From positions 31,535-95,534 of the forward strand of contig CAZFYQ010000004.1 of assembly GCA_964523905.1 (NCBI GenBank): a DNA stretch of 64,000 nucleotides, given 5' to 3'. The notes beneath the pieces were generated by a model, which made no database searches, had not been told where the DNA came from, and worked only from the letters and a program-made list of their open reading frames with translations. The DNA is from an uncultured Gammaproteobacteria bacterium (GTDB lineage: Bacteria; Patescibacteriota; Microgenomatia; Daviesbacterales; UBA10151). Positions 1 to 64,000 of this stretch are shown here, piece after piece (positions within the stretch are counted from its first letter, which is position 1; the number at the start of each line of letters is the position of its first letter). The translations under genes and the position numbers were made by a program.

Positions 1-771
1 AAGGATAAAATGGTCGGCGGTTTAGCAGATCCTAAATTGGGTAAACCAACTAATAAGGCAGATGTAATAGGGGGACTTGCTATTAACGGAATTGACAATG
101 ATCCGCGGATGGATGCTATCAAGCAAGAATTATCTGCCGATTATAACGAGCAAGCCAAACAAATTTTTAAAGAACGTTTTCCAGAAGATGCCGAAGCATA
201 TGATAGACAAGCAAAGATTTATGAAAATCCTAATGAAGACCCGGCGATCCAGGTAATAGAAGAAGAAATAAAACGGGCTGCTAATAATGATCCGGAAGTA
301 GCTAAGGCCAGAACAGATTATGTTGATACCTGGAATAATACATATAAACGTTTCAGTCAGGAAGCTTGGATAAATTTTGCCAGGCTTTATCCTGATAAAG
401 CTGCTGCTTATAAAGATAAATTCCCGCCACTGCAACAGCTTACCAGCGGATTAACGATTTCACCTGAGCCTTCCTCAACTCCAATACAGCCCACACCAAC
501 GCTTCGGCCTGAAGGATCTCCTCAGTCTTCTGTAGAGCAACCAAAACTCGATCTTAGTACTTTAATAGCTGCAGATAATGTAAAAGTTGATGATTTCTTT
601 GGTCTTGGTAAGGATCAGCTTGACGAGCTTTACATTAATGTTAGTAGGCTTGCGGTGCACAATGATATGAAAATACGAGAAAAGGCACAAAAGATCCGTG
701 AAATAATCGAGATGGGTAAGGAGGTTTATTTACAGAAAAACCCCGGCACCGACACCATTAATTTTAAATAA
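1..771 (+). CDS. hypothetical protein, 5' partial (open to window edge)
   Basis: ORF is open in frame 1 back to base 1; no recognisable domain; acidic/Pro-rich middle. Confidence 0.4.
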   Translation, partial: KDKMVGGLADPKLGKPTNKADVIGGLAINGIDNDPRMDAIKQELSADYNEQAKQIFKERFPEDAEAYDRQAKIYENPNEDPAIQVIEEEIKRAANNDPEVAKARTDYVDTWNNTYKRFSQEAWINFARLYPDKAAAYKDKFPPLQQLTSGLTISPEPSSTPIQPTPTLRPEGSPQSSVEQPKLDLSTLIAADNVKVDDFFGLGKDQLDELYINVSRLAVHNDMKIREKAQKIREIIEMGKEVYLQKNPGTDTINFK

Positions 772-971
772 TGGATCCAAAACTTGCGCGTATTCTTTCT
801 GATTTCTGTTTAGATATTGCCAAGGGATTTTTCATCGCCACTTTTGTGACACCTGCAATAAGTGAAGTGTCTTCATGGTGGGTAGTAGCCTTAATCTTGA
901 TTAAAGGACTCTTTGCTGTTACAATGGGCCTACTGTTTGCTTGGAAGTTTGCCAAGCTGGAGGAAATATAA
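771..971 (+). CDS. small hydrophobic membrane protein (66 aa)
   Basis: ORF track; two predicted TM segments; tightly packed between flanking ORFs. Confidence 0.3.
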   Translation: MDPKLARILSDFCLDIAKGFFIATFVTPAISEVSSWWVVALILIKGLFAVTMGLLFAWKFAKLEEI

Positions 972-1102
972 TGAACCAAATAAACTGGCTAGATGTTTTT
1001 AATTCTGCAACCACTTTTTGGATACTGGCATCAATTGCTATTGGTATCTGGTTTCTCGTACTTAAAAAGGACGCCCGAACTAAATCTGCCAAGCGTAAAT
1101 AA
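971..1102 (+). CDS. small TM protein (43 aa; not in ORF track, below length cutoff)
   Basis: ATG at 971 preceded by aggaaat SD-like; translation [43 protein letters not shown], stop at 1100-1102. Confidence 0.25.
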
Positions 1103-1113
1103 AGCTTACCCCA

Positions 1114-1251
1114 ATGCCGAAACGAACTTATCAACCAAAAAAAGCAAAGCGAGCTAAAAAGCACGGATACCGGGCTCGGGTTGCCACATCCGGTGGGGTG
1201 AAAGTAATCAAAAGAAGAAGAGCTAGAGGAAGAGTAAAGCTGACAGTGTAA
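1114..1251 (+). CDS. rpmH: 50S ribosomal protein L34
   Basis: Own translation: [45 protein letters not shown], a canonical L34 (45 aa); not in ORF track because under 60 aa; directly precedes rnpA. Confidence 0.9.
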
Positions 1252-1261
1252 TGCCAAAGTC

Positions 1262-1600
1262 ATGCTCCCCAAAGACAAACGCTTAAATTTAAAAACAGAC
1301 TTCAAATGGGTGGCCTCTGGTCGAAAACTAGAATCTAAATTCTTAAAACTTTTCTATCGTGATGGTCAAAATACTGAAGCAAGAATTGGTATTGCCGGTT
1401 CTTCTAAAGTTTTCAAAAAAGCTACTGATAGAAACCGGGCCAGACGTTTGACATCAGCAGCACTACAAACTATTTACTCTAAACTCCCTACTAATATAAA
1501 TATAGTAGCTCTTCCCAAGACCGGTATCACTAGTGTAAAATCACAAGACGTACTTTTAGATTTAGAGACCGTACTTAAAAATGAAAAGATTATTAGTTAG
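1262..1600 (+). CDS. rnpA: ribonuclease P protein component
   Basis: 112 aa basic protein immediately downstream of rpmH; conserved rpmH-rnpA-yidD-yidC synteny. Confidence 0.85.
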   Translation: MLPKDKRLNLKTDFKWVASGRKLESKFLKLFYRDGQNTEARIGIAGSSKVFKKATDRNRARRLTSAALQTIYSKLPTNINIVALPKTGITSVKSQDVLLDLETVLKNEKIIS

Positions 1601-1826
1601 CATGATAAACAAGTTTCTAACTTCGTTTACAACTTTAGTTATTGAATTTTACCAAACCTTTCTTTCCTTTGACCGCGGGGTGCTAGCCATCTTTGCACCA
1701 GGTGGTGCTTGTCGGTATGAGGTTTCCTGCTCTGAGTATACTAAACAGTCTATTGACGAGTACGGCGTCTTGAAAGGAGTGGGAATGGGTTTTAAAAGAA
1801 TCCTGTCCTGCAATCCATGGAACTAA
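1581..1826 (+). CDS. yidD: membrane protein insertion efficiency factor YidD
   Basis: CRYEVSCSEY motif typical of YidD; position between rnpA and yidC. Confidence 0.85.
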   Translation: MKRLLVSMINKFLTSFTTLVIEFYQTFLSFDRGVLAIFAPGGACRYEVSCSEYTKQSIDEYGVLKGVGMGFKRILSCNPWN

Positions 1827-2668
1827 TCGGAACCGTCTTTAATACTATTTTTTTTGGGCCGATTGTTAATCTGTTGGTTCTGGTTTATAAACTGTTAATC
1901 CTGATTCATATCCCGGGTGCTTTAGGTTTTTCCATTATTATCCTAACAGTATTAATCCGCTTTTTAGTTTGGCCGTTTACTGCTTCTCAAATGAAATCTA
2001 TGCAAAAAATGGCCTCGCTAAAACCACATTTAGATGAATTAAAAACCAAACACAAAGATGATAAACAAGCTTTGGCCGCAGCTCAAATGGCTTTATATAA
2101 AGAACACGGCGTAAATCCAGCCGGAGGTTGCCTGCCTTCCTTAATCCAAATCCCGGTTTTTATTGGTCTTTATCAGTCAATCCTAAACATGGTTCCCCGG
2201 GGTACTGCCGCTGCTCAGGCAGCTGGTTTGCAGCATATTAATTCCGTATTATATAACCCCTGGTTGCACTTGTCTTCTGCACCTAATCAATCTTTTTTTG
2301 GTTTAAACTTGGCAGTTGCCCCGTCTGATTTTTTGCATCAGGGCGTTTTTCTGTTGTTAATTCCGGTACTGACCGGGGCTTTGACTTTTGTGCAATCTAA
2401 AATGATGGCACCTGCTCAGCCCTTAAAAATCTACAAAGATGATAAACCAAAAGAGATTAAACAAAAAGAAGGCATGGATGAGGCAATGTCTTCCATGCAA
2501 GGCCAGATGACCTATCTGATGCCGGTGATGATTGGCTATTTTGCCTTCCAATTTCCAGTGGGGCTTGCATTTTACTGGAATACGTTTACAATAATGGGAA
2601 TTATTCAGCAGTATCGCATTGGTGGCTGGGGCGGGCTAACTGGGATAATCAAAAAATATGGAAGATAA
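1817..2668 (+). CDS. yidC: membrane protein insertase YidC (short form)
   Basis: 283 aa multi-TM protein, 60 kDa inner-membrane insertase-like core; synteny with yidD/jag. Confidence 0.85.
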   Translation: MELIGTVFNTIFFGPIVNLLVLVYKLLILIHIPGALGFSIIILTVLIRFLVWPFTASQMKSMQKMASLKPHLDELKTKHKDDKQALAAAQMALYKEHGVNPAGGCLPSLIQIPVFIGLYQSILNMVPRGTAAAQAAGLQHINSVLYNPWLHLSSAPNQSFFGLNLAVAPSDFLHQGVFLLLIPVLTGALTFVQSKMMAPAQPLKIYKDDKPKEIKQKEGMDEAMSSMQGQMTYLMPVMIGYFAFQFPVGLAFYWNTFTIMGIIQQYRIGGWGGLTGIIKKYGR

Positions 2669-3158
2669 ATTAAGCGACATTTTAGACAACACTTTGGGGT
2701 TACTCTTGTTGGAAGGATCATATGAAATCGCTGAAGAAGCTGAGGGCTTTTTTGTATCCATTGATACAGCTGATGCTGGCCGTTTAATCGGGGCCAGAGG
2801 AGAATTTTTAGAATCCTTACAACTGTTGGTTAACCAGATGTTATCTCGTCAGATGGGAGAGGGCGCCGAATTTAAAAGAGTGGTCTTAGATGTATCTAAC
2901 TGGAGAAAACAAAAAGAAGAAGAATTAACCCAGCATGCCAAAGAGTGGAGTAATGAAGTCTTAGAATCTGGAAAAGAAATGGAACTTGAACCAATGTCTT
3001 CTTGGCAAAGAAGAATCATTCATATGGTGGTTGGTGAAACAAAAGGTTTGGAAACTGAAAGTACTGGTGAGGGCCGGGACCGACATATCGTGATTAAGCC
3101 TGTTGGCAAAGCTGTAAAATCTAAACCTGAAGACAAAGCTACCAGTGAAGAAGCTTGA
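2658..3158 (+). CDS. jag: Jag/KhpB-like RNA-binding protein (KH + R3H domains)
   Basis: C-terminal R3H-like segment RRIIHMVVGETKGLETESTGEGRDRHIVIKP; downstream of yidC. Confidence 0.8.
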   Translation: MEDKLSDILDNTLGLLLLEGSYEIAEEAEGFFVSIDTADAGRLIGARGEFLESLQLLVNQMLSRQMGEGAEFKRVVLDVSNWRKQKEEELTQHAKEWSNEVLESGKEMELEPMSSWQRRIIHMVVGETKGLETESTGEGRDRHIVIKPVGKAVKSKPEDKATSEEA

Positions 3159-4365
3159 ACAGCTGCTGTTATTTTTAACGATCTTTTTTCTTCCGACTCA
3201 ACTTGGTAAACATTTTTGGCCAAGTTTTTCTTTTATCTATTCTTTACCAATTGATTATCTATCCCCGGTAATTTATTTTTGGGATCTTTTGGCAGTAGTC
3301 TTATTTGTCACATTCTTAATTAACAAAGGTCAGATCAATAAACTGGCGCTTAATTTAGGATTTTTCTTTTTACTAACCCAAAGCGTGTCTTTACTTAGTA
3401 GTACCAATCCGGCAGCTGGGCTGGTTAGGTTGGAGCAATATTTGGTGGTGATATTTTTGGGAATTTATTTGGCATCAATCAAATTAAAGGTTTTTAAAAA
3501 GATTATTATGTGGGGATTAATTCTGGGAATATTAATAGAAGGAGTTTTGGCAGGGATTCAATTTATTACCGGTAGTACTGTCGGGCTTTGGATTTTGGGT
3601 GAAAGAAGTTTTACTATTTCTACTCCAGGAATTGCTAAATTTGATTTTTATAACTTCCACTTTTTAAGGCCCTATGGCACTTTTCCTCATCCCAATGTAT
3701 TAGCGGGGTTTATGATTATTGCCATCCTTATCATTGTCATCCTGAGGCGACTCGCCGAAGGATCTCTTACGAATGTAAGTTACTTTGCGACAGTTTTACT
3801 AGCTGGTCTAACGTTGTTACTGACAGTATCCCGAGTAGCGATAGTAGCTGGTGTTGGTTCAGCGCTCGTCACATTAAATAAAAAAGGCCGGATGTTTCTG
3901 CTTCTTTTGTTGTTGCTGCTTCTGCCGGTTTTGTATACCCGCTTTGCATCGGTGTTTAATTTCGATGTGATATCTTTAATAAGAAGAGAACAACAAATCG
4001 GCATCGCTTTTACTTTATGGACTAAGCACCCTATCTTTGGGGTTGGTTTAAATAATTTTATTATCTCGGCATCTGATCAGTTACTAGCCGGGCCGAGCAG
4101 ATTTCTGCAGCCGGTCCATAATATATTCCTGTTAGAACTAGCAGAAACAGGAGTTATTGGATTCATAGGTTTTATTGTACTAATTGGATATCCATTTCTC
4201 AAAAATTTCAAATTTCAAATTTCAAATTTCAAATTGCTTTGGTTCGTCATCCTCTTCCTGGGAATGTTTGATCATTACTTTTTAACCCTTCCCCAAGGAT
4301 ACCGAATGCTTTTTCTAGTATGGGGAATATCGATTAGTTCTCTTAAAGTAGAGGGAAAAAGCTAA
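3145..4365 (+). CDS. O-antigen ligase family (Wzy_C/WaaL-like) membrane protein
   Basis: About 10-12 TM helices; periplasmic loop with NIFLLELAETGVIGF typical of O-antigen ligases; contains an 8-bp tandem repeat near its 3' end. Confidence 0.7.
   Translation: MKKLEQLLLFLTIFFLPTQLGKHFWPSFSFIYSLPIDYLSPVIYFWDLLAVVLFVTFLINKGQINKLALNLGFFFLLTQSVSLLSSTNPAAGLVRLEQYLVVIFLGIYLASIKLKVFKKIIMWGLILGILIEGVLAGIQFITGSTVGLWILGERSFTISTPGIAKFDFYNFHFLRPYGTFPHPNVLAGFMIIAILIIVILRRLAEGSLTNVSYFATVLLAGLTLLLTVSRVAIVAGVGSALVTLNKKGRMFLLLLLLLLLPVLYTRFASVFNFDVISLIRREQQIGIAFTLWTKHPIFGVGLNNFIISASDQLLAGPSRFLQPVHNIFLLELAETGVIGFIGFIVLIGYPFLKNFKFQISNFKLLWFVILFLGMFDHYFLTLPQGYRMLFLVWGISISSLKVEGKS
3736..3766 (+). repeat. GC-rich hairpin motif gtcatCCTgagGCGActCGCCgaAGGatctc (family copy 1, inside CDS)
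   Basis: Shares 11-nt 5' flank gtcatcctgag and 10-nt 3' flank gaaggatctc with copy at 10345..10371; nested stems ATCCT/AGGAT and GGCGA/TCGCC. Confidence 0.5.
4203..4238 (+). repeat. 8-bp tandem repeat (aaatttca) x4.5 inside O-antigen-ligase-like CDS
   Basis: Read directly: aaatttcaaatttcaaatttcaaatttcaaatt; the unit length is not a multiple of 3. Confidence 0.8.
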
Positions 4366-4808
4366 GGAGCCGCTCTATGTATAGAACTAACCCGCTCTCG
4401 TCCTGCTTCTAATTTTTTCAAACCATCTGTAATAGCATTACGGTATGCATCTACCCACTCATCGTCTTTATAAGTTCGACTAAGGTCGTCTAATCCTAAA
4501 GCTGCTTCTCCAATACCTACTAACATATTCCCTTTCCTAATCCTCCTGATTCCATCTGCTAAGAGTAAGGCTGATCCGACATACCTGGCTGCTAATTTTA
4601 TGTTTTCTAACCAATGGTTTGAGTCTGCGTATAGGTGTGCATTATCCAGTGATGTATAGCGAGCAAGCCTAGTACTAGAGGCAAATGTACTGACCTCGAT
4701 AATATTAGGATTATCAGTACTTCTTTTGACAGAGGCCTCAACTCCTTCTCTAGTTTCCCAATCAATCATCTTAAGCAGCAATATAGATAAATTGCATTGG
4801 TTTGTCAA
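4362..4808 (-). CDS. hypothetical protein (148 aa), opposite strand to flanking envelope genes
   Basis: Clean 148-aa ORF on the opposite strand filling the gap between the ligase-like and flippase-like genes; no recognisable motif; GC visibly higher than neighbours. Confidence 0.35.
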   Translation of the reverse strand: MTNQCNLSILLLKMIDWETREGVEASVKRSTDNPNIIEVSTFASSTRLARYTSLDNAHLYADSNHWLENIKLAARYVGSALLLADGIRRIRKGNMLVGIGEAALGLDDLSRTYKDDEWVDAYRNAITDGLKKLEAGRERVSSIHRAAP

Positions 4809-4827
4809 GACATAATAGAATACGTTA

Positions 4828-6009
4828 ATGCGGAACTTAATTAAAATTTCCCAACAAACTCTTTGGCAAATGGTGGGAAAAGTTGTTACTTCTTTGTCTA
4901 CTTTTATTATCCTGGGACTGATTACTAGAAACTATGGCCCCAAAGGAACCGGTGTCTTTACACTGGCTTTAACATATCTTGCGATTTTTTATCTGCTAGC
5001 TGATTTTGGTTTTAATGCCCATGAGCTAAAACAGGCGAAATTACAATTTCAAAAACTACTAGGGACTAGAATAATCTGGTCTGGACTACTGGTAGTTTTG
5101 GCCGTTAGTTTACTACCGCTTTTACCTTTTGTCAGTCCCCTATTTCCTAAAGCTGTTTTATTTGGCTGTTTAGCTATCATTTTCGCCGGAATTTATACCA
5201 CCTGTAATTTAATTTTCCAAAGTAAATTACGCTATGACTTATCAATTATTGCATCAGGCGCTGGTACCATGCTTAGTCTTGGCGTATTTATATTTTTTGT
5301 AAAAGGAAATTTTCCAGTCCCCTTTCTTTTGTTAGCTCATTTATTTGGCTGGTTAATCATTGCTGGTGCGGCTCTTTTTTTAGTCAAAAAATTGGTGATT
5401 ACTACCTATCCGATATTCGATAAACAATATACAATAAACCTTTTTAAAACTTCCTGGCCCATTGCCGCTACTTTGGCTGTTAATGTGGTCTATTTTCGCG
5501 CTGATGCTTTTATGGTGTCATATTACAAAGGTTTATCTGATGTTGGTTTTTATAATGTGGCTTATCAAGTATTTCAATCCGCTTTGGTTTTGCCAACATT
5601 TATTATGAATGCTTATTATCCGTTAATGCTAAAGTCTTTTGTTGGAATTAAAAAAGTAGCGCTGGGTTTAGTGGCGCTAGCAACCATGGGAACTATGGTA
5701 ACTTTGCTGCTAGCCTCATTAATAATTAAGTTACTTACAGGGACGGGGTTTAATAGTTCAATTGGCAGTTTACAAATTTTATCTTTGGGATTTCCGGCCT
5801 ATTTTTTATCATCACTTTTGATGTGGGTCCTGGTAACAAAAGGCAGTTACCGGATAATGTTTTTTATTTACGTAATTGGACTGCTGGTTAATTTAGGGTT
5901 AAATTTTTTGTACATTCCCCAGTATTCTTTTATGGCTGCTTCCTGGACAACAGTGATTTCTGAATATTTGATTTTACTTATGCAAGTTGTGGTATTATCA
6001 CTAAGATGA
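4828..6009 (+). CDS. polysaccharide biosynthesis protein / Wzx-like flippase (MOP superfamily)
   Basis: 393 aa polytopic membrane protein; N-terminal LITRNYGPKGTGVFTLALTYLAIFYLLADFGFN resembles the Polysacc_synt family N-terminus. Confidence 0.55.
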   Translation: MRNLIKISQQTLWQMVGKVVTSLSTFIILGLITRNYGPKGTGVFTLALTYLAIFYLLADFGFNAHELKQAKLQFQKLLGTRIIWSGLLVVLAVSLLPLLPFVSPLFPKAVLFGCLAIIFAGIYTTCNLIFQSKLRYDLSIIASGAGTMLSLGVFIFFVKGNFPVPFLLLAHLFGWLIIAGAALFLVKKLVITTYPIFDKQYTINLFKTSWPIAATLAVNVVYFRADAFMVSYYKGLSDVGFYNVAYQVFQSALVLPTFIMNAYYPLMLKSFVGIKKVALGLVALATMGTMVTLLLASLIIKLLTGTGFNSSIGSLQILSLGFPAYFLSSLLMWVLVTKGSYRIMFFIYVIGLLVNLGLNFLYIPQYSFMAASWTTVISEYLILLMQVVVLSLR

Positions 6010-6413
6010 AATTGGTGATATTTACAGACGGAGCCTCACGCGGTAATCCTGGACCAGCCTCTTACGGTTATACCATTGCGGATGAAAATGGCAAGGTCTT
6101 ACGTGAAGCTGGAGAATATATTGGAGAGACTACTAACAATGTGGCCGAATACACGGCAGTAGTAGAAGCCTTAACCTGGATTAAGCAAAACCTCAGTGAC
6201 CAGAAACTGCAAATCAACTTGTTTGCAGATTCCCGTTTGGTGGTGCAGCAATTATCCGGAAGATTTAAAATTAAAAGTGAACACCTAAAACCAATTATAG
6301 AAAAAATTAAGATCTTGGCTTTTGAAATGGGTGGTGTGATCTACACACACGTACCGCGGGAAAAGAATAAAGAAGCTGATGCCCTTGCCAACCTTGCTTT
6401 AGACTCTCGGTAA
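6006..6413 (+). CDS. rnhA: ribonuclease HI-like protein
   Basis: KLVIFTDGASRGNPGPASYGY and VAEYTAVVEAL motifs of RNase H type 1; start overlaps the flippase stop by 4 nt. Confidence 0.75.
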   Translation: MKLVIFTDGASRGNPGPASYGYTIADENGKVLREAGEYIGETTNNVAEYTAVVEALTWIKQNLSDQKLQINLFADSRLVVQQLSGRFKIKSEHLKPIIEKIKILAFEMGGVIYTHVPREKNKEADALANLALDSR

Positions 6414-6478
6414 TCGTTATCCACTTTGTTACCATTACGCACTCTTGCAAAGCTAGCCAGTAGTGCTAAGATTTACGC

Positions 6479-9376
6479 GTGGACGAAACTGCCAAAGATA
6501 GCAACCAATTTAAACGTATTCTGCTTTCGCGAAACTCTCCAGTGGCCCTTGTGGTAGGTGCAGCCACTTTTTTAGGGTCTCATTTGGTAGATCGGCTTTT
6601 GGAAAAGGGTATCCAGGTGGTGGGAGTTGATAGTCTGGAATATGGTAAAAGATTTAACTTATCAAAGGCCTCTGAAAATAAACACTTCCATTTAATTATT
6701 GAAAAAACCAAGGACCTAAGTTTTGATTTGGAACGCTTAGATTATATTTTTGTTACCACTCCCAAAGAGATTAATTTAGATAGTATTTTAGAGCAGTTTA
6801 AAGAAAAAAAGTCACGTCTGCTATTTGTTTCCTCAATTGATTTATACAGTGAAGAAATTCCTACGTCTTTAAAATGGTTAAAAAAAGCTGAAACTCAGAT
6901 TGCCCAATTTGCTAATGAACATCATTTAAATGCCCGGATTTTAAGACTAGGTCCAGTCTATGGTCCGAGAATGAATTTTAGTAAAACCGATCCTATGTCT
7001 AAGTTAATTCAAAGTAGTTTAGAAGGCAGCTTACAAAAAGAAATGGCTTTGGATTTTTCTAGCCGAGCGCTGTATGTTGATGATGCAGTAGAGCTATTGA
7101 TTAAGTGTCTGTTTGCCGGAGCTACTTCCTTAAAGATTTTTGATGGAGTGTTGGAAACTCCGATTAAGGTTTCGGAAATTAAGCAAATTTTGCTTGATCC
7201 GATTTGGCATGAAAACCGCGGTTTTAAGCCGGAAGAGCTACCGCCTTGGCCAACTCCTAATTTAGAAAAAACCATTAAGGTGCTGCATTGGCATCCCAAA
7301 AGTGATTTGGTAGAAAGCCTTAAAAAAACTTTAAGTTATTTTAAAGATAATGAAATAAAACCAGAGGAAGAAGCTGATGATTTACCAAAGGCAACAGAAG
7401 AGGAGCAGTGGAAAATTAAAAAAGCAGAGGAGCTGGAAGGCCTAAAAGAAGGCAACAGGCAACAGGTAACAGGCAACAGTAAGCAAAAGGACCAGGAACT
7501 AAAAAAAATAGGGGAGCGGAAAAAATTTCCCAATTTATATCCCCGAATTATTTTATTTGTGGCTTTGGCTATTATAGCTTTCGGTCTAATTTTGCCAGCC
7601 TTGGAACTTAGTTGGGGAGTGTTAACTTTTAAATACCAATTAACTGCAGCAGTAAATCATTTGCAAAAAGGGGAGTTTGACCAAAGTTTAGCTTCAGTAC
7701 AGCAAGCCCAAAGCGGGGTAGGGGTGGCAGATCAGATTTTTTCCTCGTTAGATCCTCTTCGAAAAACTCACTTTTTAAATTCTCAGTTTGCCCTAGGGGA
7801 TAGTTTTGTGACTTTATCAACCTTGTCAGTAGACTGTGCCAAAAATACTATTTTGGGAGTGCAGCAATTATATTTGGCAATCAGAAGTGTGACAGGGGAG
7901 CTGCAAGATGATCCTAATCTATATTTTGACCAAGCTAAAGTTTATCTTGCTTCCTCAGACCAAGATTTATCCAAAGCCTTTGCCTTAATTAACAGCCCGG
8001 ATTTTAAATCCCAGGTGCCGGGATTTTTAAAACCCAATATCAGTAGTTTGCAGGATAAATTAAACAATTACTCAAAGTTGGTGCAAAAAGCCCGGGCCTT
8101 AAGTATTTTGCTGCCAGAGGCAATTGGTAAAGGGGATAAAAATTATCTGGTGCTACTTTTAAATAACAATGAGCTGCGCCCGGGCGGGGGATTTATTGGC
8201 AGCTTTGCCAAGGTCAGTTTTTCCGGCGGAAAACTTAAGAAACTAGCGGTTAATGACACTTATGCTATAGATGGTCAGTTAACTGGTCATGTTGAACCAC
8301 CTAAAGAAATTAAACAAATTTTGGGTCAAAAAGATTTCTTCTTGCGAGACTCAAATTGGGAGCCGGATTTTCCAACCAGTGCTAGACAAGCTGAGTGGTT
8401 TTATAACAAAGAAACAGGGGAGCAGGTTTCTGGTGTTGTGGCTTTGGATATTTCAGCAGTGGCGGATTTTTTAAGAGTGGTTGGTCCAGTGGAACTGGCT
8501 GATTATAATAATGAAAAAATTACCTCGGATAATTTATTTGAGCAAGCCATTACTCATGCTGAAGTGGGTTTTTTCCCTGGTTCTCAGGCTAAGAAAAGTT
8601 TTTTAACTTCTTTAACTCAAGGGTTATTAAATCAACTATTTTTCCTACCTAACCAAAACTGGCCGGGGATTGTCTCATCCCTAGGAGGCTCGATTGACGA
8701 GAGACATGTCAGTGTCTACTTAGATGATCCAACACTTTTTTCCTATCTGGTATCACAAGATTGGGCTGGGTTAATGCCGCGTCCTTCTGCCCTTCCATCT
8801 GATCAGCTGCAGGATTTCCTAGCACCGGTGGAAGCTAATTTAGGCGCTAACAAAGCTAATTATTATTTGGACCGCAGTTTAAGCTTGGCCACCACGGTTG
8901 GTAAAGATGGTGAAATTAAACAAACTTTAAGAATTGCCTATATTAATAGGAGCCCCTCAGATACTTTCCCGGCCGGAATTTACAAAAACGCCATGAGAGT
9001 TTATGTACCAATTGGCTCCACTTTGCAAAGTGCCAGCTGGGGCGAAAAAGATCTGACCCCGGATATTACTAATTTCACTGATTATGGCCGGTTAGGTTTG
9101 GATTTTTATCTGGAGCTGGCGCCCAAAGAACAGAAAACTTTAACAGTTACTTATCAGCTACCTAATAAATTAACTTTCATTGGTAACACGGCCAAGTATC
9201 GTTTGGATGTAATTAAACAAGCAGGAACCATAAAAGATCCCTTTACTTGGCAAATTACCTATCCTTTAAATATGAAGCTACTTAGTTCTGATCAAGGCCA
9301 AATTGCTCCGCAAGAGCAAACCATTCAAACTGATCTGTCTGTCAACCGCAGTTTTGAAGTCACCCTGACTAAGTAA
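6479..9376 (+). CDS. fusion protein: degenerate NAD-dependent epimerase/dehydratase-like domain + TM segment + DUF4012-like extracytoplasmic domain
   Basis: N-terminal VVGAATFLGSHLV (degenerate GxxGxxG) and VYGPRM (UDP-glucuronate decarboxylase-like); central TM (LYPRIILFVALAIIAFGLILPAL); C-terminal LLLNNNELRPGGGFIGSFA reminiscent of DUF4012. Confidence 0.5.
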   Translation: MDETAKDSNQFKRILLSRNSPVALVVGAATFLGSHLVDRLLEKGIQVVGVDSLEYGKRFNLSKASENKHFHLIIEKTKDLSFDLERLDYIFVTTPKEINLDSILEQFKEKKSRLLFVSSIDLYSEEIPTSLKWLKKAETQIAQFANEHHLNARILRLGPVYGPRMNFSKTDPMSKLIQSSLEGSLQKEMALDFSSRALYVDDAVELLIKCLFAGATSLKIFDGVLETPIKVSEIKQILLDPIWHENRGFKPEELPPWPTPNLEKTIKVLHWHPKSDLVESLKKTLSYFKDNEIKPEEEADDLPKATEEEQWKIKKAEELEGLKEGNRQQVTGNSKQKDQELKKIGERKKFPNLYPRIILFVALAIIAFGLILPALELSWGVLTFKYQLTAAVNHLQKGEFDQSLASVQQAQSGVGVADQIFSSLDPLRKTHFLNSQFALGDSFVTLSTLSVDCAKNTILGVQQLYLAIRSVTGELQDDPNLYFDQAKVYLASSDQDLSKAFALINSPDFKSQVPGFLKPNISSLQDKLNNYSKLVQKARALSILLPEAIGKGDKNYLVLLLNNNELRPGGGFIGSFAKVSFSGGKLKKLAVNDTYAIDGQLTGHVEPPKEIKQILGQKDFFLRDSNWEPDFPTSARQAEWFYNKETGEQVSGVVALDISAVADFLRVVGPVELADYNNEKITSDNLFEQAITHAEVGFFPGSQAKKSFLTSLTQGLLNQLFFLPNQNWPGIVSSLGGSIDERHVSVYLDDPTLFSYLVSQDWAGLMPRPSALPSDQLQDFLAPVEANLGANKANYYLDRSLSLATTVGKDGEIKQTLRIAYINRSPSDTFPAGIYKNAMRVYVPIGSTLQSASWGEKDLTPDITNFTDYGRLGLDFYLELAPKEQKTLTVTYQLPNKLTFIGNTAKYRLDVIKQAGTIKDPFTWQITYPLNMKLLSSDQGQIAPQEQTIQTDLSVNRSFEVTLTK
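7451..7478 (+). repeat. 7-bp tandem repeat (ggcaaca/ggtaaca) x4 inside CDS
   Basis: ggcaacaggcaacaggtaacaggcaacag read directly; encodes GNRQQVTGNS in a low-complexity linker. Confidence 0.75.
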
Positions 9377-9399
9377 GTAAATTCCTGTATACTAGTTAA

Positions 9400-10242
9400 A
9401 TGGGAAATTTGGGAATTTGGGCGGCCATTGGGGCAGCGCTGGCTTGGGGTTCATATAATGTTCCATTTAAAAAATCTCATTCCAGCAATTTTATTTTATT
9501 TCAACTCTTAACGAGTGTAGGTATATTATTATCCAGCATTATTCTATCATTAATATTCGGCTACGCCTTTGATTTAAACACCTACGGTTTACTGAGTGGA
9601 ATGCTCTGGGCCAGTGCTAATGCTGTTTCTCTGGTGGCTATTGCTAATTTGGGGTTATCACGGGCGGTGCCGCTGATGTCCTCCCTGGTAGTGGTCTCCT
9701 CATTTTTATGGGGAGTATTTTACTTTAAAGAAATCCCCTCAGGTATGTTGATGGGATTTGCCGGCATTGGTTTAATTATTTTAGGCATTATTCTAATTAG
9801 CACCACTACCAAGACTTTAAGTATTAATATAAAAAAGGGATTAGCGGCGGCAATTTTTTCCGGTACTGTCTGGGGTAGTCAATTAGTACCTTTAAAGATT
9901 GCAGCGCTTCCCATAACTATTTCTTTTTTTCCAGTGGCGGTGGGGATTTTTTTAACAGCCACGATTATTGCCATAGTGGCCAAAGTTAAATTCAGTAATA
10001 TTCCTTTAAAGTACGGACTACTCAGCGGGGTAATTTGGAATCTGGGAAATTTGCTGTCACTACTATCTATTGCTTTAATTGGTTTGGCCAAAGGCATGCC
10101 GATTGCCCAAAGTGCCACTTTAATTGCCGTTTGCTGGGGACTGTTTTACTTTAAGGAAGTCACTAAATTTAGATTAAAGATGCAGGTGTTAATCGGTGCT
10201 ATAATTTTACTAGGCGGAGTAGTAATTCTCTCGCTCACGTGA
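9400..10242 (+). CDS. DMT-superfamily sugar transporter (GlcU/RbsU-like)
   Basis: 280 aa, about 10 TM helices, N-terminal GIWAAIGAALAWGSYNVPFKKS like the glucose/ribose uptake family. Confidence 0.5.
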   Translation: MGNLGIWAAIGAALAWGSYNVPFKKSHSSNFILFQLLTSVGILLSSIILSLIFGYAFDLNTYGLLSGMLWASANAVSLVAIANLGLSRAVPLMSSLVVVSSFLWGVFYFKEIPSGMLMGFAGIGLIILGIILISTTTKTLSINIKKGLAAAIFSGTVWGSQLVPLKIAALPITISFFPVAVGIFLTATIIAIVAKVKFSNIPLKYGLLSGVIWNLGNLLSLLSIALIGLAKGMPIAQSATLIAVCWGLFYFKEVTKFRLKMQVLIGAIILLGGVVILSLT

Positions 10243-10317
10243 GAATACTATGGGTTTTCTTGGGGCGAATAAAAACCTTTGGCTTGCACGCTCGGCCTGA
10301 ATGTGTTAAATTGACAG

Positions 10318-10343
10318 CTTGAATTATAATTTTTAATTCAAGT
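10318..10343 (+). promoter_or_regulatory. perfect 9-bp inverted repeat cttgaatta-N8-taattcaag enclosing a TATAAT hexamer upstream of rplY
   Basis: Read directly; TATAAT at 10325..10330; candidate operator/promoter. Confidence 0.4.
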
Positions 10344-10344
10344 T

Positions 10345-10371
10345 GTCATCCTGAGCGAAGCGAAGGATCTC
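10345..10371 (+). repeat. GC-rich hairpin motif gtcatCCTgagcgaagcgaAGGatctc (family copy 2); its 3' arm supplies the AAGGA Shine-Dalgarno of rplY
   Basis: Same flanks as 3736..3766; ends 3 nt before the rplY ATG at 10375. Confidence 0.5.
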
Positions 10372-10374
10372 ATT

Positions 10375-11127
10375 ATGGATAGACTTTCATTAAAAGCTGA
10401 GGAACGTAGTGTCCTTGGAAAAAAAGTTAAAAATTTAAGACTTAATGGCCAGCTCCCTGGTCATGTCTATGGCAAAGACGTTAGTGGAGAAAATGTACTG
10501 GTTACATCTTCTGACTTTCATAAAACCTTTAAACAAGCTGGAGAAACCGGATTAATTGATTTAAAAATCGGCGCGGAAAAAGTGCGTCCAGTCCTAATCC
10601 GTGAAGTGCAATATGATGTGATGACTGGCGAGCCAATTCATGTAGATTTTTTCCAGGTTAATTTGAAGGAAAAAGTTAAAGTACCAGTGCCAATTGAACT
10701 AATTGGTGAGGTACCGGAAAAAGTCCATTTGGGAGAAGCTATTGTTTTACAGACCTTAAACGAGGTCGAGGTAGAGGCCTTGCCAACTGACTTAATTGAA
10801 AAATTAGAAGTAGATATTTCCTCACTTAAAGAAATTGATGATGCCATTACCGTGGGACAACTGACATTTGATAGAGAAAAATTAACTGTTTCCGCCGATC
10901 CTGAAGAAGTTGTGGTTAAGCTAGCTCCAGCTGTTTCAGCTGAAACTCAAGAGTTACTAGAAGAACAAGCTGCAGAACAAGCAGCAGCTGCTGCCGAAAC
11001 TGAAGCAGGCGCTGAAAAGGCAGAGGGTGAAGAGGCTGCTGAGGGCGAGGCTGTAGCAGAGGGTGAAGCACCGGCCGAAGGCGAAAAAACTGAAGAAACT
11101 TCATCTGAAGAACCCAAAAAAGAATAA
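10375..11127 (+). CDS. rplY: 50S ribosomal protein L25 / general stress protein Ctc with acidic low-complexity C-terminal tail
   Basis: N-terminal LKAEERSVLGKKVKNLRLNGQLPGHVYGK, IHVDFFQV; the C-terminal 60 aa are an E/A/G-rich tail. Confidence 0.85.
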   Translation: MDRLSLKAEERSVLGKKVKNLRLNGQLPGHVYGKDVSGENVLVTSSDFHKTFKQAGETGLIDLKIGAEKVRPVLIREVQYDVMTGEPIHVDFFQVNLKEKVKVPVPIELIGEVPEKVHLGEAIVLQTLNEVEVEALPTDLIEKLEVDISSLKEIDDAITVGQLTFDREKLTVSADPEEVVVKLAPAVSAETQELLEEQAAEQAAAAAETEAGAEKAEGEEAAEGEAVAEGEAPAEGEKTEETSSEEPKKE

Positions 11128-11187
11128 TTCTTGCGGTGTATTTGCGTTTATTTTGCGGGAATCCCAGGCACAAATCCCCTACTTTTA

Positions 11188-13290
11188 TTACTTTGGCCAG
11201 TTTGCCAGCATAATACTATCTCCAGTATGAGGAAGTTTTTGCCAAAGTTCTTCTGTGATGAATGGCATGAATGGATGCAGTAGTTCCAAACAGGAGCGGA
11301 AAACATATTCTAAAACCGGTTGGGCATCAGCTCGTCTATCCTTAGTAGATTCAATATACTTATCCGCAAACTGATGCCAGATAAATTCATATAATGCATC
11401 CGCGCCATCATGGAATCTATATTGGTTAAGGGATTTGGTAACTTTTTCAGCAGTTTCTTTAAGTTGTTTTAGGATGGCTTGATCTTGCTCATGATTTGAT
11501 GAGGGTATGCTAGTTGGATCTAAGTGTTTTGCATCCTCCGGTGCAAAATCAATGATAAAACGGCCAATATTCCATAGTTTATTAGTAAAATTTCTCATGG
11601 CTTGTAGTTTAGGATGAGATAAAGACTGGTCATTACCAAAGGCTGTGCCATAAACCAAAGCCATCCTAACTGCGTCAGCTCCGTATTGGTCAGCAATTTC
11701 CATCGGGTTAACCACATTGCCCTTACTTTTACTCATTTTTTTACCTAAGGGATCTAAAACAGTTCCATGCAAAACAACGTCTTTAAACGGAATTTTCCCA
11801 GTGGTATAAATTCCTAGCATAATCATTCTGGCCACCCAGAAAAACAAAATATCCCGGCCGGTTTCCATAACTGAAGTGGGGTAAAATTTATCAAAATCGG
11901 ATGGATCATGGCTTGCCCTGAGCGTAGCGAAGGGCCATTGTCCAGAAGAAAACCAGGTATCAAACACATCAGAGTCACGTTCTAAGTTTGTTTCTCCACA
12001 ATTATCACATTGGGTGGGTTCTTCCCCTTCAGTTACAATCCACTGATTACAATTAATACAATTCCAGGCTGGAATCTGCGTCCCCCAAACAATCTGACGA
12101 GATATATTCCAATCCCTAATATTTTCCATCCAATTAAAGAAAGTTTTGGTATACATTGCAGGATAGATTTTTATTTGATCTTTTTTTACTGCCTCCATTG
12201 CTGGTTTAGCTAAGGGTTCAATTTTTATAAACCATTGCTCCAAAGGTAGCGGTTCAATTTCGGTGCCACATTTATAACAAACGCCCACTCGGTTTTTGTA
12301 ATTTTCATCAACTTTTTCAATCATGCCTTTTTCTTTCATTTCCTGGGCCACTGCAATTCTGGCTTCTTTAACTCTCATGCCAGCAAACTTGCCGGTTTTT
12401 TCATTAAGCCTGCCATCATAGCCAATAACTTGTCTTACTTCTAAATTATGTCTTTTGCCGATTTCAAAATCCGTGGCTGAATGAGCAGGAGTAACTTTAA
12501 CCACTCCAGTTCCAAATTCCGGATCAACTGCGCTATCTGCAATTACTTTTATTTTGGCTGGTCCTAAAACGGTTTCAATATCCAGTTCTTTCCCTATATA
12601 TTTTTGGTATCTTTTGTCATCTGGATGAACTGCCACCGCCGTATCACCAAATTTGGTTTCCGGCCTAACTGTAGCTAAAACCAAAGGGCCATATTTGATG
12701 TAATAAAAAGGAGTGGTGCGGTCTTCATAAACTACTTCCAAATCAGAAAAGCTGGTGCCATGTCTGGTGCAGTAATTAACAATCCGCTCAGCGCGATAAA
12801 TTAACCCGTCAGTATGCATTTTCTTAAAAGTTTTATAAACTAGTTTGATAATATCCGGATCCAGGGTAAATTTTTCTCGAGACCAGTCCACGGAAAATCC
12901 CAGTCTTCTAATTTGATCTTCCATAGCGCCTTTATTACTTTGCACAAAATCCCAAATCATCTGGAAAAGAGTGGGCCGATCATAGTCAAAGCGGCTCTTC
13001 TCCTTAGTAGATAGATATTTTTCAAACACCACCTGGGTTTCAAAGCCGGCATGATCAGCGCCGGGCAGCCAAAGAGTACTATCACCCAGCATCCGGTGAT
13101 ATCGGATTAAAATATCCTCCACTGTATACATGGCATGTCCAAAATGAAGCGGAGCATTGGCATTGGGTGGGGGAAGAATAATAGTAAAAGGGGAGCCGTC
13201 AGGATTTATTTCCGGTTTAAAAAATCCGGATTCCTCCCAAAACTGATACCATTTTTTCTCCACCTCTTCTTGGTTATATTGTTTGTCCAT
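11188..13290 (-). CDS. valS: valyl-tRNA synthetase (short form, 700 aa)
   Basis: PPPNANAPLHFGHA (ValRS-type HIGH region), GADHAGFETQ, DVFDTWFSS, KMSKSKGN. Confidence 0.85.
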   Translation of the reverse strand: MDKQYNQEEVEKKWYQFWEESGFFKPEINPDGSPFTIILPPPNANAPLHFGHAMYTVEDILIRYHRMLGDSTLWLPGADHAGFETQVVFEKYLSTKEKSRFDYDRPTLFQMIWDFVQSNKGAMEDQIRRLGFSVDWSREKFTLDPDIIKLVYKTFKKMHTDGLIYRAERIVNYCTRHGTSFSDLEVVYEDRTTPFYYIKYGPLVLATVRPETKFGDTAVAVHPDDKRYQKYIGKELDIETVLGPAKIKVIADSAVDPEFGTGVVKVTPAHSATDFEIGKRHNLEVRQVIGYDGRLNEKTGKFAGMRVKEARIAVAQEMKEKGMIEKVDENYKNRVGVCYKCGTEIEPLPLEQWFIKIEPLAKPAMEAVKKDQIKIYPAMYTKTFFNWMENIRDWNISRQIVWGTQIPAWNCINCNQWIVTEGEEPTQCDNCGETNLERDSDVFDTWFSSGQWPFATLRASHDPSDFDKFYPTSVMETGRDILFFWVARMIMLGIYTTGKIPFKDVVLHGTVLDPLGKKMSKSKGNVVNPMEIADQYGADAVRMALVYGTAFGNDQSLSHPKLQAMRNFTNKLWNIGRFIIDFAPEDAKHLDPTSIPSSNHEQDQAILKQLKETAEKVTKSLNQYRFHDGADALYEFIWHQFADKYIESTKDRRADAQPVLEYVFRSCLELLHPFMPFITEELWQKLPHTGDSIMLANWPK

Positions 13291-13329
13291 GTGTTTATTC
13301 TACCTTAGACTGGGATTGAAGGAAATGGT

Positions 13330-13665
13330 TTAAGATGGGACAGAAGCGGCTAATTCAATAGGTCTTAAAGCCTGGTCAAAAACCAATTCATTGTCACTAG
13401 TTACAGCCTGTACTCGATAATATGAACCATGAGGGTCCAAGGCATTATAAGAAACCTCTAAATAAATATCTCTTTCAACTAAAAAATCATTTGCCGCTTC
13501 TGAATCCGGGGATAATAATCCTGCTCCATACTGAAGAGCTAGGCGATAAGCAGGTCCTGGTACTGGAATGTGATCTGGTGTGTATGCTTCTTGATGAGCT
13601 AAATGACCAATCGCATAAGTTTCAGCCAAATCAGCATTTGCTTCTATCTCTCTTATATTAGCCAT
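13330..13665 (-). CDS. hypothetical protein (111 aa)
   Basis: ORF upstream of valS on the same strand; no recognisable motif; GC-richer by eye. Confidence 0.3.
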   Translation of the reverse strand: MANIREIEANADLAETYAIGHLAHQEAYTPDHIPVPGPAYRLALQYGAGLLSPDSEAANDFLVERDIYLEVSYNALDPHGSYYRVQAVTSDNELVFDQALRPIELAASVPS

Positions 13666-13698
13666 ATTAATTTTCGATTATAGAAACCATTCAGGTGT

Positions 13699-13727
13699 TT
13701 GTCAAGCGTAATGTAATCAGATATAAT
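13699..13727 (+). promoter_or_regulatory. sigma70-like promoter TTGTCA-N17-TATAAT for the aminotransferase gene
   Basis: Hexamers read directly with 17-nt spacer, ending 7 nt before the ATG at 13735. Confidence 0.55.
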
Positions 13728-13734
13728 CGTCCAA

Positions 13735-14943
13735 ATGTTTAAATTGTCAGACAGAATTCAAACTATTCCGGTTTCAGCTACCCGTAAACTGGCATCCTTC
13801 GCTATTGCTGCTGAAAAGCAGGGAGTAAAAATTATTCATTTAAATATTGGGGATCCGGATATTAAGACTCCCAAAGTGATGTTGGATGTATTAAGGAATT
13901 GGGATTTGGAAACTATTCGCTATAGTGATTCTAAAGGTGAGTTGGCAACGCTTAAAGCCTTAGCTAGTTATTACCAAAAGTTAGGCTTTAAACAGATTAC
14001 TGAAGGTCAGTTACTGGTCACTGCCGGAGGATCAGAGGGAGTGGTGATGGCCTTATTTGCCGTTTGTGACCCGGAAGATGAGGTAGTGGTATTTGAGCCT
14101 TTTTATAGTAACTATTCTTCAATGGCCCACATGGCCGGGGTAAAGCTTGTTCCGGTTAAAACAGAGATTAAAGATGGTTTCCATTTGCCTAAGGAGTCTG
14201 TGATTGAAAAAGCCATTACCAAAAAAACCAAAGCCATTTTGTTTTGTTCACCTAATAATCCAACAGGTACTATTTATTCTAAAGCAGAAATTCAAATACT
14301 GGTAAATCTTTCCAAAAAACACGGACTGTTTTTAATTTCTGATGAAGTTTACCGGGAGTTTGTTTTCGAAGAAAATGCAAAACATGTTTCAGTTTTGCAG
14401 TCTTTGAACCAGATTCCTGATCAGATAATTCTTTTAGACAGTTTGTCAAAACGGTATAGCTTATGTGGTGGCCGGATCGGGGTATTTGTCACTTTAAACA
14501 AAGAAGTAATGGATGGGGTGGTTAAAATTGCCAAATCTCGCTTGTCAGCCGGGTTAATTGAACAAGTGATGGCAGCCAAACTAATGCAAGTGCCGGTCAG
14601 TTATACAAAAGGAGTGATTGCCGAGTATAAAAAAAGACGGGATCTTATTTATCAAGGACTATCAAAAATTAAAGGAGTGTTTATGGTTAAGCCCGAAGGA
14701 GCTTTTTATGCGATGGTTAGAATGCCTGTTAAAGATGCTGAAGATTTTTCCCGGTTTTTACTCACAGATTTTCGAATTAATAATACGACAGTGATGTTAG
14801 CTCCCGGATCCGGATTCTACATGACCCCTGGCCAAGGATTAGATGAGGTTAGGCTGGCTTATGTATTAGACGGTAAGCAGTTAGAAATGGCCATTAAGAT
14901 TATTGATGAAGGATTAAGAGAGTATAAATTAAGAAAGGGATAG
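13735..14943 (+). CDS. pyridoxal-phosphate-dependent aminotransferase, class I/II (aspartate aminotransferase-like)
   Basis: 402 aa; SLSKRYSLCGGRIG (PLP-lysine region), NPTG, fold-type I architecture. Confidence 0.8.
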   Translation: MFKLSDRIQTIPVSATRKLASFAIAAEKQGVKIIHLNIGDPDIKTPKVMLDVLRNWDLETIRYSDSKGELATLKALASYYQKLGFKQITEGQLLVTAGGSEGVVMALFAVCDPEDEVVVFEPFYSNYSSMAHMAGVKLVPVKTEIKDGFHLPKESVIEKAITKKTKAILFCSPNNPTGTIYSKAEIQILVNLSKKHGLFLISDEVYREFVFEENAKHVSVLQSLNQIPDQIILLDSLSKRYSLCGGRIGVFVTLNKEVMDGVVKIAKSRLSAGLIEQVMAAKLMQVPVSYTKGVIAEYKKRRDLIYQGLSKIKGVFMVKPEGAFYAMVRMPVKDAEDFSRFLLTDFRINNTTVMLAPGSGFYMTPGQGLDEVRLAYVLDGKQLEMAIKIIDEGLREYKLRKG

Positions 14944-15924
14944 ACCCGGATCTGCTTGAATAGTTAAGGGATCAACTGCTTTACCCCAAAACCCAGCCGC
15001 TGCAATCATGGCTCCATTATCAGTACACAAAGCCGGCGGTGGAACATTAATTTTGATGTTTAAACTGTTGCCTGCTGCCTGTAGCCTGTTGACTAACTGC
15101 TGATTCGCAGCTACTCCACCTGCGGCTATAATTTGTTCAACACCATACTTTTTAGCTGCTGCAATAGTCTTTGTCACTAGTACATCTACAATGGCAGCTT
15201 CAATCGAAGCAGCTAAATCACTTTTACTGTAAACTGTACCCTGTAAACTGTTAACTATATTTGCTACAGCTGTTTTTAGTCCGGAAAATGAGAAATCAAA
15301 GTCCTTAGAATCCCACATTGGCCTAGGTAGCTTGTAGATATCTTTTCCTTTAGCAGCTAATCTACTAATTTCCGGCCCGCCTGGGTAAGGCAGTCCCAAG
15401 AGCCTAGCGCATTTATCAAAGCATTCTCCGGCCGCATCATCTCTGGTTCCACCCAAGTATTCATATTTTCCGTGATCTTTAAAGAGCACTAAATCAGTGT
15501 GTCCGCCGGAAACCAGCAGTCCAATGCAAGGGAATTTGGGTGGATCAGTTTCTATCCAGTTGGCATAAAAATGTCCGAGTAAGTGATTTACTGGAATTAA
15601 AGGTTTTTTCCAGATTGTGGCCAAAGTTTTTGCGGTTTCTGTACCAACTAAGAGTGAGCCAATTAACCCTGGACCATAAGTTACTGCAATCGCGTCAATA
15701 TCCTGTGGCCTGATGCCTGCTGCCTGTAAACTCTCTTGTATCACCGGTATGATACTTTTCAGTTGTTCCCTGGCTGCTTGTTCCGGAATGATTCCCCCAT
15801 ATTTAGCTTGTAGCGCAGCACTAGATGCCACCACATTGGATAATATCTGTATCCGATCATTCTTTTGTTCCAGCACCGCTGCTGCGGTCTCATCACAAGA
15901 AGTTTCTATCCCTAAAATAATCAT
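14929..15924 (-). CDS. tsaD: tRNA N6-adenosine threonylcarbamoyltransferase TsaD (Kae1/Gcp)
   Basis: MIILGIETSCDETAAAVL N-terminus, HxxGH metal site (HLLGHFY), 331 aa. Confidence 0.9.
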   Translation of the reverse strand: MIILGIETSCDETAAAVLEQKNDRIQILSNVVASSAALQAKYGGIIPEQAAREQLKSIIPVIQESLQAAGIRPQDIDAIAVTYGPGLIGSLLVGTETAKTLATIWKKPLIPVNHLLGHFYANWIETDPPKFPCIGLLVSGGHTDLVLFKDHGKYEYLGGTRDDAAGECFDKCARLLGLPYPGGPEISRLAAKGKDIYKLPRPMWDSKDFDFSFSGLKTAVANIVNSLQGTVYSKSDLAASIEAAIVDVLVTKTIAAAKKYGVEQIIAAGGVAANQQLVNRLQAAGNSLNIKINVPPPALCTDNGAMIAAAGFWGKAVDPLTIQADPGLSLS

Positions 15925-15996
15925 GGCAGTATTTTAACAAGCCATTTTGGATTTGTCTTGTTGCAAAGTTGGAAAAATCGTGTAGAATAATTTTAA

Positions 15997-16635
15997 ATGA
16001 ACAGAAATGTGATCTATGCGATAGTAGTCGCGCTAATAGTTTTAGGAATTGGTGGGTTTATGGTATTAGGTAATAAATCATCCAAGCCAGCCACTACTAA
16101 TCAACCACAAGCTGAGGCTGCTTCCCCAACTCCTAGCAGTGAGTTTAGCTTAAAGGAATTGATTGCCGCTGGTGGATCTAAAAAATGTACGTTTACTTTA
16201 AAAGATAATACCTCCAGCGGTACTACTTTTATTGGTAACGGCAAGATGCGGGGAGATTTTTCTGTTAATACTGGCAAAACCCCAATTGCCTCGCATATGA
16301 TTGTAGATGGAACCACTGCCTATATTTGGACAGACAATCAGGCCATGGGTTTTAAAATGGACTTTTCAGCTATGGAAAAGCCAGCTGTTTCCGGTACACC
16401 TTCTCAAAGTAATGTGGATGTCAACCAAAAGGTTAACTATAACTGTAGCCCTTGGACTGTTGATGCCTCAGAATTTGTGTTACCAAAGGGAATTGATTTT
16501 AAAGACATGAGTGCCATGATGCCAAAAACCACTGGTAGCGCCGGTGGCTCCCCAACTATGGATAAGTGTAGTGCCTGTAACTCCTTAACCGGTGATTCCA
16601 AAACCCAGTGTCTAAAAGCTTTGTCCTGTAACTAA
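15997..16635 (+). CDS. membrane-anchored secreted protein with Cys-rich C-terminus, hypothetical
   Basis: N-terminal TM (IYAIVVALIVLGIGGFMVL), T/S-rich linker, C-terminal CSACNSLTGDSKTQCLKALSC. Confidence 0.4.
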   Translation: MNRNVIYAIVVALIVLGIGGFMVLGNKSSKPATTNQPQAEAASPTPSSEFSLKELIAAGGSKKCTFTLKDNTSSGTTFIGNGKMRGDFSVNTGKTPIASHMIVDGTTAYIWTDNQAMGFKMDFSAMEKPAVSGTPSQSNVDVNQKVNYNCSPWTVDASEFVLPKGIDFKDMSAMMPKTTGSAGGSPTMDKCSACNSLTGDSKTQCLKALSCN

Positions 16636-16638
16636 TCT

Positions 16639-17469
16639 TTGATTACGTCAACGAATGAGTTTATTAAAAACCCGATATACCTATCCTATACTGGATTATC
16701 AGATTTTCTAAAATGTCCGCGTAGCTACTATTTAAAAAACATTTACAAAGATTCTAAGAGAGGTTTTAAAATACAAATTATTTCTCCCTATTTAACCTTG
16801 GGATCCACAGTTCATGATGCGATTAAGTGGTTTCTGGAAATGAAAGGGGAGCCGACTAGGGATGAACTGGAGGCTAAATTTCGTAATTTATGGTTAAAGT
16901 ATCAAGGTAAAAGAGGGGGGTTTGATTCTCGTGAGCAGGAGGCAGAATTTGGTCAAAGGGGACTGAAGATGCTAAATAATTTCTTCCAAAACTGGACAGT
17001 TTTAGAACCAGCGGCTCCTGATTTAACTTTTCCTAAATATAATTTGGTAGATAATGTTATCTTGTTGGGCAACTTTGATTTTGTAGGAGAGCTTCCGGAT
17101 GGTACTTTGCATATTGTAGATTTTAAAACCGGGGCTAAAGATGAGGAATCCACCACCCAGCTATACATTTATGCCATTTTGGCAGAGGCAAATTACCAAA
17201 AGCCGGTTTCCAAAGCTTCATTTTGGTATTTAGATAGAGATGACGGGCCTCGGGAAATAGTCCTGGATCCTCTGGATAATCAGATTAAATGGTTACAGGA
17301 AAAAGCCAAGGAGTTAAAACAAGTTTTGGAAAAAGGCGAATGGGTTTGTTATAAATCCCCGGAGCTATGCCGTGATTGTCAGGCCTATCAGGATATTTTA
17401 GATGGCAAAGGCGAATGGTTATTCTCAGATTTCAGATACAAAAAAGAGATTTATTATTTAAAGAGATAG
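16639..17469 (+). CDS. PD-(D/E)XK family nuclease (Cas4/RecB-like) with C-terminal Cys cluster
   Basis: LHIVDFKTGAKDEESTTQLYIYAILAE (D..K/QxxxY core), N-terminal CPRSYY and C-terminal CYKSPELCRDC suggest an Fe-S/Zn site; 4 nt after the upstream gene. Confidence 0.6.
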   Translation: MITSTNEFIKNPIYLSYTGLSDFLKCPRSYYLKNIYKDSKRGFKIQIISPYLTLGSTVHDAIKWFLEMKGEPTRDELEAKFRNLWLKYQGKRGGFDSREQEAEFGQRGLKMLNNFFQNWTVLEPAAPDLTFPKYNLVDNVILLGNFDFVGELPDGTLHIVDFKTGAKDEESTTQLYIYAILAEANYQKPVSKASFWYLDRDDGPREIVLDPLDNQIKWLQEKAKELKQVLEKGEWVCYKSPELCRDCQAYQDILDGKGEWLFSDFRYKKEIYYLKR

Positions 17470-17472
17470 AGT

Positions 17473-18414
17473 TTATTTCTTTACTGGTTTATCAACGAAA
17501 ACATAAAACTGCCTGGTTGCCGGTTCTTGTATTTGGTGGGCAGCTATAAGTTGTCGACGTAACTCTGCACCTATTTTTTTGGGAAATTTCATTTTATTCA
17601 TAAAGTAGAGTTTTTTAAGAGCAGTTTGGGCTGCTTTTTTATCAATAAACTCCATAGTATGCCCGATTTTACTAGATTCTTCAGAATGCCTGCCAATACT
17701 ATCAACAATTCCTTCTAATGGGTAGGAAAAGCCTTGAAGTTCCATTGCGACTAGTCCTGTTACCTGTGCTACTTCCGGTCCAAATCTGGAATATGCTTGA
17801 GTGACAGAATTCCGAGCATATTCCAATGGTGAATATTCAGATGAATGAAGGTAATTAGCTTTTCCGATAATTGCAGTGTAAGCTCTGGCAGTTTCCGGAT
17901 CCCTTAAGTTAATACGATCAACGCTTGGAGCATTAGCTGGTTTTAGCCACTCAGCAGCTGTTCCAAAAGCAATTACCATCCGGGCATTCTGACCTAAAAC
18001 TTGTCGTGGGTCTTCTGAAGATGCGCCAAACCTTCCAGTTATTAGTTCTGGTCGAGTAACCGGGGTACCTCTGTAGATCTCATCAAGTAATATTCCATCA
18101 AAAATACTAAATCCACGAACTTTTTTAAAAGCAGCTTCTCTGGCTTCTTCATCGCTCATCTTTTCTAATAATTCATCTGGGACTCCTCTGCGACTTAAAA
18201 TTTCACCGTACAAAGATCGACGCAAAGTAACTATGTTTTCTTCTACCTCAACTTCTTCTAAGCCATTTCTCATTTTCCGTTTAACTATTTCTTCAGTTCT
18301 TTGAAAAGGAACACCGCGGACAAAAGTAGGGGTCGGTTCAGCTTGTAATAAATCTACAAGACCACCGGAATCAATTGGTTGGAGAAGAGCCTCTATTTCT
18401 GTTTGCATGAGCAC
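17473..18414 (-). CDS. hypothetical protein (313 aa), co-oriented and downstream of ligT
   Basis: No recognisable motif; 27-nt gap from ligT stop; GC-richer by eye. Confidence 0.35.
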   Translation of the reverse strand: MLMQTEIEALLQPIDSGGLVDLLQAEPTPTFVRGVPFQRTEEIVKRKMRNGLEEVEVEENIVTLRRSLYGEILSRRGVPDELLEKMSDEEAREAAFKKVRGFSIFDGILLDEIYRGTPVTRPELITGRFGASSEDPRQVLGQNARMVIAFGTAAEWLKPANAPSVDRINLRDPETARAYTAIIGKANYLHSSEYSPLEYARNSVTQAYSRFGPEVAQVTGLVAMELQGFSYPLEGIVDSIGRHSEESSKIGHTMEFIDKKAAQTALKKLYFMNKMKFPKKIGAELRRQLIAAHQIQEPATRQFYVFVDKPVKK

Positions 18415-18441
18415 GAGTTATACCAGAAAACTATCCTGTAG

Positions 18442-19002
18442 TCAAATAAGTTTAATTTCTGCAAGGGTATTATGTTTGTGGAAGCTGCCGTCTGGGGCTG
18501 ATTCAAATAGTTTGATAGAAGAAATGATAATTGGATCAAAAGACTGAGCCATCATTTTTTCTAAATCTACTTCCAGGCCGCGGTTTATTTTAAAATTATT
18601 AGCCAGCTTTGCAATAGTAATATGCGGAGTAAATCGTCTTTCATCAACCGGTAAATTAAGTGCTTCCAAGCCATCTTTAATCGATTCTCTAATTAGTAAA
18701 ATTTTATCAATATCTCCTTTTACCCCTACCCATAATACTCCGGGGTGGTGTAGATTTGGGAATCCATCAATATAGGCCGGGGTGACTTCAAAAGGAGGGA
18801 CTCCTGCAGCAGATTTTTTGATCACTTCTACTAATGCCGGTTTTAAATTGTCATTTTGTTCTCCCACAAAGGCCAAAGTTAAATGAATTTTGTCTACATC
18901 CGTTAATTTTGCTTGAGGAATTAAAGTGCGCAAAGAGCTTTGAATAGCTTGAAACTGCAGTAAATTCTCACTCGGTATTTCCAGTGCAATAAAGAATCTC
19001 AT
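18442..19002 (-). CDS. ligT: 2H phosphoesterase (RNA 2',3'-cyclic phosphodiesterase / 2'-5' RNA ligase LigT-ThpR family)
   Basis: Two H-x-T-x motifs: HLTLAFVG and HITIAKL; 186 aa. Confidence 0.75.
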   Translation of the reverse strand: MRFFIALEIPSENLLQFQAIQSSLRTLIPQAKLTDVDKIHLTLAFVGEQNDNLKPALVEVIKKSAAGVPPFEVTPAYIDGFPNLHHPGVLWVGVKGDIDKILLIRESIKDGLEALNLPVDERRFTPHITIAKLANNFKINRGLEVDLEKMMAQSFDPIIISSIKLFESAPDGSFHKHNTLAEIKLI

Positions 19003-19111
19003 GATCTAAAATTTTAAGGTTGATTCTTTGCGACCTTCGGTCTTAAAAAAATCGCATATCTGTACAAAGACAGTTTATCATAAAACTTGACAAGCATATA
19101 AATTTAGGTAG

Positions 19112-20977
19112 ATGATGGAATATAGATTCGAATTTATGGCAGTAACTGCGGAAGCTGTAGAAGTAGGACAAAATTCCAGCCCTTTGCTTGGTCTACCTGG
19201 ACCTTCCTTTCCAACTGAGCCCACATTTTTTGAAAGAATTGGTAGGGAAGATTTAAAGGAGGTAATTACCCCTCAGTCTCCTTGGGTGCTGCATTCCTTA
19301 GAGATTTATTTAGATGGAGATGGATTTCGAGGTGGGGGCGGACTTGGGATTTTAATGGGCGATATGATTCGGATGGCAGACAGGTTTGGCATCCCTACGA
19401 GAGCTTTTTCTGTAATGTACTCAACTACTTCACATCAGGTTTTAGATAATGGTTTATGGCAAGAGGATCAATATGTTGAGGAATCTCCCAGGCAAAGAGG
19501 ATTTCAATCAGTGGGTGAATACTCACTTGGAGTAAATAGTCACCATGTAGAGATGGATATGTATAAGGCTGCAGGAAGGGATATTTTTGGTCCTTTTGAG
19601 CCTGGAATTAACTCTTTATACTTTGGTTCTCCTGATAGTGACCATAGGCTTTATCAACAGGCAGCTGAAGGTTTTGCAAATTATTATGTTGAGAAGGAGT
19701 CAGGAATAAAGCCGGCAGTAGATCATTTGCAAGAAGTAGGTACGGCTTTAATTGCTTTAGCAAAATTTGATGATTTATGTGATCAGGGGTTAACTGTGGA
19801 TGATGCCATTACTACCCTTCAAAAAGACATTGTATTAACTAATCACACCATAGTTGCTGCTGCAGCACCAAGGTATTCTAAATGGCAGTTTGAGCACTAT
19901 GTATTTTCTAATATGAGAAGCGAGCAAGCTAAAACTTGGTTAGGAGATCTAATAGACAAAAAAGGAGGAACTTTAGATATGAGTACCTTAGCGCATACAT
20001 TTGCTGGTAGGTTTAATGGCGTAAGCATAATGCATGCAGCCATTGCTTCCGGCCAATTTGGCCGGGCCGATAATACAACTGTTGATTATTTTGAGCCAAT
20101 TACCAATGGTATTGACCTTGAAAGATGGACCAGCCCGGATTTCTATGATTTTTACCAGAGTGCAGAGATAATCGATAGGTTTGATTTGCCTGCAGATGAT
20201 TATAGTGAAAAAATAGCGGCTTTAAATGCAGGAGAGTTGAGGGCAATGAAGGATAAAGCAGGAAGCGAATTGCGTACGTATCTTAGAAGTAGAGTTGATC
20301 AGTATGGTCAGAGTGTGCAGGTTCCTGATGATGCTAAGATTGCTTGTTGGACAAAAAGACTTGCCGGCTATAAAAGACCGGATATGTTATTTGAAAATGT
20401 AGATGAGTTAAAAGAAACTTTGGAAGAAGAAAATGTGCACATACTTTTATCCGGGAAAGCACATCCGGAGGATCAAGGGATGAAACGTAATTTGCAAGAT
20501 TTGTTAAGGAAAGTGGATCAAGACCCAGTGCTAAAGGAGAGAGTCCACTTTATACAGGATTATGATGAAGAGTTAGCATCACCATTGGTTGCAGGAGTAG
20601 ATATTTGGTTTAACACACCTACGGTTGGGAAAGAAGCCTGTGGAACTTCTTGGATGAAAGCACTTACTAATTTAGCCATACTTATTTCTACTGAGGACGG
20701 AGGAGTGGCGGATGTAAAGCCTGCTCATTATCTTCAGATTGAAGGAAAAAATTATGACGAGGAAAAACAGTCACTTAGTAGTCAATTTAGGAAAGCAGCT
20801 AAGTTATTAAGATCTAAAGATGTAGAATGGGCAGATTTAGTCAAGGATCAGCTTTCTGCATATTTACCTACAATTTCAGGAGCTAGAATGTGGGCAGATT
20901 ATCTAAATTTTGTTTTTCCTTTGAAAACAGAAGTTCAAACAACTGATATAAAGCAGGAAGTAGCAGAAATAGCTTAA
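19112..20977 (+). CDS. divergent alpha-glucan phosphorylase-like protein (GT35 family)
   Basis: GGGGLGILMGD (cf. GGLGVLAGD), LTNHTIV, TNGIDLERW, and EACGTSWMKALTNLAILISTEDGGV aligning with the PLP-lysine region EASGTGNMKFxLNGALTIGTxDGANVE. Confidence 0.55.
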   Translation: MMEYRFEFMAVTAEAVEVGQNSSPLLGLPGPSFPTEPTFFERIGREDLKEVITPQSPWVLHSLEIYLDGDGFRGGGGLGILMGDMIRMADRFGIPTRAFSVMYSTTSHQVLDNGLWQEDQYVEESPRQRGFQSVGEYSLGVNSHHVEMDMYKAAGRDIFGPFEPGINSLYFGSPDSDHRLYQQAAEGFANYYVEKESGIKPAVDHLQEVGTALIALAKFDDLCDQGLTVDDAITTLQKDIVLTNHTIVAAAAPRYSKWQFEHYVFSNMRSEQAKTWLGDLIDKKGGTLDMSTLAHTFAGRFNGVSIMHAAIASGQFGRADNTTVDYFEPITNGIDLERWTSPDFYDFYQSAEIIDRFDLPADDYSEKIAALNAGELRAMKDKAGSELRTYLRSRVDQYGQSVQVPDDAKIACWTKRLAGYKRPDMLFENVDELKETLEEENVHILLSGKAHPEDQGMKRNLQDLLRKVDQDPVLKERVHFIQDYDEELASPLVAGVDIWFNTPTVGKEACGTSWMKALTNLAILISTEDGGVADVKPAHYLQIEGKNYDEEKQSLSSQFRKAAKLLRSKDVEWADLVKDQLSAYLPTISGARMWADYLNFVFPLKTEVQTTDIKQEVAEIA

Positions 20978-20981
20978 AATA

Positions 20982-21011
20982 TTGACAAGCAGATAAGTAC
21001 CCCGCTATAAT
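20982..21011 (+). promoter_or_regulatory. sigma70-like promoter TTGACA-N18-TATAAT driving the riboswitch leader
   Basis: Hexamers read directly at 20982..20987 and 21006..21011. Confidence 0.5.
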
Positions 21012-21014
21012 CAT

Positions 21015-21163
21015 TTTAAATCAAGAGTGGTAGATAGAGTATTGGCTCGTTAAGCTACCCAGCAACTGATTCGGCTAAGCCGAACACAGTGCTACACCCA
21101 ACCCGCAAGGGAGGATTTGGTCTTAATGACAAAAGTGAGCCTCCCTTTATGGGAGGTTTTTTG
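21015..21163 (+). promoter_or_regulatory. SAM-I (S-box)-like riboswitch candidate with intrinsic terminator and antiterminator
   Basis: aaATCAAGAGtGG.. (P1/J1-2), GGTAG..CTACC (P2), CAGCAAC (J2-3/P3), TTCGGC-taa-GCCGAA (P3), GTGCTAcaCC (P4 start), CCC-GCAA-GGG, P1 closing GATTT; terminator CCTCCC-tttat-GGGAGG-TTTTTT at 21140..21162; GGGAGG at 21109..21114 can pair with the terminator 5' arm. Confidence 0.55.
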
Positions 21164-21173
21164 TGGAGAAAAT

Positions 21174-21935
21174 ATGTTAGATAGAGATTTAGGTGACGGA
21201 CAATTAAATACAGATGCAATATTAAAAGCAACTAGGGGTACTACTGTAATTAGTGAAACCCTGCCTGTTTCTAAAGATTATTATATTGGTCCGGAGTCTT
21301 TTGAAAAAGGTTATCACAGACATTGGGGAACTCTAAGAAGGGTAAACAGCTTAGAGTTTTTTTTACTGACTGACCGGGATTTTTTTGATATTAATACAAT
21401 ATTTTCTCATCTGCCACGTAAATTAATAGAATTTTATCTAAGTTCAGAGGATAGAACGGATCAGGTAAGAATACTAGATGCGGGGGGCGGAAGGGATGGA
21501 AAGACTGCAAAAGAAATTGCTGGTAAATATTCTCAAACGCAAGTTATAAATGCTGACTTAGTAGCAATACCTGATATTGATAATAATTTTATTTCTATTA
21601 GAACCGATTTAGGTAATTTACCATTAGCAGAAGAATCAATTGATCTTGCATACTCACACCAAGTACTACCCTTCATGTTAAGTGAAAGATATCCGGATAA
21701 ACAACTGCAAGCAGTACAAGGAATTGTTCGGATATTAAAGCCAGGGGGAGTTGGTTTAATTGACTGGACAGATCAGCCAGCAGTGGGAGATGCTACCTTA
21801 AATGAAATAGAAGACTTTGGAGTGACAGTTATTCCCCAACAAAAAAGTTATGGTGGAGTATTTCTCTTTATTGCCAAAGAACCAGCTCAACCAGTTGTTT
21901 CATCAATGAGTTCCTATTTACAGATTCCAGCTTAG
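21174..21935 (+). CDS. class I SAM-dependent methyltransferase (start moved downstream of the riboswitch terminator)
   Basis: ATG 21174 preceded by GGAG SD; motif I ILDAGGGRDG, motif II DLAYSHQVLPF, motif III ILKPGGVGLI; the ORF-track start at 21117 would include the terminator hairpin. Confidence 0.65.
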   Translation: MLDRDLGDGQLNTDAILKATRGTTVISETLPVSKDYYIGPESFEKGYHRHWGTLRRVNSLEFFLLTDRDFFDINTIFSHLPRKLIEFYLSSEDRTDQVRILDAGGGRDGKTAKEIAGKYSQTQVINADLVAIPDIDNNFISIRTDLGNLPLAEESIDLAYSHQVLPFMLSERYPDKQLQAVQGIVRILKPGGVGLIDWTDQPAVGDATLNEIEDFGVTVIPQQKSYGGVFLFIAKEPAQPVVSSMSSYLQIPA

Positions 21936-22049
21936 GATTGAAATGTAGACTCGAAAATGGTATATTACTAGTGACCGAGTGGATGCCGACCCACAGGTAA
22001 TCAGTCCTGGCTTAAGCATTCTTCAGTTGTTTACCAACCTCGGTCTTTT

Positions 22050-22427
22050 TTATTTCTTTAACTTCTCATTAGTAAACTTAATAAGCTGATGAAGTTCAAT
22101 AGGTAATGTTTGTAGTTCGGCTAGAATGTATTCATATTGTTCTTTGGTTAGTAACTTTCTGATTCTTGATTTCTCATTCCAATCCAGGCTTTCTTTAGCA
22201 GAACCAAAACTATAGAAATAGAATTTAACTTTATCCTTTTTACCAAATCTGCCAAATCCCTCTGCGATATTAGCTGAAATTGAATCAATTGCAGTTACAA
22301 ATTGGAGTCCTACAGATTGCTTTTCAAACCATTGCCAGTTCATAACAATAGACCAGACATAATTTGAAAGTAAGAAAGCTCTTTTATAGCAGCTAATATC
22401 ATTTAACTTGAGGTATTTTTTATCCAC
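22050..22427 (-). CDS. four-helix-bundle protein (23S rRNA intervening-sequence protein family), GTG start
   Basis: DSISANIAEGFGRF and YSFGSAKESL, the family's two conserved helices; 125 aa. Confidence 0.65.
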   Translation of the reverse strand: MDKKYLKLNDISCYKRAFLLSNYVWSIVMNWQWFEKQSVGLQFVTAIDSISANIAEGFGRFGKKDKVKFYFYSFGSAKESLDWNEKSRIRKLLTKEQYEYILAELQTLPIELHQLIKFTNEKLKK

Positions 22428-22442
22428 TTGCCTATTGTTTCT

Positions 22443-22474
22443 TTAACAATTTAACAATACAACAATATAACAAT
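22443..22474. repeat. 8-nt tandem repeat (ttaacaat, ttaacaat, acaacaat, ataacaat) upstream of the four-helix-bundle gene
   Basis: Read directly in the 55-nt gap between ahcY stop and the four-helix-bundle gene start. Confidence 0.7.
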
Positions 22475-22482
22475 TATTATCT

Positions 22483-23742
22483 TTAAGTGCCTTCGTTCCA
22501 GGAAGCTAGGTACTTTTTTTGATCGGCAGTTAAGATATCAATTTTAATGCCTAAGGATTCTAATTTAAGCTGGGCGATCATGTTATCTAGCTCTTTTGGA
22601 ACAGTATAAACCCCTGGTTTTAGTTGGCCTTTCTTTTCAAGTAGGTATTCTGCTGCAAAGGCCTGGTTGGCAAAGCTCATATCCATTACATCCGGTGGAT
22701 GGCCTTCAGCAGAAACTAAATTAATCAGTCTACCCTCTCCTAAGACAAAAACCTTTTTACCTCCGGGTAAAACTAGTTCTTCTAATTGATGTCTAAGCAG
22801 TCTTCTACTTTTGGCAATTTTAACCAGGCCATCATAATCAAATTCCACATTAAAGTGGCCGGTATTAGCCACAATTGCTCCGGGTTTTAGGTTTTTTAAG
22901 TCTGCTAAAGAAATAACAGATTTGTTACCAGTGGCAGTACAAATAATATCAGCCACCTTTACTGCAGAGGCAATTGGCATTACTTCAAATCCATCCATTG
23001 TAGCCTCCAAGGCCCGAACTGCATCTACCTCTGTGACAATTACTTGCGCCCCCATGCCTTTGGCCCGGGCAGACAGTCCCTTACCACACCATCCATAACC
23101 TACCACTACAAATTTCTTGCCGGCCAACAGAACATTAGTGGCCCGGATAATTCCATCAACAGTTGATTGTCCGGTGCCGTATCTATTATCAAACATGTGC
23201 TTAGTATCAGAATCATTAACCGCTACTACTGGGATTTTTAAAGTACCGTCTTTTAACATGGCCCTAAGTCTAATCACTCCGGTGGTAGTTTCTTCAGATG
23301 AACCAATAACCTCTGTTAATTGAGATTTTCTTTCAGTATGCAAAAGAGTTACTAAGTCTGCTCCGTCATCCATAGTAATTTGGGGATGAAAATCCATTAC
23401 CTGATTTAAGTGTTTATAATAGGTATCTTTATCTTCTCCGTGAATGGCAAAAGTAGGGATATCATAGTCAGCCACCAGTGAAGCAGCCACTTCATCCTGA
23501 GTAGACAGCGGATTGGAGGCACAAAGAACCACATTGGCACCACCAGCTTTTAAAGCAATGACTAAGTTGGCGGTTTCAGAGGTAACATGTAAACAAGCAG
23601 CTAAGGTAATTCCTTTAAGTGTCTTTTCTTTTTCAAAGCGTTTTTTAATTAGCTCTAACACTTTCATCTGAGAGCCGGCCCATTCAATTTTTAATTTTCC
23701 GGCTTTGGCCAGTTTTAAATCTTTAACATCACTCTTTATCAT
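22483..23742 (-). CDS. ahcY: adenosylhomocysteinase (SAH hydrolase)
   Basis: 419 aa; NAD-binding VVVGYGWCGKG, HFNVEFD, C-terminal KLKLESLGIKID. Confidence 0.9.
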   Translation of the reverse strand: MIKSDVKDLKLAKAGKLKIEWAGSQMKVLELIKKRFEKEKTLKGITLAACLHVTSETANLVIALKAGGANVVLCASNPLSTQDEVAASLVADYDIPTFAIHGEDKDTYYKHLNQVMDFHPQITMDDGADLVTLLHTERKSQLTEVIGSSEETTTGVIRLRAMLKDGTLKIPVVAVNDSDTKHMFDNRYGTGQSTVDGIIRATNVLLAGKKFVVVGYGWCGKGLSARAKGMGAQVIVTEVDAVRALEATMDGFEVMPIASAVKVADIICTATGNKSVISLADLKNLKPGAIVANTGHFNVEFDYDGLVKIAKSRRLLRHQLEELVLPGGKKVFVLGEGRLINLVSAEGHPPDVMDMSFANQAFAAEYLLEKKGQLKPGVYTVPKELDNMIAQLKLESLGIKIDILTADQKKYLASWNEGT

Positions 23743-24671
23743 AGGTTAATTTGTTCTCCAAAATTCTCTTTATATCTGTCTGAGAATTCTTGGACGGTAA
23801 ATCTATGTGATGTTGTACCATAATTTTCCACTGCATAACAAGATGCAATTGCGCCCATTTGCCCGCAGATTTTTAAATCAAAGTTTTTAGATAGTCCTGC
23901 TAAAAATCCGGCCCGATAGGCGTCTCCGGCTCCAGTTGGATCAACCACCTGTTTTGGTTTTGCAGCTCTCACCTCAATAGTTTGATCTTTGGTTTGAATA
24001 ACCGATCCCTTTTCTCCTAGGGTTGTAATAACTATTTTGGCATTTTCCAAAAGATTTGCCATTTGCCATTTGAGTTTTGACATTAGAAGTTCTACTTCGT
24101 AATCATTGCCAATTAAAATTTCTGCTCCCTTAATCATCATTTCTAAATCCTCTTTTTGCAAGCGGGGTAGTTGCATGCCCGGATCCATCATATATTTAAT
24201 TCCTTTTTCCTGACATTGGTTGGTAAAGGCAGTCATGGCAGCAGGATCATTAGGAGAAATTACTACCATTTCCGAAGTTCCATCTATTAATAAAGAAGAG
24301 TTATCTTTCATGGCTCCGGGATAAAAAGCCGTGATTTGATTATCTGATTGATCAGTCATAATAAAAGCAGAAGAGGTTGACTCATCAGGGATTATTTTAA
24401 TTTTTGAGATATCAACACCAGACTGTTCTAAAAATTTTCCGTACTGCGAAAAATCATTACCAACAGCGCCCACAATAGAAACAGGAGTTTTTAACAGCCC
24501 TAAGTTATAGGCAATGTTTCCAGCAGTGCCACCTTTTTGTTTGTTTAAAGTATTAACTAAAAAAGATAAATTAATTTGATGAATTTTATCCGGCATAATA
24601 TGGTCGCCAAACTTCCCTGGAAAATCCATAATAGTGTCATATGCAAGTGAGCCGGTAACAGTAATCATCAT
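23739..24671 (-). CDS. PfkB-family carbohydrate/nucleoside kinase (adenosine kinase-like by context)
   Basis: GGTAGNIAYNLGLL and DPTGAGDAYRAGFLAGL (PfkB signatures); overlaps ahcY start by 4 nt. Confidence 0.75.
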   Translation of the reverse strand: MMITVTGSLAYDTIMDFPGKFGDHIMPDKIHQINLSFLVNTLNKQKGGTAGNIAYNLGLLKTPVSIVGAVGNDFSQYGKFLEQSGVDISKIKIIPDESTSSAFIMTDQSDNQITAFYPGAMKDNSSLLIDGTSEMVVISPNDPAAMTAFTNQCQEKGIKYMMDPGMQLPRLQKEDLEMMIKGAEILIGNDYEVELLMSKLKWQMANLLENAKIVITTLGEKGSVIQTKDQTIEVRAAKPKQVVDPTGAGDAYRAGFLAGLSKNFDLKICGQMGAIASCYAVENYGTTSHRFTVQEFSDRYKENFGEQINL

Positions 24672-24697
24672 AGCTATTATATAGTATAATTAGAATA

Positions 24698-24904
24698 ATG
24701 AAATCCATTGATTGGACCCATCTTTATAAAAAATACAAAGGGCTGTGGGTAGCTTTAATGAATGATGAGGTCACTGTAATCTCTTCAGGTACAAGTCTAG
24801 AAGAAACATCAAAAAAAGCCGAGAAAAAAGGCTTTAAGGATCCAATTTTTTATTTTGTTCCCAAAAAACTGACTTATTTTGCAGGCTATATTCATAATAA
24901 GTGA
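24698..24904 (+). CDS. DUF5678-like small protein
   Basis: 68 aa, KYKGLWVALMNDEVTVISSG pattern; paired with the downstream retropepsin-like protease as is common for this family. Confidence 0.4.
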   Translation: MKSIDWTHLYKKYKGLWVALMNDEVTVISSGTSLEETSKKAEKKGFKDPIFYFVPKKLTYFAGYIHNK

Positions 24905-25308
24905 AATTTAAATACCGGCAGACGATTCTATCCGCTCCGTTTTCCAAAAAGCAAAAACTTCTAAGACCAATAATCCCCCTTAGTCTAAAATATAAACAAC
25001 AATCAGTCTACTATGAAGCGTTGATTGATTCAGGAGCAGACTTTTGCATCTTTCCGGTTGAAATTGCCAAGAAACTGAGGATAAATCTTAAAAAAGCCAA
25101 CAAAATTTATTTTGCCGGAGCGACAGGAGAACCAGTATTAGGTTTGCGAGCAAAGGTAACATTACAAATTGCTGAGGTAAATTTAAAAACAGAAGTAGTT
25201 TTTGCTGATCTCTCAGATAAAGCAGCCTTGCTTGGTCAATATGGATTTTTTAATTTATGCAAAGTTAATCTTGACCTTGGTAATAACAAAATTGAGATTA
25301 TTACTTAG
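24901..25308 (+). CDS. retropepsin-like aspartic protease (clan AA)
   Basis: ALIDSGADFCIFP (D-S-G-A catalytic motif); 135 aa; start overlaps the upstream ORF stop. Confidence 0.65.
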   Translation: MKFKYRQTILSAPFSKKQKLLRPIIPLSLKYKQQSVYYEALIDSGADFCIFPVEIAKKLRINLKKANKIYFAGATGEPVLGLRAKVTLQIAEVNLKTEVVFADLSDKAALLGQYGFFNLCKVNLDLGNNKIEIIT

Positions 25309-25371
25309 AATCCACAGGATAATCCTCCTTACAAGTATATCGTCAGCCGTTATTACGTCAACATCTCATAG

Positions 25372-25402
25372 TTGATTTTTCCAGAGAGAGAGAGAGTATT
25401 AT
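25372..25402 (+). promoter_or_regulatory. candidate promoter TTGATT-N17/19-(AGTATT/TATTAT) with a (GA)7 dinucleotide repeat in the spacer
   Basis: gagagagagagag at 25384..25396 lies between the -35-like and -10-like hexamers, 12 nt upstream of the ATG at 25414. Confidence 0.4.
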
Positions 25403-25413
25403 CAGCCTCATAA

Positions 25414-25953
25414 ATGGAAACTTTAGGTCCAAGACCCGAATTATTATTACAAGCTTCCCTGGGGGTAGCAAAACAAGCAGAGGATTCAACCAGACAACTT
25501 CTAGGTCGACATTCAGATCTGTTAACCCCTGTAGCTATTGATTTAATAGCAGAGAGAGAATATAAGTCAGCTTTAGAGCAACATGCTAGGAAAAGATATG
25601 AAGGAAGAGCTAATGATAACTATAGTTATCATCCGGGTTTGATGTTATATGTAACTCCAACTACTAAAGATTTATTGTTTACGGTATTCAAAAAAGCAGA
25701 ATATCCAGTTACAGAAGATCAGGTGATACCGGTAACTTCGACAATGCAGGCAATACGTTTCCCAAGGGCAATCTACGGCATGGGTTTAGGTGGATGTCAG
25801 ATATATCTAGAAGCTGCGGAGGATTGGGAGAAATCAAATCTTGCTGAAAAACCTTTTGCATTGGGATATAGAGATGTGATTAGGATAGAGGGAGACGCAA
25901 ATGAACTCTGGCAGAATTGGGATTACAAATGGGACGGTACTTCTGTAAAATAA
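25414..25953 (+). CDS. hypothetical protein (179 aa)
   Basis: No recognisable motif; GC-richer by eye. Confidence 0.35.
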   Translation: METLGPRPELLLQASLGVAKQAEDSTRQLLGRHSDLLTPVAIDLIAEREYKSALEQHARKRYEGRANDNYSYHPGLMLYVTPTTKDLLFTVFKKAEYPVTEDQVIPVTSTMQAIRFPRAIYGMGLGGCQIYLEAAEDWEKSNLAEKPFALGYRDVIRIEGDANELWQNWDYKWDGTSVK

Positions 25954-25959
25954 ACATTC

Positions 25960-27735
25960 TTACGTTTTAGTGCCCACTAGATACACGGCCTGCCAAGGTT
26001 TATATGCGGATCGGAAAGTTTCTTGGATTAAGGTTTGTCCGCCGCGAACAACTGTTCTATTAAAAGAAACATTGGCTCCCCAAGCTGAAAAATCAACTTG
26101 TTTAACCGTACCGACCAGAAGAGTAGGATCATCTTGACGCAGATCTGGAGGCGGAGGAGTCTGACCTGTTACTACAGGAGTTGATAAAGTGGCCACCCGG
26201 CCATCAGAGGTGCCGTATAAATCAACATATAAAGTTAACCCGTCAGTATAGGCCTGGATTAAAATATAATTTGCGGTGTCATTTTTAAATTTAAAGTCAA
26301 CTGATGGATAAAAGACTGTGGCATCAAGGCCGGGAGGGAAGCCTTGTTCATAATATCCCACCCGATAAGCATGAGCAGTGCGGGCTACAACTGGTAAACC
26401 GGCATTTAATACTGCTCTAAATAAGGTAGTTGAAACCTGACAAATTCCGCCGCCATCATCTAAAACTGTTCGTCCGGATTTAATCACATAAGCTTGTTTA
26501 AATCCGGTGGCGGCAGTAATATCTCCCACAGTTTGATCAAAAGAAAAGGTTTCTCCTGGTGGAACTAATACTCCGTTAATTTTTTCAGCGCCTAGATTAA
26601 CGTTATAAATTCTATTTTCAATAGAATGGGCAAAATTAGAAATTCCTTTACCAACTAACTCTTTAATTCCCAAAGAATTAACATCCGAAGTGGCGCTTTT
26701 GGCTTTTACAACAGCCACAGGTAGACTGATATTTTTTGAAGCCTGGTTGTTAACTGCATCAAGTAGTGCCTGATAGGTTTTATCCAGATCCAGTTTGCGG
26801 CCATCTTGGGATGGCTGGAAAGCTGACACTCGTTTAGTGGACTCATCAAATTTAAATAGTCCCTCATGAACATCCTGGTCAATTTCTAAAGCAACATTTT
26901 CAAGGTAAGAATAAGTTTGATTTTTATCAAGTAGCTCCTCACCTGGTTTATCAAGATTTAATAAAGTTAATAGTTGCTTGGCATCAATGGTCCAGGTTTT
27001 ATCCTCAAAGGATAATTTAATTGGGTTAGCCGTGGTTTGTTCCAAAGCGACTTTAGCTTTAGTTATTTTTTCAGTAGTCACAGCAGGTGGAACCTCCTTA
27101 ACTGGTAAAAGATCATTATATTTTCCAAACAGTAGATAATTTGTTATATTATTTTTTAAAGCTTGGCGATCCAGCATTAGCCCATTTTGGCCTTCTTTAA
27201 TTTGGATGCTGCTAGATGGGGTGGCAGTTTCATTAAATGATAGCAAAGCATTTTGCGGTGGTTGGTTGATAGCTAAATCAATACTTTCCAGTTGTTTATC
27301 AAGGGACAAAGTAATTTTGGGAGTAATTCGGTAGGTAGAAAAAAGCGCCCGCATCTCAAGTGTTAATTGGTTAAAAAAAGAGCCACCGCGGTTTTTCTTA
27401 AGGCCGCTGTCAAAAACCGTATAGTCCAAATTGGCAGAGGCGGTTGCCAGATCAATACTAAAAGTCCCTTGCTTAGAATTAAACTGTAGCTTACTCGTGG
27501 CTCTTTGATCAAATTTAGATTGAAAAGCCGAAATGGCCTGGCCCTGAGTTAAAAAAGAAATGTTAGTGTCCCCAATTAAAGTAACAGGATAATATTTATC
27601 AGCAATAACCACTTGATAAGTGATTAAAATTAGAATCAATAAAATTAAAGATAAAATAGCTGGCAAAAGATGGGGTAGGATTTTTTTAAACAAAAGCTTA
27701 GGGGTCACCTTTTTGGGCTTCTTAGTCTTTGGCAT
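25960..27735 (-). CDS. VanW-family protein with N-terminal membrane anchor
   Basis: DDGGGICQVSTTLFRAVLNAGLPVVARTAHAYRVGYY (VanW core), N-terminal TM LLPAILSLILLILILITY. Confidence 0.8.
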   Translation of the reverse strand: MPKTKKPKKVTPKLLFKKILPHLLPAILSLILLILILITYQVVIADKYYPVTLIGDTNISFLTQGQAISAFQSKFDQRATSKLQFNSKQGTFSIDLATASANLDYTVFDSGLKKNRGGSFFNQLTLEMRALFSTYRITPKITLSLDKQLESIDLAINQPPQNALLSFNETATPSSSIQIKEGQNGLMLDRQALKNNITNYLLFGKYNDLLPVKEVPPAVTTEKITKAKVALEQTTANPIKLSFEDKTWTIDAKQLLTLLNLDKPGEELLDKNQTYSYLENVALEIDQDVHEGLFKFDESTKRVSAFQPSQDGRKLDLDKTYQALLDAVNNQASKNISLPVAVVKAKSATSDVNSLGIKELVGKGISNFAHSIENRIYNVNLGAEKINGVLVPPGETFSFDQTVGDITAATGFKQAYVIKSGRTVLDDGGGICQVSTTLFRAVLNAGLPVVARTAHAYRVGYYEQGFPPGLDATVFYPSVDFKFKNDTANYILIQAYTDGLTLYVDLYGTSDGRVATLSTPVVTGQTPPPPDLRQDDPTLLVGTVKQVDFSAWGANVSFNRTVVRGGQTLIQETFRSAYKPWQAVYLVGTKT

Positions 27736-27773
27736 GGCCCTATTTTACCTAAAAACAGGATATAATAATACTT

Positions 27774-29093
27774 GTGAAAAAGATTGTTATTATTGTCTTA
27801 GTTGTCAGTATTATCCTGGGTGTGTTATTTTGGCTGTTTAGCTCCAAGATATCTTTATTTAACAAGTCTTCTAATCAGGGTCCGGTTACTCTAACTTATT
27901 GGGGACTGTGGGAGGACGATGCCTTAATTAGGCCTTTAATTGCCAAGTACAAACAAGAAAATCCCAGTGTCACGGTAAACTATGTCAGGCAATCGTCCAT
28001 TAACTACCGGACCAGAGTGCAAACTCAAATACGTAATGGTCAGGGCCCGGATGTTTTCCGTATTCATAATTCCTGGTTACCGATGTTTGCATCTGATGTT
28101 GCGCCGGCCCCTGCTGATATATTTACTCTACCTGATTATCAAAAATCATTTTATCCAGTAGCTGAGCAGTCTTTTGTAAAAAATGGTCAAATTCTGGGAG
28201 CGCCAATTGAAATTGATGGACTGGGCCTTTATATTAATGAAGATTTGTTAAATGGTGTGGGGGGAAAGATTCCCAAAAATTGGCAGGAGTTTATTGATAC
28301 TGCCACCAAAATGACAGTTAGAGATGCCACCGGTATTAAAACCGCCGGAGCTGCTATGGGAGCAACCGGTAATGTTGATAATTGGTCGGATATTGTTGGC
28401 CTGTTACTTTTGCAACAACCAGGAGTAGATTTAAATAATTTAGCCAGCGCACCGGTGGCAGAGGTGTTAAAGTTTTATACAGGGTTTGTGATTGATCCTC
28501 GCAGAAAAACTTGGGACAGCACCCTGCCACCTTCTACTCAAATGTTTGCTGCTGGAAGACTGGGTTTTTATCTGGCCCCTTCCTGGAGGGTTCAGGAAAT
28601 TAGAGCTGCCAATCCCAATTTAAAGTTTGAGGTCGTACCAGTGCCTCAATTATCTGGTAAGGCAGTTGCCTGGGCTTCTTTTTGGGGAGAGGCTGTTTCT
28701 AAAAATTCTAAAAATACGGAAGAGGCTTGGAAATTTATTAAGTTTTTAACTTCCCAAGAAGGACAAAAATTGGGTTACAGTGAGGCTGCAAAAGTGAGGT
28801 TATTTGGTGAGCCCTATTCTTTAACTAATTTGGCGCCGGAGTTAACTCAAGATCCAATTGTGGGGGCTTATGTTAATCAAGGACCAATTTATAAATTCTG
28901 GTATTTATCTTCTAACACTTTTGATGGTGACAGTGGTATTAATGATGGAGTAATCAAATATTTTGAAGATGGAATTAATGCTACCTTGCAAGGTCAGGAT
29001 CCAACATCTGTACTTAAAACAATAGATGCCGGGGTAAAGCAAGTAATTGGCAGATACACCAATCCGCAACCACCTGCTCCCACCGGAAAATAA
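27774..29093 (+). CDS. ABC transporter extracellular solute-binding protein (family 1, sugar-type)
   Basis: N-terminal signal/TM anchor, 439 aa periplasmic-binding-protein-like size and composition (LTYWGLWEDD). Confidence 0.55.
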   Translation: MKKIVIIVLVVSIILGVLFWLFSSKISLFNKSSNQGPVTLTYWGLWEDDALIRPLIAKYKQENPSVTVNYVRQSSINYRTRVQTQIRNGQGPDVFRIHNSWLPMFASDVAPAPADIFTLPDYQKSFYPVAEQSFVKNGQILGAPIEIDGLGLYINEDLLNGVGGKIPKNWQEFIDTATKMTVRDATGIKTAGAAMGATGNVDNWSDIVGLLLLQQPGVDLNNLASAPVAEVLKFYTGFVIDPRRKTWDSTLPPSTQMFAAGRLGFYLAPSWRVQEIRAANPNLKFEVVPVPQLSGKAVAWASFWGEAVSKNSKNTEEAWKFIKFLTSQEGQKLGYSEAAKVRLFGEPYSLTNLAPELTQDPIVGAYVNQGPIYKFWYLSSNTFDGDSGINDGVIKYFEDGINATLQGQDPTSVLKTIDAGVKQVIGRYTNPQPPAPTGK

Positions 29094-29096
29094 TCG

Positions 29097-29849
29097 ATGA
29101 AATTTAAAGCAATAATCTTTGATTTAGATGGAACTGCTGTCCCCAGTTTTATGGAAGGAATGCCCTCTAAAGTACTAGTAGATACTATTTTAAAAGCCAA
29201 AGGAAAAATAAAATTTTCTACTGCTTCCGGTCGTTCGGCTAATCATTGCAAGGATATCTGGCGGGTTTTAGAAATTGAAGATCCCTGTATAGTCAGTGGT
29301 GGATCGCAAATTATTAATCCGGTTAATCAAGAAATTATCTGGCAACAGAATTTACCAGCAGGCCTAATACCTAAGATAGTAGAAATAGCATCGAGTTATA
29401 CGGAAAAATTTGGAGTTAATGGAGTATTTTTGAATTCCAAAAAAGACCAAGATAAATTTCCTGATACAGCAACTATTGTTGTGGCCCTGGGGGTAAATAA
29501 AGATCAGTCCCAAGAGTTAGTGGATAAATTATTAAAGCTCAATGATATAGCAGTCCATATATTAGTTTCCTGGATTAATGATTCTACTTGGGATATTCAT
29601 GTTACCCATCAATTAGCGACTAAAAAACATGCCATCGAAAAACTAATAGAAATATTAAAAGTAAAAAAAGAAGAAGTGATTGGAATTGGGGATGGTAATA
29701 ATGACTTACCACTTTTTGAATCAGTTGGCTATAAAGTGGCGATGGGGAATGCCGTTGATATTTTAAAGCAGTCGGCCGACTATATTACTGATACTTTGGA
29801 AAACGATGGTATGGCCAAGTTTATTGAAGAGAAAATTCTGGAAGAATAA
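29097..29849 (+). CDS. HAD-superfamily hydrolase, Cof-type (IIB) phosphatase
   Basis: IIFDLDGT (motif I), IGIGDGNNDLPLF (motif IV). Confidence 0.8.
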   Translation: MKFKAIIFDLDGTAVPSFMEGMPSKVLVDTILKAKGKIKFSTASGRSANHCKDIWRVLEIEDPCIVSGGSQIINPVNQEIIWQQNLPAGLIPKIVEIASSYTEKFGVNGVFLNSKKDQDKFPDTATIVVALGVNKDQSQELVDKLLKLNDIAVHILVSWINDSTWDIHVTHQLATKKHAIEKLIEILKVKKEEVIGIGDGNNDLPLFESVGYKVAMGNAVDILKQSADYITDTLENDGMAKFIEEKILEE

Positions 29850-29876
29850 TTGTGTATTATCTAACGTATTACAGTA

Positions 29877-29905
29877 TTGACAAAGTAATACTTATGTGAT
29901 ATAGT
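29877..29905 (+). promoter_or_regulatory. sigma70-like promoter TTGACA-N17-TATAGT with overlapping inverted repeat agtattG..taatact (candidate antitoxin operator)
   Basis: Read directly; 6 nt upstream of the vapB-like ATG at 29912. Confidence 0.55.
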
Positions 29906-29911
29906 AAGAGT

Positions 29912-30166
29912 ATGCAATTTACTACTTCCGTAACTCAAAAAGGACAGGCTACAATCCCTGCTCTGATTCGTAAGAGACTGGGTATTACCCCAAATACTAA
30001 AATCGTGTTTGAACTTAAGGATAATAATGAGGCTTCAATTAAACCAGTAGTGGACTTTCTTTCCTTAAAAGGTTCTATCAGAACAAATAAGCCCTTTGAT
30101 TTAAATGGTATGGAAAAAGCAATACAAGATGAAATTATTAACAAGTATGTCGAAAAACCTGCTTGA
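29912..30166 (+). CDS. vapB: AbrB/SpoVT-domain antitoxin (VapB/MazE-like)
   Basis: SVTQKGQATIPALIRKRLGI looped-hinge helix motif; 84 aa; overlaps the downstream PIN gene. Confidence 0.6.
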   Translation: MQFTTSVTQKGQATIPALIRKRLGITPNTKIVFELKDNNEASIKPVVDFLSLKGSIRTNKPFDLNGMEKAIQDEIINKYVEKPA

Positions 30167-30539
30167 TACAAACTTAATTATCCGCTTTTTGGTTAATGAT
30201 AATCCTAAAAAGGTTAACAGGGTAGAAAAATTATTAGCCGATACAAATAATACTAATATTCTGCTAGATACGGTGGTGGCTGAGATAATTTGGGTTCTAA
30301 GCTCTTATTACTCATTAAATAAAGCTGAAGTTATTGAAAAAATTGGAGCTTTAATACATTTAGATTCAATAGATTGTAACGCAGTTCTAATAAACAAAGC
30401 GCTATCTGTATGGGAAGAAAACAATATTTCTTATATAGATTCATACCTTGTTGCAGTGGCAAAATTGGGTAATATCCCGCTGTTTTCTTATGATGACAAA
30501 CTAAAATCTATTGATCAGGTTATTGTCAAAGAACCCTAA
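30147..30539 (+). CDS. vapC: PIN-domain toxin (VapC-like)
   Basis: LLDTNLIIRFL (N-terminal Asp), DSYLVAVA, SYDDKL acidic residues; start chosen at MSKNLLDTN overlapping vapB 3' end. Confidence 0.6.
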   Translation: MSKNLLDTNLIIRFLVNDNPKKVNRVEKLLADTNNTNILLDTVVAEIIWVLSSYYSLNKAEVIEKIGALIHLDSIDCNAVLINKALSVWEENNISYIDSYLVAVAKLGNIPLFSYDDKLKSIDQVIVKEP

Positions 30540-30567
30540 CGTTACTTTTGATACAAATTTTACTTAA

Positions 30568-30596
30568 TTGACTTAAGTTTTCTTTTATTGTATAAA
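30568..30596 (+). promoter_or_regulatory. sigma70-like promoter TTGACT-N17-TATAAA about 9 nt upstream of ATG 30606 (near-leaderless transcript)
   Basis: Hexamers read directly. Confidence 0.5.
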
Positions 30597-30605
30597 CTCT
30601 TTTCG

Positions 30606-31022
30606 ATGTTACTAGAAAATATTACCTACAGACATACTTATAGAGCAGGGAGAATTGACTCCGGACAATTACATTGGGGATATGAGTTACTTGCTCAACA
30701 CCTAAGAGGTGTTAATGATGATCAAAGTTTCCGATTGAAAATTGGGAAGTACCCTGATAATGAGAGATATGGGAGGTTTAATAGGGCTCTAGTAGTGGCT
30801 GTCTCCACTGCACCAGGGAGGCTAGCTATTCATCTGGTTGATCCAGAAAAGGAAGGTATGTCTGCAGAAGAGCACAGTCGATTTTTTCGTGAATTACCTT
30901 TACCGGGTAGTTTTCAACCCACAGAACTAGTATCAGTGGGAAGACGATATTTAGGTCAGTTACAACAAAGTTTACCAGCTGATGCTTTTGATAGCTTACT
31001 GGGATTGGCTAAGGGGCGGTAA
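30606..31022 (+). CDS. hypothetical protein (about 138 aa; ORF-track TTG start at 30588 overlaps the -10 element)
   Basis: No recognisable motif; R/G/A-rich, GC-richer by eye. Confidence 0.35.
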   Translation: MLLENITYRHTYRAGRIDSGQLHWGYELLAQHLRGVNDDQSFRLKIGKYPDNERYGRFNRALVVAVSTAPGRLAIHLVDPEKEGMSAEEHSRFFRELPLPGSFQPTELVSVGRRYLGQLQQSLPADAFDSLLGLAKGR

Positions 31023-31934
31023 ATTAATCAACTGGACCTCGGGTTCTAAGTCTATTCCGAATTTTTCTTTTACTTTTTCTTTATATTTTTTTGCCAAGTC
31101 ATAAAAATCTTTGGCATTTCCGTTTCCCTTATTGATAAATAAATTAGCATGGTAATCGGCAATTTCAATATCACCTTGACTGTCTCCTTTGGCACCGACG
31201 ATTTCCAGCAAAGATCCGGCCGGCACTTTCCCATAAACAATTAAATCTGGAGGAATATTTTTTAAATCCTCTTCAGATAATTTTTCCGCCACTAAGTTTT
31301 TGAAAAAAGAGCCGGGACATTTAATTCCGGCGGGATATTTAACTAATCTTTTTTCTAAAGTTTCATCAGCTTCTTTTCTTAACTTTTTAGTGTCACCATC
31401 ATCGAATTTAAATACTAATTCTAAAATCACAAAACCATTTCTTTTAAAAATACTGTCTCGGTAATTAAATTCACAATCTTCTTTCTGCAAGCTAATAGTA
31501 TCCTTACCATCAAAGCAGATGGCTTCTCTCAAATGATCTGAGATGGTTTGTCCATAAGCTCCGGCATTGCCAAACACTGCCCCGCCAACAGTTCCGGGAA
31601 TTCCGGTTAATTTTTGTAAGCCTGACAGATTTTGGGCAATGGAAAAATCAACAACATGTTGCAAAGGTGTGCCGCTTTGAACTTTTAAAAACCGCACTTC
31701 TTTTTCAATTCCTTCTATTTCATTTTTAATTACCAATTTTTCAACACCGCTATCCGAGATTAATAAATTAGATCCTCCGCCCACCACCATATATGGTTGC
31801 TGATTAGTGTTAGCCCAGGTAATGGCTTCAATTAGTTGTTCAGTTGATGTAACAGTCACAAATTGTTTGGCCGGACCACCAATTTTTAAAGTGGTAATTT
31901 TTGATAATGGAAAATTGTCCTTGATGTCTAACAT
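30996..31934 (-). CDS. murB: UDP-N-acetylenolpyruvoylglucosamine reductase
   Basis: LKIGGPAK, VVGGGSNLL (FAD-binding), C-terminal MurB fold, 312 aa. Confidence 0.85.
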   Translation of the reverse strand: MLDIKDNFPLSKITTLKIGGPAKQFVTVTSTEQLIEAITWANTNQQPYMVVGGGSNLLISDSGVEKLVIKNEIEGIEKEVRFLKVQSGTPLQHVVDFSIAQNLSGLQKLTGIPGTVGGAVFGNAGAYGQTISDHLREAICFDGKDTISLQKEDCEFNYRDSIFKRNGFVILELVFKFDDGDTKKLRKEADETLEKRLVKYPAGIKCPGSFFKNLVAEKLSEEDLKNIPPDLIVYGKVPAGSLLEIVGAKGDSQGDIEIADYHANLFINKGNGNAKDFYDLAKKYKEKVKEKFGIDLEPEVQLINLPPLSQSQ

Positions 31935-31964
31935 ATTAGGATTATACTATGTTAAATTACAATC

Positions 31965-32834
31965 GTGGAGAATGCTATTTTAAAAACTATTATTTATGCG
32001 GATATTTTTGACTACCCTTTAACTTTATTTGAAATCCATAAATGGCTAATTAAAAAAAAGCTAAACTTAAGACAAGTAGAATCTACTTTAGCTAAATTAG
32101 TGAAAAGTGAAAAATTAAAACTGCACAAAGGATTTTACTTTCTTCCAAGAAGAGAAAAACTGGTTGCTATTAGAAAGAGAAGAGCGTTGCAATCTAGAAA
32201 GTACTTTCAAAAAGTAAAAATCGTTGCTTATCTTCTAAAACTAAACCCTTGGATTAAATTAGTGGGAATATCTGGTGGACTTGCCATGGAAAACGCTGAA
32301 AAAACCGATGACATTGATTTGTTCTTGATAACTGCCAAGAATCGCTTATGGTTAAGCCGGATACTAACTTTGGTGCTACTTTCTTTTACCGGACAAAGAA
32401 GGTCAGTTAATGATTCTAAAAAAAATGCCGCCGGAAAGCTTTGCCCGAATATTTTTATTGAGGAAGATCAGTTATCGCAGGCAAGCAAAGATCTTTATTT
32501 AGCTCACGAAGTTTTACAAATGCATTTACTTTGGCAACGGGATAATATTTATGGAAAATATCTGGAAGATAATGAATGGGCTTTTGAATTTTTACCAAAC
32601 TGGGTTGGTCCCTCTGCGTCACTTAGAGGAGCAAAGCGACGAAGCAATCTAACCAGCAAAGAGATTGCCGCGCCCTCCGGGCTCGCAATGACGACGGAGC
32701 ACTTTGCTAAATGGTTGCAGCTAAAATTAATGAGTAAACCAAAAGGTCTGGAGCGGATTTCTGATAGTGCAGTTTATTTTCACCCGGATGATTACAGGAT
32801 GAAAGTTTTATCGGAGTATAGAAAAAAGAGTTAA
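31965..32834 (+). CDS. nucleotidyltransferase-domain protein (Pol-beta superfamily) carrying an in-frame GC-rich hairpin element
   Basis: GISGGLAMENAEKTDDIDLFLIT (GS..x..DhD NTase motif); residues SLRGAKRRSNLTSKEIAAPSGLAMTTEHF are encoded by the palindromic element at 32644..32692. Confidence 0.45.
   Translation: MENAILKTIIYADIFDYPLTLFEIHKWLIKKKLNLRQVESTLAKLVKSEKLKLHKGFYFLPRREKLVAIRKRRALQSRKYFQKVKIVAYLLKLNPWIKLVGISGGLAMENAEKTDDIDLFLITAKNRLWLSRILTLVLLSFTGQRRSVNDSKKNAAGKLCPNIFIEEDQLSQASKDLYLAHEVLQMHLLWQRDNIYGKYLEDNEWAFEFLPNWVGPSASLRGAKRRSNLTSKEIAAPSGLAMTTEHFAKWLQLKLMSKPKGLERISDSAVYFHPDDYRMKVLSEYRKKS
32661..32692 (-). repeat. GC-rich hairpin motif, minus-strand gtcatTGCgagcccggagggcgcgGCAatctc (family copy 3), with adjacent alternative arm (32644..32668)
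   Basis: Same GTCAT...GAGC...ATCTC flanks as copies at 3736 and 10345; GCAATCT can pair either with ATTGC or with the downstream AGATTGC. Confidence 0.45.
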
Positions 32835-32840
32835 CAGTCC

Positions 32841-32869
32841 TTGACAATGTTTGCTAATTTTGCTATAAA
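32841..32869 (+). promoter_or_regulatory. sigma70-like promoter TTGACA-N17-TATAAA for groES-groEL
   Basis: Hexamers read directly; no CIRCE-like inverted repeat between the promoter and the start. Confidence 0.55.
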
Positions 32870-32892
32870 TGCATTCACTTCTGCCTCAGGTT

Positions 32893-34852
<1,960 letters not shown>

Positions 34853-34883
34853 TCTCATTCCCAAATCTGTTACAATCTAGTTA

Positions 34884-35477
34884 ATGGCCAAGCAGCATTA
34901 CAAGGATTCGCCTTCGCAAAAGCAAAGAGATACTTTTAAAAAATATTTATCCGAAGATGAAGAGCTGGTATTAGTTACCTCATACAGCAGCGCTTATTTA
35001 AGATCGAAGTTTATTATTTATCTGCTTTTTCCGGGAATGATTTTTTTAGCCCTTGGGATTGGGTTAGGATGGGTCTTGGGACTGGGTAGAATCTGGGCCT
35101 TGGTGTTTGGACTTCTGGGAATGTTGTTATTTGCGGTATTTAAAACCATTCATTTATTTCATGCCCATCGTTACCTATTAACCACCAGAAGAGTAGTGAT
35201 TAAAAAAGGACTGTTGTCTGTTAAATTAACCGCGGCTTTATACGATAAAATCACCCACTTAGAAGTGGATCAGGGAATGTTTGATAGGTTACTGTTACAT
35301 CACGGCACGGTTTTTATAAACACAGCGGGCATGAATAAAGGAGAAATTGCATTAAGGTTTGTTGATTATCCAATGGAACTTAAAAATCTATTGGAAAGAT
35401 TAATTAATCGGGAAAGGGAACAATACGGCCTGCGAGGAGCAACTTTGACTGAAGTTGAAGGAGAGATTATCGATTAA
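34884..35477 (+). CDS. membrane protein with bacterial PH domain (bPH_2/DUF304-like)
   Basis: Two TM helices followed by a RRVVIKKGLLSVKLTAALYDKITHLEVDQGMFDRLLLHHGTVFINTAG beta-rich domain. Confidence 0.5.
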   Translation: MAKQHYKDSPSQKQRDTFKKYLSEDEELVLVTSYSSAYLRSKFIIYLLFPGMIFLALGIGLGWVLGLGRIWALVFGLLGMLLFAVFKTIHLFHAHRYLLTTRRVVIKKGLLSVKLTAALYDKITHLEVDQGMFDRLLLHHGTVFINTAGMNKGEIALRFVDYPMELKNLLERLINREREQYGLRGATLTEVEGEIID

Positions 35478-36051
35478 GTGTTGCTGATGAAGTGGCAATA
35501 CCAGTTGCAGCGGGCATATCAGGCAGGGGTGGTAACAGTTTCTGTGGGTCAGTAAATTCTCCGTTGTGGGTAATTTCCAAATGAGTATGGGGACCTGAGG
35601 TATGTCCGGTTAATCCTACCTCTCCTAAAACACTGTCACTAGTAACTTTATCACCGACTTTAACTAAGATTTTGCCCAAATGGGCATATTTTGATTTAAA
35701 TCCATTTTCGTGGCTGACAACTACATAATCTCCTAAACCAAAGATATCAAAGCCTGCCTCAGAAACTTGCCCATCAGTAATTGGATGAACCGGGGTGCCA
35801 AGGTCTGCTGCAATATCAATTCCGGGATGGAAAAATGAAAATCTGGTGGATAAATAACCTTGGAAAGGTAAAGTTAGCGGTTTGGAGAAAGAAGCGGAAA
35901 CTACCTCGCCTTTCTCTTCTAAAGTCTGGGCATGCACTGTAGCCTGTTTAACAGGTGGGAAAGACAAACTGGGGTAGTAACCCAGAAATTGAAAAAATAT
36001 TAAAGAAATAATCGCTAACCGATAAATCCTTTTTGGTAGATTATTTTTCAA
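35467..36051 (-). CDS. M23 family metallopeptidase (LytM-like)
   Basis: HPGIDIAADLGTPVHPITDG, GDYVVVSHENGFKSKYAHL, GLTGHTSGPHTHLEI. Confidence 0.85.
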   Translation of the reverse strand: MKNNLPKRIYRLAIISLIFFQFLGYYPSLSFPPVKQATVHAQTLEEKGEVVSASFSKPLTLPFQGYLSTRFSFFHPGIDIAADLGTPVHPITDGQVSEAGFDIFGLGDYVVVSHENGFKSKYAHLGKILVKVGDKVTSDSVLGEVGLTGHTSGPHTHLEITHNGEFTDPQKLLPPLPDMPAATGIATSSATLNR

Positions 36052-36203
36052 AATGAATCTTTAATCAAAACAAATCCCAACCTTTTAGGATTGGGAAGAG
36101 AAAGAATTCTATCAAATTCACCTTCAAAAGTAAAGTCCAGCAAGCTGAACTTTGCCTTTTTGCTGCGCAAAAACTTCAAAGCAATTTAGGATATAATTAG
36201 AAA

Positions 36204-37016
36204 ATGAGGAAGATTATTTTGTGGCTTTTGGTGTTAATAAGTCTGGCAGCAATTGTTTTACGTTACAGTAATGAAATTGCCGAAACTGTTTTAGGAATCA
36301 AACAAAAAGGTGGTATTTCTATTTTATCTAATCCTTCAGATGCCGAGGTTTCTTTAGATGGTAAACAGGTTGGCCAAACCACTTATGAAAATAAAAGTTT
36401 AGATACCAGGGAGTATTTGGTAAAGATCGATAAAGACGGTGCTTCTTGGCAGGGAAGAGTCACCATAGAACCGGGAACTGTGACTGTGATTAATCGGGAC
36501 CTGGCCCCATCCGAGGCTTCCTCAGCCGGAGAAGTGCTAAGTTTAACAAAAGGCAGGGGAATGACTATCATTTCTAATCCCTCAGATGCTGATGTAGAAA
36601 TTGATGGAAAATCCTATGGTAAAACCCCTTTATCAATTAATATAAATAGCGGAGATCATACCATCAATCTTTCCCATACCAATTATTTAAACCGCAGTAT
36701 CAGAGCTAATTTACCGGCTAATTTAAATTTAACTGTCTCAGTTGATTTAGGATTATCTGAGCCGGATTTAACCTCTGTTTCAACTCCGGTTATTACGCAA
36801 ACTCAGCAAGTTAAAGTGCTATCAACTCCCACTAGTTTTTTAAGAGTGCGGGATAAAGCTTCGCTAACTGGTAAAGAAATTGGGCGGGTCAATACTGGAG
36901 ATCTGTTAGTGCTTCTGGAACAACAAGACGCTTGGGACCGCATTAAAATGTCTGATGGCACTGAGGGGTTTGTTTCTGCATCCTATGTCCAAAAAGTCAC
37001 TACCTCAAGCCCCTAG
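36204..37016 (+). CDS. PEGA-domain (x2) protein with C-terminal bacterial SH3 domain
   Basis: ISILSNPSDAEVSLDGKQVGQT and MTIISNPSDADVEIDGKSYGKT PEGA repeats; C-terminal GKEIGRVNTGDLLVLLEQQDAWDRIKMSDGTEGFV SH3b-like. Confidence 0.6.
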   Translation: MRKIILWLLVLISLAAIVLRYSNEIAETVLGIKQKGGISILSNPSDAEVSLDGKQVGQTTYENKSLDTREYLVKIDKDGASWQGRVTIEPGTVTVINRDLAPSEASSAGEVLSLTKGRGMTIISNPSDADVEIDGKSYGKTPLSININSGDHTINLSHTNYLNRSIRANLPANLNLTVSVDLGLSEPDLTSVSTPVITQTQQVKVLSTPTSFLRVRDKASLTGKEIGRVNTGDLLVLLEQQDAWDRIKMSDGTEGFVSASYVQKVTTSSP

Positions 37017-37937
37017 GTAATATATGATACCGATAGTCAGGACGGTCCAGACAATAGTGGCGGCAAACAGCGGACGATCTGACAGTAACACCCGCTCTGG
37101 TGACTCGCCCTCTTTTTTCTCATACATAATATAGAGATATCTCATCACCGCATAGATGACGACCGGAATAGTGGCCATTAAGTATTTGGCCTCGGTAAAG
37201 GGAAGGGCAATATGTCCAAAAATAAAAGCTAAGGAATTACGAGCCTCAATAGGAGGTTGTAAAAAAGTAAAGAAAGCATAAGAAAGCCAGGCGGATGTGG
37301 CAAACATGGCGGTTAAACTATCCAGTAAACTTTCCGGATAATGCAGTAAAGTTTCCCGGTGCTGAGAAGCAGTGGCCTCCATTAGGGTCCTTTCTGATCT
37401 TCTTTTACCAACAGCCAGGAAAAGGGCAAATGATGAAACTGACAGTAAAAACCACACATTTAAGTGAGCATTAATCACCCAAACACCCCCGTAAACCCGC
37501 AGCACAAATCCCGCGGCAATCACCATTACATCAAGTAAAATTACTCTTTTTAAATATGCAGAATAAAAAACCTGCATGATTAAATAGGTTAAACAAGCAA
37601 AGAAAAATGCCGGAGCTAAGTTATACGCTACTGGTAGAAAAATTACCACACCAGCCAGGGCTAAGAAAATGGCGACCGGTGCCGGTATTAAGCCGGAGGC
37701 AATAGGACGTTTCTTTTTAAAAGGGTGGAGTTTATCCCTTTCAATATCAAAAACATCATTTAATAAATAAGTACTGGAAGAAAAAATACAAAATAGGGTA
37801 AATGCTTCTAATGCCTTAATTTGGGAAGAACGATCCAATAAATTTCCAGAAAAAATAAGCGCTGCAAAAACTGCAAAGTTTTTTATCCACTGTCTTGGTC
37901 GGGATGATTTAAGAATTGCCCAAAGAAATTTAACCAT
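37005..37937 (-). CDS. UbiA-family prenyltransferase (decaprenyl-phosphate phosphoribosyltransferase-like)
   Basis: YLLNDVFDIERDKLHPFKKKRPIASG (NDxxDxxxD motif), 8-9 TM helices. Confidence 0.75.
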   Translation of the reverse strand: MVKFLWAILKSSRPRQWIKNFAVFAALIFSGNLLDRSSQIKALEAFTLFCIFSSSTYLLNDVFDIERDKLHPFKKKRPIASGLIPAPVAIFLALAGVVIFLPVAYNLAPAFFFACLTYLIMQVFYSAYLKRVILLDVMVIAAGFVLRVYGGVWVINAHLNVWFLLSVSSFALFLAVGKRRSERTLMEATASQHRETLLHYPESLLDSLTAMFATSAWLSYAFFTFLQPPIEARNSLAFIFGHIALPFTEAKYLMATIPVVIYAVMRYLYIMYEKKEGESPERVLLSDRPLFAATIVWTVLTIGIIYYLGA

Positions 37938-38932
37938 AAAATTATTCCAAGTACTGCGCTGCCTACCAACAAAGCGGCAAATAATTTACCACTGGAGGAT
38001 AAATTCAAGGCTGCTGCCCCCAGAATAACAGATCCCAATATGTAAAACAAGGAGATTTGTTGATGGGAAAACCCCTGCTGCAGGAGCCGGTGATGTAAAT
38101 GACCATTGTCTCCCCAAACCGGAGATTTGCCTTGCAAAATTCTTCTTAAAAAAGTATAACCAAAATCAGTAGCTGGAATTAATAGCACCAGACCTGCAGT
38201 TGCCACTTTACCCCCGGATAAAATTGCCAACACCGCAATCATAAATCCTAAAATAGTTGACCCGGAAAATCCTGGAAAAATCTTTGCCGGATACCAGTTA
38301 AAAATTAATAGCCCGAGTGATGTGCCACTGGTAATAAAAGCTAATTTAGCGACATTAATTTGTGAAGGGTCAGCTGGTAAATTAAGTTTTAAAGATAATA
38401 GCCCCAGTACAAAAGCAGCGATCGTGACAATTCCCGGCATTTGCCCGTCAACCCCTTTTGACCAATTAATCATATTCATTACCCAAACAATCCAGATAAT
38501 TGCCAAAATAGATGGTACAAAGGAAGCAATATCTAAATGAATAATTCCACCAAAGGGATTGGTGACAAAATTAATGGTGACACCGGAAATTACCAGAATT
38601 GCTGCGGCCAGAAATTGAGCAGCTAATCGAAAATAAGGAGAGATTCTATGATACTTATCATCAAGCAAACCAATTATCAAAAGAATAGTAAGAGAAATAA
38701 GTATTGTAGCAATGGTTTTATCAAAGGGAATAAAGATTATAATTGAAATTAACAGTCCCACAAAAATGGCTAGTCCTCCGGCGCGTGGAACAATGCGGGG
38801 TTGGGTATGAGCTGGATGAGGCCGAAGTTTGGGATTATCCATTAGGCCATATTTTTTTGCCAGTTTAATTGTAAAAGGGATAGAGATGGCAGTTACTAAA
38901 AAAGCAATTAATGCTGGTAATAAAAACTCCAT
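37883..38932 (-). CDS. glycosyltransferase family 4, polyprenyl-phosphate HexNAc-1-phosphate transferase (WecA/MraY-like)
   Basis: DDKYHRISPYFRL, MNMINWSKGVDG (NxxNxxDGxDG loop), GHLHHRL (HIHH-type motif), 349 aa polytopic. Confidence 0.7.
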   Translation of the reverse strand: MEFLLPALIAFLVTAISIPFTIKLAKKYGLMDNPKLRPHPAHTQPRIVPRAGGLAIFVGLLISIIIFIPFDKTIATILISLTILLIIGLLDDKYHRISPYFRLAAQFLAAAILVISGVTINFVTNPFGGIIHLDIASFVPSILAIIWIVWVMNMINWSKGVDGQMPGIVTIAAFVLGLLSLKLNLPADPSQINVAKLAFITSGTSLGLLIFNWYPAKIFPGFSGSTILGFMIAVLAILSGGKVATAGLVLLIPATDFGYTFLRRILQGKSPVWGDNGHLHHRLLQQGFSHQQISLFYILGSVILGAAALNLSSSGKLFAALLVGSAVLGIILWLNFFGQFLNHPDQDSG

Positions 38933-38935
38933 TGA

Positions 38936-39271
38936 TTAGAGAAAAATATAGACAATTTTAATAAATGTAATAGTTAAGATAATACTGATTAATACAGAAG
39001 TTAGATTTAAGATTTTTTTAAAGAAAATTTGTGAAGTGTGTAGCTGCCAGGAAACAATTAAATTAAACAAAGTTATTAAAATAATCGTGGCAGGTAGTAT
39101 CAAAAGCTGCTCCCTATCAACCAATTGATTTTCTCCCCAGGGTAAAGAATAAAAAAGCGGTACTTTTGCCGGTAGCCTTTGAGAAAAAACTAACACAAAC
39201 AAACCCATTAATAAACCTAAAATTAAAGAGACTGTAGTTGTCCAGGATTTAAACATTAATTTAAAAACCAT
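38936..39271 (-). CDS. small polytopic membrane protein (111 aa), hypothetical
   Basis: 3 predicted TM helices; sits between the GT2 and GT4 genes on the same strand. Confidence 0.3.
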   Translation of the reverse strand: MVFKLMFKSWTTTVSLILGLLMGLFVLVFSQRLPAKVPLFYSLPWGENQLVDREQLLILPATIILITLFNLIVSWQLHTSQIFFKKILNLTSVLISIILTITFIKIVYIFL

Positions 39272-39274
39272 TAT

Positions 39275-41050
39275 TTAGGCTTTCTCCAAAAGGCGAGCTT
39301 TGTTGGTAACACGAAACTCCAGCTTTTTACCAAACATTAAAGAGGTTTGTGCGTCAATTGCAGGTAGCGAAGAAATAGTAATTAAAATAATCGGTACAAA
39401 TAACCATTGCACATAAGACCAGATTTTTCTAAATAAAGACCAGTTAGCCGGCCTTGGCGGTGCAGTTTTTTCATGGACAAAGATTGTCACAAATAGTCCA
39501 AAAAAAGCCACGGTTAAAATCCAAGATGAAACAATCGGTAAATTAACTGATAAAACAGAAGCCTTAAAGTTGGGATTAACTAAAGGAATAAACAAACTGC
39601 CGAACGTGACGAAAATAGCTAAAAAACCCCATTTCAAATCACCCCAAATTTTAAATAACAGTTTGTCAGTTTTATCCCAGAAGTCCATTTCCTTTTGGAA
39701 ATATTGCTTTATCACATAAGGAATATGTTCTACCCCGTAAGCCCAGCGTTTAATTTGCAAATACTGATTTTGAAAAGTTTTAAACAAAGTCGTATCCTGA
39801 ACCGCATCAGCCGAAATCGGCAAGAAGTGTGGTACGACTTTGTAATCTCCATTAAAATGAAAGTAGGCTTTCCAGTAAAAGCCGTTATCGTCATTAACCT
39901 TATCAGGAATCCAAAGACCAATATTCAATAAACTTTTTAAAGAAATAGACATTGAAGAATAATTCATATATTTATCAGACCCCGCCATTTCCGCCAGTTG
40001 CCAAAAAGAAGTTCCAGCTGCCATCAGCCGCATCGGGGTGGGGGCTTGCCAATAATTATTATGGTATAAAAATACTCCGGTAAAGGTCCTTTTATCTCGT
40101 TCTGTATAGGGCAAAGATAAATACTTATGTAAAGCGCAGGCTAAAAACATCGGATGAATGACAAAGTCAGCATCCAATGTAGTTACAAAAACATCTTCTG
40201 GTTTGATGCCCATTTTCTTTAGCTGGGGCATTGTATGTTTTATCATCCAGTTTTTATTAGACCCCTGTCCAGCCACTTCACCGGGTAATCCGTATGGGTG
40301 AATGGTAGTAAAAACACCGGCAATTTGTTTTTCAATTGTTTTAAGATAGGCCTTAGTTTGGGCAATTTTTTCCGGATCATCCCTCTCCTCAAATCCCACC
40401 AGTAGTAAAATTTTATCTTTAGGATAATCGCCGTTTATTACAGCATTAAAAGCTGGTTCCAAAATATATAAGGCTTCTTTGTAAGTGGGTACTAAAATTA
40501 AATGATAATATTTATTCCAAATTCCCGGAAAATCATCCTTTAATCTTTGCGGCCAATCTTGTTTTTTCGCTTCTTCCATTTTGCGCCAGCCAATAATAAT
40601 TAAAACACTGATCCGAAGAGCGGTTAACAGCCAATAAACATCAGCAATTAAAATTAAATAAGCTACAGCGTAAGGCAAAGTGAAAGATAACCAAATTGGA
40701 GAAGTAATCGCCAGCCAGGTTAAAGTACCGGGTAAAATTTCTAAGAAACGCTCAAATCCATCTTCATGTTTTAAAACAAATTGTGTCTCCATATCGCGAA
40801 AAAGGATAAATTTGCGGGATAGTAAATGATGAGCAGTTACCCCTAAGCCCCCGCCAATTAAAAAGAAGGATGCTAATACATTTACTCCGCCACCTAAAAC
40901 TCCGCCGCCGAAAAAGCCAACTAACAGTCCCATAATTAGAAAAATTAGTCCAACTAAGCTATAACGAAGACCTTTGATCACACGTTGGATAACTTCAGAG
41001 ACGTAAAAAAAGGATAAAAATCCTATTAAAAAGGTTACTAGTATGCGCAT
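39275..41050 (-). CDS. membrane-bound family 2 glycosyltransferase (cellulose-synthase-like, QxxRW type)
   Basis: TTLDADFVIHP (DxD), QIKRWAYGVEH (QxxRW), N- and C-terminal TM bundles, 591 aa. Confidence 0.65.
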   Translation of the reverse strand: MRILVTFLIGFLSFFYVSEVIQRVIKGLRYSLVGLIFLIMGLLVGFFGGGVLGGGVNVLASFFLIGGGLGVTAHHLLSRKFILFRDMETQFVLKHEDGFERFLEILPGTLTWLAITSPIWLSFTLPYAVAYLILIADVYWLLTALRISVLIIIGWRKMEEAKKQDWPQRLKDDFPGIWNKYYHLILVPTYKEALYILEPAFNAVINGDYPKDKILLLVGFEERDDPEKIAQTKAYLKTIEKQIAGVFTTIHPYGLPGEVAGQGSNKNWMIKHTMPQLKKMGIKPEDVFVTTLDADFVIHPMFLACALHKYLSLPYTERDKRTFTGVFLYHNNYWQAPTPMRLMAAGTSFWQLAEMAGSDKYMNYSSMSISLKSLLNIGLWIPDKVNDDNGFYWKAYFHFNGDYKVVPHFLPISADAVQDTTLFKTFQNQYLQIKRWAYGVEHIPYVIKQYFQKEMDFWDKTDKLLFKIWGDLKWGFLAIFVTFGSLFIPLVNPNFKASVLSVNLPIVSSWILTVAFFGLFVTIFVHEKTAPPRPANWSLFRKIWSYVQWLFVPIILITISSLPAIDAQTSLMFGKKLEFRVTNKARLLEKA

Positions 41051-41056
41051 GTATTT

Positions 41057-41914
41057 TTAGAGGCCGAAGATTATTTTAACATTATTTGTGGTAGTAGTAC
41101 TAATTTCTTCCAAGCTAACTCCTCTTAGCTCGGCTAAAAGTTCGGCAATTTCTTTAACATTAGCCGGCTCATTGCGGGTGCCTCTTTTGCTTTGGGGCGG
41201 TAAAAATGGGCAGTCGGTTTCCAGAATAATTCGGTCAAGTGGTAGCAGTTTGGCTGCCTCACGCAGATATTCATTTTTGGGATAGGTTAAAGTGCCGGCA
41301 AAAGAGACAACTAAATTTGTAGTTTGTAGTATGTAGTTGGTAGTAGGGGGAAGGCCGCTATAACAATGTAAGATCGTTGGATGAGTACCAACCATTTTTA
41401 AAATTTCATCCCAGGCCTCAGAATTTTCCGGATTTTTGGATCGGTCATCGCGACAATGGATAATTAGCGGTACGCTAAGTTTTTTAGCCAGATCAATTTG
41501 CGCTTTCAATAATTTTCTTTGTAAAACTTTTTGTTCATCCTCTGATAAATTAGTGGGATTTAAATCCGGATTATTATCAAAAAAGAAGTCCAGTCCGCAT
41601 TCACCAACTGCCGCGACCTTCTGCGGATTACTCAGGTAAATTTTTTCCAGCTCACTAATAGCTGTGGCTAGAGTTTGGTCATTAAATTTAACCGCTTCGT
41701 GTGGATGAATACCAATAGTAGAGTAAGCAGTCAGTCCAGCAAATTTTGATAGCTGATTTTGTACTTGATCCAAAGCCATTTGGCTTTTTTCTACATCCAC
41801 GCCAACGTTTATCAAGGTACTGACTCCGTTATCCAAAGATCTTTGGATAACCTGATCAAAATCTTCCTGAAAAGATTCCCAATATAAATGAGCATGGTTA
41901 TCGACTAAGGTCAT
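41057..41914 (-). CDS. tatD: TatD-family metal-dependent hydrolase/DNase
   Basis: LVDNHAHLYW, LIIHCRD, ILETDCPFLPP. Confidence 0.85.
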   Translation of the reverse strand: MTLVDNHAHLYWESFQEDFDQVIQRSLDNGVSTLINVGVDVEKSQMALDQVQNQLSKFAGLTAYSTIGIHPHEAVKFNDQTLATAISELEKIYLSNPQKVAAVGECGLDFFFDNNPDLNPTNLSEDEQKVLQRKLLKAQIDLAKKLSVPLIIHCRDDRSKNPENSEAWDEILKMVGTHPTILHCYSGLPPTTNYILQTTNLVVSFAGTLTYPKNEYLREAAKLLPLDRIILETDCPFLPPQSKRGTRNEPANVKEIAELLAELRGVSLEEISTTTTNNVKIIFGL

Positions 41915-43323
41915 ATACGAGGAAATAATGGAGAGCCGGATTTAATTTCTCCAGAAAATTGTTTAAGAATTTTTTCTGAGGTCTTCGGCAAAAATGGCTG
42001 TAAATTAAAAGCAATATGTTGAATCCTTGTAACCAAATCTTCTAAGACCTCTTTAGCTTTATCCCCAGTAAGTTCCCAGGGTTTTTCCTCATTTACCTTT
42101 TTATCAGCATCTTGAATCTCTTTCCAAATATGACCGGTGGCCTCACTAAATTTATAAGCACTTAGATATGCAGTCATTTTTGGATCAAAATCCTCCGCGC
42201 TACTATCAACCTTAATATTGTTAGTTTCACAAAGCTTAGCTACCCGGGCTACTAAATTACCTAGCCCATTTGATAAATTAGCAATATAACTTTCTTGAAT
42301 TCTCTCCATTGTGACATCAGAATCTTCAAAAGTATTTAGTTCATGGGCAATGAAAAATCTGACTGCATCTGTACCATATTTATTAACCAGCTCAAAAGGA
42401 TCAATAACATTTCCCAAACTCTTACTCATTTTTTGACCAGCATTAGTAATAAATCCATGAATAATAATTTGTTTGGAATTTGAAAGTCCTGCAGACATTA
42501 ACATGGCCTGCCACATTGCCGATTGTTGTCTTAGGTTATCTTTTCCAGCTACTTGTACACCTGGCCAAAAATCATTGAAGTTTTTTTCATTTTCAGGCCA
42601 ACCCAAAGTGGAGATATAGCAAACTAAGGCATCAAACCAGACATAGGAAACATGTTCCGGATCATTAAATACTGGCACTCCCCAAGGCAGTTTTTCTTTC
42701 AACCGAGAGATACTAAAATCCTGCAGTCCTGAAGATACAAATTCAGTGATTTCCTTTAAACGAAAATCCGGTAAAACAAATTGAGGATTTTTCTTATATA
42801 GATCCAATAGGGGTTGCTGATAATTAGAGAATTTAAAGAAATAATTTTCTTCGTCAATTATTTCAATTTCCAAATTAGGATGAAGCGGGCAGTGTCCATT
42901 AACCAACTCCGAATCGGTTTTTTCCAGTTCACATCCAATGCAATATTTTATTTTGTAGTTTTTTTTATAAATATCTCCATTTTCTAAACACTTTTTCCAA
43001 AATTCCTGAGCAGCTTTTTTATGTTCAGGACTGCTGGTTCTTAAAAAATTGGTGTAACTTAAATTTAGTGATGATTTTAAATTTTCAAATTTTGCCGCAT
43101 ATTCATCAACATATTCCTGTGGTTTTTTACCTTGCTCTAGTGCTGCTCGATAAATTTTTATTCCATGTTCATCAGTTCCGGTATTAAAAATTACTTCCTC
43201 ACCAAGTAAGCGATGATAACGAGCAATGATATCCGCTTGCACGATTTCCATGGCAAAGCCCAAATGTGGTTCGGCATTAACATAAGGTAATGTGGTTGTG
43301 ATGTAGAAGTTATTCTTACTCAT
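41911..43323 (-). CDS. metG: methionyl-tRNA synthetase
   Basis: TTLPYVNAEPHLGFA (HIGH-type), zinc knuckle CIGCELEK...GHCPLH, KMSKSLGN. Confidence 0.9.
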   Translation of the reverse strand: MSKNNFYITTTLPYVNAEPHLGFAMEIVQADIIARYHRLLGEEVIFNTGTDEHGIKIYRAALEQGKKPQEYVDEYAAKFENLKSSLNLSYTNFLRTSSPEHKKAAQEFWKKCLENGDIYKKNYKIKYCIGCELEKTDSELVNGHCPLHPNLEIEIIDEENYFFKFSNYQQPLLDLYKKNPQFVLPDFRLKEITEFVSSGLQDFSISRLKEKLPWGVPVFNDPEHVSYVWFDALVCYISTLGWPENEKNFNDFWPGVQVAGKDNLRQQSAMWQAMLMSAGLSNSKQIIIHGFITNAGQKMSKSLGNVIDPFELVNKYGTDAVRFFIAHELNTFEDSDVTMERIQESYIANLSNGLGNLVARVAKLCETNNIKVDSSAEDFDPKMTAYLSAYKFSEATGHIWKEIQDADKKVNEEKPWELTGDKAKEVLEDLVTRIQHIAFNLQPFLPKTSEKILKQFSGEIKSGSPLFPRI

Positions 43324-43332
43324 AGGCGTAAA

Positions 43333-43683
43333 TTATACTCTAATCCTCTTAAACCTTCGAGTTTCGCTTTTAGTTTTTTTAAAATAACTAATTAATAGGC
43401 CAAAGGCCACAATTGTTAAACCAAAAGTAATAATATTTAGACTTTGTAATGCTTGGAGAGTTATAAGCACTATGATTGTAAAAGAAATTAATATGGAACG
43501 AAGCATAAATCTTAAGAAAATATTTAAAGTAAAAGTTAGTCCTAAAAATAAAGGTACAAAAAATCCCAACACTTGCAAATAATCGGCTTGAGCCAAACTA
43601 TCCGGGTAGGGAATTTGCCAAATTGCCAGACTAAATAAACACCAGGAAATAAAAGCAAAGAAAGTATCGATAATCAAAGACAT
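43333..43683 (-). CDS. small polytopic membrane protein (116 aa), hypothetical
   Basis: 4 hydrophobic helices; 9 nt upstream of metG on the same strand. Confidence 0.3.
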   Translation of the reverse strand: MSLIIDTFFAFISWCLFSLAIWQIPYPDSLAQADYLQVLGFFVPLFLGLTFTLNIFLRFMLRSILISFTIIVLITLQALQSLNIITFGLTIVAFGLLISYFKKTKSETRRFKRIRV

Positions 43684-43741
43684 AAAGTAATTGTAACCTA
43701 ATCTCCGACGACCTGGAAAGTAAGCAGAGCTTGCCTTTCAA

Positions 43742-45910
43742 CTAATCTCCGATTACTTGAAAGGTGGAACCAGTAGAAGTTTTGGAAACTTCAATGCGGG
43801 AAGGGAATTCTTCTTTTAAACTTTCCAAATGGGTAATAATTAAAATCTTTTCAAAGTCTTCCTTAATAGTATCTAATACCTCGACAATTTTGGTTTGTCC
43901 TTCGGCATCCTGAGTTCCAAATCCTTCATCAATTACCAAAAATTGCAATTTGGCTCCGGCACGACGGGTTAATAATTTTGATAGCGCCAAACGGATAGCG
44001 AAATTTACCCTAAATTGTTCACCGCCGGAATAATTTTCATAAGGCCGATCACCCATTTCATCAGAGATAATAATGTCTAAGGTTTCAACCACTGCATGCA
44101 TTTTCCCCTCACTGGTCTCTACTTTTGTTTTAGTTTCCTTCTGGGTATCAAAGCGAACTTTCATCCGACCATTGGTTAACCGCTCCAGTAGTCGGTTGGC
44201 TTCATCTTCTATTTCCGGAATAGCTGTTTCAATAATCATGGCTTGGATGCCTCTTTTACCAAAAGCTAATGCTAGCTCTTCAAACCCGGCTTTTTCTTTT
44301 TCTAAATTATTTTTCTCGAGCTTTTTTTCTTCAAACAATTTTTCTAATTGCTCTGATCTACTAATTAATTCAGTGGCTTGGCCGAGTAGATTTCTGGCCT
44401 CTTTATCTTCCTGTCTTAAACTATTTAGTGCCAGCTCTTTTTGGCTGACCTCTAAACTAATTTTTCTAACATCTTCATCCAGATTAGGTAATTTATTAAC
44501 TTCCAATTCTATTTTTTCAATTTGGGATTTTTTATTGCTAAATAAAGACCGCAATTCCAAGACCACCTTTTTTTCTGATTCTAAAGTAGCTTGGGCGGCG
44601 ATTAATTTTTCTCTTTTTTCCTGTAAGGCAGATAATTCCATAATCTTTTGATTAATTTTTTGGTAGTTGTCATCATTTATTTTTATTGCATCAAACTCGG
44701 CTTCTAACTTTAAAACTACTTGCTGCTCCTCAGTAGTTTTAATTTCTGTTAAAACACTGGTTAACTTTTTTTGCTCTGTTAAATATTCGTTTTTCACTTT
44801 TTCTTTTTGATCTTTGTTTATTTCCTGACCACAAGTTGGGCATTTAGCACTTTCTTTATCTAGTGCTTCAATATGTGATTTTAGCTCTAGCAATTTTTCA
44901 TCCAAAGTCTCCCGGTCTTTATTTTTTAAAGCCAGTGCGGATTTTGCCTGATTTAATTTATTTTCAATTTCCAGCTTTTTTTGAGATAGTAGATTGTAAT
45001 CTTCTTTTTGTTTCTCTAGAATTTTTAATTCTTTTAATTTTTCATTAAAACTTGGAAGCTCTAACAATGCTGTTTCCAAGTTTTTGATTTTTTCAGCTCT
45101 TGATTTTCCTTGGGATAAAATTTCATTTAGTTCTTGTTGCAGAGAATTTAAAGTTTGTTTTAGATTATTTTGCTGCTCACCAGTAGCATTCAAAGTGGCT
45201 TTGGTTTCAGTTAAAGTTTTTAACTCTTTTTCAATCGATGTAATCTTAATATCCAGTTCGGAAATCTTTTGCTCGGCTTGTAATTTTTTGGCCTGGTTGT
45301 TTTCTTTTTGGGAAAGTTCTGCTTCTATTTCCAGGAATTGATATTCCAGCAGTTTTAGTTTGGCAGATAAATCTTTAACTTTATCTTTAGCTTTTTCTTC
45401 CAGTAAATCGTAGTGGGATAAACCTAAAATGTCGGCTAGGATCCGCTTACGGTCACTGGGACCTTTGGTGGTGAATTCATCAGCATGACCCTGACGAAGA
45501 AATGAAGAATTAGTAAATGTCTCAAAACTTAAATGCAAAGTATCAATAATTTTTTGCTGAGTAGCTTTAATAGTTCCTTCGGTTAAATTGTTTTTCTCAG
45601 ACCACAATTCTAAATTAGTGGAGCCTCCGGATTTTAAAGAGCGTTGTCTTTTTACACTAAATTGATGAGCGCCCAATTCAAAACTAAATTCTACAAACAT
45701 TTGCTGAGCTCCCAAATGAACTAATTGATCAGAGGAATCTCCGGCCCGGGAAGTGCCCCATAAACACCAGGTGATTGCATCAAGTAAAGAAGATTTTCCA
45801 GCCCCATTAGTTCCGGAAATTGCAGCCAGATGAAACTTAGTAAAATCCAGCTCCGGTACATTTTCTCCGTATGAAGTAAAGTTAGCCAGTTTTAAACGAA
45901 CGGGGATCAT
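43742..45910 (-). CDS. sbcC: SbcC/Rad50-like exonuclease ATPase subunit
   Basis: N-terminal Walker A AISGTNGAGKSSLLDAI, long coiled coil, zinc hook CPTCGQE, C-terminal Walker B LQFLVIDEGFG. Confidence 0.8.
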   Translation of the reverse strand: MIPVRLKLANFTSYGENVPELDFTKFHLAAISGTNGAGKSSLLDAITWCLWGTSRAGDSSDQLVHLGAQQMFVEFSFELGAHQFSVKRQRSLKSGGSTNLELWSEKNNLTEGTIKATQQKIIDTLHLSFETFTNSSFLRQGHADEFTTKGPSDRKRILADILGLSHYDLLEEKAKDKVKDLSAKLKLLEYQFLEIEAELSQKENNQAKKLQAEQKISELDIKITSIEKELKTLTETKATLNATGEQQNNLKQTLNSLQQELNEILSQGKSRAEKIKNLETALLELPSFNEKLKELKILEKQKEDYNLLSQKKLEIENKLNQAKSALALKNKDRETLDEKLLELKSHIEALDKESAKCPTCGQEINKDQKEKVKNEYLTEQKKLTSVLTEIKTTEEQQVVLKLEAEFDAIKINDDNYQKINQKIMELSALQEKREKLIAAQATLESEKKVVLELRSLFSNKKSQIEKIELEVNKLPNLDEDVRKISLEVSQKELALNSLRQEDKEARNLLGQATELISRSEQLEKLFEEKKLEKNNLEKEKAGFEELALAFGKRGIQAMIIETAIPEIEDEANRLLERLTNGRMKVRFDTQKETKTKVETSEGKMHAVVETLDIIISDEMGDRPYENYSGGEQFRVNFAIRLALSKLLTRRAGAKLQFLVIDEGFGTQDAEGQTKIVEVLDTIKEDFEKILIITHLESLKEEFPSRIEVSKTSTGSTFQVIGD

Positions 45911-45949
45911 TAGGCTTGCAGTATAAATAAAACTGCTCTTTTTGGCAAT

Positions 45950-47050
45950 CTAGAACTTATCCGTAATAGGACTACCAAGGCCGGTGACCATATCATATCT
46001 TTTCTTGGCAGAGCAAAATAGAGAACAGTCACCATTGGTGCCTTTGTAAACATCGCGAAAGTACTGTGAATATTTTTTAGTAGCATCTGCGTAGAGTTTT
46101 GAAATAACAATATTTTTTCCCAAAGCTCGTATGGCTGCCCACTGCGGAGCTCCGGCACTGGTACCACCAACCGTCATCCAGCCATTTTGATAAACAGAAA
46201 ATCCTGATGCCGGATCTGCATTGTAGGAAACATCTGGTTCCGCTCTTTTGCCATTAATTTTTAAAATTCCAAAATCAGTCTGAAAACTGGGCTCAGCAAT
46301 AAATGCGCTGACTCCGCCGCCACTGCCATTCCAGGCTGTTTCAGAATTCAATTTACCACTGGCATCAAAGTGCAAAGTAGTACCGCCAACACTGATTACT
46401 TTTGGAGAAACTGCCGGCCACTCAACGCCGGAGCCGTTATCACCGGAAGAGGCAAAAAAGCTGGCGCCATATGGAGAAGTGAAATGACTATCATAACTTT
46501 CTTCTGTAGGATATTCCGGACCGCCCCAGCTCATGGAAATGGCAACGACGTCTGAGCGATTTCTGGCGTAGTCTAAAGCGGCAGTTAAACCGGCGCCACT
46601 GGCTGATTTGGCTTCCACCAGCAATATTTTGGCCTTAGGGGCAATCGCATGTGACCACTGAGTATCCAAAGCAGTTTCACCTGACCAGCCGCTATCGGTT
46701 TTAGTTCTCGGATCCATTAGATGGATTTCTAAGCAACCATTTTTCTTAGTGCAGCTGGGTAAACCAAATTGCTTATCGAAAACTGCTAAGTCGCTTTCCA
46801 CAGTAGGTGAGTTATAAGCGCCAATAATGGCGATGGTTCCTTTACCACCGGTTGGGGGTAAATTATAAACAGCTTTAATTTGGTCTGGAGATAAACCAGT
46901 AGGAGTTTTTTGCTGTGAGACTTGAATATGAATTGGAGGATGAGCCTCAAAATCATCAAAACTGCGAGCGAGTAGAGGATTTAATAAACTAGGTAACAAA
47001 AAGAAATAAAGTAGTGCTAAAAGCAGTGAGCGAACAAAAACCGAAACCAT
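45950..47050 (-). CDS. sedolisin-like (S53) secreted serine peptidase
   Basis: Signal peptide MVSVFVRSLLLALLYFFLL; GETALDTQWSHAIAPKAKILLV, SGDNGSG, GGTSAGAPQWAAI (catalytic Ser); start placed at MVSV to avoid overlap with sbcD. Confidence 0.6.
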   Translation of the reverse strand: MVSVFVRSLLLALLYFFLLPSLLNPLLARSFDDFEAHPPIHIQVSQQKTPTGLSPDQIKAVYNLPPTGGKGTIAIIGAYNSPTVESDLAVFDKQFGLPSCTKKNGCLEIHLMDPRTKTDSGWSGETALDTQWSHAIAPKAKILLVEAKSASGAGLTAALDYARNRSDVVAISMSWGGPEYPTEESYDSHFTSPYGASFFASSGDNGSGVEWPAVSPKVISVGGTTLHFDASGKLNSETAWNGSGGGVSAFIAEPSFQTDFGILKINGKRAEPDVSYNADPASGFSVYQNGWMTVGGTSAGAPQWAAIRALGKNIVISKLYADATKKYSQYFRDVYKGTNGDCSLFCSAKKRYDMVTGLGSPITDKF

Positions 47051-47090
47051 ACATTTACCATAAACCCGAATAATACCCCGTGTCAAGTCC

Positions 47091-48242
47091 TCAATTTTCC
47101 AGCAGTTGGGTAGCATATTTTTCCAGTTCTTTTCTTTTTTCTGCAGTGATTTTTTTGGCTTCGAAGTATTTATTTAAGGCCTCAATTGGGGTTAATCTTT
47201 CTACTTCATCAGCTCCTTCTATTTTTAATCTTTCTACCCTTTCAATATTTCTGGAAATGCCGGCAATGTAATGTGCACTGGACAAGGCTTTTTTTATTAA
47301 ATCCATTTTTATTTCTCCATTACAATCAGCAGGAATATTAATAGTTAGTCGAACTACGGTATCTGTAACATCATGCTTTTTAATTTCATCCAAAATTGTT
47401 TGAGTGGGGTCTATATCAGTTGGTTTTAAATTAACTGTCATGGATAAAAATTTCCGGGAGTTAGTGTCAATAAATTTAAAGGTAGTTTTCCCATTTGTAG
47501 GAATATCTACCAGTAAAATTCCCTTAGGTTCTTTTTCTTCACCAAAATCAATCCGATGAGGAGAGCCGGCATATACTACTAAAGGATCAGTTGATAAGAC
47601 TTGATGTTTATGAATATGACCAAGTGCTACATAATCTAATCTTTTATCCTGCAGTAGGGGAAGGGGGATAGTCACATCATTAGCAATGGCCATACCTTTT
47701 TCTGAACCATAACTGGCACCTTCTACTTCACAATGTGACAGAAAAATAGCAGGGGAGTCGGGAGAAATTTTATCATAGAGATTTTTTAATTTATCACCGA
47801 CTGTTTTATATTCATCTTTATGTAACCAGGGCAAAGTAATAATTTGTAAATTACCGGATTTGGTGGAGATGTTTAAAAGTTCTGGTTTGCGGGATACCCA
47901 GACATTATCAATTTCCAAGGCAGAATAAATATCAAGAGTATTGGCTTTACCAGTGGCATTGGGAGTGTCGTGATTGCCCACCACCAAAATAACAGGCATT
48001 TTTTTAGCTAGCTTACTAATTCTTTCACCAAACCCGCGCTGCTGGGTGGGATTAGGATCCCTGGTTTTATATGCATCTCCGGAAAAAATCACAGCATCCA
48101 CATCTTCTTCTATAGCTTTATCCACAATAAAATCAAAGGTTTGAAAAAAATCCAATAATCTGGAGGATAGTCCGGTTTCCGGATCTAATTTCCCGTAATT
48201 TTCCATACCAATATGAATGTCAGAAAAGTGGAGAAGACGCAT
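47091..48242 (-). CDS. sbcD: SbcD/Mre11-like nuclease subunit
   Basis: MRLLHFSDIHIG, VIFSGDAYKTRDP, VILVVGNHD phosphoesterase motifs; start chosen at MRLL rather than the farthest ATG. Confidence 0.8.
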   Translation of the reverse strand: MRLLHFSDIHIGMENYGKLDPETGLSSRLLDFFQTFDFIVDKAIEEDVDAVIFSGDAYKTRDPNPTQQRGFGERISKLAKKMPVILVVGNHDTPNATGKANTLDIYSALEIDNVWVSRKPELLNISTKSGNLQIITLPWLHKDEYKTVGDKLKNLYDKISPDSPAIFLSHCEVEGASYGSEKGMAIANDVTIPLPLLQDKRLDYVALGHIHKHQVLSTDPLVVYAGSPHRIDFGEEKEPKGILLVDIPTNGKTTFKFIDTNSRKFLSMTVNLKPTDIDPTQTILDEIKKHDVTDTVVRLTINIPADCNGEIKMDLIKKALSSAHYIAGISRNIERVERLKIEGADEVERLTPIEALNKYFEAKKITAEKRKELEKYATQLLEN

Positions 48243-48276
48243 GGTAAAAGGGATTTTACCATAACTAAATGTTACA

Positions 48277-49344
48277 ATGTTAGCCATGTTTGCCGAGAGA
48301 ATCACAAGATTAAGACAGCTGTTAATTAAAGAAAAAATAGATGCAGTATTGATTTCAAGTGTTGCAAATATAATTTATCTAACCGGCTATAGTAATTTTT
48401 CTAAAGATGAACGAGAAGCATATTTATTTATCGGTAAAAACTTTGAATATTTAATTACAGATGGAAGGTATACTCAGGCAGTTAAAGAAAAAGTGCCGCA
48501 TTTAACTATTTTTGAAAGGGGCAATGGAAAATCCACTGAAGAGTTATTTAAAAAGCATAAAGAAATTAAAAGTTTAGGAATTGAAGAAGACAATTTAACA
48601 GTTGGTGAATATAAATTTATCAAAAAACATTTCAAAATAATTAAGCATTTTCCAGTAAATCAGCTAAGAGAAATTAAGACTACGGATGAAATTGCCAAAA
48701 TTCAAAAAGCTTGCGAATTAGGAGACCTGGCATTTAAATTTATAGTAGGAGAAATTAAAGTTGGAAAAACAGAAAAGCAAATAGCAGAGGAGTTAGAGGA
48801 ATTTATAAAAAAGCAGGGAGCGCAGTTATCATTTCATACTATAATTGCCTTTGGCGAAAATGCTGCTATCCCACATCACCAAACATCTGATAAACGATTA
48901 ACTATTAACGATAAACTAGTGTTGCTCGATTTCGGCGTGAAGTATCAGGATTATTGTTCAGATATGACCAGAACAATTCTTTTAAAAACAGATCCAAAAT
49001 TACAAAAAATTTATAACACTGTCTTGCAGGCGCAGCAACAAGCAGTTAATTATATTAACGAGCAAATTAAAAACAGTAAAAAAATAATTGCTGAAGAAGT
49101 AGATAAAGCAGCAAGGGAATATATTGCTAATGCCGGATTTCCATCGATCCCTCATTCGCTTGGTCACGGAATCGGTTTAGAAGTGCATGAGCTACCCTAC
49201 ATTTCCGTTAGAAGCAAAGAAGAGCTGCAAGAAGGTATGGTTTTTTCCATTGAACCGGGAATTTATCTGTCTAATTTCGGAGGTATAAGAATAGAAGATT
49301 TATATGTTATAGAAAAAACTGGTTTAAAACAATTAACCGCGTGA
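48277..49344 (+). CDS. Xaa-Pro aminopeptidase (M24B family)
   Basis: HSLGHGIGLEVHE, FSIEPGIY, GGIRIEDLYV. Confidence 0.85.
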   Translation: MLAMFAERITRLRQLLIKEKIDAVLISSVANIIYLTGYSNFSKDEREAYLFIGKNFEYLITDGRYTQAVKEKVPHLTIFERGNGKSTEELFKKHKEIKSLGIEEDNLTVGEYKFIKKHFKIIKHFPVNQLREIKTTDEIAKIQKACELGDLAFKFIVGEIKVGKTEKQIAEELEEFIKKQGAQLSFHTIIAFGENAAIPHHQTSDKRLTINDKLVLLDFGVKYQDYCSDMTRTILLKTDPKLQKIYNTVLQAQQQAVNYINEQIKNSKKIIAEEVDKAAREYIANAGFPSIPHSLGHGIGLEVHELPYISVRSKEELQEGMVFSIEPGIYLSNFGGIRIEDLYVIEKTGLKQLTA

Positions 49345-49638
49345 CTGACCCCACTGAGCCATTTGCTTGAAGATATCTTCAAGGGATTTGCCCTTGGCTG
49401 TTAGAGAATATTCAACATGCAAAGGGATTTCAGCAAAAACTTTGCGGGAAATTATTTTTTCACTTTCCAATTCTTGCAAGCGAACAGATAAAGTTTTAGT
49501 GCTAATTCCATCTAATAGTTTTTGTAACTGACCAAATCTTTTTTTGCCATCAAATAAATTGTGGAGAATATTCATGGTCCATTTACTACCAACTATTTTT
49601 AGAGTTTTTTCTACACCGCATTTCTGATGACATTTCAT
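49333..49638 (-). CDS. HxlR-family winged-helix transcriptional regulator
   Basis: CGVEKTLKIVGSKWTMNILHNLFDGKKRFGQLQKLLDGISTKTLSVRLQELE. Confidence 0.8.
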   Translation of the reverse strand: MKCHQKCGVEKTLKIVGSKWTMNILHNLFDGKKRFGQLQKLLDGISTKTLSVRLQELESEKIISRKVFAEIPLHVEYSLTAKGKSLEDIFKQMAQWGQSRG

Positions 49639-49654
49639 ATAAGTTTTCCCTTGT

Positions 49655-49682
49655 CAAAAACTTGCCATTAGGCAACTTTTTG
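49655..49682. promoter_or_regulatory. inverted repeat caaaaacttgcc-atta-ggcaactttttg (11/12 match) immediately upstream of hxlR
   Basis: Read directly; 17 nt from the hxlR start codon (minus strand). Confidence 0.4.
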
Positions 49683-49695
49683 CAAGCGATCTCCT

Positions 49696-49735
49696 TTGTT
49701 AAAAACAATTTAAAAACAGTATAATTGTTTTTAAC
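49696..49735 (+). promoter_or_regulatory. candidate promoter TTGTTA-N18-TATAAT embedded in a perfect 12-bp inverted repeat gttaaaaacaat-N14-attgtttttaac
   Basis: Read directly; faces the LUD-domain gene at 49803. Confidence 0.45.
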
Positions 49736-49802
49736 TTCAGTCCGATTACTTTCCTTTTTGTTACTACTTTACTTTCTAAAGTATTAAGGTTATTATACTG
49801 CT

Positions 49803-50420
49803 ATGAGTCAATTTGATCAACTAGCAAATAAAGAGTCTGTCGATAAAACCATTGAAGTATTAAAAGCCAATGGCATTAATGCCAAATTTGTTGCAACTGG
49901 TGAAGAAGCCAAAAAAGAAGTACTTTCTATTCTTCCAGAAGGCGCAGAGGTAATGACTATGTCATCTGTTACCATCGACAGTTTAGAAATCTCCAAAGAA
50001 GTGCAAGAATCCGGTAAATATAATTCTGTTAAAAATAAACTAAATAAAATGGATCGGGAAACCCAAAGTTTAGAAATGCTAAAAATCGGATCCGCTCCTG
50101 AATGGTCAGTCGGTAGTGTGCATGCAGTTACTGAGGATGGGCATGTTTTAATTGCCTCTAATACTGGCTCACAATTGCCGGCATATGCTGGAGGAGCAGC
50201 TCATGTGATTTGGGTAGTCGGTACTCAAAAAATTGTTAAATCTGTGGATGAGGGGATTAAAAGAATTGATGAATATATCCTTAATTTAGAATCCGCTCGT
50301 TTAAGCAAAGCCTATGGTAAGGAACTTAAAAGTAATCCTAGTAAATTATTAATTGTTAAAAAGGAAGTTAAACCAGGTCGAATAACTGTTATTTTTGTTG
50401 GAGAAAAGTTAGGTTTTTAA
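49803..50420 (+). CDS. LUD-domain (lactate utilisation protein B/C-like, YkgG/DUF162) protein
   Basis: 205 aa; central SAPEWSVGSVHAVTEDGHVLIASNTGSQL resembles the LUD domain core; divergent from the HxlR regulator. Confidence 0.4.
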   Translation: MSQFDQLANKESVDKTIEVLKANGINAKFVATGEEAKKEVLSILPEGAEVMTMSSVTIDSLEISKEVQESGKYNSVKNKLNKMDRETQSLEMLKIGSAPEWSVGSVHAVTEDGHVLIASNTGSQLPAYAGGAAHVIWVVGTQKIVKSVDEGIKRIDEYILNLESARLSKAYGKELKSNPSKLLIVKKEVKPGRITVIFVGEKLGF

Positions 50421-50971
50421 GTATGGTAAATATGAAAGTCCCCTTCGTATTTATCCTTACCCAGTAAAGTATTTGGTTGATCCTTTTCTGTAACTAGTAT
50501 TTTTTTAACTGGTTTCCAGTTTTTGAAATGAAAAGTTTGGGTAATTACCACTGCCCCCTTTTTTAATCTTTTTTTGAGTAGGGTTTCCAGTTTTGCAACT
50601 CCATTGGGTAATAAAAAGATGAAGATATAATCAGCTGAAGAAAAATCTCTTTTAAAAATATTCCCATGAATAAACTTGGCGTTAGGTAAATTATTTTTTT
50701 TGGCTTTCCATCTTGAGTAAAGAATTCTGATCCAGCTTTGTTCAACTCCATAAGCTCTAGTCCCCATCCTAGCTGCCTCTATTACTACCCTACCATCGCC
50801 ACTACCTAACTCCCAGAACTCCATTCCTTTTTTCAACCCTGCTTGTTTTAAAAGTTTTTTTATACGAGTCATTTTAGTAGGAACATATGGTGCATCAGAT
50901 CCGGCAAACCAAGAAAGTGAAATAAAACAGCCGAGCAGTAGGCCGCCGATAATAATTAAAGTGGAATCCAT
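50417..50971 (-). CDS. class I SAM-dependent methyltransferase with N-terminal membrane anchor
   Basis: WELGSGDGRVVIEAARMG (motif I), ADYIFIFLLP (motif II region). Confidence 0.6.
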   Translation of the reverse strand: MDSTLIIIGGLLLGCFISLSWFAGSDAPYVPTKMTRIKKLLKQAGLKKGMEFWELGSGDGRVVIEAARMGTRAYGVEQSWIRILYSRWKAKKNNLPNAKFIHGNIFKRDFSSADYIFIFLLPNGVAKLETLLKKRLKKGAVVITQTFHFKNWKPVKKILVTEKDQPNTLLGKDKYEGDFHIYHT

Positions 50972-51981
50972 TATTTTCCGAGTATTTTTAGCAGCAATAT
51001 TTTTAATGGCATTAGTTTATCTATGATAGTAAACAAGATATACACTGGCCAGTCTAATACCAAATCATAAGTGCCAATATATTCAGCTAATTTTCCACCA
51101 TATCCCATTTTAAATTTATGGAAACCGTACCAAGGATCTTTTGGATCAGCATTTGGACCAAGAGCCCCCCACATATCAAATTGTTTTAAGTTTAATTTTT
51201 TACCTAACTTAATCGCTTCCCAGGCTATTAAATTATTAGCCATCACTTCCGGATGAGCTTTGGATGAACCACCATAGGGATAGTATAAAGTGTTATTAAA
51301 ATTAAGTAACATCCAAGCGGTCAATGGCTCTTTTCCAAAATAGGCAATTAATAGTCGGGCCATCCCAGTTTCTTTTAAAGTGTCCCAGATCTTCCTATGA
51401 TAATTTTCATTATGTCCGTGGTAACCTTGTCTTTGAGTTGTTTCAAAATAAAGTTTTAAATAGGTATTAAAATCCTTGTCTTCAGTTGTTTCTTTAATTA
51501 CTACCCCATGTTTTTGAGCAACCCGGATGTTATAACGGGTTTTTTGATGCATTTGTTTTAACAATTCTTCTTCAGTCTTAGTTAAATCCAAGACAAAATT
51601 GTATTTTGTAAATAAAGGCTTAGGTGAGTTTTTAAAAGCACTGTTAACTGACAACTGTACACTGTCAGCTTTTTCAAAATTCGGTTCTATTTTAATAAAT
51701 GCACAATTATAATCTTTCCCTATTTTAATTAGGGCTTTAGCTAAATCTGCATCGGGAAAAGGTCCTTTAGGTAAGTAACCGACGTTTTTGCCAAGCAAAG
51801 GAATTTTATGAAGTGTTAGCTGAAAAGCTGTTTTTAATTTACCTTTCTCGTAAAGTCCGTAGCGTAAAACCGGAGTGCCCAATGCCATCCTTGCTTCACC
51901 CCATTGCCATGATTGCATGACATGGGAAACTTTCTGGTTATACTGAGTTTTTTCTTTTTCAGAGATTGGTCTTAGATCCAT
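50971..51981 (-). CDS. FemAB-family peptidoglycan interpeptide bridge aminoacyltransferase
   Basis: HVMQSWQWGE N-terminus, GNAT-like duplicated fold size (336 aa), WEAIKLGKKLNLKQFDMWG. Confidence 0.6.
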   Translation of the reverse strand: MDLRPISEKEKTQYNQKVSHVMQSWQWGEARMALGTPVLRYGLYEKGKLKTAFQLTLHKIPLLGKNVGYLPKGPFPDADLAKALIKIGKDYNCAFIKIEPNFEKADSVQLSVNSAFKNSPKPLFTKYNFVLDLTKTEEELLKQMHQKTRYNIRVAQKHGVVIKETTEDKDFNTYLKLYFETTQRQGYHGHNENYHRKIWDTLKETGMARLLIAYFGKEPLTAWMLLNFNNTLYYPYGGSSKAHPEVMANNLIAWEAIKLGKKLNLKQFDMWGALGPNADPKDPWYGFHKFKMGYGGKLAEYIGTYDLVLDWPVYILFTIIDKLMPLKILLLKILGK

Positions 51982-52001
51982 TTGACCATTATACAGAACA
52001 A

Positions 52002-52697
52002 TTAGAAGATTTGAACGTTGGCTTTTTGTTTTAAGGTTTGGAATTTTTGGCTAAAGATTTGAGAAAGTTTCTGTTGTTGAATCGCATCTGTGGCTTCTTT
52101 TTGTTGACCAGCAGAATCAGTAGCTTTCATTTGGTCTTTATTTTGTTCAATAAATTGATTTACTTCATCAGCGGAAACAGTAGCTTCTTTTTTGTAGAGT
52201 TTGGTAATTGCCAACTGAACTTTAATTTGTTCATTTAAACTGGTTCTGGTTTGTCCTTGTTGAGCTAGTAAACTATCCAAAGCATCTTTGCCACCGACCT
52301 GCTTTTCTAAATCAGCGATTTTTTGATTGATTTCTTGTTGGGTGGGGATATCGCCATTTTTAGCTGCTTCATCGAGGATTATTTTTTCATTAATCATTTG
52401 CGTTAAAGTCTGGGTTCGAAAATCCTGATTTAATTTCATTTGTAGGTCAAGGTTAGTAATTGGCATACCATTAACAGTAGCTGCCACAAACCAGGATTTT
52501 TTATAAATTGCGATTGCCAGTAAAATCACCACAATGACTAAGATGATGCCGTATTTAGAAGAGCGCAACTGAAAAACTTTATCAGGAAAAGTATTTAAAA
52601 AATTATTTAATTTGCCTCCGGGAATAACATTTGAGTTTACGGGTTCTGAGGTGGACTTTTGAATTTTAACTTTTGACCTTTTAGTTTTTACAGCCAT
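52002..52697 (-). CDS. membrane-anchored SurA-N-like chaperone domain protein
   Basis: N-terminal TM, then LDLQMKLNQDFRTQTLTQMINEKIILDEAAKNGDI... resembling the SurA/PrsA N-terminal domain; no PPIase domain. Confidence 0.4.
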   Translation of the reverse strand: MAVKTKRSKVKIQKSTSEPVNSNVIPGGKLNNFLNTFPDKVFQLRSSKYGIILVIVVILLAIAIYKKSWFVAATVNGMPITNLDLQMKLNQDFRTQTLTQMINEKIILDEAAKNGDIPTQQEINQKIADLEKQVGGKDALDSLLAQQGQTRTSLNEQIKVQLAITKLYKKEATVSADEVNQFIEQNKDQMKATDSAGQQKEATDAIQQQKLSQIFSQKFQTLKQKANVQIF

Positions 52698-52719
52698 TGG
52701 CCGATAATAACAGAACTAG

Positions 52720-53418
52720 TTGTTGCTTGGCAAGCGGTCAATTTTGATCTATGATTTAATTATGAATAGAGGTTCTGCCCTGATACCGCTTGTTTTGCTA
52801 CTAGTATTATTAATTTTATCAGCTGGTTATTTTTATGTTCGAAATTTTGGTGTATTTTCTCATGATCAACTATCCGGTAATGCTAGTATATTCTCCCAAA
52901 CCAAAACTCCGGTTAGTAATACTAAAATATATACCAATTCTGAGTTAAAGTTTAAATTTGATTACAGTAATGATTTATCTGTTTTGTCGGAAACTGAAGA
53001 CAGTTATAACAAAAGAGAAGGCGGAGATTTCCGCAGTAACTTTGCCGGCTATGTTGGTTATCAACCAGGAGTATTTGTCGGAGCAGTGGTAGTTCTCGAT
53101 AAAACCAGATCATACAGAGACAATCCCTTTACGGTTTGGGTTTTTGATAACCCCAATAATTTAAGTGTTGATGTCTGGTATGGTAACTATTGGTATTTCC
53201 CATTTGTCTGGGGAGATTTTACCTATAACGGCAAAATCAAAATAGCTCCCACAGGGGAGGCTACTGTCAGTGGTAAGCCAGCCCAAACCGGCATAGTTGA
53301 TTATCAACCCGGCAAACCAAAATTTGTTTACCTGTCCAAGGATCAAAAGATCTATTTATTTAGAATCATCGGCGCCCCAGGAGAAAAAATCCTTTCTACC
53401 TTTAAATTTACTAATTAG
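52720..53418 (+). CDS. secreted hypothetical protein (232 aa)
   Basis: N-terminal TM/signal anchor; aromatic-rich beta-like C-terminal region; no recognisable motif. Confidence 0.35.
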   Translation: MLLGKRSILIYDLIMNRGSALIPLVLLLVLLILSAGYFYVRNFGVFSHDQLSGNASIFSQTKTPVSNTKIYTNSELKFKFDYSNDLSVLSETEDSYNKREGGDFRSNFAGYVGYQPGVFVGAVVVLDKTRSYRDNPFTVWVFDNPNNLSVDVWYGNYWYFPFVWGDFTYNGKIKIAPTGEATVSGKPAQTGIVDYQPGKPKFVYLSKDQKIYLFRIIGAPGEKILSTFKFTN

Positions 53419-54121
53419 ATATGATGTAAACATCAAGGGCGTGGGATTGCCAGCCTGATGTATGAGCGTCGGGGAAGCCGACATCAATCATATTACCCCT
53501 AACACCACCACCAACATCTCCTGCTACAGCCACACCATATCCTGGAATATACAGTTTAGTGCCTAAAGGGATGACTGATGGATCAACTGCAATTACACCT
53601 TTGCCTTGATGCATGCCTGTTGCAGTCCAGTCATTACAGCCCAGACAATGAGAATCATACTGAGTGGCCCAAACATGGAGCTTTTTCCAGTACTGGATAG
53701 AACCATCTGGAGTATCTAAATCCCGCCAAACAATTTTGGTACCGCGGGAAATTTTTTTATCCTTTGCTTCTGTAGTATCAACTGAAATTACCTCTTTACT
53801 ATAAACTTGTCCATCTTTGGTATAGGTAATTTTGACAGTTTTTATGGTTTTACCATCTTCGCCTTCATCTAATACAGTTTCAGTTCCAGCTTCAGTTTCC
53901 GGGTCATCTTGATAGACTGTTTTTTTCGGTATTACCTCTGTTTCGGTTTCCACCTTTTCTGTAAAAGAAGACTGAGTAGTAATTGGTTGAGTGACTGGTA
54001 AAGTATCCGTTGGGGTTGGAGCATAATCAGCCAAGACCACTGGGGTTTGCCAAAAATATTTGACTAAAAAAGTGACGGCCAAAAGTAAGATAATGCCGAA
54101 ATAGCGTTCCAGCTTATACAT
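53411..54121 (-). CDS. 3D-domain protein with G5-like domain (MltA/YabE-like cell-wall protein)
   Basis: WATQYDSHCLGCNDWTATGMHQGKGVIAVDPSVIPLGTKLYIPGYGVAVAGDVGGGVRGNMIDV (3D domain), upstream G5-like KITYTKDGQVYSKEVIS. Confidence 0.65.
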   Translation of the reverse strand: MYKLERYFGIILLLAVTFLVKYFWQTPVVLADYAPTPTDTLPVTQPITTQSSFTEKVETETEVIPKKTVYQDDPETEAGTETVLDEGEDGKTIKTVKITYTKDGQVYSKEVISVDTTEAKDKKISRGTKIVWRDLDTPDGSIQYWKKLHVWATQYDSHCLGCNDWTATGMHQGKGVIAVDPSVIPLGTKLYIPGYGVAVAGDVGGGVRGNMIDVGFPDAHTSGWQSHALDVYIISN

Positions 54122-56000
54122 TTAACCAATCCTCCTTATCAATTATCTCAACATCTTCCAGCAAACTATCCTGATCTCGGAAATTGGTGTTGCCATCAAT
54201 TAAAGTTTCCGGAATATCAGCTAAAAACCGTGAGACTAGATTATTTGATCTGCTACCAAAAAAAAGCCGTGTTCTGGTATAGGTTAAATATAACTTTTCT
54301 TTAGCCCTGGTAATTCCCACATAACAAAGTCGTCTTTCTTCTTCCAGTTCATTAGGATCCAGCATTGAGCGTGAGTGAGGAAACAGTCCTTCCTCCATGC
54401 CTGACATAAATACTACAGGAAATTCCAGGCCTTTAGCGCTATGCAAAGTCATTAATGTTACTGCATCCTGGTCGAGTTTCTTCCGCCCAGGAGCATCTGC
54501 TGCCTCTACCAAAGCGACATTTTCCAAAAATTCAGTTAATTTCGGAAATTCCTCTGCCACCGAGCGCAGTTCTTTAACATTTTCCATACGATTAATACCC
54601 TCTTCTGTTTTATCATCCAAATATTCCATATACCCGGTTTTTTCTACCACCAAATCCATTAGCTCTAAACTGGTGTATTGATCCAGCTTACCGGCTACTT
54701 CAATATAAATATCCATTACGGCTTTTAGCCGAGCTTTACCGATTTTTTCCGCTCTTTTTAAAGCTACGGAATCCTCCGGATTTTGTAGCAGCCGTAAATA
54801 GCACAGTACATCTTTAATTTCTTTTCTTTGGTAAAACGAAGTGCCGTCCACTAATTTATAAGGCACGCCACTTTTTAAAAATTGTTCTTCCAAAGAGCGA
54901 GACTGGGCATTGGTGCGGTATAAAATAGCGTAATCGGAAAGTCGGGTTTGATCAAGCTGAGACAAGATAAAAATGGCTTCTTCTACCTCGTTTCTGGTTT
55001 CTACTGCCTGAATTTTTGCTCCGGCATCCTTATCAGTCCATAATTTTAAAACCGGATGGGATTTATTTTTGGAAATCACCCCATGAGCCGCATCTAAAAT
55101 TGTTTGAGTGGAGCGGTAATTTTGTTCTAGGCTAAAAACTTTAGTGCTGGGGTAATCTTTTTGAAAATTTAACATATTACGATAATCAGCGCCCCGGAAT
55201 TTATAAATTGACTGCGACATATCTCCCACCACACAAATATTTTGATGGCGTTTGGCTAGATATTTAGAAATTAAATATTGGGCAGGATTAGTATCCTGGT
55301 ATTCATCAATTAAGATATAGCGGAATTGAATTTGATATCTGGTTAAAGTTTGGGGGCTAACTTGAAATAACTTAATGGTTTTTAAAAGCAAATCATCAAA
55401 ATCAACCGCCTTATTTTTTTCCAGGATTTTTTGATATTCCAGGTATATTTTTGCCACAGTTTCCTGAAAATAGCCCCGGGCATATTGCGGATATTCCATA
55501 GCGGAAATCAGTTCATTTTTGGCACCGGAAATAGTGGTTCTAACAGAATGAGGAGAAGTTTTTTGAATCGGAATATTTAAATTATTCATCGCTTCTTTGA
55601 TCACATCCATGGCGTCACCCTCATCGTAAATCGCAAATCCCGGAGGCAAGCCGATTTCTCCGCCATCCTTTCGAAGGACTTTTGCGCAAAAACTATGGAA
55701 AGTTCCCATTAGTGGTAGTTGGTAGTTAGTAGTAGGTAGTTCGGAGTTAAGTAACTTGAGAATACGGTTTCTCATTTCTCCGGCGGCTTTGTTAGTAAAC
55801 GTCACCATCAGGATATTTTCTGCGGGAATTTGCTTTTCTTTGATCAGATAAGCTACCCGGTAAGTTAAGACGCGAGTTTTTCCAGAACCAGCTCCAGCCA
55901 GGATCAAAATTGGTCCATCTGTGGCCTTAACCGCCTCTTGTTGAGCGGGATTTAAATCGTCCAAGAGACTTGTACTGAGCGTACTCGAAGTAGCAGACAT
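54114..56000 (-). CDS. uvrD: UvrD/PcrA-family ATP-dependent DNA helicase
   Basis: Walker A AGAGSGKTRVLTYR, IDEYQDTN, GTFHSFC, TLHSAKGLEF, 628 aa. Confidence 0.85.
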   Translation of the reverse strand: MSATSSTLSTSLLDDLNPAQQEAVKATDGPILILAGAGSGKTRVLTYRVAYLIKEKQIPAENILMVTFTNKAAGEMRNRILKLLNSELPTTNYQLPLMGTFHSFCAKVLRKDGGEIGLPPGFAIYDEGDAMDVIKEAMNNLNIPIQKTSPHSVRTTISGAKNELISAMEYPQYARGYFQETVAKIYLEYQKILEKNKAVDFDDLLLKTIKLFQVSPQTLTRYQIQFRYILIDEYQDTNPAQYLISKYLAKRHQNICVVGDMSQSIYKFRGADYRNMLNFQKDYPSTKVFSLEQNYRSTQTILDAAHGVISKNKSHPVLKLWTDKDAGAKIQAVETRNEVEEAIFILSQLDQTRLSDYAILYRTNAQSRSLEEQFLKSGVPYKLVDGTSFYQRKEIKDVLCYLRLLQNPEDSVALKRAEKIGKARLKAVMDIYIEVAGKLDQYTSLELMDLVVEKTGYMEYLDDKTEEGINRMENVKELRSVAEEFPKLTEFLENVALVEAADAPGRKKLDQDAVTLMTLHSAKGLEFPVVFMSGMEEGLFPHSRSMLDPNELEEERRLCYVGITRAKEKLYLTYTRTRLFFGSRSNNLVSRFLADIPETLIDGNTNFRDQDSLLEDVEIIDKEDWLNV

Positions 56001-56065
56001 GAAGCATATATTACCATATTTACCGGCTTTTAAAATTACCGGAATAGTGATATTATACTTGTCCT

Positions 56066-56329
56066 ATGGCAACTGTAAAACTTCTAGATTTTTGGGCTGA
56101 ATGGTGCGGACCTTGTCGGGTAATGAATCCGGTTTTGGAAGAACTGGAAAAGGAACTGGCCGGCAAAGTCACTATTGAAAAAATTAACGTTGATGAAAAT
56201 CAACCAATGTCACAAAAATACGGGGTGATGAGTATCCCTACCTATATAATAGAAAAAGACGGTCAGGAAGTAGGTAGAAAAATTGGTGTGACCTCCAAAG
56301 CAGATTTAATGGCTTTGATTAATGGCTAG
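56066..56329 (+). CDS. trxA: thioredoxin
   Basis: WAEWCGPCR active site, 87 aa. Confidence 0.9.
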   Translation: MATVKLLDFWAEWCGPCRVMNPVLEELEKELAGKVTIEKINVDENQPMSQKYGVMSIPTYIIEKDGQEVGRKIGVTSKADLMALING

Positions 56330-56621
56330 TTTTAGTAAGCGTGTAATCTCAATTGTTAACAAGATTCCTGTTGGTAAAGTAACTACTTATGGCACTATTG
56401 CCACGATGGCTGGGATTCCGCGGGCTGCTCGGTTAGTTGGCGGAATATTACATGCCAAAGAAACTGAAATATCCTGGCAAAGAGTAGTAAACAGGCACGG
56501 ATTTATTTCTACTAAATGTTTAGAATTTCCCAAACCCTTACAAAAAGCACTTTTGGAACAAGAGGGAATTGAGGTTAGTAAAGATTTCATGATAGACTTG
56601 ACTAAATATGGTTGGCCCTAA
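56322..56621 (+). CDS. alkyltransferase-like (ATL) protein / MGMT DNA-binding domain lacking the catalytic Cys
   Basis: VGKVTTYGTIATMAGIPRAARLVGGIL and ISWQRVVN, where Trp replaces the Cys of PCHRVV; overlaps trxA stop and tpiA start. Confidence 0.6.
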   Translation: MASFSKRVISIVNKIPVGKVTTYGTIATMAGIPRAARLVGGILHAKETEISWQRVVNRHGFISTKCLEFPKPLQKALLEQEGIEVSKDFMIDLTKYGWP

Positions 56622-57282
56622 ACACCTCTGGATTGTTGCAAACTGGAAATCTAACAAGACTATTGCGCAGGCTTTGGAGTGGGTGGAAACAGTTGGTCCG
56701 CAAATTCCGAAGACGGTAAACTTAAAAGTGGTGGTTTGTCCTGCCTTTAGTTGTTTGTCTGAGGTTAAAAAAGCCGTAATGGTAGGAAATTTCCCAATAA
56801 TTGTAGGCGCCCAGAATTTATCCCCATTTGATGTGGGTGCTTTTACTGGTGAGGAACCAGCTAGTTTATTAAAAGAATTGGTAAGCTTTTCTATCATTGG
56901 TCATTCAGAAAGACGACAAAACTTTGGGGAAACTGATGAAATGATTGATGCTAAAGTTAAACAAGCTTTGGCCAGCAATATTACTCCCCTGGTTTGCGTC
57001 CAAAGTGCCGGAACTCCGGTGCCACCAGACTGTAAATTAGTCGCTTATGAGCCGGTTTGGGCAATTGGTACTGGAAATCCTGACACTCCGGAAAATGCCA
57101 ACCAGGTAGCGCTTAAAATCAAACAAGCAAATTCTCAAGTTGAGGTAATTTATGGCGGTAGTGTAACGGCAGATAATGTTAAAGGATTTAATAGTCAGGA
57201 ACATATTAGTGGGGTATTACCAGGTAAAGCCTCATTAAATCCTCAGGATTTTATCAATATAATTAATGCATGCAAGGAGTAA
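56608..57282 (+). CDS. tpiA: triosephosphate isomerase
   Basis: VVANWKSNKT, IIGHSERR, AYEPVWAIGTG. Confidence 0.9.
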   Translation: MVGPKHLWIVANWKSNKTIAQALEWVETVGPQIPKTVNLKVVVCPAFSCLSEVKKAVMVGNFPIIVGAQNLSPFDVGAFTGEEPASLLKELVSFSIIGHSERRQNFGETDEMIDAKVKQALASNITPLVCVQSAGTPVPPDCKLVAYEPVWAIGTGNPDTPENANQVALKIKQANSQVEVIYGGSVTADNVKGFNSQEHISGVLPGKASLNPQDFINIINACKE

Positions 57283-57288
57283 GTTTTA

Positions 57289-58518
57289 GTGAAGAAAATT
57301 GATTTACAAACAGATGGAAATTCCCGTAAACGTCCAAAAAAAAGCAAAAGAATTATTAAACTAATTATTTGGCTGATTGTTTTGGGCCTGCTATTCTATT
57401 TTGGACGCGGTTTATTGGGTTTTGATAAATCAAATCCTTTTAGTGGTTTGCATCTTTTGGGAGATACTATTAAATCCACTGACAACCGGGTTAATGTATT
57501 ACTTTTGGGGATTGGCGGCGGCAGTCATGACGGCGGTAATTTAACAGATACAATTCTAGTGGCTTCTTATAATTTAAAAACCAATCAGGTTTATTTTATT
57601 TCCGTACCCCGAGATTTATGGTTGCCTTCTTTAAAAGCCAAAGCCAATGCTGCTTATGAAATTGGTTTAAATCAGGGCAATGGTTTAAGTTTTGCTAAAA
57701 CCGTGATTGGCAATGTGGTGGGGCTGCCGATTCATTATGGTTTAAGAATTGATTTTAATGGCTTTATCCAAGCAGTGGATGCAGTAGGGGGGATTGATGT
57801 AACTGTGGAAAATAGTTTTGATGATTATAATTATCCGATTACTGGCAAAGAAGATGATCTATGTGGTTATACCACCAAACAAATTACCTATTCTCCAGAG
57901 GACGCTCAAAAATTAAATGTTACCCCAGGGGCACAAACCGTGTTTGTAGCGCCGGATGGGACTATTGCTACTAATTCCGCGCAGGAAGATATGGGTGCCA
58001 AGTATTTTACCTGTCGGTATGAACACATCAGTTTTAAAAAGGGTGTAACGCATATGGATGGAGCCACTGCCTTAAAGTTTGTTAGAAGTCGACATGGCAC
58101 GAGTGGTGAGGATTCTGACTTTGCCCGTTCCAGAAGACAACAACAAGTGCTGCAGGCTCTGCGGGGTAAAATACTTTCCCTTTCTACTTTATCTAGCCCT
58201 GGTAAAATCTCCGGTTTAATCAATTCCTTGGGCAAAAGCGTTGATACAGATATTACTTTAAAAGCCGGTGCCCAGTTTTATAATTTGATTAAAAAAATGA
58301 ATACGACTAATAATTTTGTTTTGGATAATAGTAAAAAGCTGGGATTACCAGGAGGCAGAACCTCTTTACTGATCGAGCCTAATCCAAAGGATTATGGTGG
58401 AGCTTATGTGTTGGTGTCCCAAGATGATGACTTCTCAACTATTCAAGGATTTATCAAAAAATTAATAAACGGGGAGGTTGACAATGAAGGTAGTCCTTCT
58501 GCACGGATCAGGAACTAG
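57289..58518 (+). CDS. LytR-CpsA-Psr (LCP) family cell-wall glycopolymer transferase
   Basis: N-terminal TM, VLLLGIGGGSHDGGNLTDTILVASYN, SVPRDLW, ALKFVRSRH. Confidence 0.85.
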   Translation: MKKIDLQTDGNSRKRPKKSKRIIKLIIWLIVLGLLFYFGRGLLGFDKSNPFSGLHLLGDTIKSTDNRVNVLLLGIGGGSHDGGNLTDTILVASYNLKTNQVYFISVPRDLWLPSLKAKANAAYEIGLNQGNGLSFAKTVIGNVVGLPIHYGLRIDFNGFIQAVDAVGGIDVTVENSFDDYNYPITGKEDDLCGYTTKQITYSPEDAQKLNVTPGAQTVFVAPDGTIATNSAQEDMGAKYFTCRYEHISFKKGVTHMDGATALKFVRSRHGTSGEDSDFARSRRQQQVLQALRGKILSLSTLSSPGKISGLINSLGKSVDTDITLKAGAQFYNLIKKMNTTNNFVLDNSKKLGLPGGRTSLLIEPNPKDYGGAYVLVSQDDDFSTIQGFIKKLINGEVDNEGSPSARIRN

Positions 58519-59131
58519 TGGATCTCGTAAAAAACTAATTGATTTAAAGCAAAAATTTGCCACTGAAAATGTGGTAACTTTTGAAGAGGGCAGCCCAGTC
58601 GCAGACATTTTGGCCAGTTTACAAACTGTTTCAATGTTTGACGGGGAAAGACTAATTATTGTCGAAAATCCGTCGGATGATTTTTCTAACTATGCCCTGT
58701 TGCCTGCACCCTGCACCCTAGTTTTGTGGTTTGACCATGAACTGGCTGCTAAAAATATTCCACCAGGTGTTGAAGTATTATTTTTTCAGGAAGCGCCAGA
58801 AGCTTCAATGTTTCCCTTGTTGGATAGTTTAGGAAACAAAGATAAAAAAGCCTTTTTGGAGCTGGAAAAAAGAAATCGCACTTCCCCCAATGACACGCAG
58901 TATATTTTTACCATGGTATTTTATTTGCTTAGAAGCCTTATTTTTGTACCAGCCAAATCCTCGGAATTTGTCAAAAAAAAGATGGCCAGACAAAGAATCA
59001 ATTTTACAAGGCCTCAGATAACAGCTTTGTACAAATTAATTTTGGAAACAGATTTTAAAATAAAAACTGGTTTAATGGAACCCAAACACGCAGAGTACTT
59101 ATTGATTGCCGGATTTCTTAATGGCGTCTAA
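58478..59131 (+). CDS. holA: DNA polymerase III delta-subunit-like protein (short), tentative
   Basis: VVLLHGSGTSGSRKKLIDLKQKF...FDGERLIIVENP resembles the HolA N-terminal domain; only 217 aa, so the assignment is weak. Confidence 0.35.
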   Translation: MTMKVVLLHGSGTSGSRKKLIDLKQKFATENVVTFEEGSPVADILASLQTVSMFDGERLIIVENPSDDFSNYALLPAPCTLVLWFDHELAAKNIPPGVEVLFFQEAPEASMFPLLDSLGNKDKKAFLELEKRNRTSPNDTQYIFTMVFYLLRSLIFVPAKSSEFVKKKMARQRINFTRPQITALYKLILETDFKIKTGLMEPKHAEYLLIAGFLNGV

Positions 59132-60028
59132 CATTAGGTCAATATCTTTTTGATTAACTGCGCCGTCACCGTTTAGGTCAGCTTTTTTATAACTGGCAAT
59201 GTTTTGCGGATTTTTCGGTTGGGGACCAAAATTTTCCAAAATTACTGCCATGTCAGCGGAGTTAATTTTGCCGTCTTTGTTTAAATCATAGTCAATGTTA
59301 TCAACCGGATTGGTTAAATCTAAATTTTCGCCTAACGTTACTGAGGGCAAACCCTGTTTTAAACTACTTAATTTAAATAGAACAGATGATGTGCCTTTAT
59401 CGGATAATATGACCAGTTTTGCCACAGTATCAGGAGTTAAAGGATAAATTCCTGATAAATCTTTTTTTCGGATTTGGGAGATCGGGATTAAAAAATTTCC
59501 CGAGTTTTTAGTTAAAGCTGCTTGGGTTGCAGCATCAGCAATTGATAGATAAACCAAAGCATCGTTTAAAGGCAGATTGTTACTAACAACTGATCCAATA
59601 ATTGGTTGAAAACCGGTTTGGCTGGAAATTGGGGTGGCAGTAGTGAAATTTCGTGTATCTGATGAGGTATTAGATACTACTCGATACTCGTAGATGGTTT
59701 TAGGTGACAAGTTTTTTAAACTGACAAAGTGCATTAAATGGGCTTTGGGATTTTTTTGATCTCTGTCATCTAACACTGTTTGTTCATCTAGGCTGTTTTG
59801 ACCAAATCGGATAAAAGAAGTGGAAGGGCTAGAGGTTTGCCAGGAGATGGTAGCTGTCGTATCAGATACATTGGAAACAGTAATATTTTGTGGGAGTAAA
59901 TCAGGTGAAGCCTGGGAGATAAAGGTTTGCTGCTTAAGACTTAGCAAAATACCTGCGGCAATTCCCAAAGCAATTACAGTCAGCCCAAGCAGTGTGGGTA
60001 TGCGAAATCTGCTGAAGAGATTTTTCAT
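59099..60028 (-). CDS. secreted protein with FN3-like N-terminal domain and dockerin-like C-terminal repeats
   Basis: Signal anchor; NITVSNVSDTTATISWQTSSP (FN3/PAPase-N-like); DLNKDGKINSADMAVIL and DLNGDGAVNQKDIDLML (dockerin type I Ca-binding loops). Confidence 0.5.
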   Translation of the reverse strand: MKNLFSRFRIPTLLGLTVIALGIAAGILLSLKQQTFISQASPDLLPQNITVSNVSDTTATISWQTSSPSTSFIRFGQNSLDEQTVLDDRDQKNPKAHLMHFVSLKNLSPKTIYEYRVVSNTSSDTRNFTTATPISSQTGFQPIIGSVVSNNLPLNDALVYLSIADAATQAALTKNSGNFLIPISQIRKKDLSGIYPLTPDTVAKLVILSDKGTSSVLFKLSSLKQGLPSVTLGENLDLTNPVDNIDYDLNKDGKINSADMAVILENFGPQPKNPQNIASYKKADLNGDGAVNQKDIDLMLDAIKKSGNQ

Positions 60029-60191
60029 TTTGTTAGGCTTGATGTATCAAAATCCGGACTAATTGGTTTCATTAATTCCTGAGTTTTTTGAGGTATTTCT
60101 ACCTGGGCGCGGGCATGTAAGACATTAAATAGCTCCCAAGCACAAATGGTAATGAAAGTTAACACCACAGCAATTAGTATTTCTTTTCTAG

Positions 60192-60797
60192 TCACTTTAT
60201 GTAATATGCCTTTCCGGTTATTGATAACACCAGTCCATCTCCTTCAGCCAATTTTGCCAAAGATAAGTTATCAACAGAGATTAACCTAGCAGAACTTTTC
60301 AAATCTTGCAATAAATTAACCAAGTTAGGATAGTTTCCTTCCACATTAAAAATAAAATCAATGTGTGCAATATCACCAACTGTATTATCAATTGGAGGGG
60401 TGAGGATCAAAGGCTGAATTTGCAAAGCAGAAATTGAGGCATCATGGGCTTTAGCAGTTTGCTCTAAAGAGCTAGTTAAAGTACTAATTTCAATCATATC
60501 CGGAACTGCGGTTGAAATTTTAGTTTTAATAGCAGGATCCATGTTATCGTAATTTTGTTTTCCCGTAGATAAATTTTTGGCTTTTAAAGTAACTTTTTCT
60601 AAGATCTGATTTTCATCAGCCAGATTTTTTTGTAACACCAAAATGGTTTCAATAGTCGGCTTGATGGCATAGACAATAAAAAAAACCATCACAAACAAGG
60701 TAAAAATCACTGAGCCGTAAGTTTTAACAATCGGCAGCCGGGTTACTGGTTTAATATAAGTAAAATATCTAGAATATCTTGATGATTCGTTTGGCAT
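60192..60797 (-). CDS. PilO-like type IV pilus assembly protein, tentative
   Basis: N-terminal TM followed by a coiled-coil and alpha/beta domain; adjacent to the PilN-like gene. Confidence 0.4.
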   Translation of the reverse strand: MPNESSRYSRYFTYIKPVTRLPIVKTYGSVIFTLFVMVFFIVYAIKPTIETILVLQKNLADENQILEKVTLKAKNLSTGKQNYDNMDPAIKTKISTAVPDMIEISTLTSSLEQTAKAHDASISALQIQPLILTPPIDNTVGDIAHIDFIFNVEGNYPNLVNLLQDLKSSARLISVDNLSLAKLAEGDGLVLSITGKAYYIK

Positions 60798-60802
60798 ATT
60801 TT

Positions 60803-61375
60803 TTAAATTCCTGGACTGGCATCTAAACTGACGCTAAAACTAATGCTGCTATTTTCCAGCGAAATACTAGTGACAGAAACATTTTGGAATGATGCATCTT
60901 GTTTTAAGCCGGCAATAAAACCGGCCAAACTAACATTATTATTGGCTGAAGCAGTGATGGTGGCAGCTACTTTGGCGCTGTTTTTATTTAAGTTTAAGGT
61001 AATAATTTTTACACCACTGGGAACTTCACTGGCAATTTTTTTAAGAATTATTGGATAATCAATATAGCTTGATTTAACAGAGGAAATAGTGGAGAGCTTC
61101 AGTTGGGTTTTTCTAATTGTGACCTCAACTGGCTGTAAACTTTCAATATATGGCAGTTGTTGAGCAATGGCATCTTTTTTAGCTGCTAAATCTTCATCTA
61201 ATTTAAAGCGGGAAATAAACACAATTAACACTAAAGCTTCAACAAAAATTAAAATATAGCGGCCACTGGATAAAAGCCATCGGATAAATTTGGAAAAGAT
61301 TTTTTCCGGTCTACTTTGGGGTTTTAATAAGTCTAAATTTAAGGCAGGAAACTTAATCCCTTTTTCTTTGGGCAT
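60803..61375 (-). CDS. PilN-like type IV pilus assembly protein, tentative
   Basis: N-terminal ALNLDLLKPQ (cf. INLLP motif), single TM, periplasmic domain. Confidence 0.4.
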   Translation of the reverse strand: MPKEKGIKFPALNLDLLKPQSRPEKIFSKFIRWLLSSGRYILIFVEALVLIVFISRFKLDEDLAAKKDAIAQQLPYIESLQPVEVTIRKTQLKLSTISSVKSSYIDYPIILKKIASEVPSGVKIITLNLNKNSAKVAATITASANNNVSLAGFIAGLKQDASFQNVSVTSISLENSSISFSVSLDASPGI

Positions 61376-61428
61376 GAATACATTTTACGTTTTTGTTAGG
61401 CAAAAAGGCAAGCCAGTCTGAGTAGGGC

Positions 61429-62187
61429 TTATAATGGTTTATCCAAAGACTGGTCGAGATTTTGAAGGGCCATTTGTATTCTAGCGGAAGCAAAAGAGAG
61501 CCCTTGAAAGTTCTCTTTAAGTTCTCCTAGAAGGGGTGTTGAATGCTCACGATGATATTCAAAGAGTGCGTCAAGTTTTTTTTGTGCATCTCCGTCTCCA
61601 TCTTTAGATTTCATTGTAAGTTCTACTACGCGCATGTTCCCTTCTAGTGTTCCATGGGTATATAAATCCAACTGATTCCTATTACCACGAACTTCCAATA
61701 GTCTATTCCTTACATGAGTTAGACCGGCTCTATCTCCTAATAGATGGGTTGGTATATCTCCTTCCTCAAAATAATGCTGGGTAAAACCTTTCCAACCTGG
61801 TGTTGGCACTCCTCTTATTGCATAAGCTATTGAGACTGTAGCTGCTAATTTATATGGTATGGTAGCAAGAAGACCTTGATCTTGAGCCTCTCCCCAAATT
61901 GAAACCATATCTAAAGGTTCTAGGGAAAAATCACCCGTATCCTCAATGGCATCTGCCAGGAATCCAAAATTGCCTTTAATAAAAGCATCCTTATTAGCAC
62001 TTTCTGCTATACCAGAAAGATCGGAATTTAGTCGGGCAATTCTTGGAGCATGAGACCTCAATACTAAAACTACTGGGTGAGTTACTCCAACTCTGGCTTC
62101 AGCCTGCGAAACCTGTTCTTTGGTTAAATTAGATTGCTCTGGGCTCATATTGAGGCTGAGTATAGCATTTAGGTTGTTATAAAGCAA
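61429..62187 (-). CDS. hypothetical protein (252 aa)
   Basis: No recognisable motif; not actin-like, so not PilM; GC-richer by eye. Confidence 0.3.
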   Translation of the reverse strand: MLYNNLNAILSLNMSPEQSNLTKEQVSQAEARVGVTHPVVLVLRSHAPRIARLNSDLSGIAESANKDAFIKGNFGFLADAIEDTGDFSLEPLDMVSIWGEAQDQGLLATIPYKLAATVSIAYAIRGVPTPGWKGFTQHYFEEGDIPTHLLGDRAGLTHVRNRLLEVRGNRNQLDLYTHGTLEGNMRVVELTMKSKDGDGDAQKKLDALFEYHREHSTPLLGELKENFQGLSFASARIQMALQNLDQSLDKPL

Positions 62188-62208
62188 AGTTCGCTGTGTT
62201 TTAAGAAA

Positions 62209-62496
62209 CTATTTCTTAGCAGTTGATTTTTTAGGAGCGGATTTTTTGGTGGAGATTACGGTTCCGGTTACACCTTTGGAAAGACGGGATTTTAATCTAT
62301 TGGCTTTGCTTTTGTGAATTAAATTCACTTTAACAGCTTTGTCTAAAGCAGAAAAAGCTGCTTGAAGATCAGTAGCAGCTTTGGAAATTCTGACTTTTTT
62401 AATAGAAGCTTTAACAGCCATGGCCCTTGTTTTATTACGAGCGGTTCTGACTTTATCTTTTCTAACTTTTTTAATGGCGGACTTAATGATTGGCAT
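62209..62496 (-). CDS. rpsT: 30S ribosomal protein S20
   Basis: MPIIKSAIKKVRKDKVRTARNKTRAMAVKASIKK..KANRLKSRLSK. Confidence 0.9.
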   Translation of the reverse strand: MPIIKSAIKKVRKDKVRTARNKTRAMAVKASIKKVRISKAATDLQAAFSALDKAVKVNLIHKSKANRLKSRLSKGVTGTVISTKKSAPKKSTAKK

Positions 62497-62556
62497 AAGT
62501 TACCCTGGAATGTTATCATGCCTATTCAGTTTTGGCAAGCAAGAATGCTAAACTTA

Positions 62557-62581
62557 AAATTATAGTAGGAGACTATAATTT
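62557..62581. promoter_or_regulatory. perfect 9-bp inverted repeat aaattatag-taggaga-ctataattt in the rpsT/murJ divergent region
   Basis: Read directly; contains TATAAT at 62574..62579, 20 nt before the murJ ATG. Confidence 0.4.
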
Positions 62582-62598
62582 TCTACATTCAAAAATAG

Positions 62599-64000
62599 AT
62601 GGTCAAAAATATATTTTCAATTCTAACAGCCAGGCAAACATCAATATTGTCAGCGGCCTCAATTATTATGGTGACCATGATGTTTTCCAAGGTACTGGGT
62701 TTAATTCGTGACCGACTGTTAGCTCACGCCTTTGCACCGGATAAGATTGATATTTTTTGGGCAGCTTTTCGTTTACCTGATCTAATTTTTCAAATCCTAA
62801 TCTTAGGAGCACTGTCTGTGGCTTTTATTCCGGTTTTTACCGAACACTTAGAATCCAAAGGTAAAACAGATGCATTTGAATTAACCCGTGGAATCTTGAA
62901 TATCTCTTTACTGATTTTTATGGTGATTGCTGTAATCGTTGCTATCTTCGCCAAGCCTTTAATTGCTAATTTTATTGCCCCTGGTTTTACTCCGGATAAA
63001 CAAGCTCAGGTGATTGTATTAACCAGGATTATTTTTGTCGGACAGATCCTCTTGGTTTTTGGAGCTTTGTTTATTGGTTTGTTGCAGTCTTTCCAAAAGT
63101 TTATTATTCCAGCTTTGGCGCCGATTTTTTATAACTTGGGGATTATTTTAGGGATAGTCTTTTTTGCCAAGCCTTTTGGCATTGCGGGTGCGGCAATTGG
63201 GGTGATTTTGGGTGCGATTTTACATGCTTTAATTCAGCTACCTTTAGTTTGGTCAATGGGCTTTCGGTTTAAAATGCCCAGGAAATTTTTACATCCCGGG
63301 GTTTTGGAAATTATCCATCTAATGAGTATTCGGACCATCGGTTTGGCTGCCGAGCAGATTAATGAAACAGTGGGAGTGGCTTTGGCATCCCTGGCTGCGG
63401 TTGGGTCTGTGACTTATTTAACTTTTGCCCAGCATTTGCAGGTGGTACCAATTGGCTTGTTTGGTGCTACTTTAGCACAAGCAGCCATGCCGGTTTTATC
63501 AACAGAACGGTCGCGGGGTAAAATTGAGGAATTCAAGATCACCCTGTTAACTACTTTTCATCAAATCATGTTTTTATCTTTGCCGGCCACGGCAATTTTA
63601 ATTGTGATTCGGATACCGGTAGTCAGACTGGTGTTTGGGGCTTCCCAATTTGACTGGAAAGCTACTGTGTTAACCGGAGCCACTTTGGCTTTTCTGGCCA
63701 TCGGCTTGGCTGCACAGGCAATTTCTTTACTTTTGGTGCGGGGTTTTTATGCCATGAAAGATACTAAAACTCCAGTGCTGGTTTCTTTGTTGGTGGTGGC
63801 TTTAAATATTATCTTAAGTCTTTATTTTATTGTGTTTTTAAAGATGGAGGTCTGGAGTTTGGGGCTGGCTAATTCTATTTCGGCTTTAGTTTCTGGTGTG
63901 CTGCTTTTCTGGGGACTGCATTTTAAAGTAGGTAAGTTTAATTTAAGAGCAGTTTTAGTCCCGCTTGGAAAAATGTTAATGGCAACTATGATTATGGGGG
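62599..64000 (+). CDS. murJ: lipid II flippase MurJ (MviN), 3' partial at window edge
   Basis: ATG 62599; SAASIIMVTMMFSKVLGLIRDRLLAHAFAPDKIDIFWAAFRLPDLIFQILILGALSVAFIPVF; the ORF runs off the window end. Confidence 0.8.
   Translation, partial: MVKNIFSILTARQTSILSAASIIMVTMMFSKVLGLIRDRLLAHAFAPDKIDIFWAAFRLPDLIFQILILGALSVAFIPVFTEHLESKGKTDAFELTRGILNISLLIFMVIAVIVAIFAKPLIANFIAPGFTPDKQAQVIVLTRIIFVGQILLVFGALFIGLLQSFQKFIIPALAPIFYNLGIILGIVFFAKPFGIAGAAIGVILGAILHALIQLPLVWSMGFRFKMPRKFLHPGVLEIIHLMSIRTIGLAAEQINETVGVALASLAAVGSVTYLTFAQHLQVVPIGLFGATLAQAAMPVLSTERSRGKIEEFKITLLTTFHQIMFLSLPATAILIVIRIPVVRLVFGASQFDWKATVLTGATLAFLAIGLAAQAISLLLVRGFYAMKDTKTPVLVSLLVVALNIILSLYFIVFLKMEVWSLGLANSISALVSGVLLFWGLHFKVGKFNLRAVLVPLGKMLMATMIMG

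Follow-up and report, generated by a model that had tools for sequence, protein, structure and literature searches.

Tagged GC-rich hairpins in a Candidatus Daviesbacteria genome: a probable new family of CGTC/TGTC-type REP elements

What are the GC-rich hairpins that recur, with the same flanks, inside and outside the genes of a small, gene-dense Candidatus Daviesbacteria genome of about 38% GC? The window, by which we mean the whole stretch of 64 kb that was analysed, had been read from its sequence alone as holding three such hairpins, distributed over both strands. All three were found at the coordinates and on the strands given to them, and the pattern GTCATNNNGAG-N6-24-NNNATCTC has exactly 3 matches in the window, compared with 0.01 expected from 100 shuffles (Table 1). 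Both orientations relative to the host gene occur. Two copies are in frame within coding sequences, as had been claimed. Copy 1 lies in ORF 3145-4365, correctly recognised as O-antigen-ligase-like (Wzy_C/O-antigen ligase), where it encodes VILRRLAEGSL, and copy 3 lies in ORF 31965-32834, where it encodes EIAAPSGLAMT; the nucleotidyltransferase label attached to the latter ORF did not hold, Pfam giving only a sub-threshold match to DUF5457. Copy 2 is intergenic and does supply the AAGGA of rplY (10363-10367), which is part of its 3' arm and stands 7 nt ahead of the ATG at 10375.

Table 1. Copies of the family and other hairpins in the window. Coordinates of copies 1-3 include the first base of the tag.
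Feature	Position	Strand	Sequence features	Covariance model (bits; E)
Copy 1, singlet	3735..3766	+	TGTC tag, stem ATCCT/AGGAT, GA/GA, apical hairpin GGCG-ACT-CGCC, CTC tail	33.2; 3.5e-7
AT-rich 15-bp hairpin abutting copy 2	10312..10348	+	TGACAGCTTGAATTA/TAATTCAAGTTGTCA; 3' arm overlaps the TGTCA tag	
Copy 2, singlet, canonical short form	10344..10371	+	TGTCATCCTGA-GCGAAGC-GAAGGATCTC, TGTC tag, rplY 5' leader	51.2; 2.4e-12
Core-only hairpin in valS	11915..11935	+ (gene on - strand)	GCCCTGAGCGTAGCGAAGGGC, exact 17-nt core CCTGAGCGTAGCGAAGG; without tag, without tail	19.4; 0.003
Copy 4, decayed, left half of doublet	32617..32651	+	cGTCACTTAGAGGAGCAAAGCGACGAAGCAATCTA, CGTC tag, encodes SLRGAKRRSNL	
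Copy 3, right half of inverted doublet	32661..32693	-	CGTC tag, stem ATTGC/GCAAT, apical GCCC-GGA-GGGC, CTC tail	14.7; 0.07

A fourth copy had been overlooked. Separated from copy 3 by 9 nt, it makes up with the latter an inverted doublet at 32617-32693; its orthologues have the intact sequence GTCATTGCGAGGAG(C/T)GAA(G/A)CGACGAAGCAATCT(A/G), from which the window copy differs by 4 substitutions that break the outer stem. Two weaker relatives had also been suggested. The one at 11907..11935 contains the exact core of the family, it has neither tag nor tail, however, and is not an insertion; the one at 511-526 we do not accept, it is a 3' half only (GAAGGATCTC) and was not reported by the covariance model. 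Scanning the entire window with this model, filters off, yielded no further credible copies, and weak matches at 37131, 59762, 17670 and 60014 were discarded as chance matches because their stems are absent. With 4 copies and one core (in valS) in 64 kb the density is low. Being short and unlike one another at the apex, the units escaped a general repeat finder.

The covariance model, which the sequence-only reading had proposed to build, was scanned over the window and matches were sought in other genomes, where the family was found at hundreds of loci. The unit, 27-35 nt in size, consists of an unpaired 5' YGTC tag, an AT-initiated stem of 5 Watson-Crick pairs, three of them covarying, a tandem GA/AG, a variable apical hairpin with a stem of 2-4 bp and a 3-nt GNA loop, and a CTC tail. 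In the copies from other genomes the base preceding GTCAT is T in 152/244 and C in 72/244 (T or C in 224/244), and the two bases 3' of ATC are T in 201/244 and C in 203/244, which makes the tail CTC, with weak conservation at the following base. The stem starts with AT...AT in all four window copies, in the wider set AT was part of the search pattern. For the stem triplets one genome per species was taken, and among the matches listed 153 of 159 were complementary, falling in six kinds: TGC/GCA (48), CCT/AGG (47), TCT/AGA (27), TCC/GGA (18), CCC/GGG (12) and CGC/GCG (1). The apical pairs covary as well, though they were not used for selecting the sequences (G-C to A-U in 6, C-G to U-A in 2), and paired cells amount overall to 97.7%, as opposed to 13-49% after sliding the partners. 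The structure is thus under selection, since stem triplets and apical pairs covary, in agreement with the earlier suggestion that the compensatory stems reflect selection on structure rather than on coding. It must be noted that from covariation among subfamilies one learns that the elements need to pair, and nothing on what makes pairing necessary.

Of 510 copies elsewhere, 213 (about 40%) have GCGNAGC or GCGNNAGC at the apex. This mini-hairpin motif occurs exactly in copy 2 (GCGAAGC) and in the valS hairpin (GCGTAGC), copies 1 and 3 having other apical hairpins. The copies are singlets or inverted doublets with the tags outward: within 200 nt we counted 56 tags-outward (forward-then-reverse) and 8 tags-inward (reverse-then-forward) pairs. 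One locus (L051) contains five evenly spaced copies, considered for a time as a CRISPR-like array; this was rejected, the copies being tandem heterodimers of period 87, that is, a REP cluster.

The family is widespread. Among the matches listed, with one genome per species, it occurs in at least 12 phyla; 107 stretches of viral contigs carry it, as do plasmids of cultured cyanobacteria, Bacteroidota and Acidobacteriota, and no copy was found in cultured phage records. The cultured carriers include Planktothrix agardhii, Gloeothece PCC 7822, Granulicella tundricola and Hymenobacter volaticus. Related Daviesbacteria loci contain roughly 20 credible copies in 128 kb. The hairpins had been described as GC islands in an AT-rich genome, a description that needs correction in so far as the family is not confined to such genomes, the median GC of the viral contigs that carry it being 59%. 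The core is near-identical across phyla, which is unusual for REPs, normally species-specific. Full-text searches of the literature for whole or half element sequences and for the peptides returned nothing relevant.

That the hairpins are insertions could be examined in orthologues, and the search for orthologues without the encoded peptides, suggested in the sequence-only reading, was positive at all three loci. For both families of host proteins, the insertion falls in a hypervariable loop, which is empty, or is occupied by the same family or by the CGTC-1 peptides WIPAFAGMT and SFLRKQESI, and many orthologues of both proteins lack the segment entirely. Around copy 1 the length of the loop varies from 18 to 47 aa, with REP-type peptides in 29 of 120 orthologues; for copy 3, orthologous copies are present in L231-L234. 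In the relative L229 the orthologous rplY spacer is without copy 2, with ~55 nt missing, including the AT-rich hairpin. A complete doublet, missing from the window, occupies the murB spacer of L232, and in L234 there is one inside murB. Orthologous copies differ in the inner hairpin, their frame being unchanged. Exact empty sites were looked for by BLAST of the flanks at all loci, which gave two imprecise cases and no clean boundary at high nucleotide identity. With regard to MITEs, no parent IS was seen, and no clean filled-versus-empty pair was recovered for a target-site duplication.

We could not detect a Y1/HUH or other transposase among the about 68 ORFs of the window, and ORF clustering at 227 copy-bearing loci showed no transposase enrichment, the clusters representing common superfamilies only (terminases, kinases, short-chain dehydrogenases, ABC-F proteins, hydrolases). 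A mobile gene suspected between two doublets in L153 was rejected, the genes there being O-antigen-ligase-like and glycosyltransferase genes. Rfam gave no match to the loci at gathering score and only chance miRNA-type matches at E up to 10, and no tRNA or tmRNA genes were found. No T-run typical of an intrinsic terminator follows the hairpins (3' sequences CTCTTAC, CTCATTATG and CTCTTTGC), and a scan for terminator or promoter patterns at copy 2 found none; a promoter spotted by eye ahead of rplY was left unconfirmed by that scan.

Taken together, we consider it likely that the hairpins are copies of a non-autonomous palindromic DNA element of the REP class, and that they add a family to the CGTC/TGTC-tagged REP superfamily. 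What is new is the family; elements of this kind were known before. The superfamily was described by Di Nocera, De Gregorio and Rocco in 2013, with four families, CGTC-1 to CGTC-4; these REPs have the tag CGTC (variants TGTC, CCTC), A-T as the first two pairs and a 3-nt tail with the consensus CCA, their tags-outward dimers predominate, they include in-frame intragenic copies, and no dedicated transposase is known for them (PMC3733652). The tag, the AT-initiated stem, the 3-nt tail, the inverted doublets, the in-frame intragenic copies and the occurrence in several phyla are all shared with our elements, CGTC-2 being especially similar, and bear out the earlier likening to miniature REP/MITE-like elements. 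The published CGTC dimer peptides have the same order as those of the window doublet (PMC3733652), and among the relatives that we found, fully paired ones such as GTCATCCTGAACTTGTTTCAGGATCTC agree with RHSELVSGS, the CGTC-2 peptide of Sulfurovum. The differences are nevertheless clear. The stem of our elements is interrupted by the tandem GA/AG, whereas that of CGTC-1 to CGTC-4 is continuous over 8-9 bp; where those families have a 4-5 nt loop, ours has a GNA mini-hairpin of 2 bp or an inserted hairpin that varies, and the tail is CTC instead of CCA. Because the continuous stem, the loop and the CCA tail are absent, we file the elements as a new family of the superfamily and not under CGTC-1 to CGTC-4. 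Moreover, the peptides VILSEAKDL, RSFASLRMT, SLRGAKRRSNL and ..LAMT are missing from the published list of intragenic REPs, and the CGTC repeats were reported in 5 phyla, Patescibacteria not covered (PMC3733652), as compared with the at least 12 phyla and the viral contigs found here.

It is useful to compare the family with other palindromic repeats. The Rickettsia palindromic elements of Ogata et al. 2000 are reportedly in-frame palindromic repeats in the protein genes of a small, AT-rich, gene-dense genome, where they are tolerated in surface loops. Our elements resemble them in being inserted in frame into coding genes of a small gene-dense genome, and the CGTC-1 peptides found in the orthologues of both window proteins are those of R. 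conorii. The classic case, RPE-1, is 100-150 bp long; the units described here are 27-35 nt, belong to another sequence family and reside in a member of the Candidate Phyla Radiation, not in an alphaproteobacterium. The Neisseria dRS3 repeats, also short AT-initiated palindromes of the same superfamily, dispersed and clustered, have a different stem (ATTCCC-N8-GGGAAT). They are a target of phage and IS110-type integration, nothing like which was seen here. In the literature RPE-6 and RPE-4 were equated with CGTC-1 and CGTC-4, and dRS3 with CGTC-1 (PMC3733652). Like the GTAG REPs and REPINs, our family has an unpaired tag 5' of a short hairpin, forms inverted doublets, which are probably what replicates, and occurs in BIME-like clusters (L051). 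It differs from them by its tag, which is YGTC in the window and in the 224 of 244 copies elsewhere, not GTAG/GTGG, and by a core conserved across phyla, GTAG REPs being species-specific; no RAYT was found in the window or beside any copy. The apical GCGNAGC/GCGNNAGC mini-hairpin (Hirao et al.) melts as DNA at ~80 C, its RNA counterpart being much less stable; it is known from phage G4 origins, ssiA and N4 promoters, as a structural building block and not as a repeat family (PMC13037366). Here it is embedded in a tagged palindrome.

The hairpin in valS does not fit easily into this picture. It encodes the conserved WPFATL of ValRS with GC-rich codons atypical of the host genome, and several relatives have the same core at a conserved place in valS that bears no insertion; the expected number of matches to the core was 0.00. 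Simple insertion does not account for it. In L237 the valS hairpin contains a perfect palindrome of 15 nt with CTCAGG as a direct repeat of 6 nt at its flanks (a 21-nt insertion), exactly at the position where long-form elements hold their variable inner hairpin, which might reflect nesting at CCTGAG.

How do other explanations compare with a REP-class element? Chance resemblance of the three loci, for which the small copy number in the window and nothing else could be cited, can practically be dismissed: it is refuted by the shuffles, by the covariance-model E-values (down to 2.4e-12) and by the covarying stems at hundreds of loci elsewhere. The hairpins might instead serve the host as cis-acting RNA elements (mRNA stabilisers, RNase processing sites or a translational operator), with copy 2 regulating rplY by sequestration of the Shine-Dalgarno sequence, perhaps in mimicry of the L25-bound loop E of 5S rRNA. 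The position of AAGGA speaks for this, as does the fold of the leader formed by copy 2 and the adjoining AT-rich hairpin (-27 kcal/mol with z = -4.7 as RNA; z = -4.4 as DNA). The tandem G.A pairs of the family resemble loop-E-type motifs, and it has been argued in published work that many REPs are transcribed and act post-transcriptionally. We nevertheless regard such a role as unlikely: the same hairpin lies within unrelated coding sequences in both orientations to the gene, L229 has no element ahead of rplY, Rfam found no match, the apical motif has, as RNA, far less than the stability of its DNA form (PMC13037366), and the stem of copy 4 was lost by synonymous changes, the peptide being kept. 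The occurrence of the hairpin in coding sequences and the relative without copy 2 are also why the L25 operator was rejected as the main reading of copy 2.

It could also be argued that selection acts on the encoded peptides (SLRGAKRRSNL, ..LAMT, VILS.AKDL), as a short protein module, and that the palindromy of the DNA is incidental, since all 4 substitutions in copy 4 are synonymous (P about 0.008) and the doublet peptide is kept in 28 of 120 orthologues. This is very unlikely, because the frame and the strand in which this DNA is read vary from gene to gene, intergenic copies exist as well, the compensatory change GCGAAGC to GTGAAAC in orthologues is non-synonymous (Ala to Val), the triplets covary despite altered residues, and many orthologues do without the segment. 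A further possibility is that the hairpins were never transposed but were generated and made uniform on the spot, through gene conversion or template switching at quasi-palindromes, with nesting of small hairpins at CCTGAG, the family then reflecting a mutational process and the stability of GCGNAGC. The valS core with its atypical codons, the palindrome and direct repeat in L237 and the variation of the inner hairpin among orthologous copies would all suit such an origin. Conservation of the unpaired tag and tail across phyla is, however, not predicted by a local process, entire doublets are present or absent at orthologous spacers, and tandem heterodimer clusters exist, so we hold it improbable.

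Most likely, then, the hairpins are non-autonomous selfish DNA, tolerated in frame in permissive loops in the way of the Rickettsia palindromic elements. The palindrome would be extruded in single-stranded DNA during replication or transcription, and, by analogy with RAYT/TnpA(REP), which acts on GTAG and a hairpin, the hairpin with its unpaired tag would be the substrate recognised and cleaved by a putative trans-acting single-strand DNA enzyme. Pairing would be retained because only pairing copies propagate. The surviving copies would be those that are in frame, free of stops and placed in permissive loops or a leader, such as the inter-helix loop of Wzy, the linker of the DUF5457-like protein and the rplY leader, so that they would add a short linker peptide to the protein or form part of the mRNA. 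After fixation of a copy in a gene, its peptide may gain constraint at the protein level while the hairpin decays, copy 4 being a possible example. The sequestration of the rplY Shine-Dalgarno sequence by the hairpin is most likely a side effect and not the raison d'etre of the element. A bolder version, to which we give a small but real chance, is that one conserved single-strand DNA mini-hairpin element is present in at least 12 phyla, phages and plasmids and spreads without a RAYT-type transposase, relying either on some universal activity of replication or repair for which the YGTC-tagged GCGNAGC hairpin is the recognition signal, or on nesting of small palindromes at CCTGAG; the same process would rewrite conserved coding sequence, hence the valS core.

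The family accounts for odd GC-rich islands and for recurrent peptides (..LAMT, ..LRMT, SLRGAKRRSNL, VILSEAKDL) in the Candidate Phyla Radiation and in many metagenomic protein predictions, where such islands and peptides may pass for RNA elements or conserved protein motifs. It extends the tagged REPs to Patescibacteria, with their tiny genomes, in which they behave like the Rickettsia palindromic elements. The mover of the CGTC-type REPs has been sought since 2013, and the near-invariant core present in cultured cyanobacteria, Bacteroidota and Acidobacteriota offers a tractable substrate.

The three GC-rich hairpins reported in the sequence-only reading lie where it placed them, and its view that they are REP- or MITE-like was right in outline: they belong to a real repeat family. 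The pattern GTCATNNNGAG-N6-24-NNNATCTC has three matches in the 64-kb window (38% GC), all at these loci, with 0.01 expected from shuffles. A fourth unit, absent from the earlier list, lies nine bases from copy 3 and forms with it an inverted doublet with outward tags. The ORF carrying this doublet had been assigned a nucleotidyltransferase domain, which we did not find, its sole match being a sub-threshold one to DUF5457. The closest relatives of its proteins place the window in Candidatus Daviesbacteria (Microgenomates, Candidate Phyla Radiation). A replication-origin gene cluster adjoins the window start, GC skew is positive over most of the window and the cumulative skew climbs.

Units of the tagged hairpin family in the window
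Unit	Position	Strand	Location and features
Copy 1	3735-3766	+	in frame in the Wzy_C/O-antigen-ligase ORF; encodes VILRRLAEGSL
Copy 2	10344-10371	+	rplY leader; AAGGA 7 nt 5' of ATG
Copy 3	32661-32693	-	in frame in ORF 31965-32834; encodes EIAAPSGLAMT
Copy 4	32617-32651	+	sequence cGTCACTTAGAGGAGCAAAGCGACGAAGCAATCTA; encodes SLRGAKRRSNL

The unit consists of an unpaired YGTC tag, a stem that opens with AT and continues with three base pairs of variable sequence, a tandem GA facing GA, the apical hairpin, the other arm of the stem and an unpaired CTC tail, and the predicted folds of copies 1-3 reproduce this anatomy as DNA and as RNA. Of 244 copies, 224 have T or C immediately 5' of GTCAT; the tail is CTC. 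The apex of copy 2, GCGAAGC, is an example of the mini-hairpin DNA motif GCGNAGC/GCGNNAGC, found in about 40% of 510 copies with any of the four bases as N. As DNA this mini-hairpin melts near 80 C, its RNA counterpart being far less stable (PMC13037366). Because standard nearest-neighbour parameters miss this stability of the DNA, the short forms gave unimpressive folding z-scores. Doublets are mostly arranged forward-then-reverse (56, versus 8 in the opposite order), with spacers mostly of 0-60 nt.

The stems covary. In the genome scan, whose pattern kept the stem triplets half-free and which used one genome per species, the triplets were complementary in 153 of 159 matches from other genomes, the chance expectation being one in eight. 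Six kinds were seen: TGC/GCA (48), CCT/AGG (47), TCT/AGA (27), TCC/GGA (18), CCC/GGG (12) and CGC/GCG (1). Two apical pairs, which played no part in any sequence selection, covary too (G-C to A-U, C-G to U-A), and when 56 short forms were aligned, 97.7% of the cells were paired, compared with 13-49% when the partners were slid.

It is instructive to compare these units with the CGTC/TGTC-tagged REPs, for which Di Nocera, De Gregorio and Rocco concluded in 2013 that they have no dedicated transposase (PMC3733652). Both have CGTC at the terminus, frequently altered to TGTC, a stem starting with complementary A-T pairs (almost always so in CGTC REPs), a 3-nt tail, one prevailing kind of inverted dimer, intragenic copies and no associated transposase. 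The CGTC-1 peptides VIPAKAGI, WIPAFAGMT and SFLRKQESI of that paper's supplement recur in orthologues of both window proteins, and its CGTC-2 peptide RHSELVSGS corresponds to fully paired relatives in our data; none of the peptides of the window's family is in the supplementary list of REP-encoded peptides. The window hairpins differ from all four described CGTC families in their interrupted stem, GNA apex and CTC tail, which is why we file them as a new family of the known superfamily. In behaviour the closest analogue is the Rickettsia palindromic elements, two of which were equated with CGTC-1 and CGTC-4 (PMC3733652).

The family is widespread. At least 120 stretches matched in the species-genome scan, and among the matches listed were Chloroflexota, Acidobacteriota, Bacteroidota, Patescibacteria, Nitrospirota, Planctomycetota, Verrucomicrobiota, Omnitrophota, Bacillota, several proteobacterial classes, Bdellovibrionota and Latescibacterota. 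IMG/VR viral contigs contributed 107 stretches with the CCT/AGG form; these contigs have a median GC of 59%, and the family is therefore not restricted to AT-rich genomes. One viral contig (L051, IMGVR_UViG_3300028167_000210) carries at its end, at 8560-8980, five tandem heterodimers of a forward CCT-type and a reverse TCT-type unit with a period of 87 nt, a BIME-like cluster as described for REPs. Copies are also present on plasmids of cultured Planktothrix, Gloeothece, Nostoc, Hymenobacter, Granulicella and Phocaeicola, some of them inside restriction-modification and BREX genes. On the Planktothrix agardhii plasmids NZ_LR882964.1 and NZ_LR882951.1 they lie within an MmeI-type restriction-modification gene and a BREX PglX methyltransferase gene.

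To assess insertion, 120 orthologues were aligned for each host protein, and in both cases the element site is a hypervariable loop. In orthologues of ORF 31965-32834 the loop has 20-56 residues and ends in ..LAMT, as in the window's family, in 28 of 120, in ..AGMT (CGTC-1 peptide WIPAFAGMT) in 10 and in ..LGMT in 6; in the others the sequence is unrelated and often AT-rich and of low complexity. The Wzy loop (18-47 residues, minimal in many) holds REP-type peptides in 29 of 120, including VILS.TKD...LRMT doublets and SFLRKQESI. At the Wzy site relative L228 carries a CGTC-1-type unit, and neither L229 nor L230 has any; the murB spacer contains a complete doublet in L232, absent from the window, and in L234 a doublet lies within murB. 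No filled/empty pair close enough to fix exact ends or a target duplication was found among the loci compared. In many orthologues (P0030, P0033, P0042, P0046 and others) these loops contain peptides that are AT-rich, of low complexity and seemingly palindromic (QNSKFKIQNYNSKFKI, IINHKS, LRIKNKEL), and there may be a second, AT-rich hairpin family at the same permissive loops. The AdoHcyase/PfkB spacer has a heterodimer at the same place in three relatives (L231 2190-2266, L233 1604-1704, L234 3823-3901); in the window these genes overlap (23739-23742), with no element there. Adjoining the AdoHcyase gene is a free-standing ORF (22050-22427, minus strand) of the '23S rRNA-intervening sequence protein' family (PF05635).

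Is the hairpin of use to the host? Four relatives have an orthologue of the doublet in ORF 31965-32834. In these the forward copy is intact, with an apical compensatory change of GCGAAGC to GTGAAAC that is partly non-synonymous, and the reverse copies keep a hairpin with differing sequences (CCCGAAGGG, CCCGGAGGG, TCCGCCAAAGGCGGA); pairing is thus kept or renewed in most lineages. In the window, copy 4 differs from its orthologues by four substitutions, all four synonymous (P about 0.008), three of which break its outer stem. The peptide is conserved where the hairpin decays, which argues against a host need for the hairpin at this site. In the rplY leader, folding places the Shine-Dalgarno sequence in the 3' arm of copy 2, and this predicted sequestration could affect translation. 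Since the rplY upstream region of L229, with alignable flanks, has no element, we take the sequestration to be a side effect. An AT-rich 15-bp hairpin (10312-10348) abuts copy 2, its 3' arm giving the TGTCA tag; L229 lacks both, a stretch of about 55 nt in total that in the window separates the rplY ATG from upstream sequence common to the two.

Two weaker relatives had been suggested. The one at 11907-11935, in valS (gene on the minus strand), does contain the exact 17-nt core CCTGAGCGTAGCGAAGG (11915-11935; 19.4 bits, E = 0.003 with the covariance model; 0.00 occurrences expected by chance), but it has no tag, tail or element-sized insertion, and its A-T pairs are replaced by G-C pairs. The core encodes WPFATLRA in GC-rich codons, and almost every one of 120 ValRS orthologues has WPFATL itself or a close variant. 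L236 has identical hairpin DNA, L235 differs by one synonymous change and L238 has diverged; the hairpin is absent from L229, whose valS has AT-rich codons and whose protein is one residue shorter here than that of the window. In L237 the hairpin holds an inserted 15-nt perfect palindrome, flanked by the 6-nt direct repeat CTCAGG, exactly where long-form elements have their variable inner hairpin. On this evidence small palindromes may nest at CCTGAG; another possibility is conversion with genomic copies. The other candidate, at 511-526, amounts to a 3' half (511-520) and is unsupported as a copy. The stretch 505-521 (GGCCTGAAGGATCTCC) resembles an apex-deleted unit (CCTGA followed by AGGATCTC) without the GTCAT side and could be a remnant, though statistically unsupported. 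Elsewhere in the window, Rfam RF03531 (n00280, a Clostridioides difficile sRNA within a helicase gene) matches 54271-54365 on the minus strand (65.3 bits, gathering threshold 65.2); lying inside the UvrD/PcrA-like ORF 54114-56000, the match is probably due to conserved helicase coding sequence.

The family has a conserved unpaired tag and tail, covarying stems, a DNA-type apex, doublets and presence or absence at orthologous sites. By analogy with RAYT acting on GTAG REPs, its hairpin would form in single-stranded DNA, tag and hairpin would be the substrate of a putative trans-acting enzyme, and only copies in frame, stop-free and in permissive places would survive. There is no transposase among the approximately 68 ORFs of the window and no enrichment of transposases near 227 copy-bearing loci, in agreement with the 2013 conclusion on CGTC REPs. 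The window encodes an SbcC-like ATPase and a calcineurin-like phosphoesterase, possibly SbcD (43742-45910 and 47091-48305, minus strand); a hairpin-cleaving nuclease may thus coexist with palindromic doublets. The interest of the family lies in its breadth across phyla, in its DNA mini-hairpin apex and in the question of how it moves.

Follow-up and report, generated by a model that had tools for sequence, protein, structure and literature searches.

In the SAM-IV and SAM-I/IV riboswitches, helix P4 is placed outside P1, and a further pseudoknot takes the place of the SAM-I periphery. For the SAM-I (S-box) riboswitch of Thermoanaerobacter tengcongensis, the A1nC substitution, which disrupts the 1b.1n pair of the k-turn, abolished SAM binding, and non-standard k-turns were found to fold within this RNA via tertiary contacts (PMC3651934); exchange of the k-turn for a pk-turn made binding ~1000-fold weaker (PMC3672288). 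The methyltransferase of the Clostridium acetobutylicum ubiG-mccBA system feeds the flux from SAM to SAH and on to homocysteine (PMC2258182), and a preference for (R)-SAM has been described for DUF62/SAM_HAT enzymes (bioRxiv 10.1101/2025.08.29.672840; PMC12120602). Literature searches for SAM riboswitches in CPR/Patescibacteria, and for any connection between riboswitches and DUF62/SAM hydrolases, returned nothing. In the 64 kb stretch of DNA analyzed here (the window), comparative sequence evidence predicts a divergent SAM-I riboswitch, sub-threshold rather than a textbook member of its class, at positions 21015-21121, upstream of a rare methyltransferase gene; as a whole, this explanation is considered likely. 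The promoter, the elements of the leader and the methyltransferase gene described below all lie on the plus strand.

Leader organization and identification of the aptamer

A sigma-70-type promoter, proposed in the first-pass annotation, occupies positions 20982-21011 and consists of TTGACA (20982-20987), an 18-nt spacer and TATAAT (21006-21011), matching the consensus in 12 of 12 letters. TTGACA is present upstream of every related leader as well. Judging from the promoter position, transcription would start at about 21017-21019; since 3 nt lie between the -10 box and the modelled aptamer, P1 may comprise just 5-6 bp in the real transcript. Leader and methyltransferase gene are likely to constitute a single-gene transcription unit under this promoter.

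The RF00162 (SAM-I) covariance model aligned end to end (model positions 1-108) with 21015-21121, scoring 35.0 bits, with E = 1.7e-6 in the local search and E = 3.9e-4 when the whole 64 kb window was searched on both strands with all 4227 Rfam families. It was the top-scoring member of its Rfam clan (CL00012) at this site. The Rfam gathering score for RF00162 is 44.4 bits, so that a default search leaves the window's aptamer unreported; indeed, no SAM match appeared in the search at the gathering threshold, and the aptamer was recovered by a permissive search below it. The SAM-I (S-box) type assigned earlier is retained, with the correction that the score below the curated threshold marks the element as a divergent member.

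The same leader precedes orthologues of the methyltransferase gene on other contigs. Scored with RF00162, these orthologous leaders reached 54.1 bits (L003, L004 and L005), 45.6 bits (L013), 42.9 bits (L008), 40.2 bits (L009) and 38.0 bits (L006), two lineages thus being above the gathering score, whereas the contigs of L001, L002, L007, L010 and L014 are cut at their 5' end, beginning inside the aptamer and running into a terminator. A leave-one-out clade model (R1), built from the relatives alone with the window copy left out, matched 21015-21121 at 91.5 bits (E ~6e-24), its sole match in the 64 kb window. Together with the significant full-length match in the window and the orthologous leaders above the gathering score, this establishes the homology of the leader to SAM-I. 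Where lineages are poorly sampled, the curated Rfam thresholds therefore overlook SAM-I riboswitches that look functional, and the missed copies are recoverable by synteny and a clade-specific model.

Aptamer architecture

The RNAfold minimum free energy structure reproduced P1, P2, P3 and P4, and in the full four-way junction P1 encloses P2-P4. Related aptamers were compared using a hand-anchored segmentation and model-guided alignment, which replaced a MAFFT alignment with P4 out of register. This structure is conserved: standard pairs fill 93.1% of pair cells versus 24-43% with the partners slid, five pairs are changed on both sides, and 2 of 500 shuffles gave a covariation score as high as that observed. 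Two compensatory changes are specific to the window copy, namely pair 4 of P1 (A-U, versus U-A in L013 and L006) and the P3 pair U21067-A21088 (C-G in all relatives).

The S-box landmarks listed at first pass were each located, in the same order, and helix boundaries were drawn from model alignment and comparison, with RNAfold for P1 and P4. The 5' strand of P1, UUAAAUC (21016-21022), pairs with GAUUUGG (21114-21120), and AAATC (21018-21022) paired with GATTT (21114-21118) forms the closure; the A-U/U-A pairs adjoining the ligand site are conserved, and P1 and J1/2 contain the string ATCAAGAGTGG at 21020-21030. P2 (21029-21059) includes P2a (GGUAG/CUACC, 21029-21033 with 21055-21059), P2b (GAG/CUC) and the L2 loop UAUUGG. 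P3 (21061-21093) harbors the ligand-site internal loop (AGC-AA-CUG ... CAG-U-GCU), with CAGCAAC at 21060-21066, and the distal hairpin UUCGGC-UAA-GCCGAA (21070-21084). The segment GTGCTA (21090-21095), first taken for the start of P4, belongs instead to the 3' strand of P3 and carries the ligand-site U and G. P4 itself (21102-21111) is a minimal CCC-GCAA-GGG hairpin of 3 bp with a GNRA loop (3-4 bp in the relatives); the longer P4 of the Rfam consensus helps to explain the low RF00162 score.

The core strings AUCAAGAG, GCAAC, GUGCU and GAU / GAUU match the upper-case RF00162 consensus and are invariant among the relatives, and no residue aligned to the consensus SAM pocket has changed (P1, AUC...GAU; P3, GCAAC...GUGC; J1/2, AAGAG). 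SAM is the predicted ligand of the RNA. In addition, UUGG in L2 (21042-21045) is complementary to CCAA in J3/4 (21098-21101). This complementarity is invariant in six of six full aptamers, with both sides unchanged and hence without covariation, and its conservation is consistent with a candidate L2-J3/4 pseudoknot. The SAM-IV and SAM-I/IV types were rejected, given that P4 lies inside the junction and that the partners of the L2-J3/4 pseudoknot are present.

The P2 internal loop retains the 3+6 size, with AUA (21034-21036) opposite GUUAAG (21049-21054) where a standard k-turn would have GGA / NNUGAN. It presents A.A at 1b.1n, A.U at 2b.2n and G.A at 3b.3n, position 1b being A rather than G and 2n being U, so the standard k-turn definition does not apply, although the two A-minor adenines A1n and A2b are kept. 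Along with the short P4, this non-standard loop lowers the RF00162 score. The departure from the k-turn consensus had been recognized at first pass, and a second lineage shares it: L008 and L009 carry an identical AUA/GUUAAG loop, while L003, L013 and L006 have the canonical GGA / NNUGAU. For k-turn biology, P2 of the window copy is a test case supplied by nature and conserved in evolution, in which both G.A pairs of the kink are altered and the two A-minor adenines kept, and for which mutagenesis work suggests harm at 1b.1n.

Terminator, antiterminator and predicted switching

Downstream of a small linker hairpin predicted by RNA folding (GUC-UUAAU-GAC, 21120-21130), whose position between P1 and the terminator is shared by all related leaders and whose sequence is not conserved, lies an intrinsic terminator at 21137-21162. 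Its stem is formed by GAGCCUCCC and GGGAGGUUU around the loop UUUAU and is followed by a U6 tract (21157-21162), with a folding energy of -14.7 kcal/mol; the core, CCTCCC-TTTAT-GGGAGG (21140-21156) plus six Ts, is where the first-pass annotation had placed it. An equivalent terminator is found in every related leader. The terminator scan listed this hairpin on the minus strand only, probably as an artefact of the scan: the stem is palindromic, and according to RNAfold it continues by G-U/A-U pairs into the U-tract, so that the plus-strand call presumably failed the tail rule of the tool.

The upstream GGGAGG (21109-21114), suggested earlier as a sequestering partner of the terminator 5' arm, proved to belong to its best pairing partner in RNAduplex calculations (AGGGAGGA, -11.8 kcal/mol). 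A fold constrained to lack P1 yields the corresponding antiterminator, in which AAGGGAGG (21107-21114) pairs with CCUCCCUU (21140-21147). The 5' strand of this antiterminator runs from the last two bases of L4 through the 3' strand of P4 and J4/1 to the base that opens the 3' strand of P1. L006 (-10.5 kcal/mol) and L010 (-10.3 kcal/mol) share this design; it is clear only in these two and the window, and weaker or ambiguous in L003, L008 and L013, where the thermodynamically best partner of the terminator 5' arm is located elsewhere.

In the proposed mechanism, bound SAM would lock P1 (21016-21022 with 21114-21120) and P4, thereby occupying GGGAGG at 21109-21114; hairpin 21137-21159 and the U6 tract would then form and transcription would stop before the ATG at 21174. 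When SAM is scarce, 21107-21114 would pair with 21140-21147, and this antiterminator would block the terminator and allow the methyltransferase mRNA to be completed. Halting of transcription of the rare methyltransferase gene at high SAM is the most likely function of the element. ON-switch logic was rejected: as terminator and aptamer do not overlap, ligand binding cannot prevent the terminator from forming, which argues for an OFF switch. Repression of a SAM-consuming enzyme at high SAM runs against physiological intuition, unless the enzyme has a role in salvage.

The putatively regulated gene and its genomic context

The gene at 21174-21935 encodes a 253-aa protein predicted to be a class I SAM-dependent methyltransferase, in agreement with the initial annotation, on the basis of a Pfam Methyltransf_11 match (E = 1.4e-7). 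Its translation start is corrected to the ATG at 21174, as already proposed, with a GGAG Shine-Dalgarno sequence at 21165-21168, 5 nt upstream of the start codon; GGAGAAAAUAUG at this site is conserved in L003, L008 and L009, and 12 of 12 homologues begin with MLDRDLG, the equivalent of ATG 21174. The start codons at 21117 (open reading frame track) and 21126 (269-aa database version), both of which read through the terminator, were consequently rejected. The structure prediction has a pLDDT of 72, and Foldseek/PDB and PDB sequence searches gave generic class I methyltransferases only. With only 13 clusters among 5.8 billion, this is a very rare, uncharacterised methyltransferase family tied to predicted SAM sensing. 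A metagenome scan with the methyltransferase profile yielded one locus, L013, and the profile search of genome contigs found only distant proteins of 28-30% identity, encoded by one Peregrinibacteria and one gammaproteobacterial MAG, without a SAM match nearby.

In the window, the methyltransferase gene is convergent with ahcY and a pfkB kinase gene, and between it and ahcY lie a 378-nt gene and a hairpin followed by a U-tract (21973-22051), whereas in L002, L003 and L004 it overlaps the convergent ahcY gene by 4 nt, leaving no room for a terminator between them. In L006, L008 and L010 ahcY is not adjacent and the riboswitch is kept, which makes the methyltransferase its constant partner. A SAM_HAT hydrolase gene accompanies the methyltransferase gene in L006, L007 and L010, and the two are co-transcribed in some relatives. 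The link between methyltransferase and SAM sensing also takes in a small acidic protein in the relatives. In the window, tblastn did not find SAM_HAT or the small open reading frame.

Speculatively, the methyltransferase is probably part of a module for SAM/methionine recycling, together with the neighbouring ahcY and pfkB and, in relatives, the SAM hydrolase; by analogy, its role would be similar to that of salvage genes in the classical S-box regulon. The link to SAM sensing provides a handle for assigning a SAM/methionine recycling function to the methyltransferase, the hydrolase and the small acidic protein. A bolder version, which we regard as unlikely in its entirety, is that the riboswitch would turn on a dedicated SAM repair/recycling module at low levels of active (S,S)-SAM, this module consisting of an (R)-SAM-selective hydrolase and the new methyltransferase family working with AhcY and adenosine kinase; if true, cofactor damage control would become a further task of the S-box regulon.

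Alternative interpretations

The published k-turn mutants and the changes at 1b and 2n suggest that the SAM affinity of the window RNA could be low or lost. The aptamer might accordingly be a relic of SAM-I descent that no longer binds SAM, having lost the G.A pair at 1b.1n and reduced P4 to a minimum, and the leader would act as a constitutive or otherwise-controlled attenuator only; A at 1b, U at 2n, the sub-threshold Rfam score and the loss of binding by A1nC in the model riboswitch (PMC3651934) would fit. This is nevertheless improbable, since L008 and L009 preserve the AUA/GUUAAG loop while their proteins share just ~47% identity with that of the window and their P1, P3 and P4 sequences differ from those of the window, a pattern that points to selection and not decay. 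Moreover, the ligand-site nucleotides are all intact, the RNA still has A1n and A2b, the 3+6 loop size and both pseudoknot partners, the window's own copy has compensatory pairs in P1 and P3, and non-standard k-turns do fold in this riboswitch by tertiary contacts (PMC3651934). As for a chance likeness of an AT-rich leader to the S-box consensus, the score under the gathering threshold is offset by the window-wide E = 3.9e-4, an orthologous position kept across at least eight independent contigs, covariation in the helices and the leave-one-out match (E ~6e-24); its probability is negligible, the orthologous leaders and the leave-one-out model having effectively refuted it already.

A SAM-I fold sensing another ligand, namely SAH, the inactive (R)-sulfonium SAM epimer or a different adenosyl-sulfur metabolite, would suit a regulon of SAM-turnover enzymes. 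The regulon is atypical (the methyltransferase, the SAM_HAT hydrolase in L006, L007 and L010, and the adjacent ahcY and pfkB), and DUF62/SAM_HAT enzymes prefer (R)-SAM (bioRxiv 10.1101/2025.08.29.672840; PMC12120602), yet the consensus SAM-pocket nucleotides are unchanged, relatives exceed the gathering score of the ordinary SAM-I model and no substitution points to a new specificity, so that an altered ligand appears very improbable. Slightly less probable still is the convergent ahcY-pfkB operon as the main target, with the methyltransferase secondary, through read-through RNA antisense to ahcY or transcriptional interference. The 4-nt overlap without terminator room in L002, L003 and L004 would permit it, and S-box-controlled antisense RNA has a precedent in C. 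acetobutylicum (PMC2258182); against this, the 378-nt gene and the hairpin with U-tract at 21973-22051 intervene in the window, and L006, L008 and L010 keep the riboswitch without an adjacent ahcY.

Comparison with known systems

Like the SAH riboswitch (RF01057) upstream of ahcY, the window element represents RNA control in a SAM-cycle neighbourhood. The SAH riboswitch has another fold and another ligand and is an ON switch; furthermore, the window encodes ahcY on the other strand rather than downstream of the aptamer, and RF01057 was not found in the window in Rfam searches at the gathering threshold or with permissive settings. The ubiG-mccBA antisense system of C. acetobutylicum shares with the window a SAM-I riboswitch linked to a generic SAM-dependent methyltransferase and a convergent geometry (PMC2258182). 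There, the S-box drives an antisense RNA and the methyltransferase operon is on at high SAM, whereas the window riboswitch resides in a sense leader, so that the predicted logic is opposite. SAM-I/IV (RF01725) and SAM-IV (RF00634), members of clan CL00012, share the ligand-binding core with the window element and, like it, depart from the SAM-I periphery, k-turn included; unlike in these types, P4 of the window (21102-21111) is located between P3 and the 3' strand of P1. The closest resemblance is to SAM-I / S-box itself (RF00162; Bacillus subtilis yitJ and T. tengcongensis metF leaders), with which the window element has in common the P1-P4 junction, the ligand-site strings, the L2-J3/4 complementarity, the 3+6 internal loop of P2, the competition of the aptamer 3' part for the terminator 5' arm and the predicted OFF logic. 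It differs from that class in a P4 cut to 3 bp with a GNRA loop, a P2 loop that departs from the standard k-turn, a score below gathering, and the predicted regulation of a methyltransferase, joined in relatives by a SAM hydrolase, instead of methionine/cysteine biosynthesis or transport genes.

Identification of a divergent SAM-I leader

No SAM match was present in the window at the Rfam gathering thresholds. With E-value reporting, positions 1-108 of the Rfam SAM-I model RF00162 (gathering score 44.4 bits) aligned to 21015-21121 (+) with 35.0 bits, with E = 1.7e-6 in the local search and E = 3.9e-4 across the entire 64-kb window, both strands and 4227 families; this was the sole SAM-clan match in the window. 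The SAM-I-like leader proposed in the first-pass annotation was thus recovered as a full-length match below the gathering score, and the minimum free energy (MFE) fold of 21015-21176 (-49.4 kcal/mol, z = -2.9 versus shuffles) reproduced the anticipated junction helices P1, P2, P3 and P4 together with the terminator. The element is homologous to, and probably works like, a SAM-I/S-box riboswitch. Because it scores below the gathering score and lacks a standard k-turn, two criteria of membership, and because its gene association is atypical, it is filed as a divergent variant of SAM-I and no textbook member. SAM-IV or SAM-I/IV identity was rejected, as P4 sits within the junction. Riboswitches of the SAM-I class occur in Firmicutes and in about eight further phyla (PMC3766115). 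Class and mechanism being already well known, the element is of moderate interest, chiefly for a predicted kink that is non-standard yet conserved, for having been missed by annotation and for its link to a SAM-turnover module that is still uncharacterised.

The upstream promoter (+; TTGACA at 20982-20987 and TATAAT at 21006-21011, separated by 18 nt) matches the consensus at 12/12 positions, and 20982-21011 was the top scorer within the 2-kb region scanned. With 21011 as the last base of the -10 box, the transcription start is probably at about 21017-21019, so that P1 would comprise only 5-6 bp; P1 of the relatives likewise has just 4-5 contiguous pairs. All sequence landmarks listed in the first-pass annotation are in place, namely ATCAAGAGTGG, the GGTAG/CTACC helix, CAGCAAC, the TTCGGC-TAA-GCCGAA hairpin and CCC-GCAA-GGG in the aptamer, AAATC and GATTT closing P1, the terminator CCTCCC-TTTAT-GGGAGG followed by T6, and GGAG five bases upstream of the ATG at 21174; GTGCTA (21090-21095), there labelled as the start of P4, is actually the P3 3' strand.

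The window's sole Rfam match at the gathering threshold was RF03531 (n00280, 'C. difficile sRNA included into helicase gene') at 54271-54365 (-), where the cut-off is 65.2 and the score was 65.3 bits. As this site lies inside a UvrD/PcrA-type helicase ORF (54114-56000), the match most likely reflects conserved coding sequence and no independent sRNA.

Orthologous leaders and covariation

Leaders of the same type lie upstream of the methyltransferase gene, or of its operon, on contigs encoding homologues of the methyltransferase. Those of L003, L004 and L005 (54.1 bits against RF00162) and of L013, on a 1.15-Mb contig (45.6 bits), score above gathering; those of L008 (42.9 bits) and L009 (40.2 bits) have the P2 loop in common with the window, and that of L006 (38.0 bits) carries a 62-nt insertion in P3. 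Five 5'-truncated contigs (L001, L002, L007, L010 and L014) each start inside the aptamer, the partial copies running on through P4, the P1 3' strand, the linker hairpin and the terminator. R1, a clade covariance model built solely from the relatives' leaders, matched one site in the window, exactly 21015-21121 (91.5 bits, E ~6e-24), and also the 5'-truncated leader copies.

In a hand-anchored alignment, two-sided compensatory changes were found at four pairs: P1 pair 4 (A-U in the window but U-A in both L013 and L006), P2a pair 2 (G-C versus A-U), P2a pair 4 (A-U versus G-C) and P3b pair 2 (C-G throughout, apart from U-A in the window). In a model-guided alignment, comprising six sequences only and itself fitted to the model, 93.1% of pair cells were standard pairs versus 24-43% with partners slid by 1-3 columns, both sides changed at five pairs, and the covariation score was reached in 2/500 shuffles. 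Judged on these alignments, the covariation supports the structure without being decisive. No change was seen in either pseudoknot partner, UUGG (21042-21045) or CCAA (21098-21101), which is consistent with the pseudoknot without proving pairing.

Short P4 and non-standard P2 internal loop

The low RF00162 score is traced to two departures, the short P4 and the P2 internal loop. P4 consists here of just CCC-GCAA-GGG, and of 3-4 bp in relatives. The P2 loop keeps the canonical 3+6 size and reads AUA / GUUAAG versus GGA / NNUGAN, bearing out the departure from the k-turn consensus suspected earlier: 1b.1n is A.A, with loss of the G at 1b, 2b.2n is A.U and 3b.3n is G.A, while A1n and A2b, the adenines for A-minor contacts, are both kept.

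Decay of the motif was weighed against selection. L008 and L009 carry the identical AUA / GUUAAG loop despite proteins only ~47% identical to that of the window and different P1, P3 and P4 sequences, which argues that the variant loop is probably under selection and not decaying. In the T. tengcongensis riboswitch, substitutions at 2n and 3n are tolerated owing to kink-stabilising tertiary contacts, and A1nC abolishes SAM binding (PMC3651934); a pk-turn works as a substitute at a 1000-fold affinity cost (PMC3672288). Since known non-standard simple k-turns usually have one G.A pair altered, mostly 2b.2n (PMC5061560), a conserved natural variant with both G.A pairs altered is unusual, and a non-exhaustive literature search found no description of one.

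Proposed terminator/antiterminator platform

The terminator stem GAGCCUCCC/GGGAGGUUU has a predicted energy of -14.7 kcal/mol. The top upstream partner of its 5' arm is AGGGAGGA, spanning the P4 3' strand, J4/1 and the first P1 3'-strand bases (duplex -11.8 kcal/mol). When P1 was disallowed and the terminator 3' arm made unavailable, AAGGGAGG (21107-21114) paired with CCUCCCUU (21140-21147), lengthened by AUUU/AAGU; both predictions support the earlier proposal that a GGGAGG segment could sequester the terminator 5' arm. L006 (-10.5 kcal/mol) and L010 (-10.3 kcal/mol) have the same antiterminator design; the corresponding duplex is weaker in L003, L008 and L013, where a different pairing is thermodynamically preferred. 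With no overlap between terminator and aptamer, ligand binding could not block the terminator, and the switch would follow OFF logic, SAM binding leading to termination.

Between P1 and the terminator lies a small hairpin (21120-21130). Its position directly 3' of P1 is kept in the window, L003, L006, L008 and L013, with varying sequence and size (GUC-UUAAU-GAC in the window versus GGAUCGAAAUUUCGAUC in L013).

Predicted target gene and its genomic context

The gene at 21174-21935 (+) encodes 253 aa with a Methyltransf_11 domain, in agreement with the SAM-dependent methyltransferase first proposed. Its family is very small (13 clusters among 5.8 billion proteins), and its structure model (pLDDT 72) matches generic class I methyltransferases only. 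Every homologue begins MLDRDLG, so the true start is the ATG at 21174, as previously suggested. The mechanical ORF start, TTG 21117 (272 aa, 21117-21935), lies upstream of the terminator and reads through it, as does the database protein P0001 (269 aa; start would be ATG 21126, 21126-21935). Past the stop codon, the gap 21938-22051 (+) holds a promoter-like TTGAAA-17-TATATT with an upstream TG (21938-21966) and a long hairpin, GACCGAG...CUCGGUC + U6 (21973-22051; -23.7 kcal/mol, z = -1.96). The hairpin may represent a small RNA or simply terminate transcription from both of the convergent genes; the remaining loci showed no counterpart.

At ~38% GC, the window represents ordinary chromosome and also encodes GroEL, a class I aminoacyl-tRNA synthetase, TsaD, UvrD and SbcC. 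One of its genes (6479-9376, +) codes for 965 aa carrying DUF4012 and, at the N-terminus, an epimerase-like segment; this protein, the many genes for PIN and DUF433/DUF5615 proteins on related contigs and the aquifer-like sample names give a hint, and no more, of a CPR/Patescibacteria-like source. Convergent with the methyltransferase gene are those for adenosylhomocysteinase (ahcY, 22483-23742, -; TIGR00936, 602 bits) and, beyond it, a PfkB kinase (23739-24671, -). L002-L004 keep this arrangement, as does a JGI contig in which synteny is extended. A four-helix-bundle gene (23S rRNA IVP family; 22050-22427, -) is inserted between the methyltransferase gene and ahcY in the window. The methyltransferase and adenosylhomocysteinase genes overlap convergently by 4 nt in L002 (1155-1158), L003 (4114-4117) and L004 (3342-3345), so that riboswitch-controlled read-through there would run antisense to ahcY.

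In L006, L007 and L010 the aptamer leader is followed by a SAM_HAT gene (DUF62; PF01887/PF20257; SAM hydroxide adenosyltransferase / SAM hydrolase; 811-1605, 91-885 and 100-885, respectively) and directly after by the methyltransferase gene; the window contains no SAM_HAT gene, and no literature tying riboswitches to this family was found. In four lineages (L002 197-376, L016 51-230, L014 189-419, L015 3-122) a conserved small acidic protein of 59-76 aa (39-52% identity, GWPPED-like C-terminal motif) lies between terminator and methyltransferase gene; it has no Pfam match on record in the look-up tables and is absent from the window.

From this gene content, the predicted regulon is one of SAM-turnover proteins, not methionine biosynthesis. 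For an enzyme that consumes SAM, OFF control seems paradoxical. The inactive (R)-sulfonium epimer is the form that DUF62 hydrolases cleave selectively, and (R)-SAM has one other known salvage route, through homocysteine methyltransferases (bioRxiv 10.1101/2025.08.29.672840; PMC12120602). OFF control would be sensible if, as may be the case, these enzymes recover methionine and adenosine from SAM that is unusable. Such a role would parallel the S-box regulon of Bacillus, which includes methionine-salvage genes.
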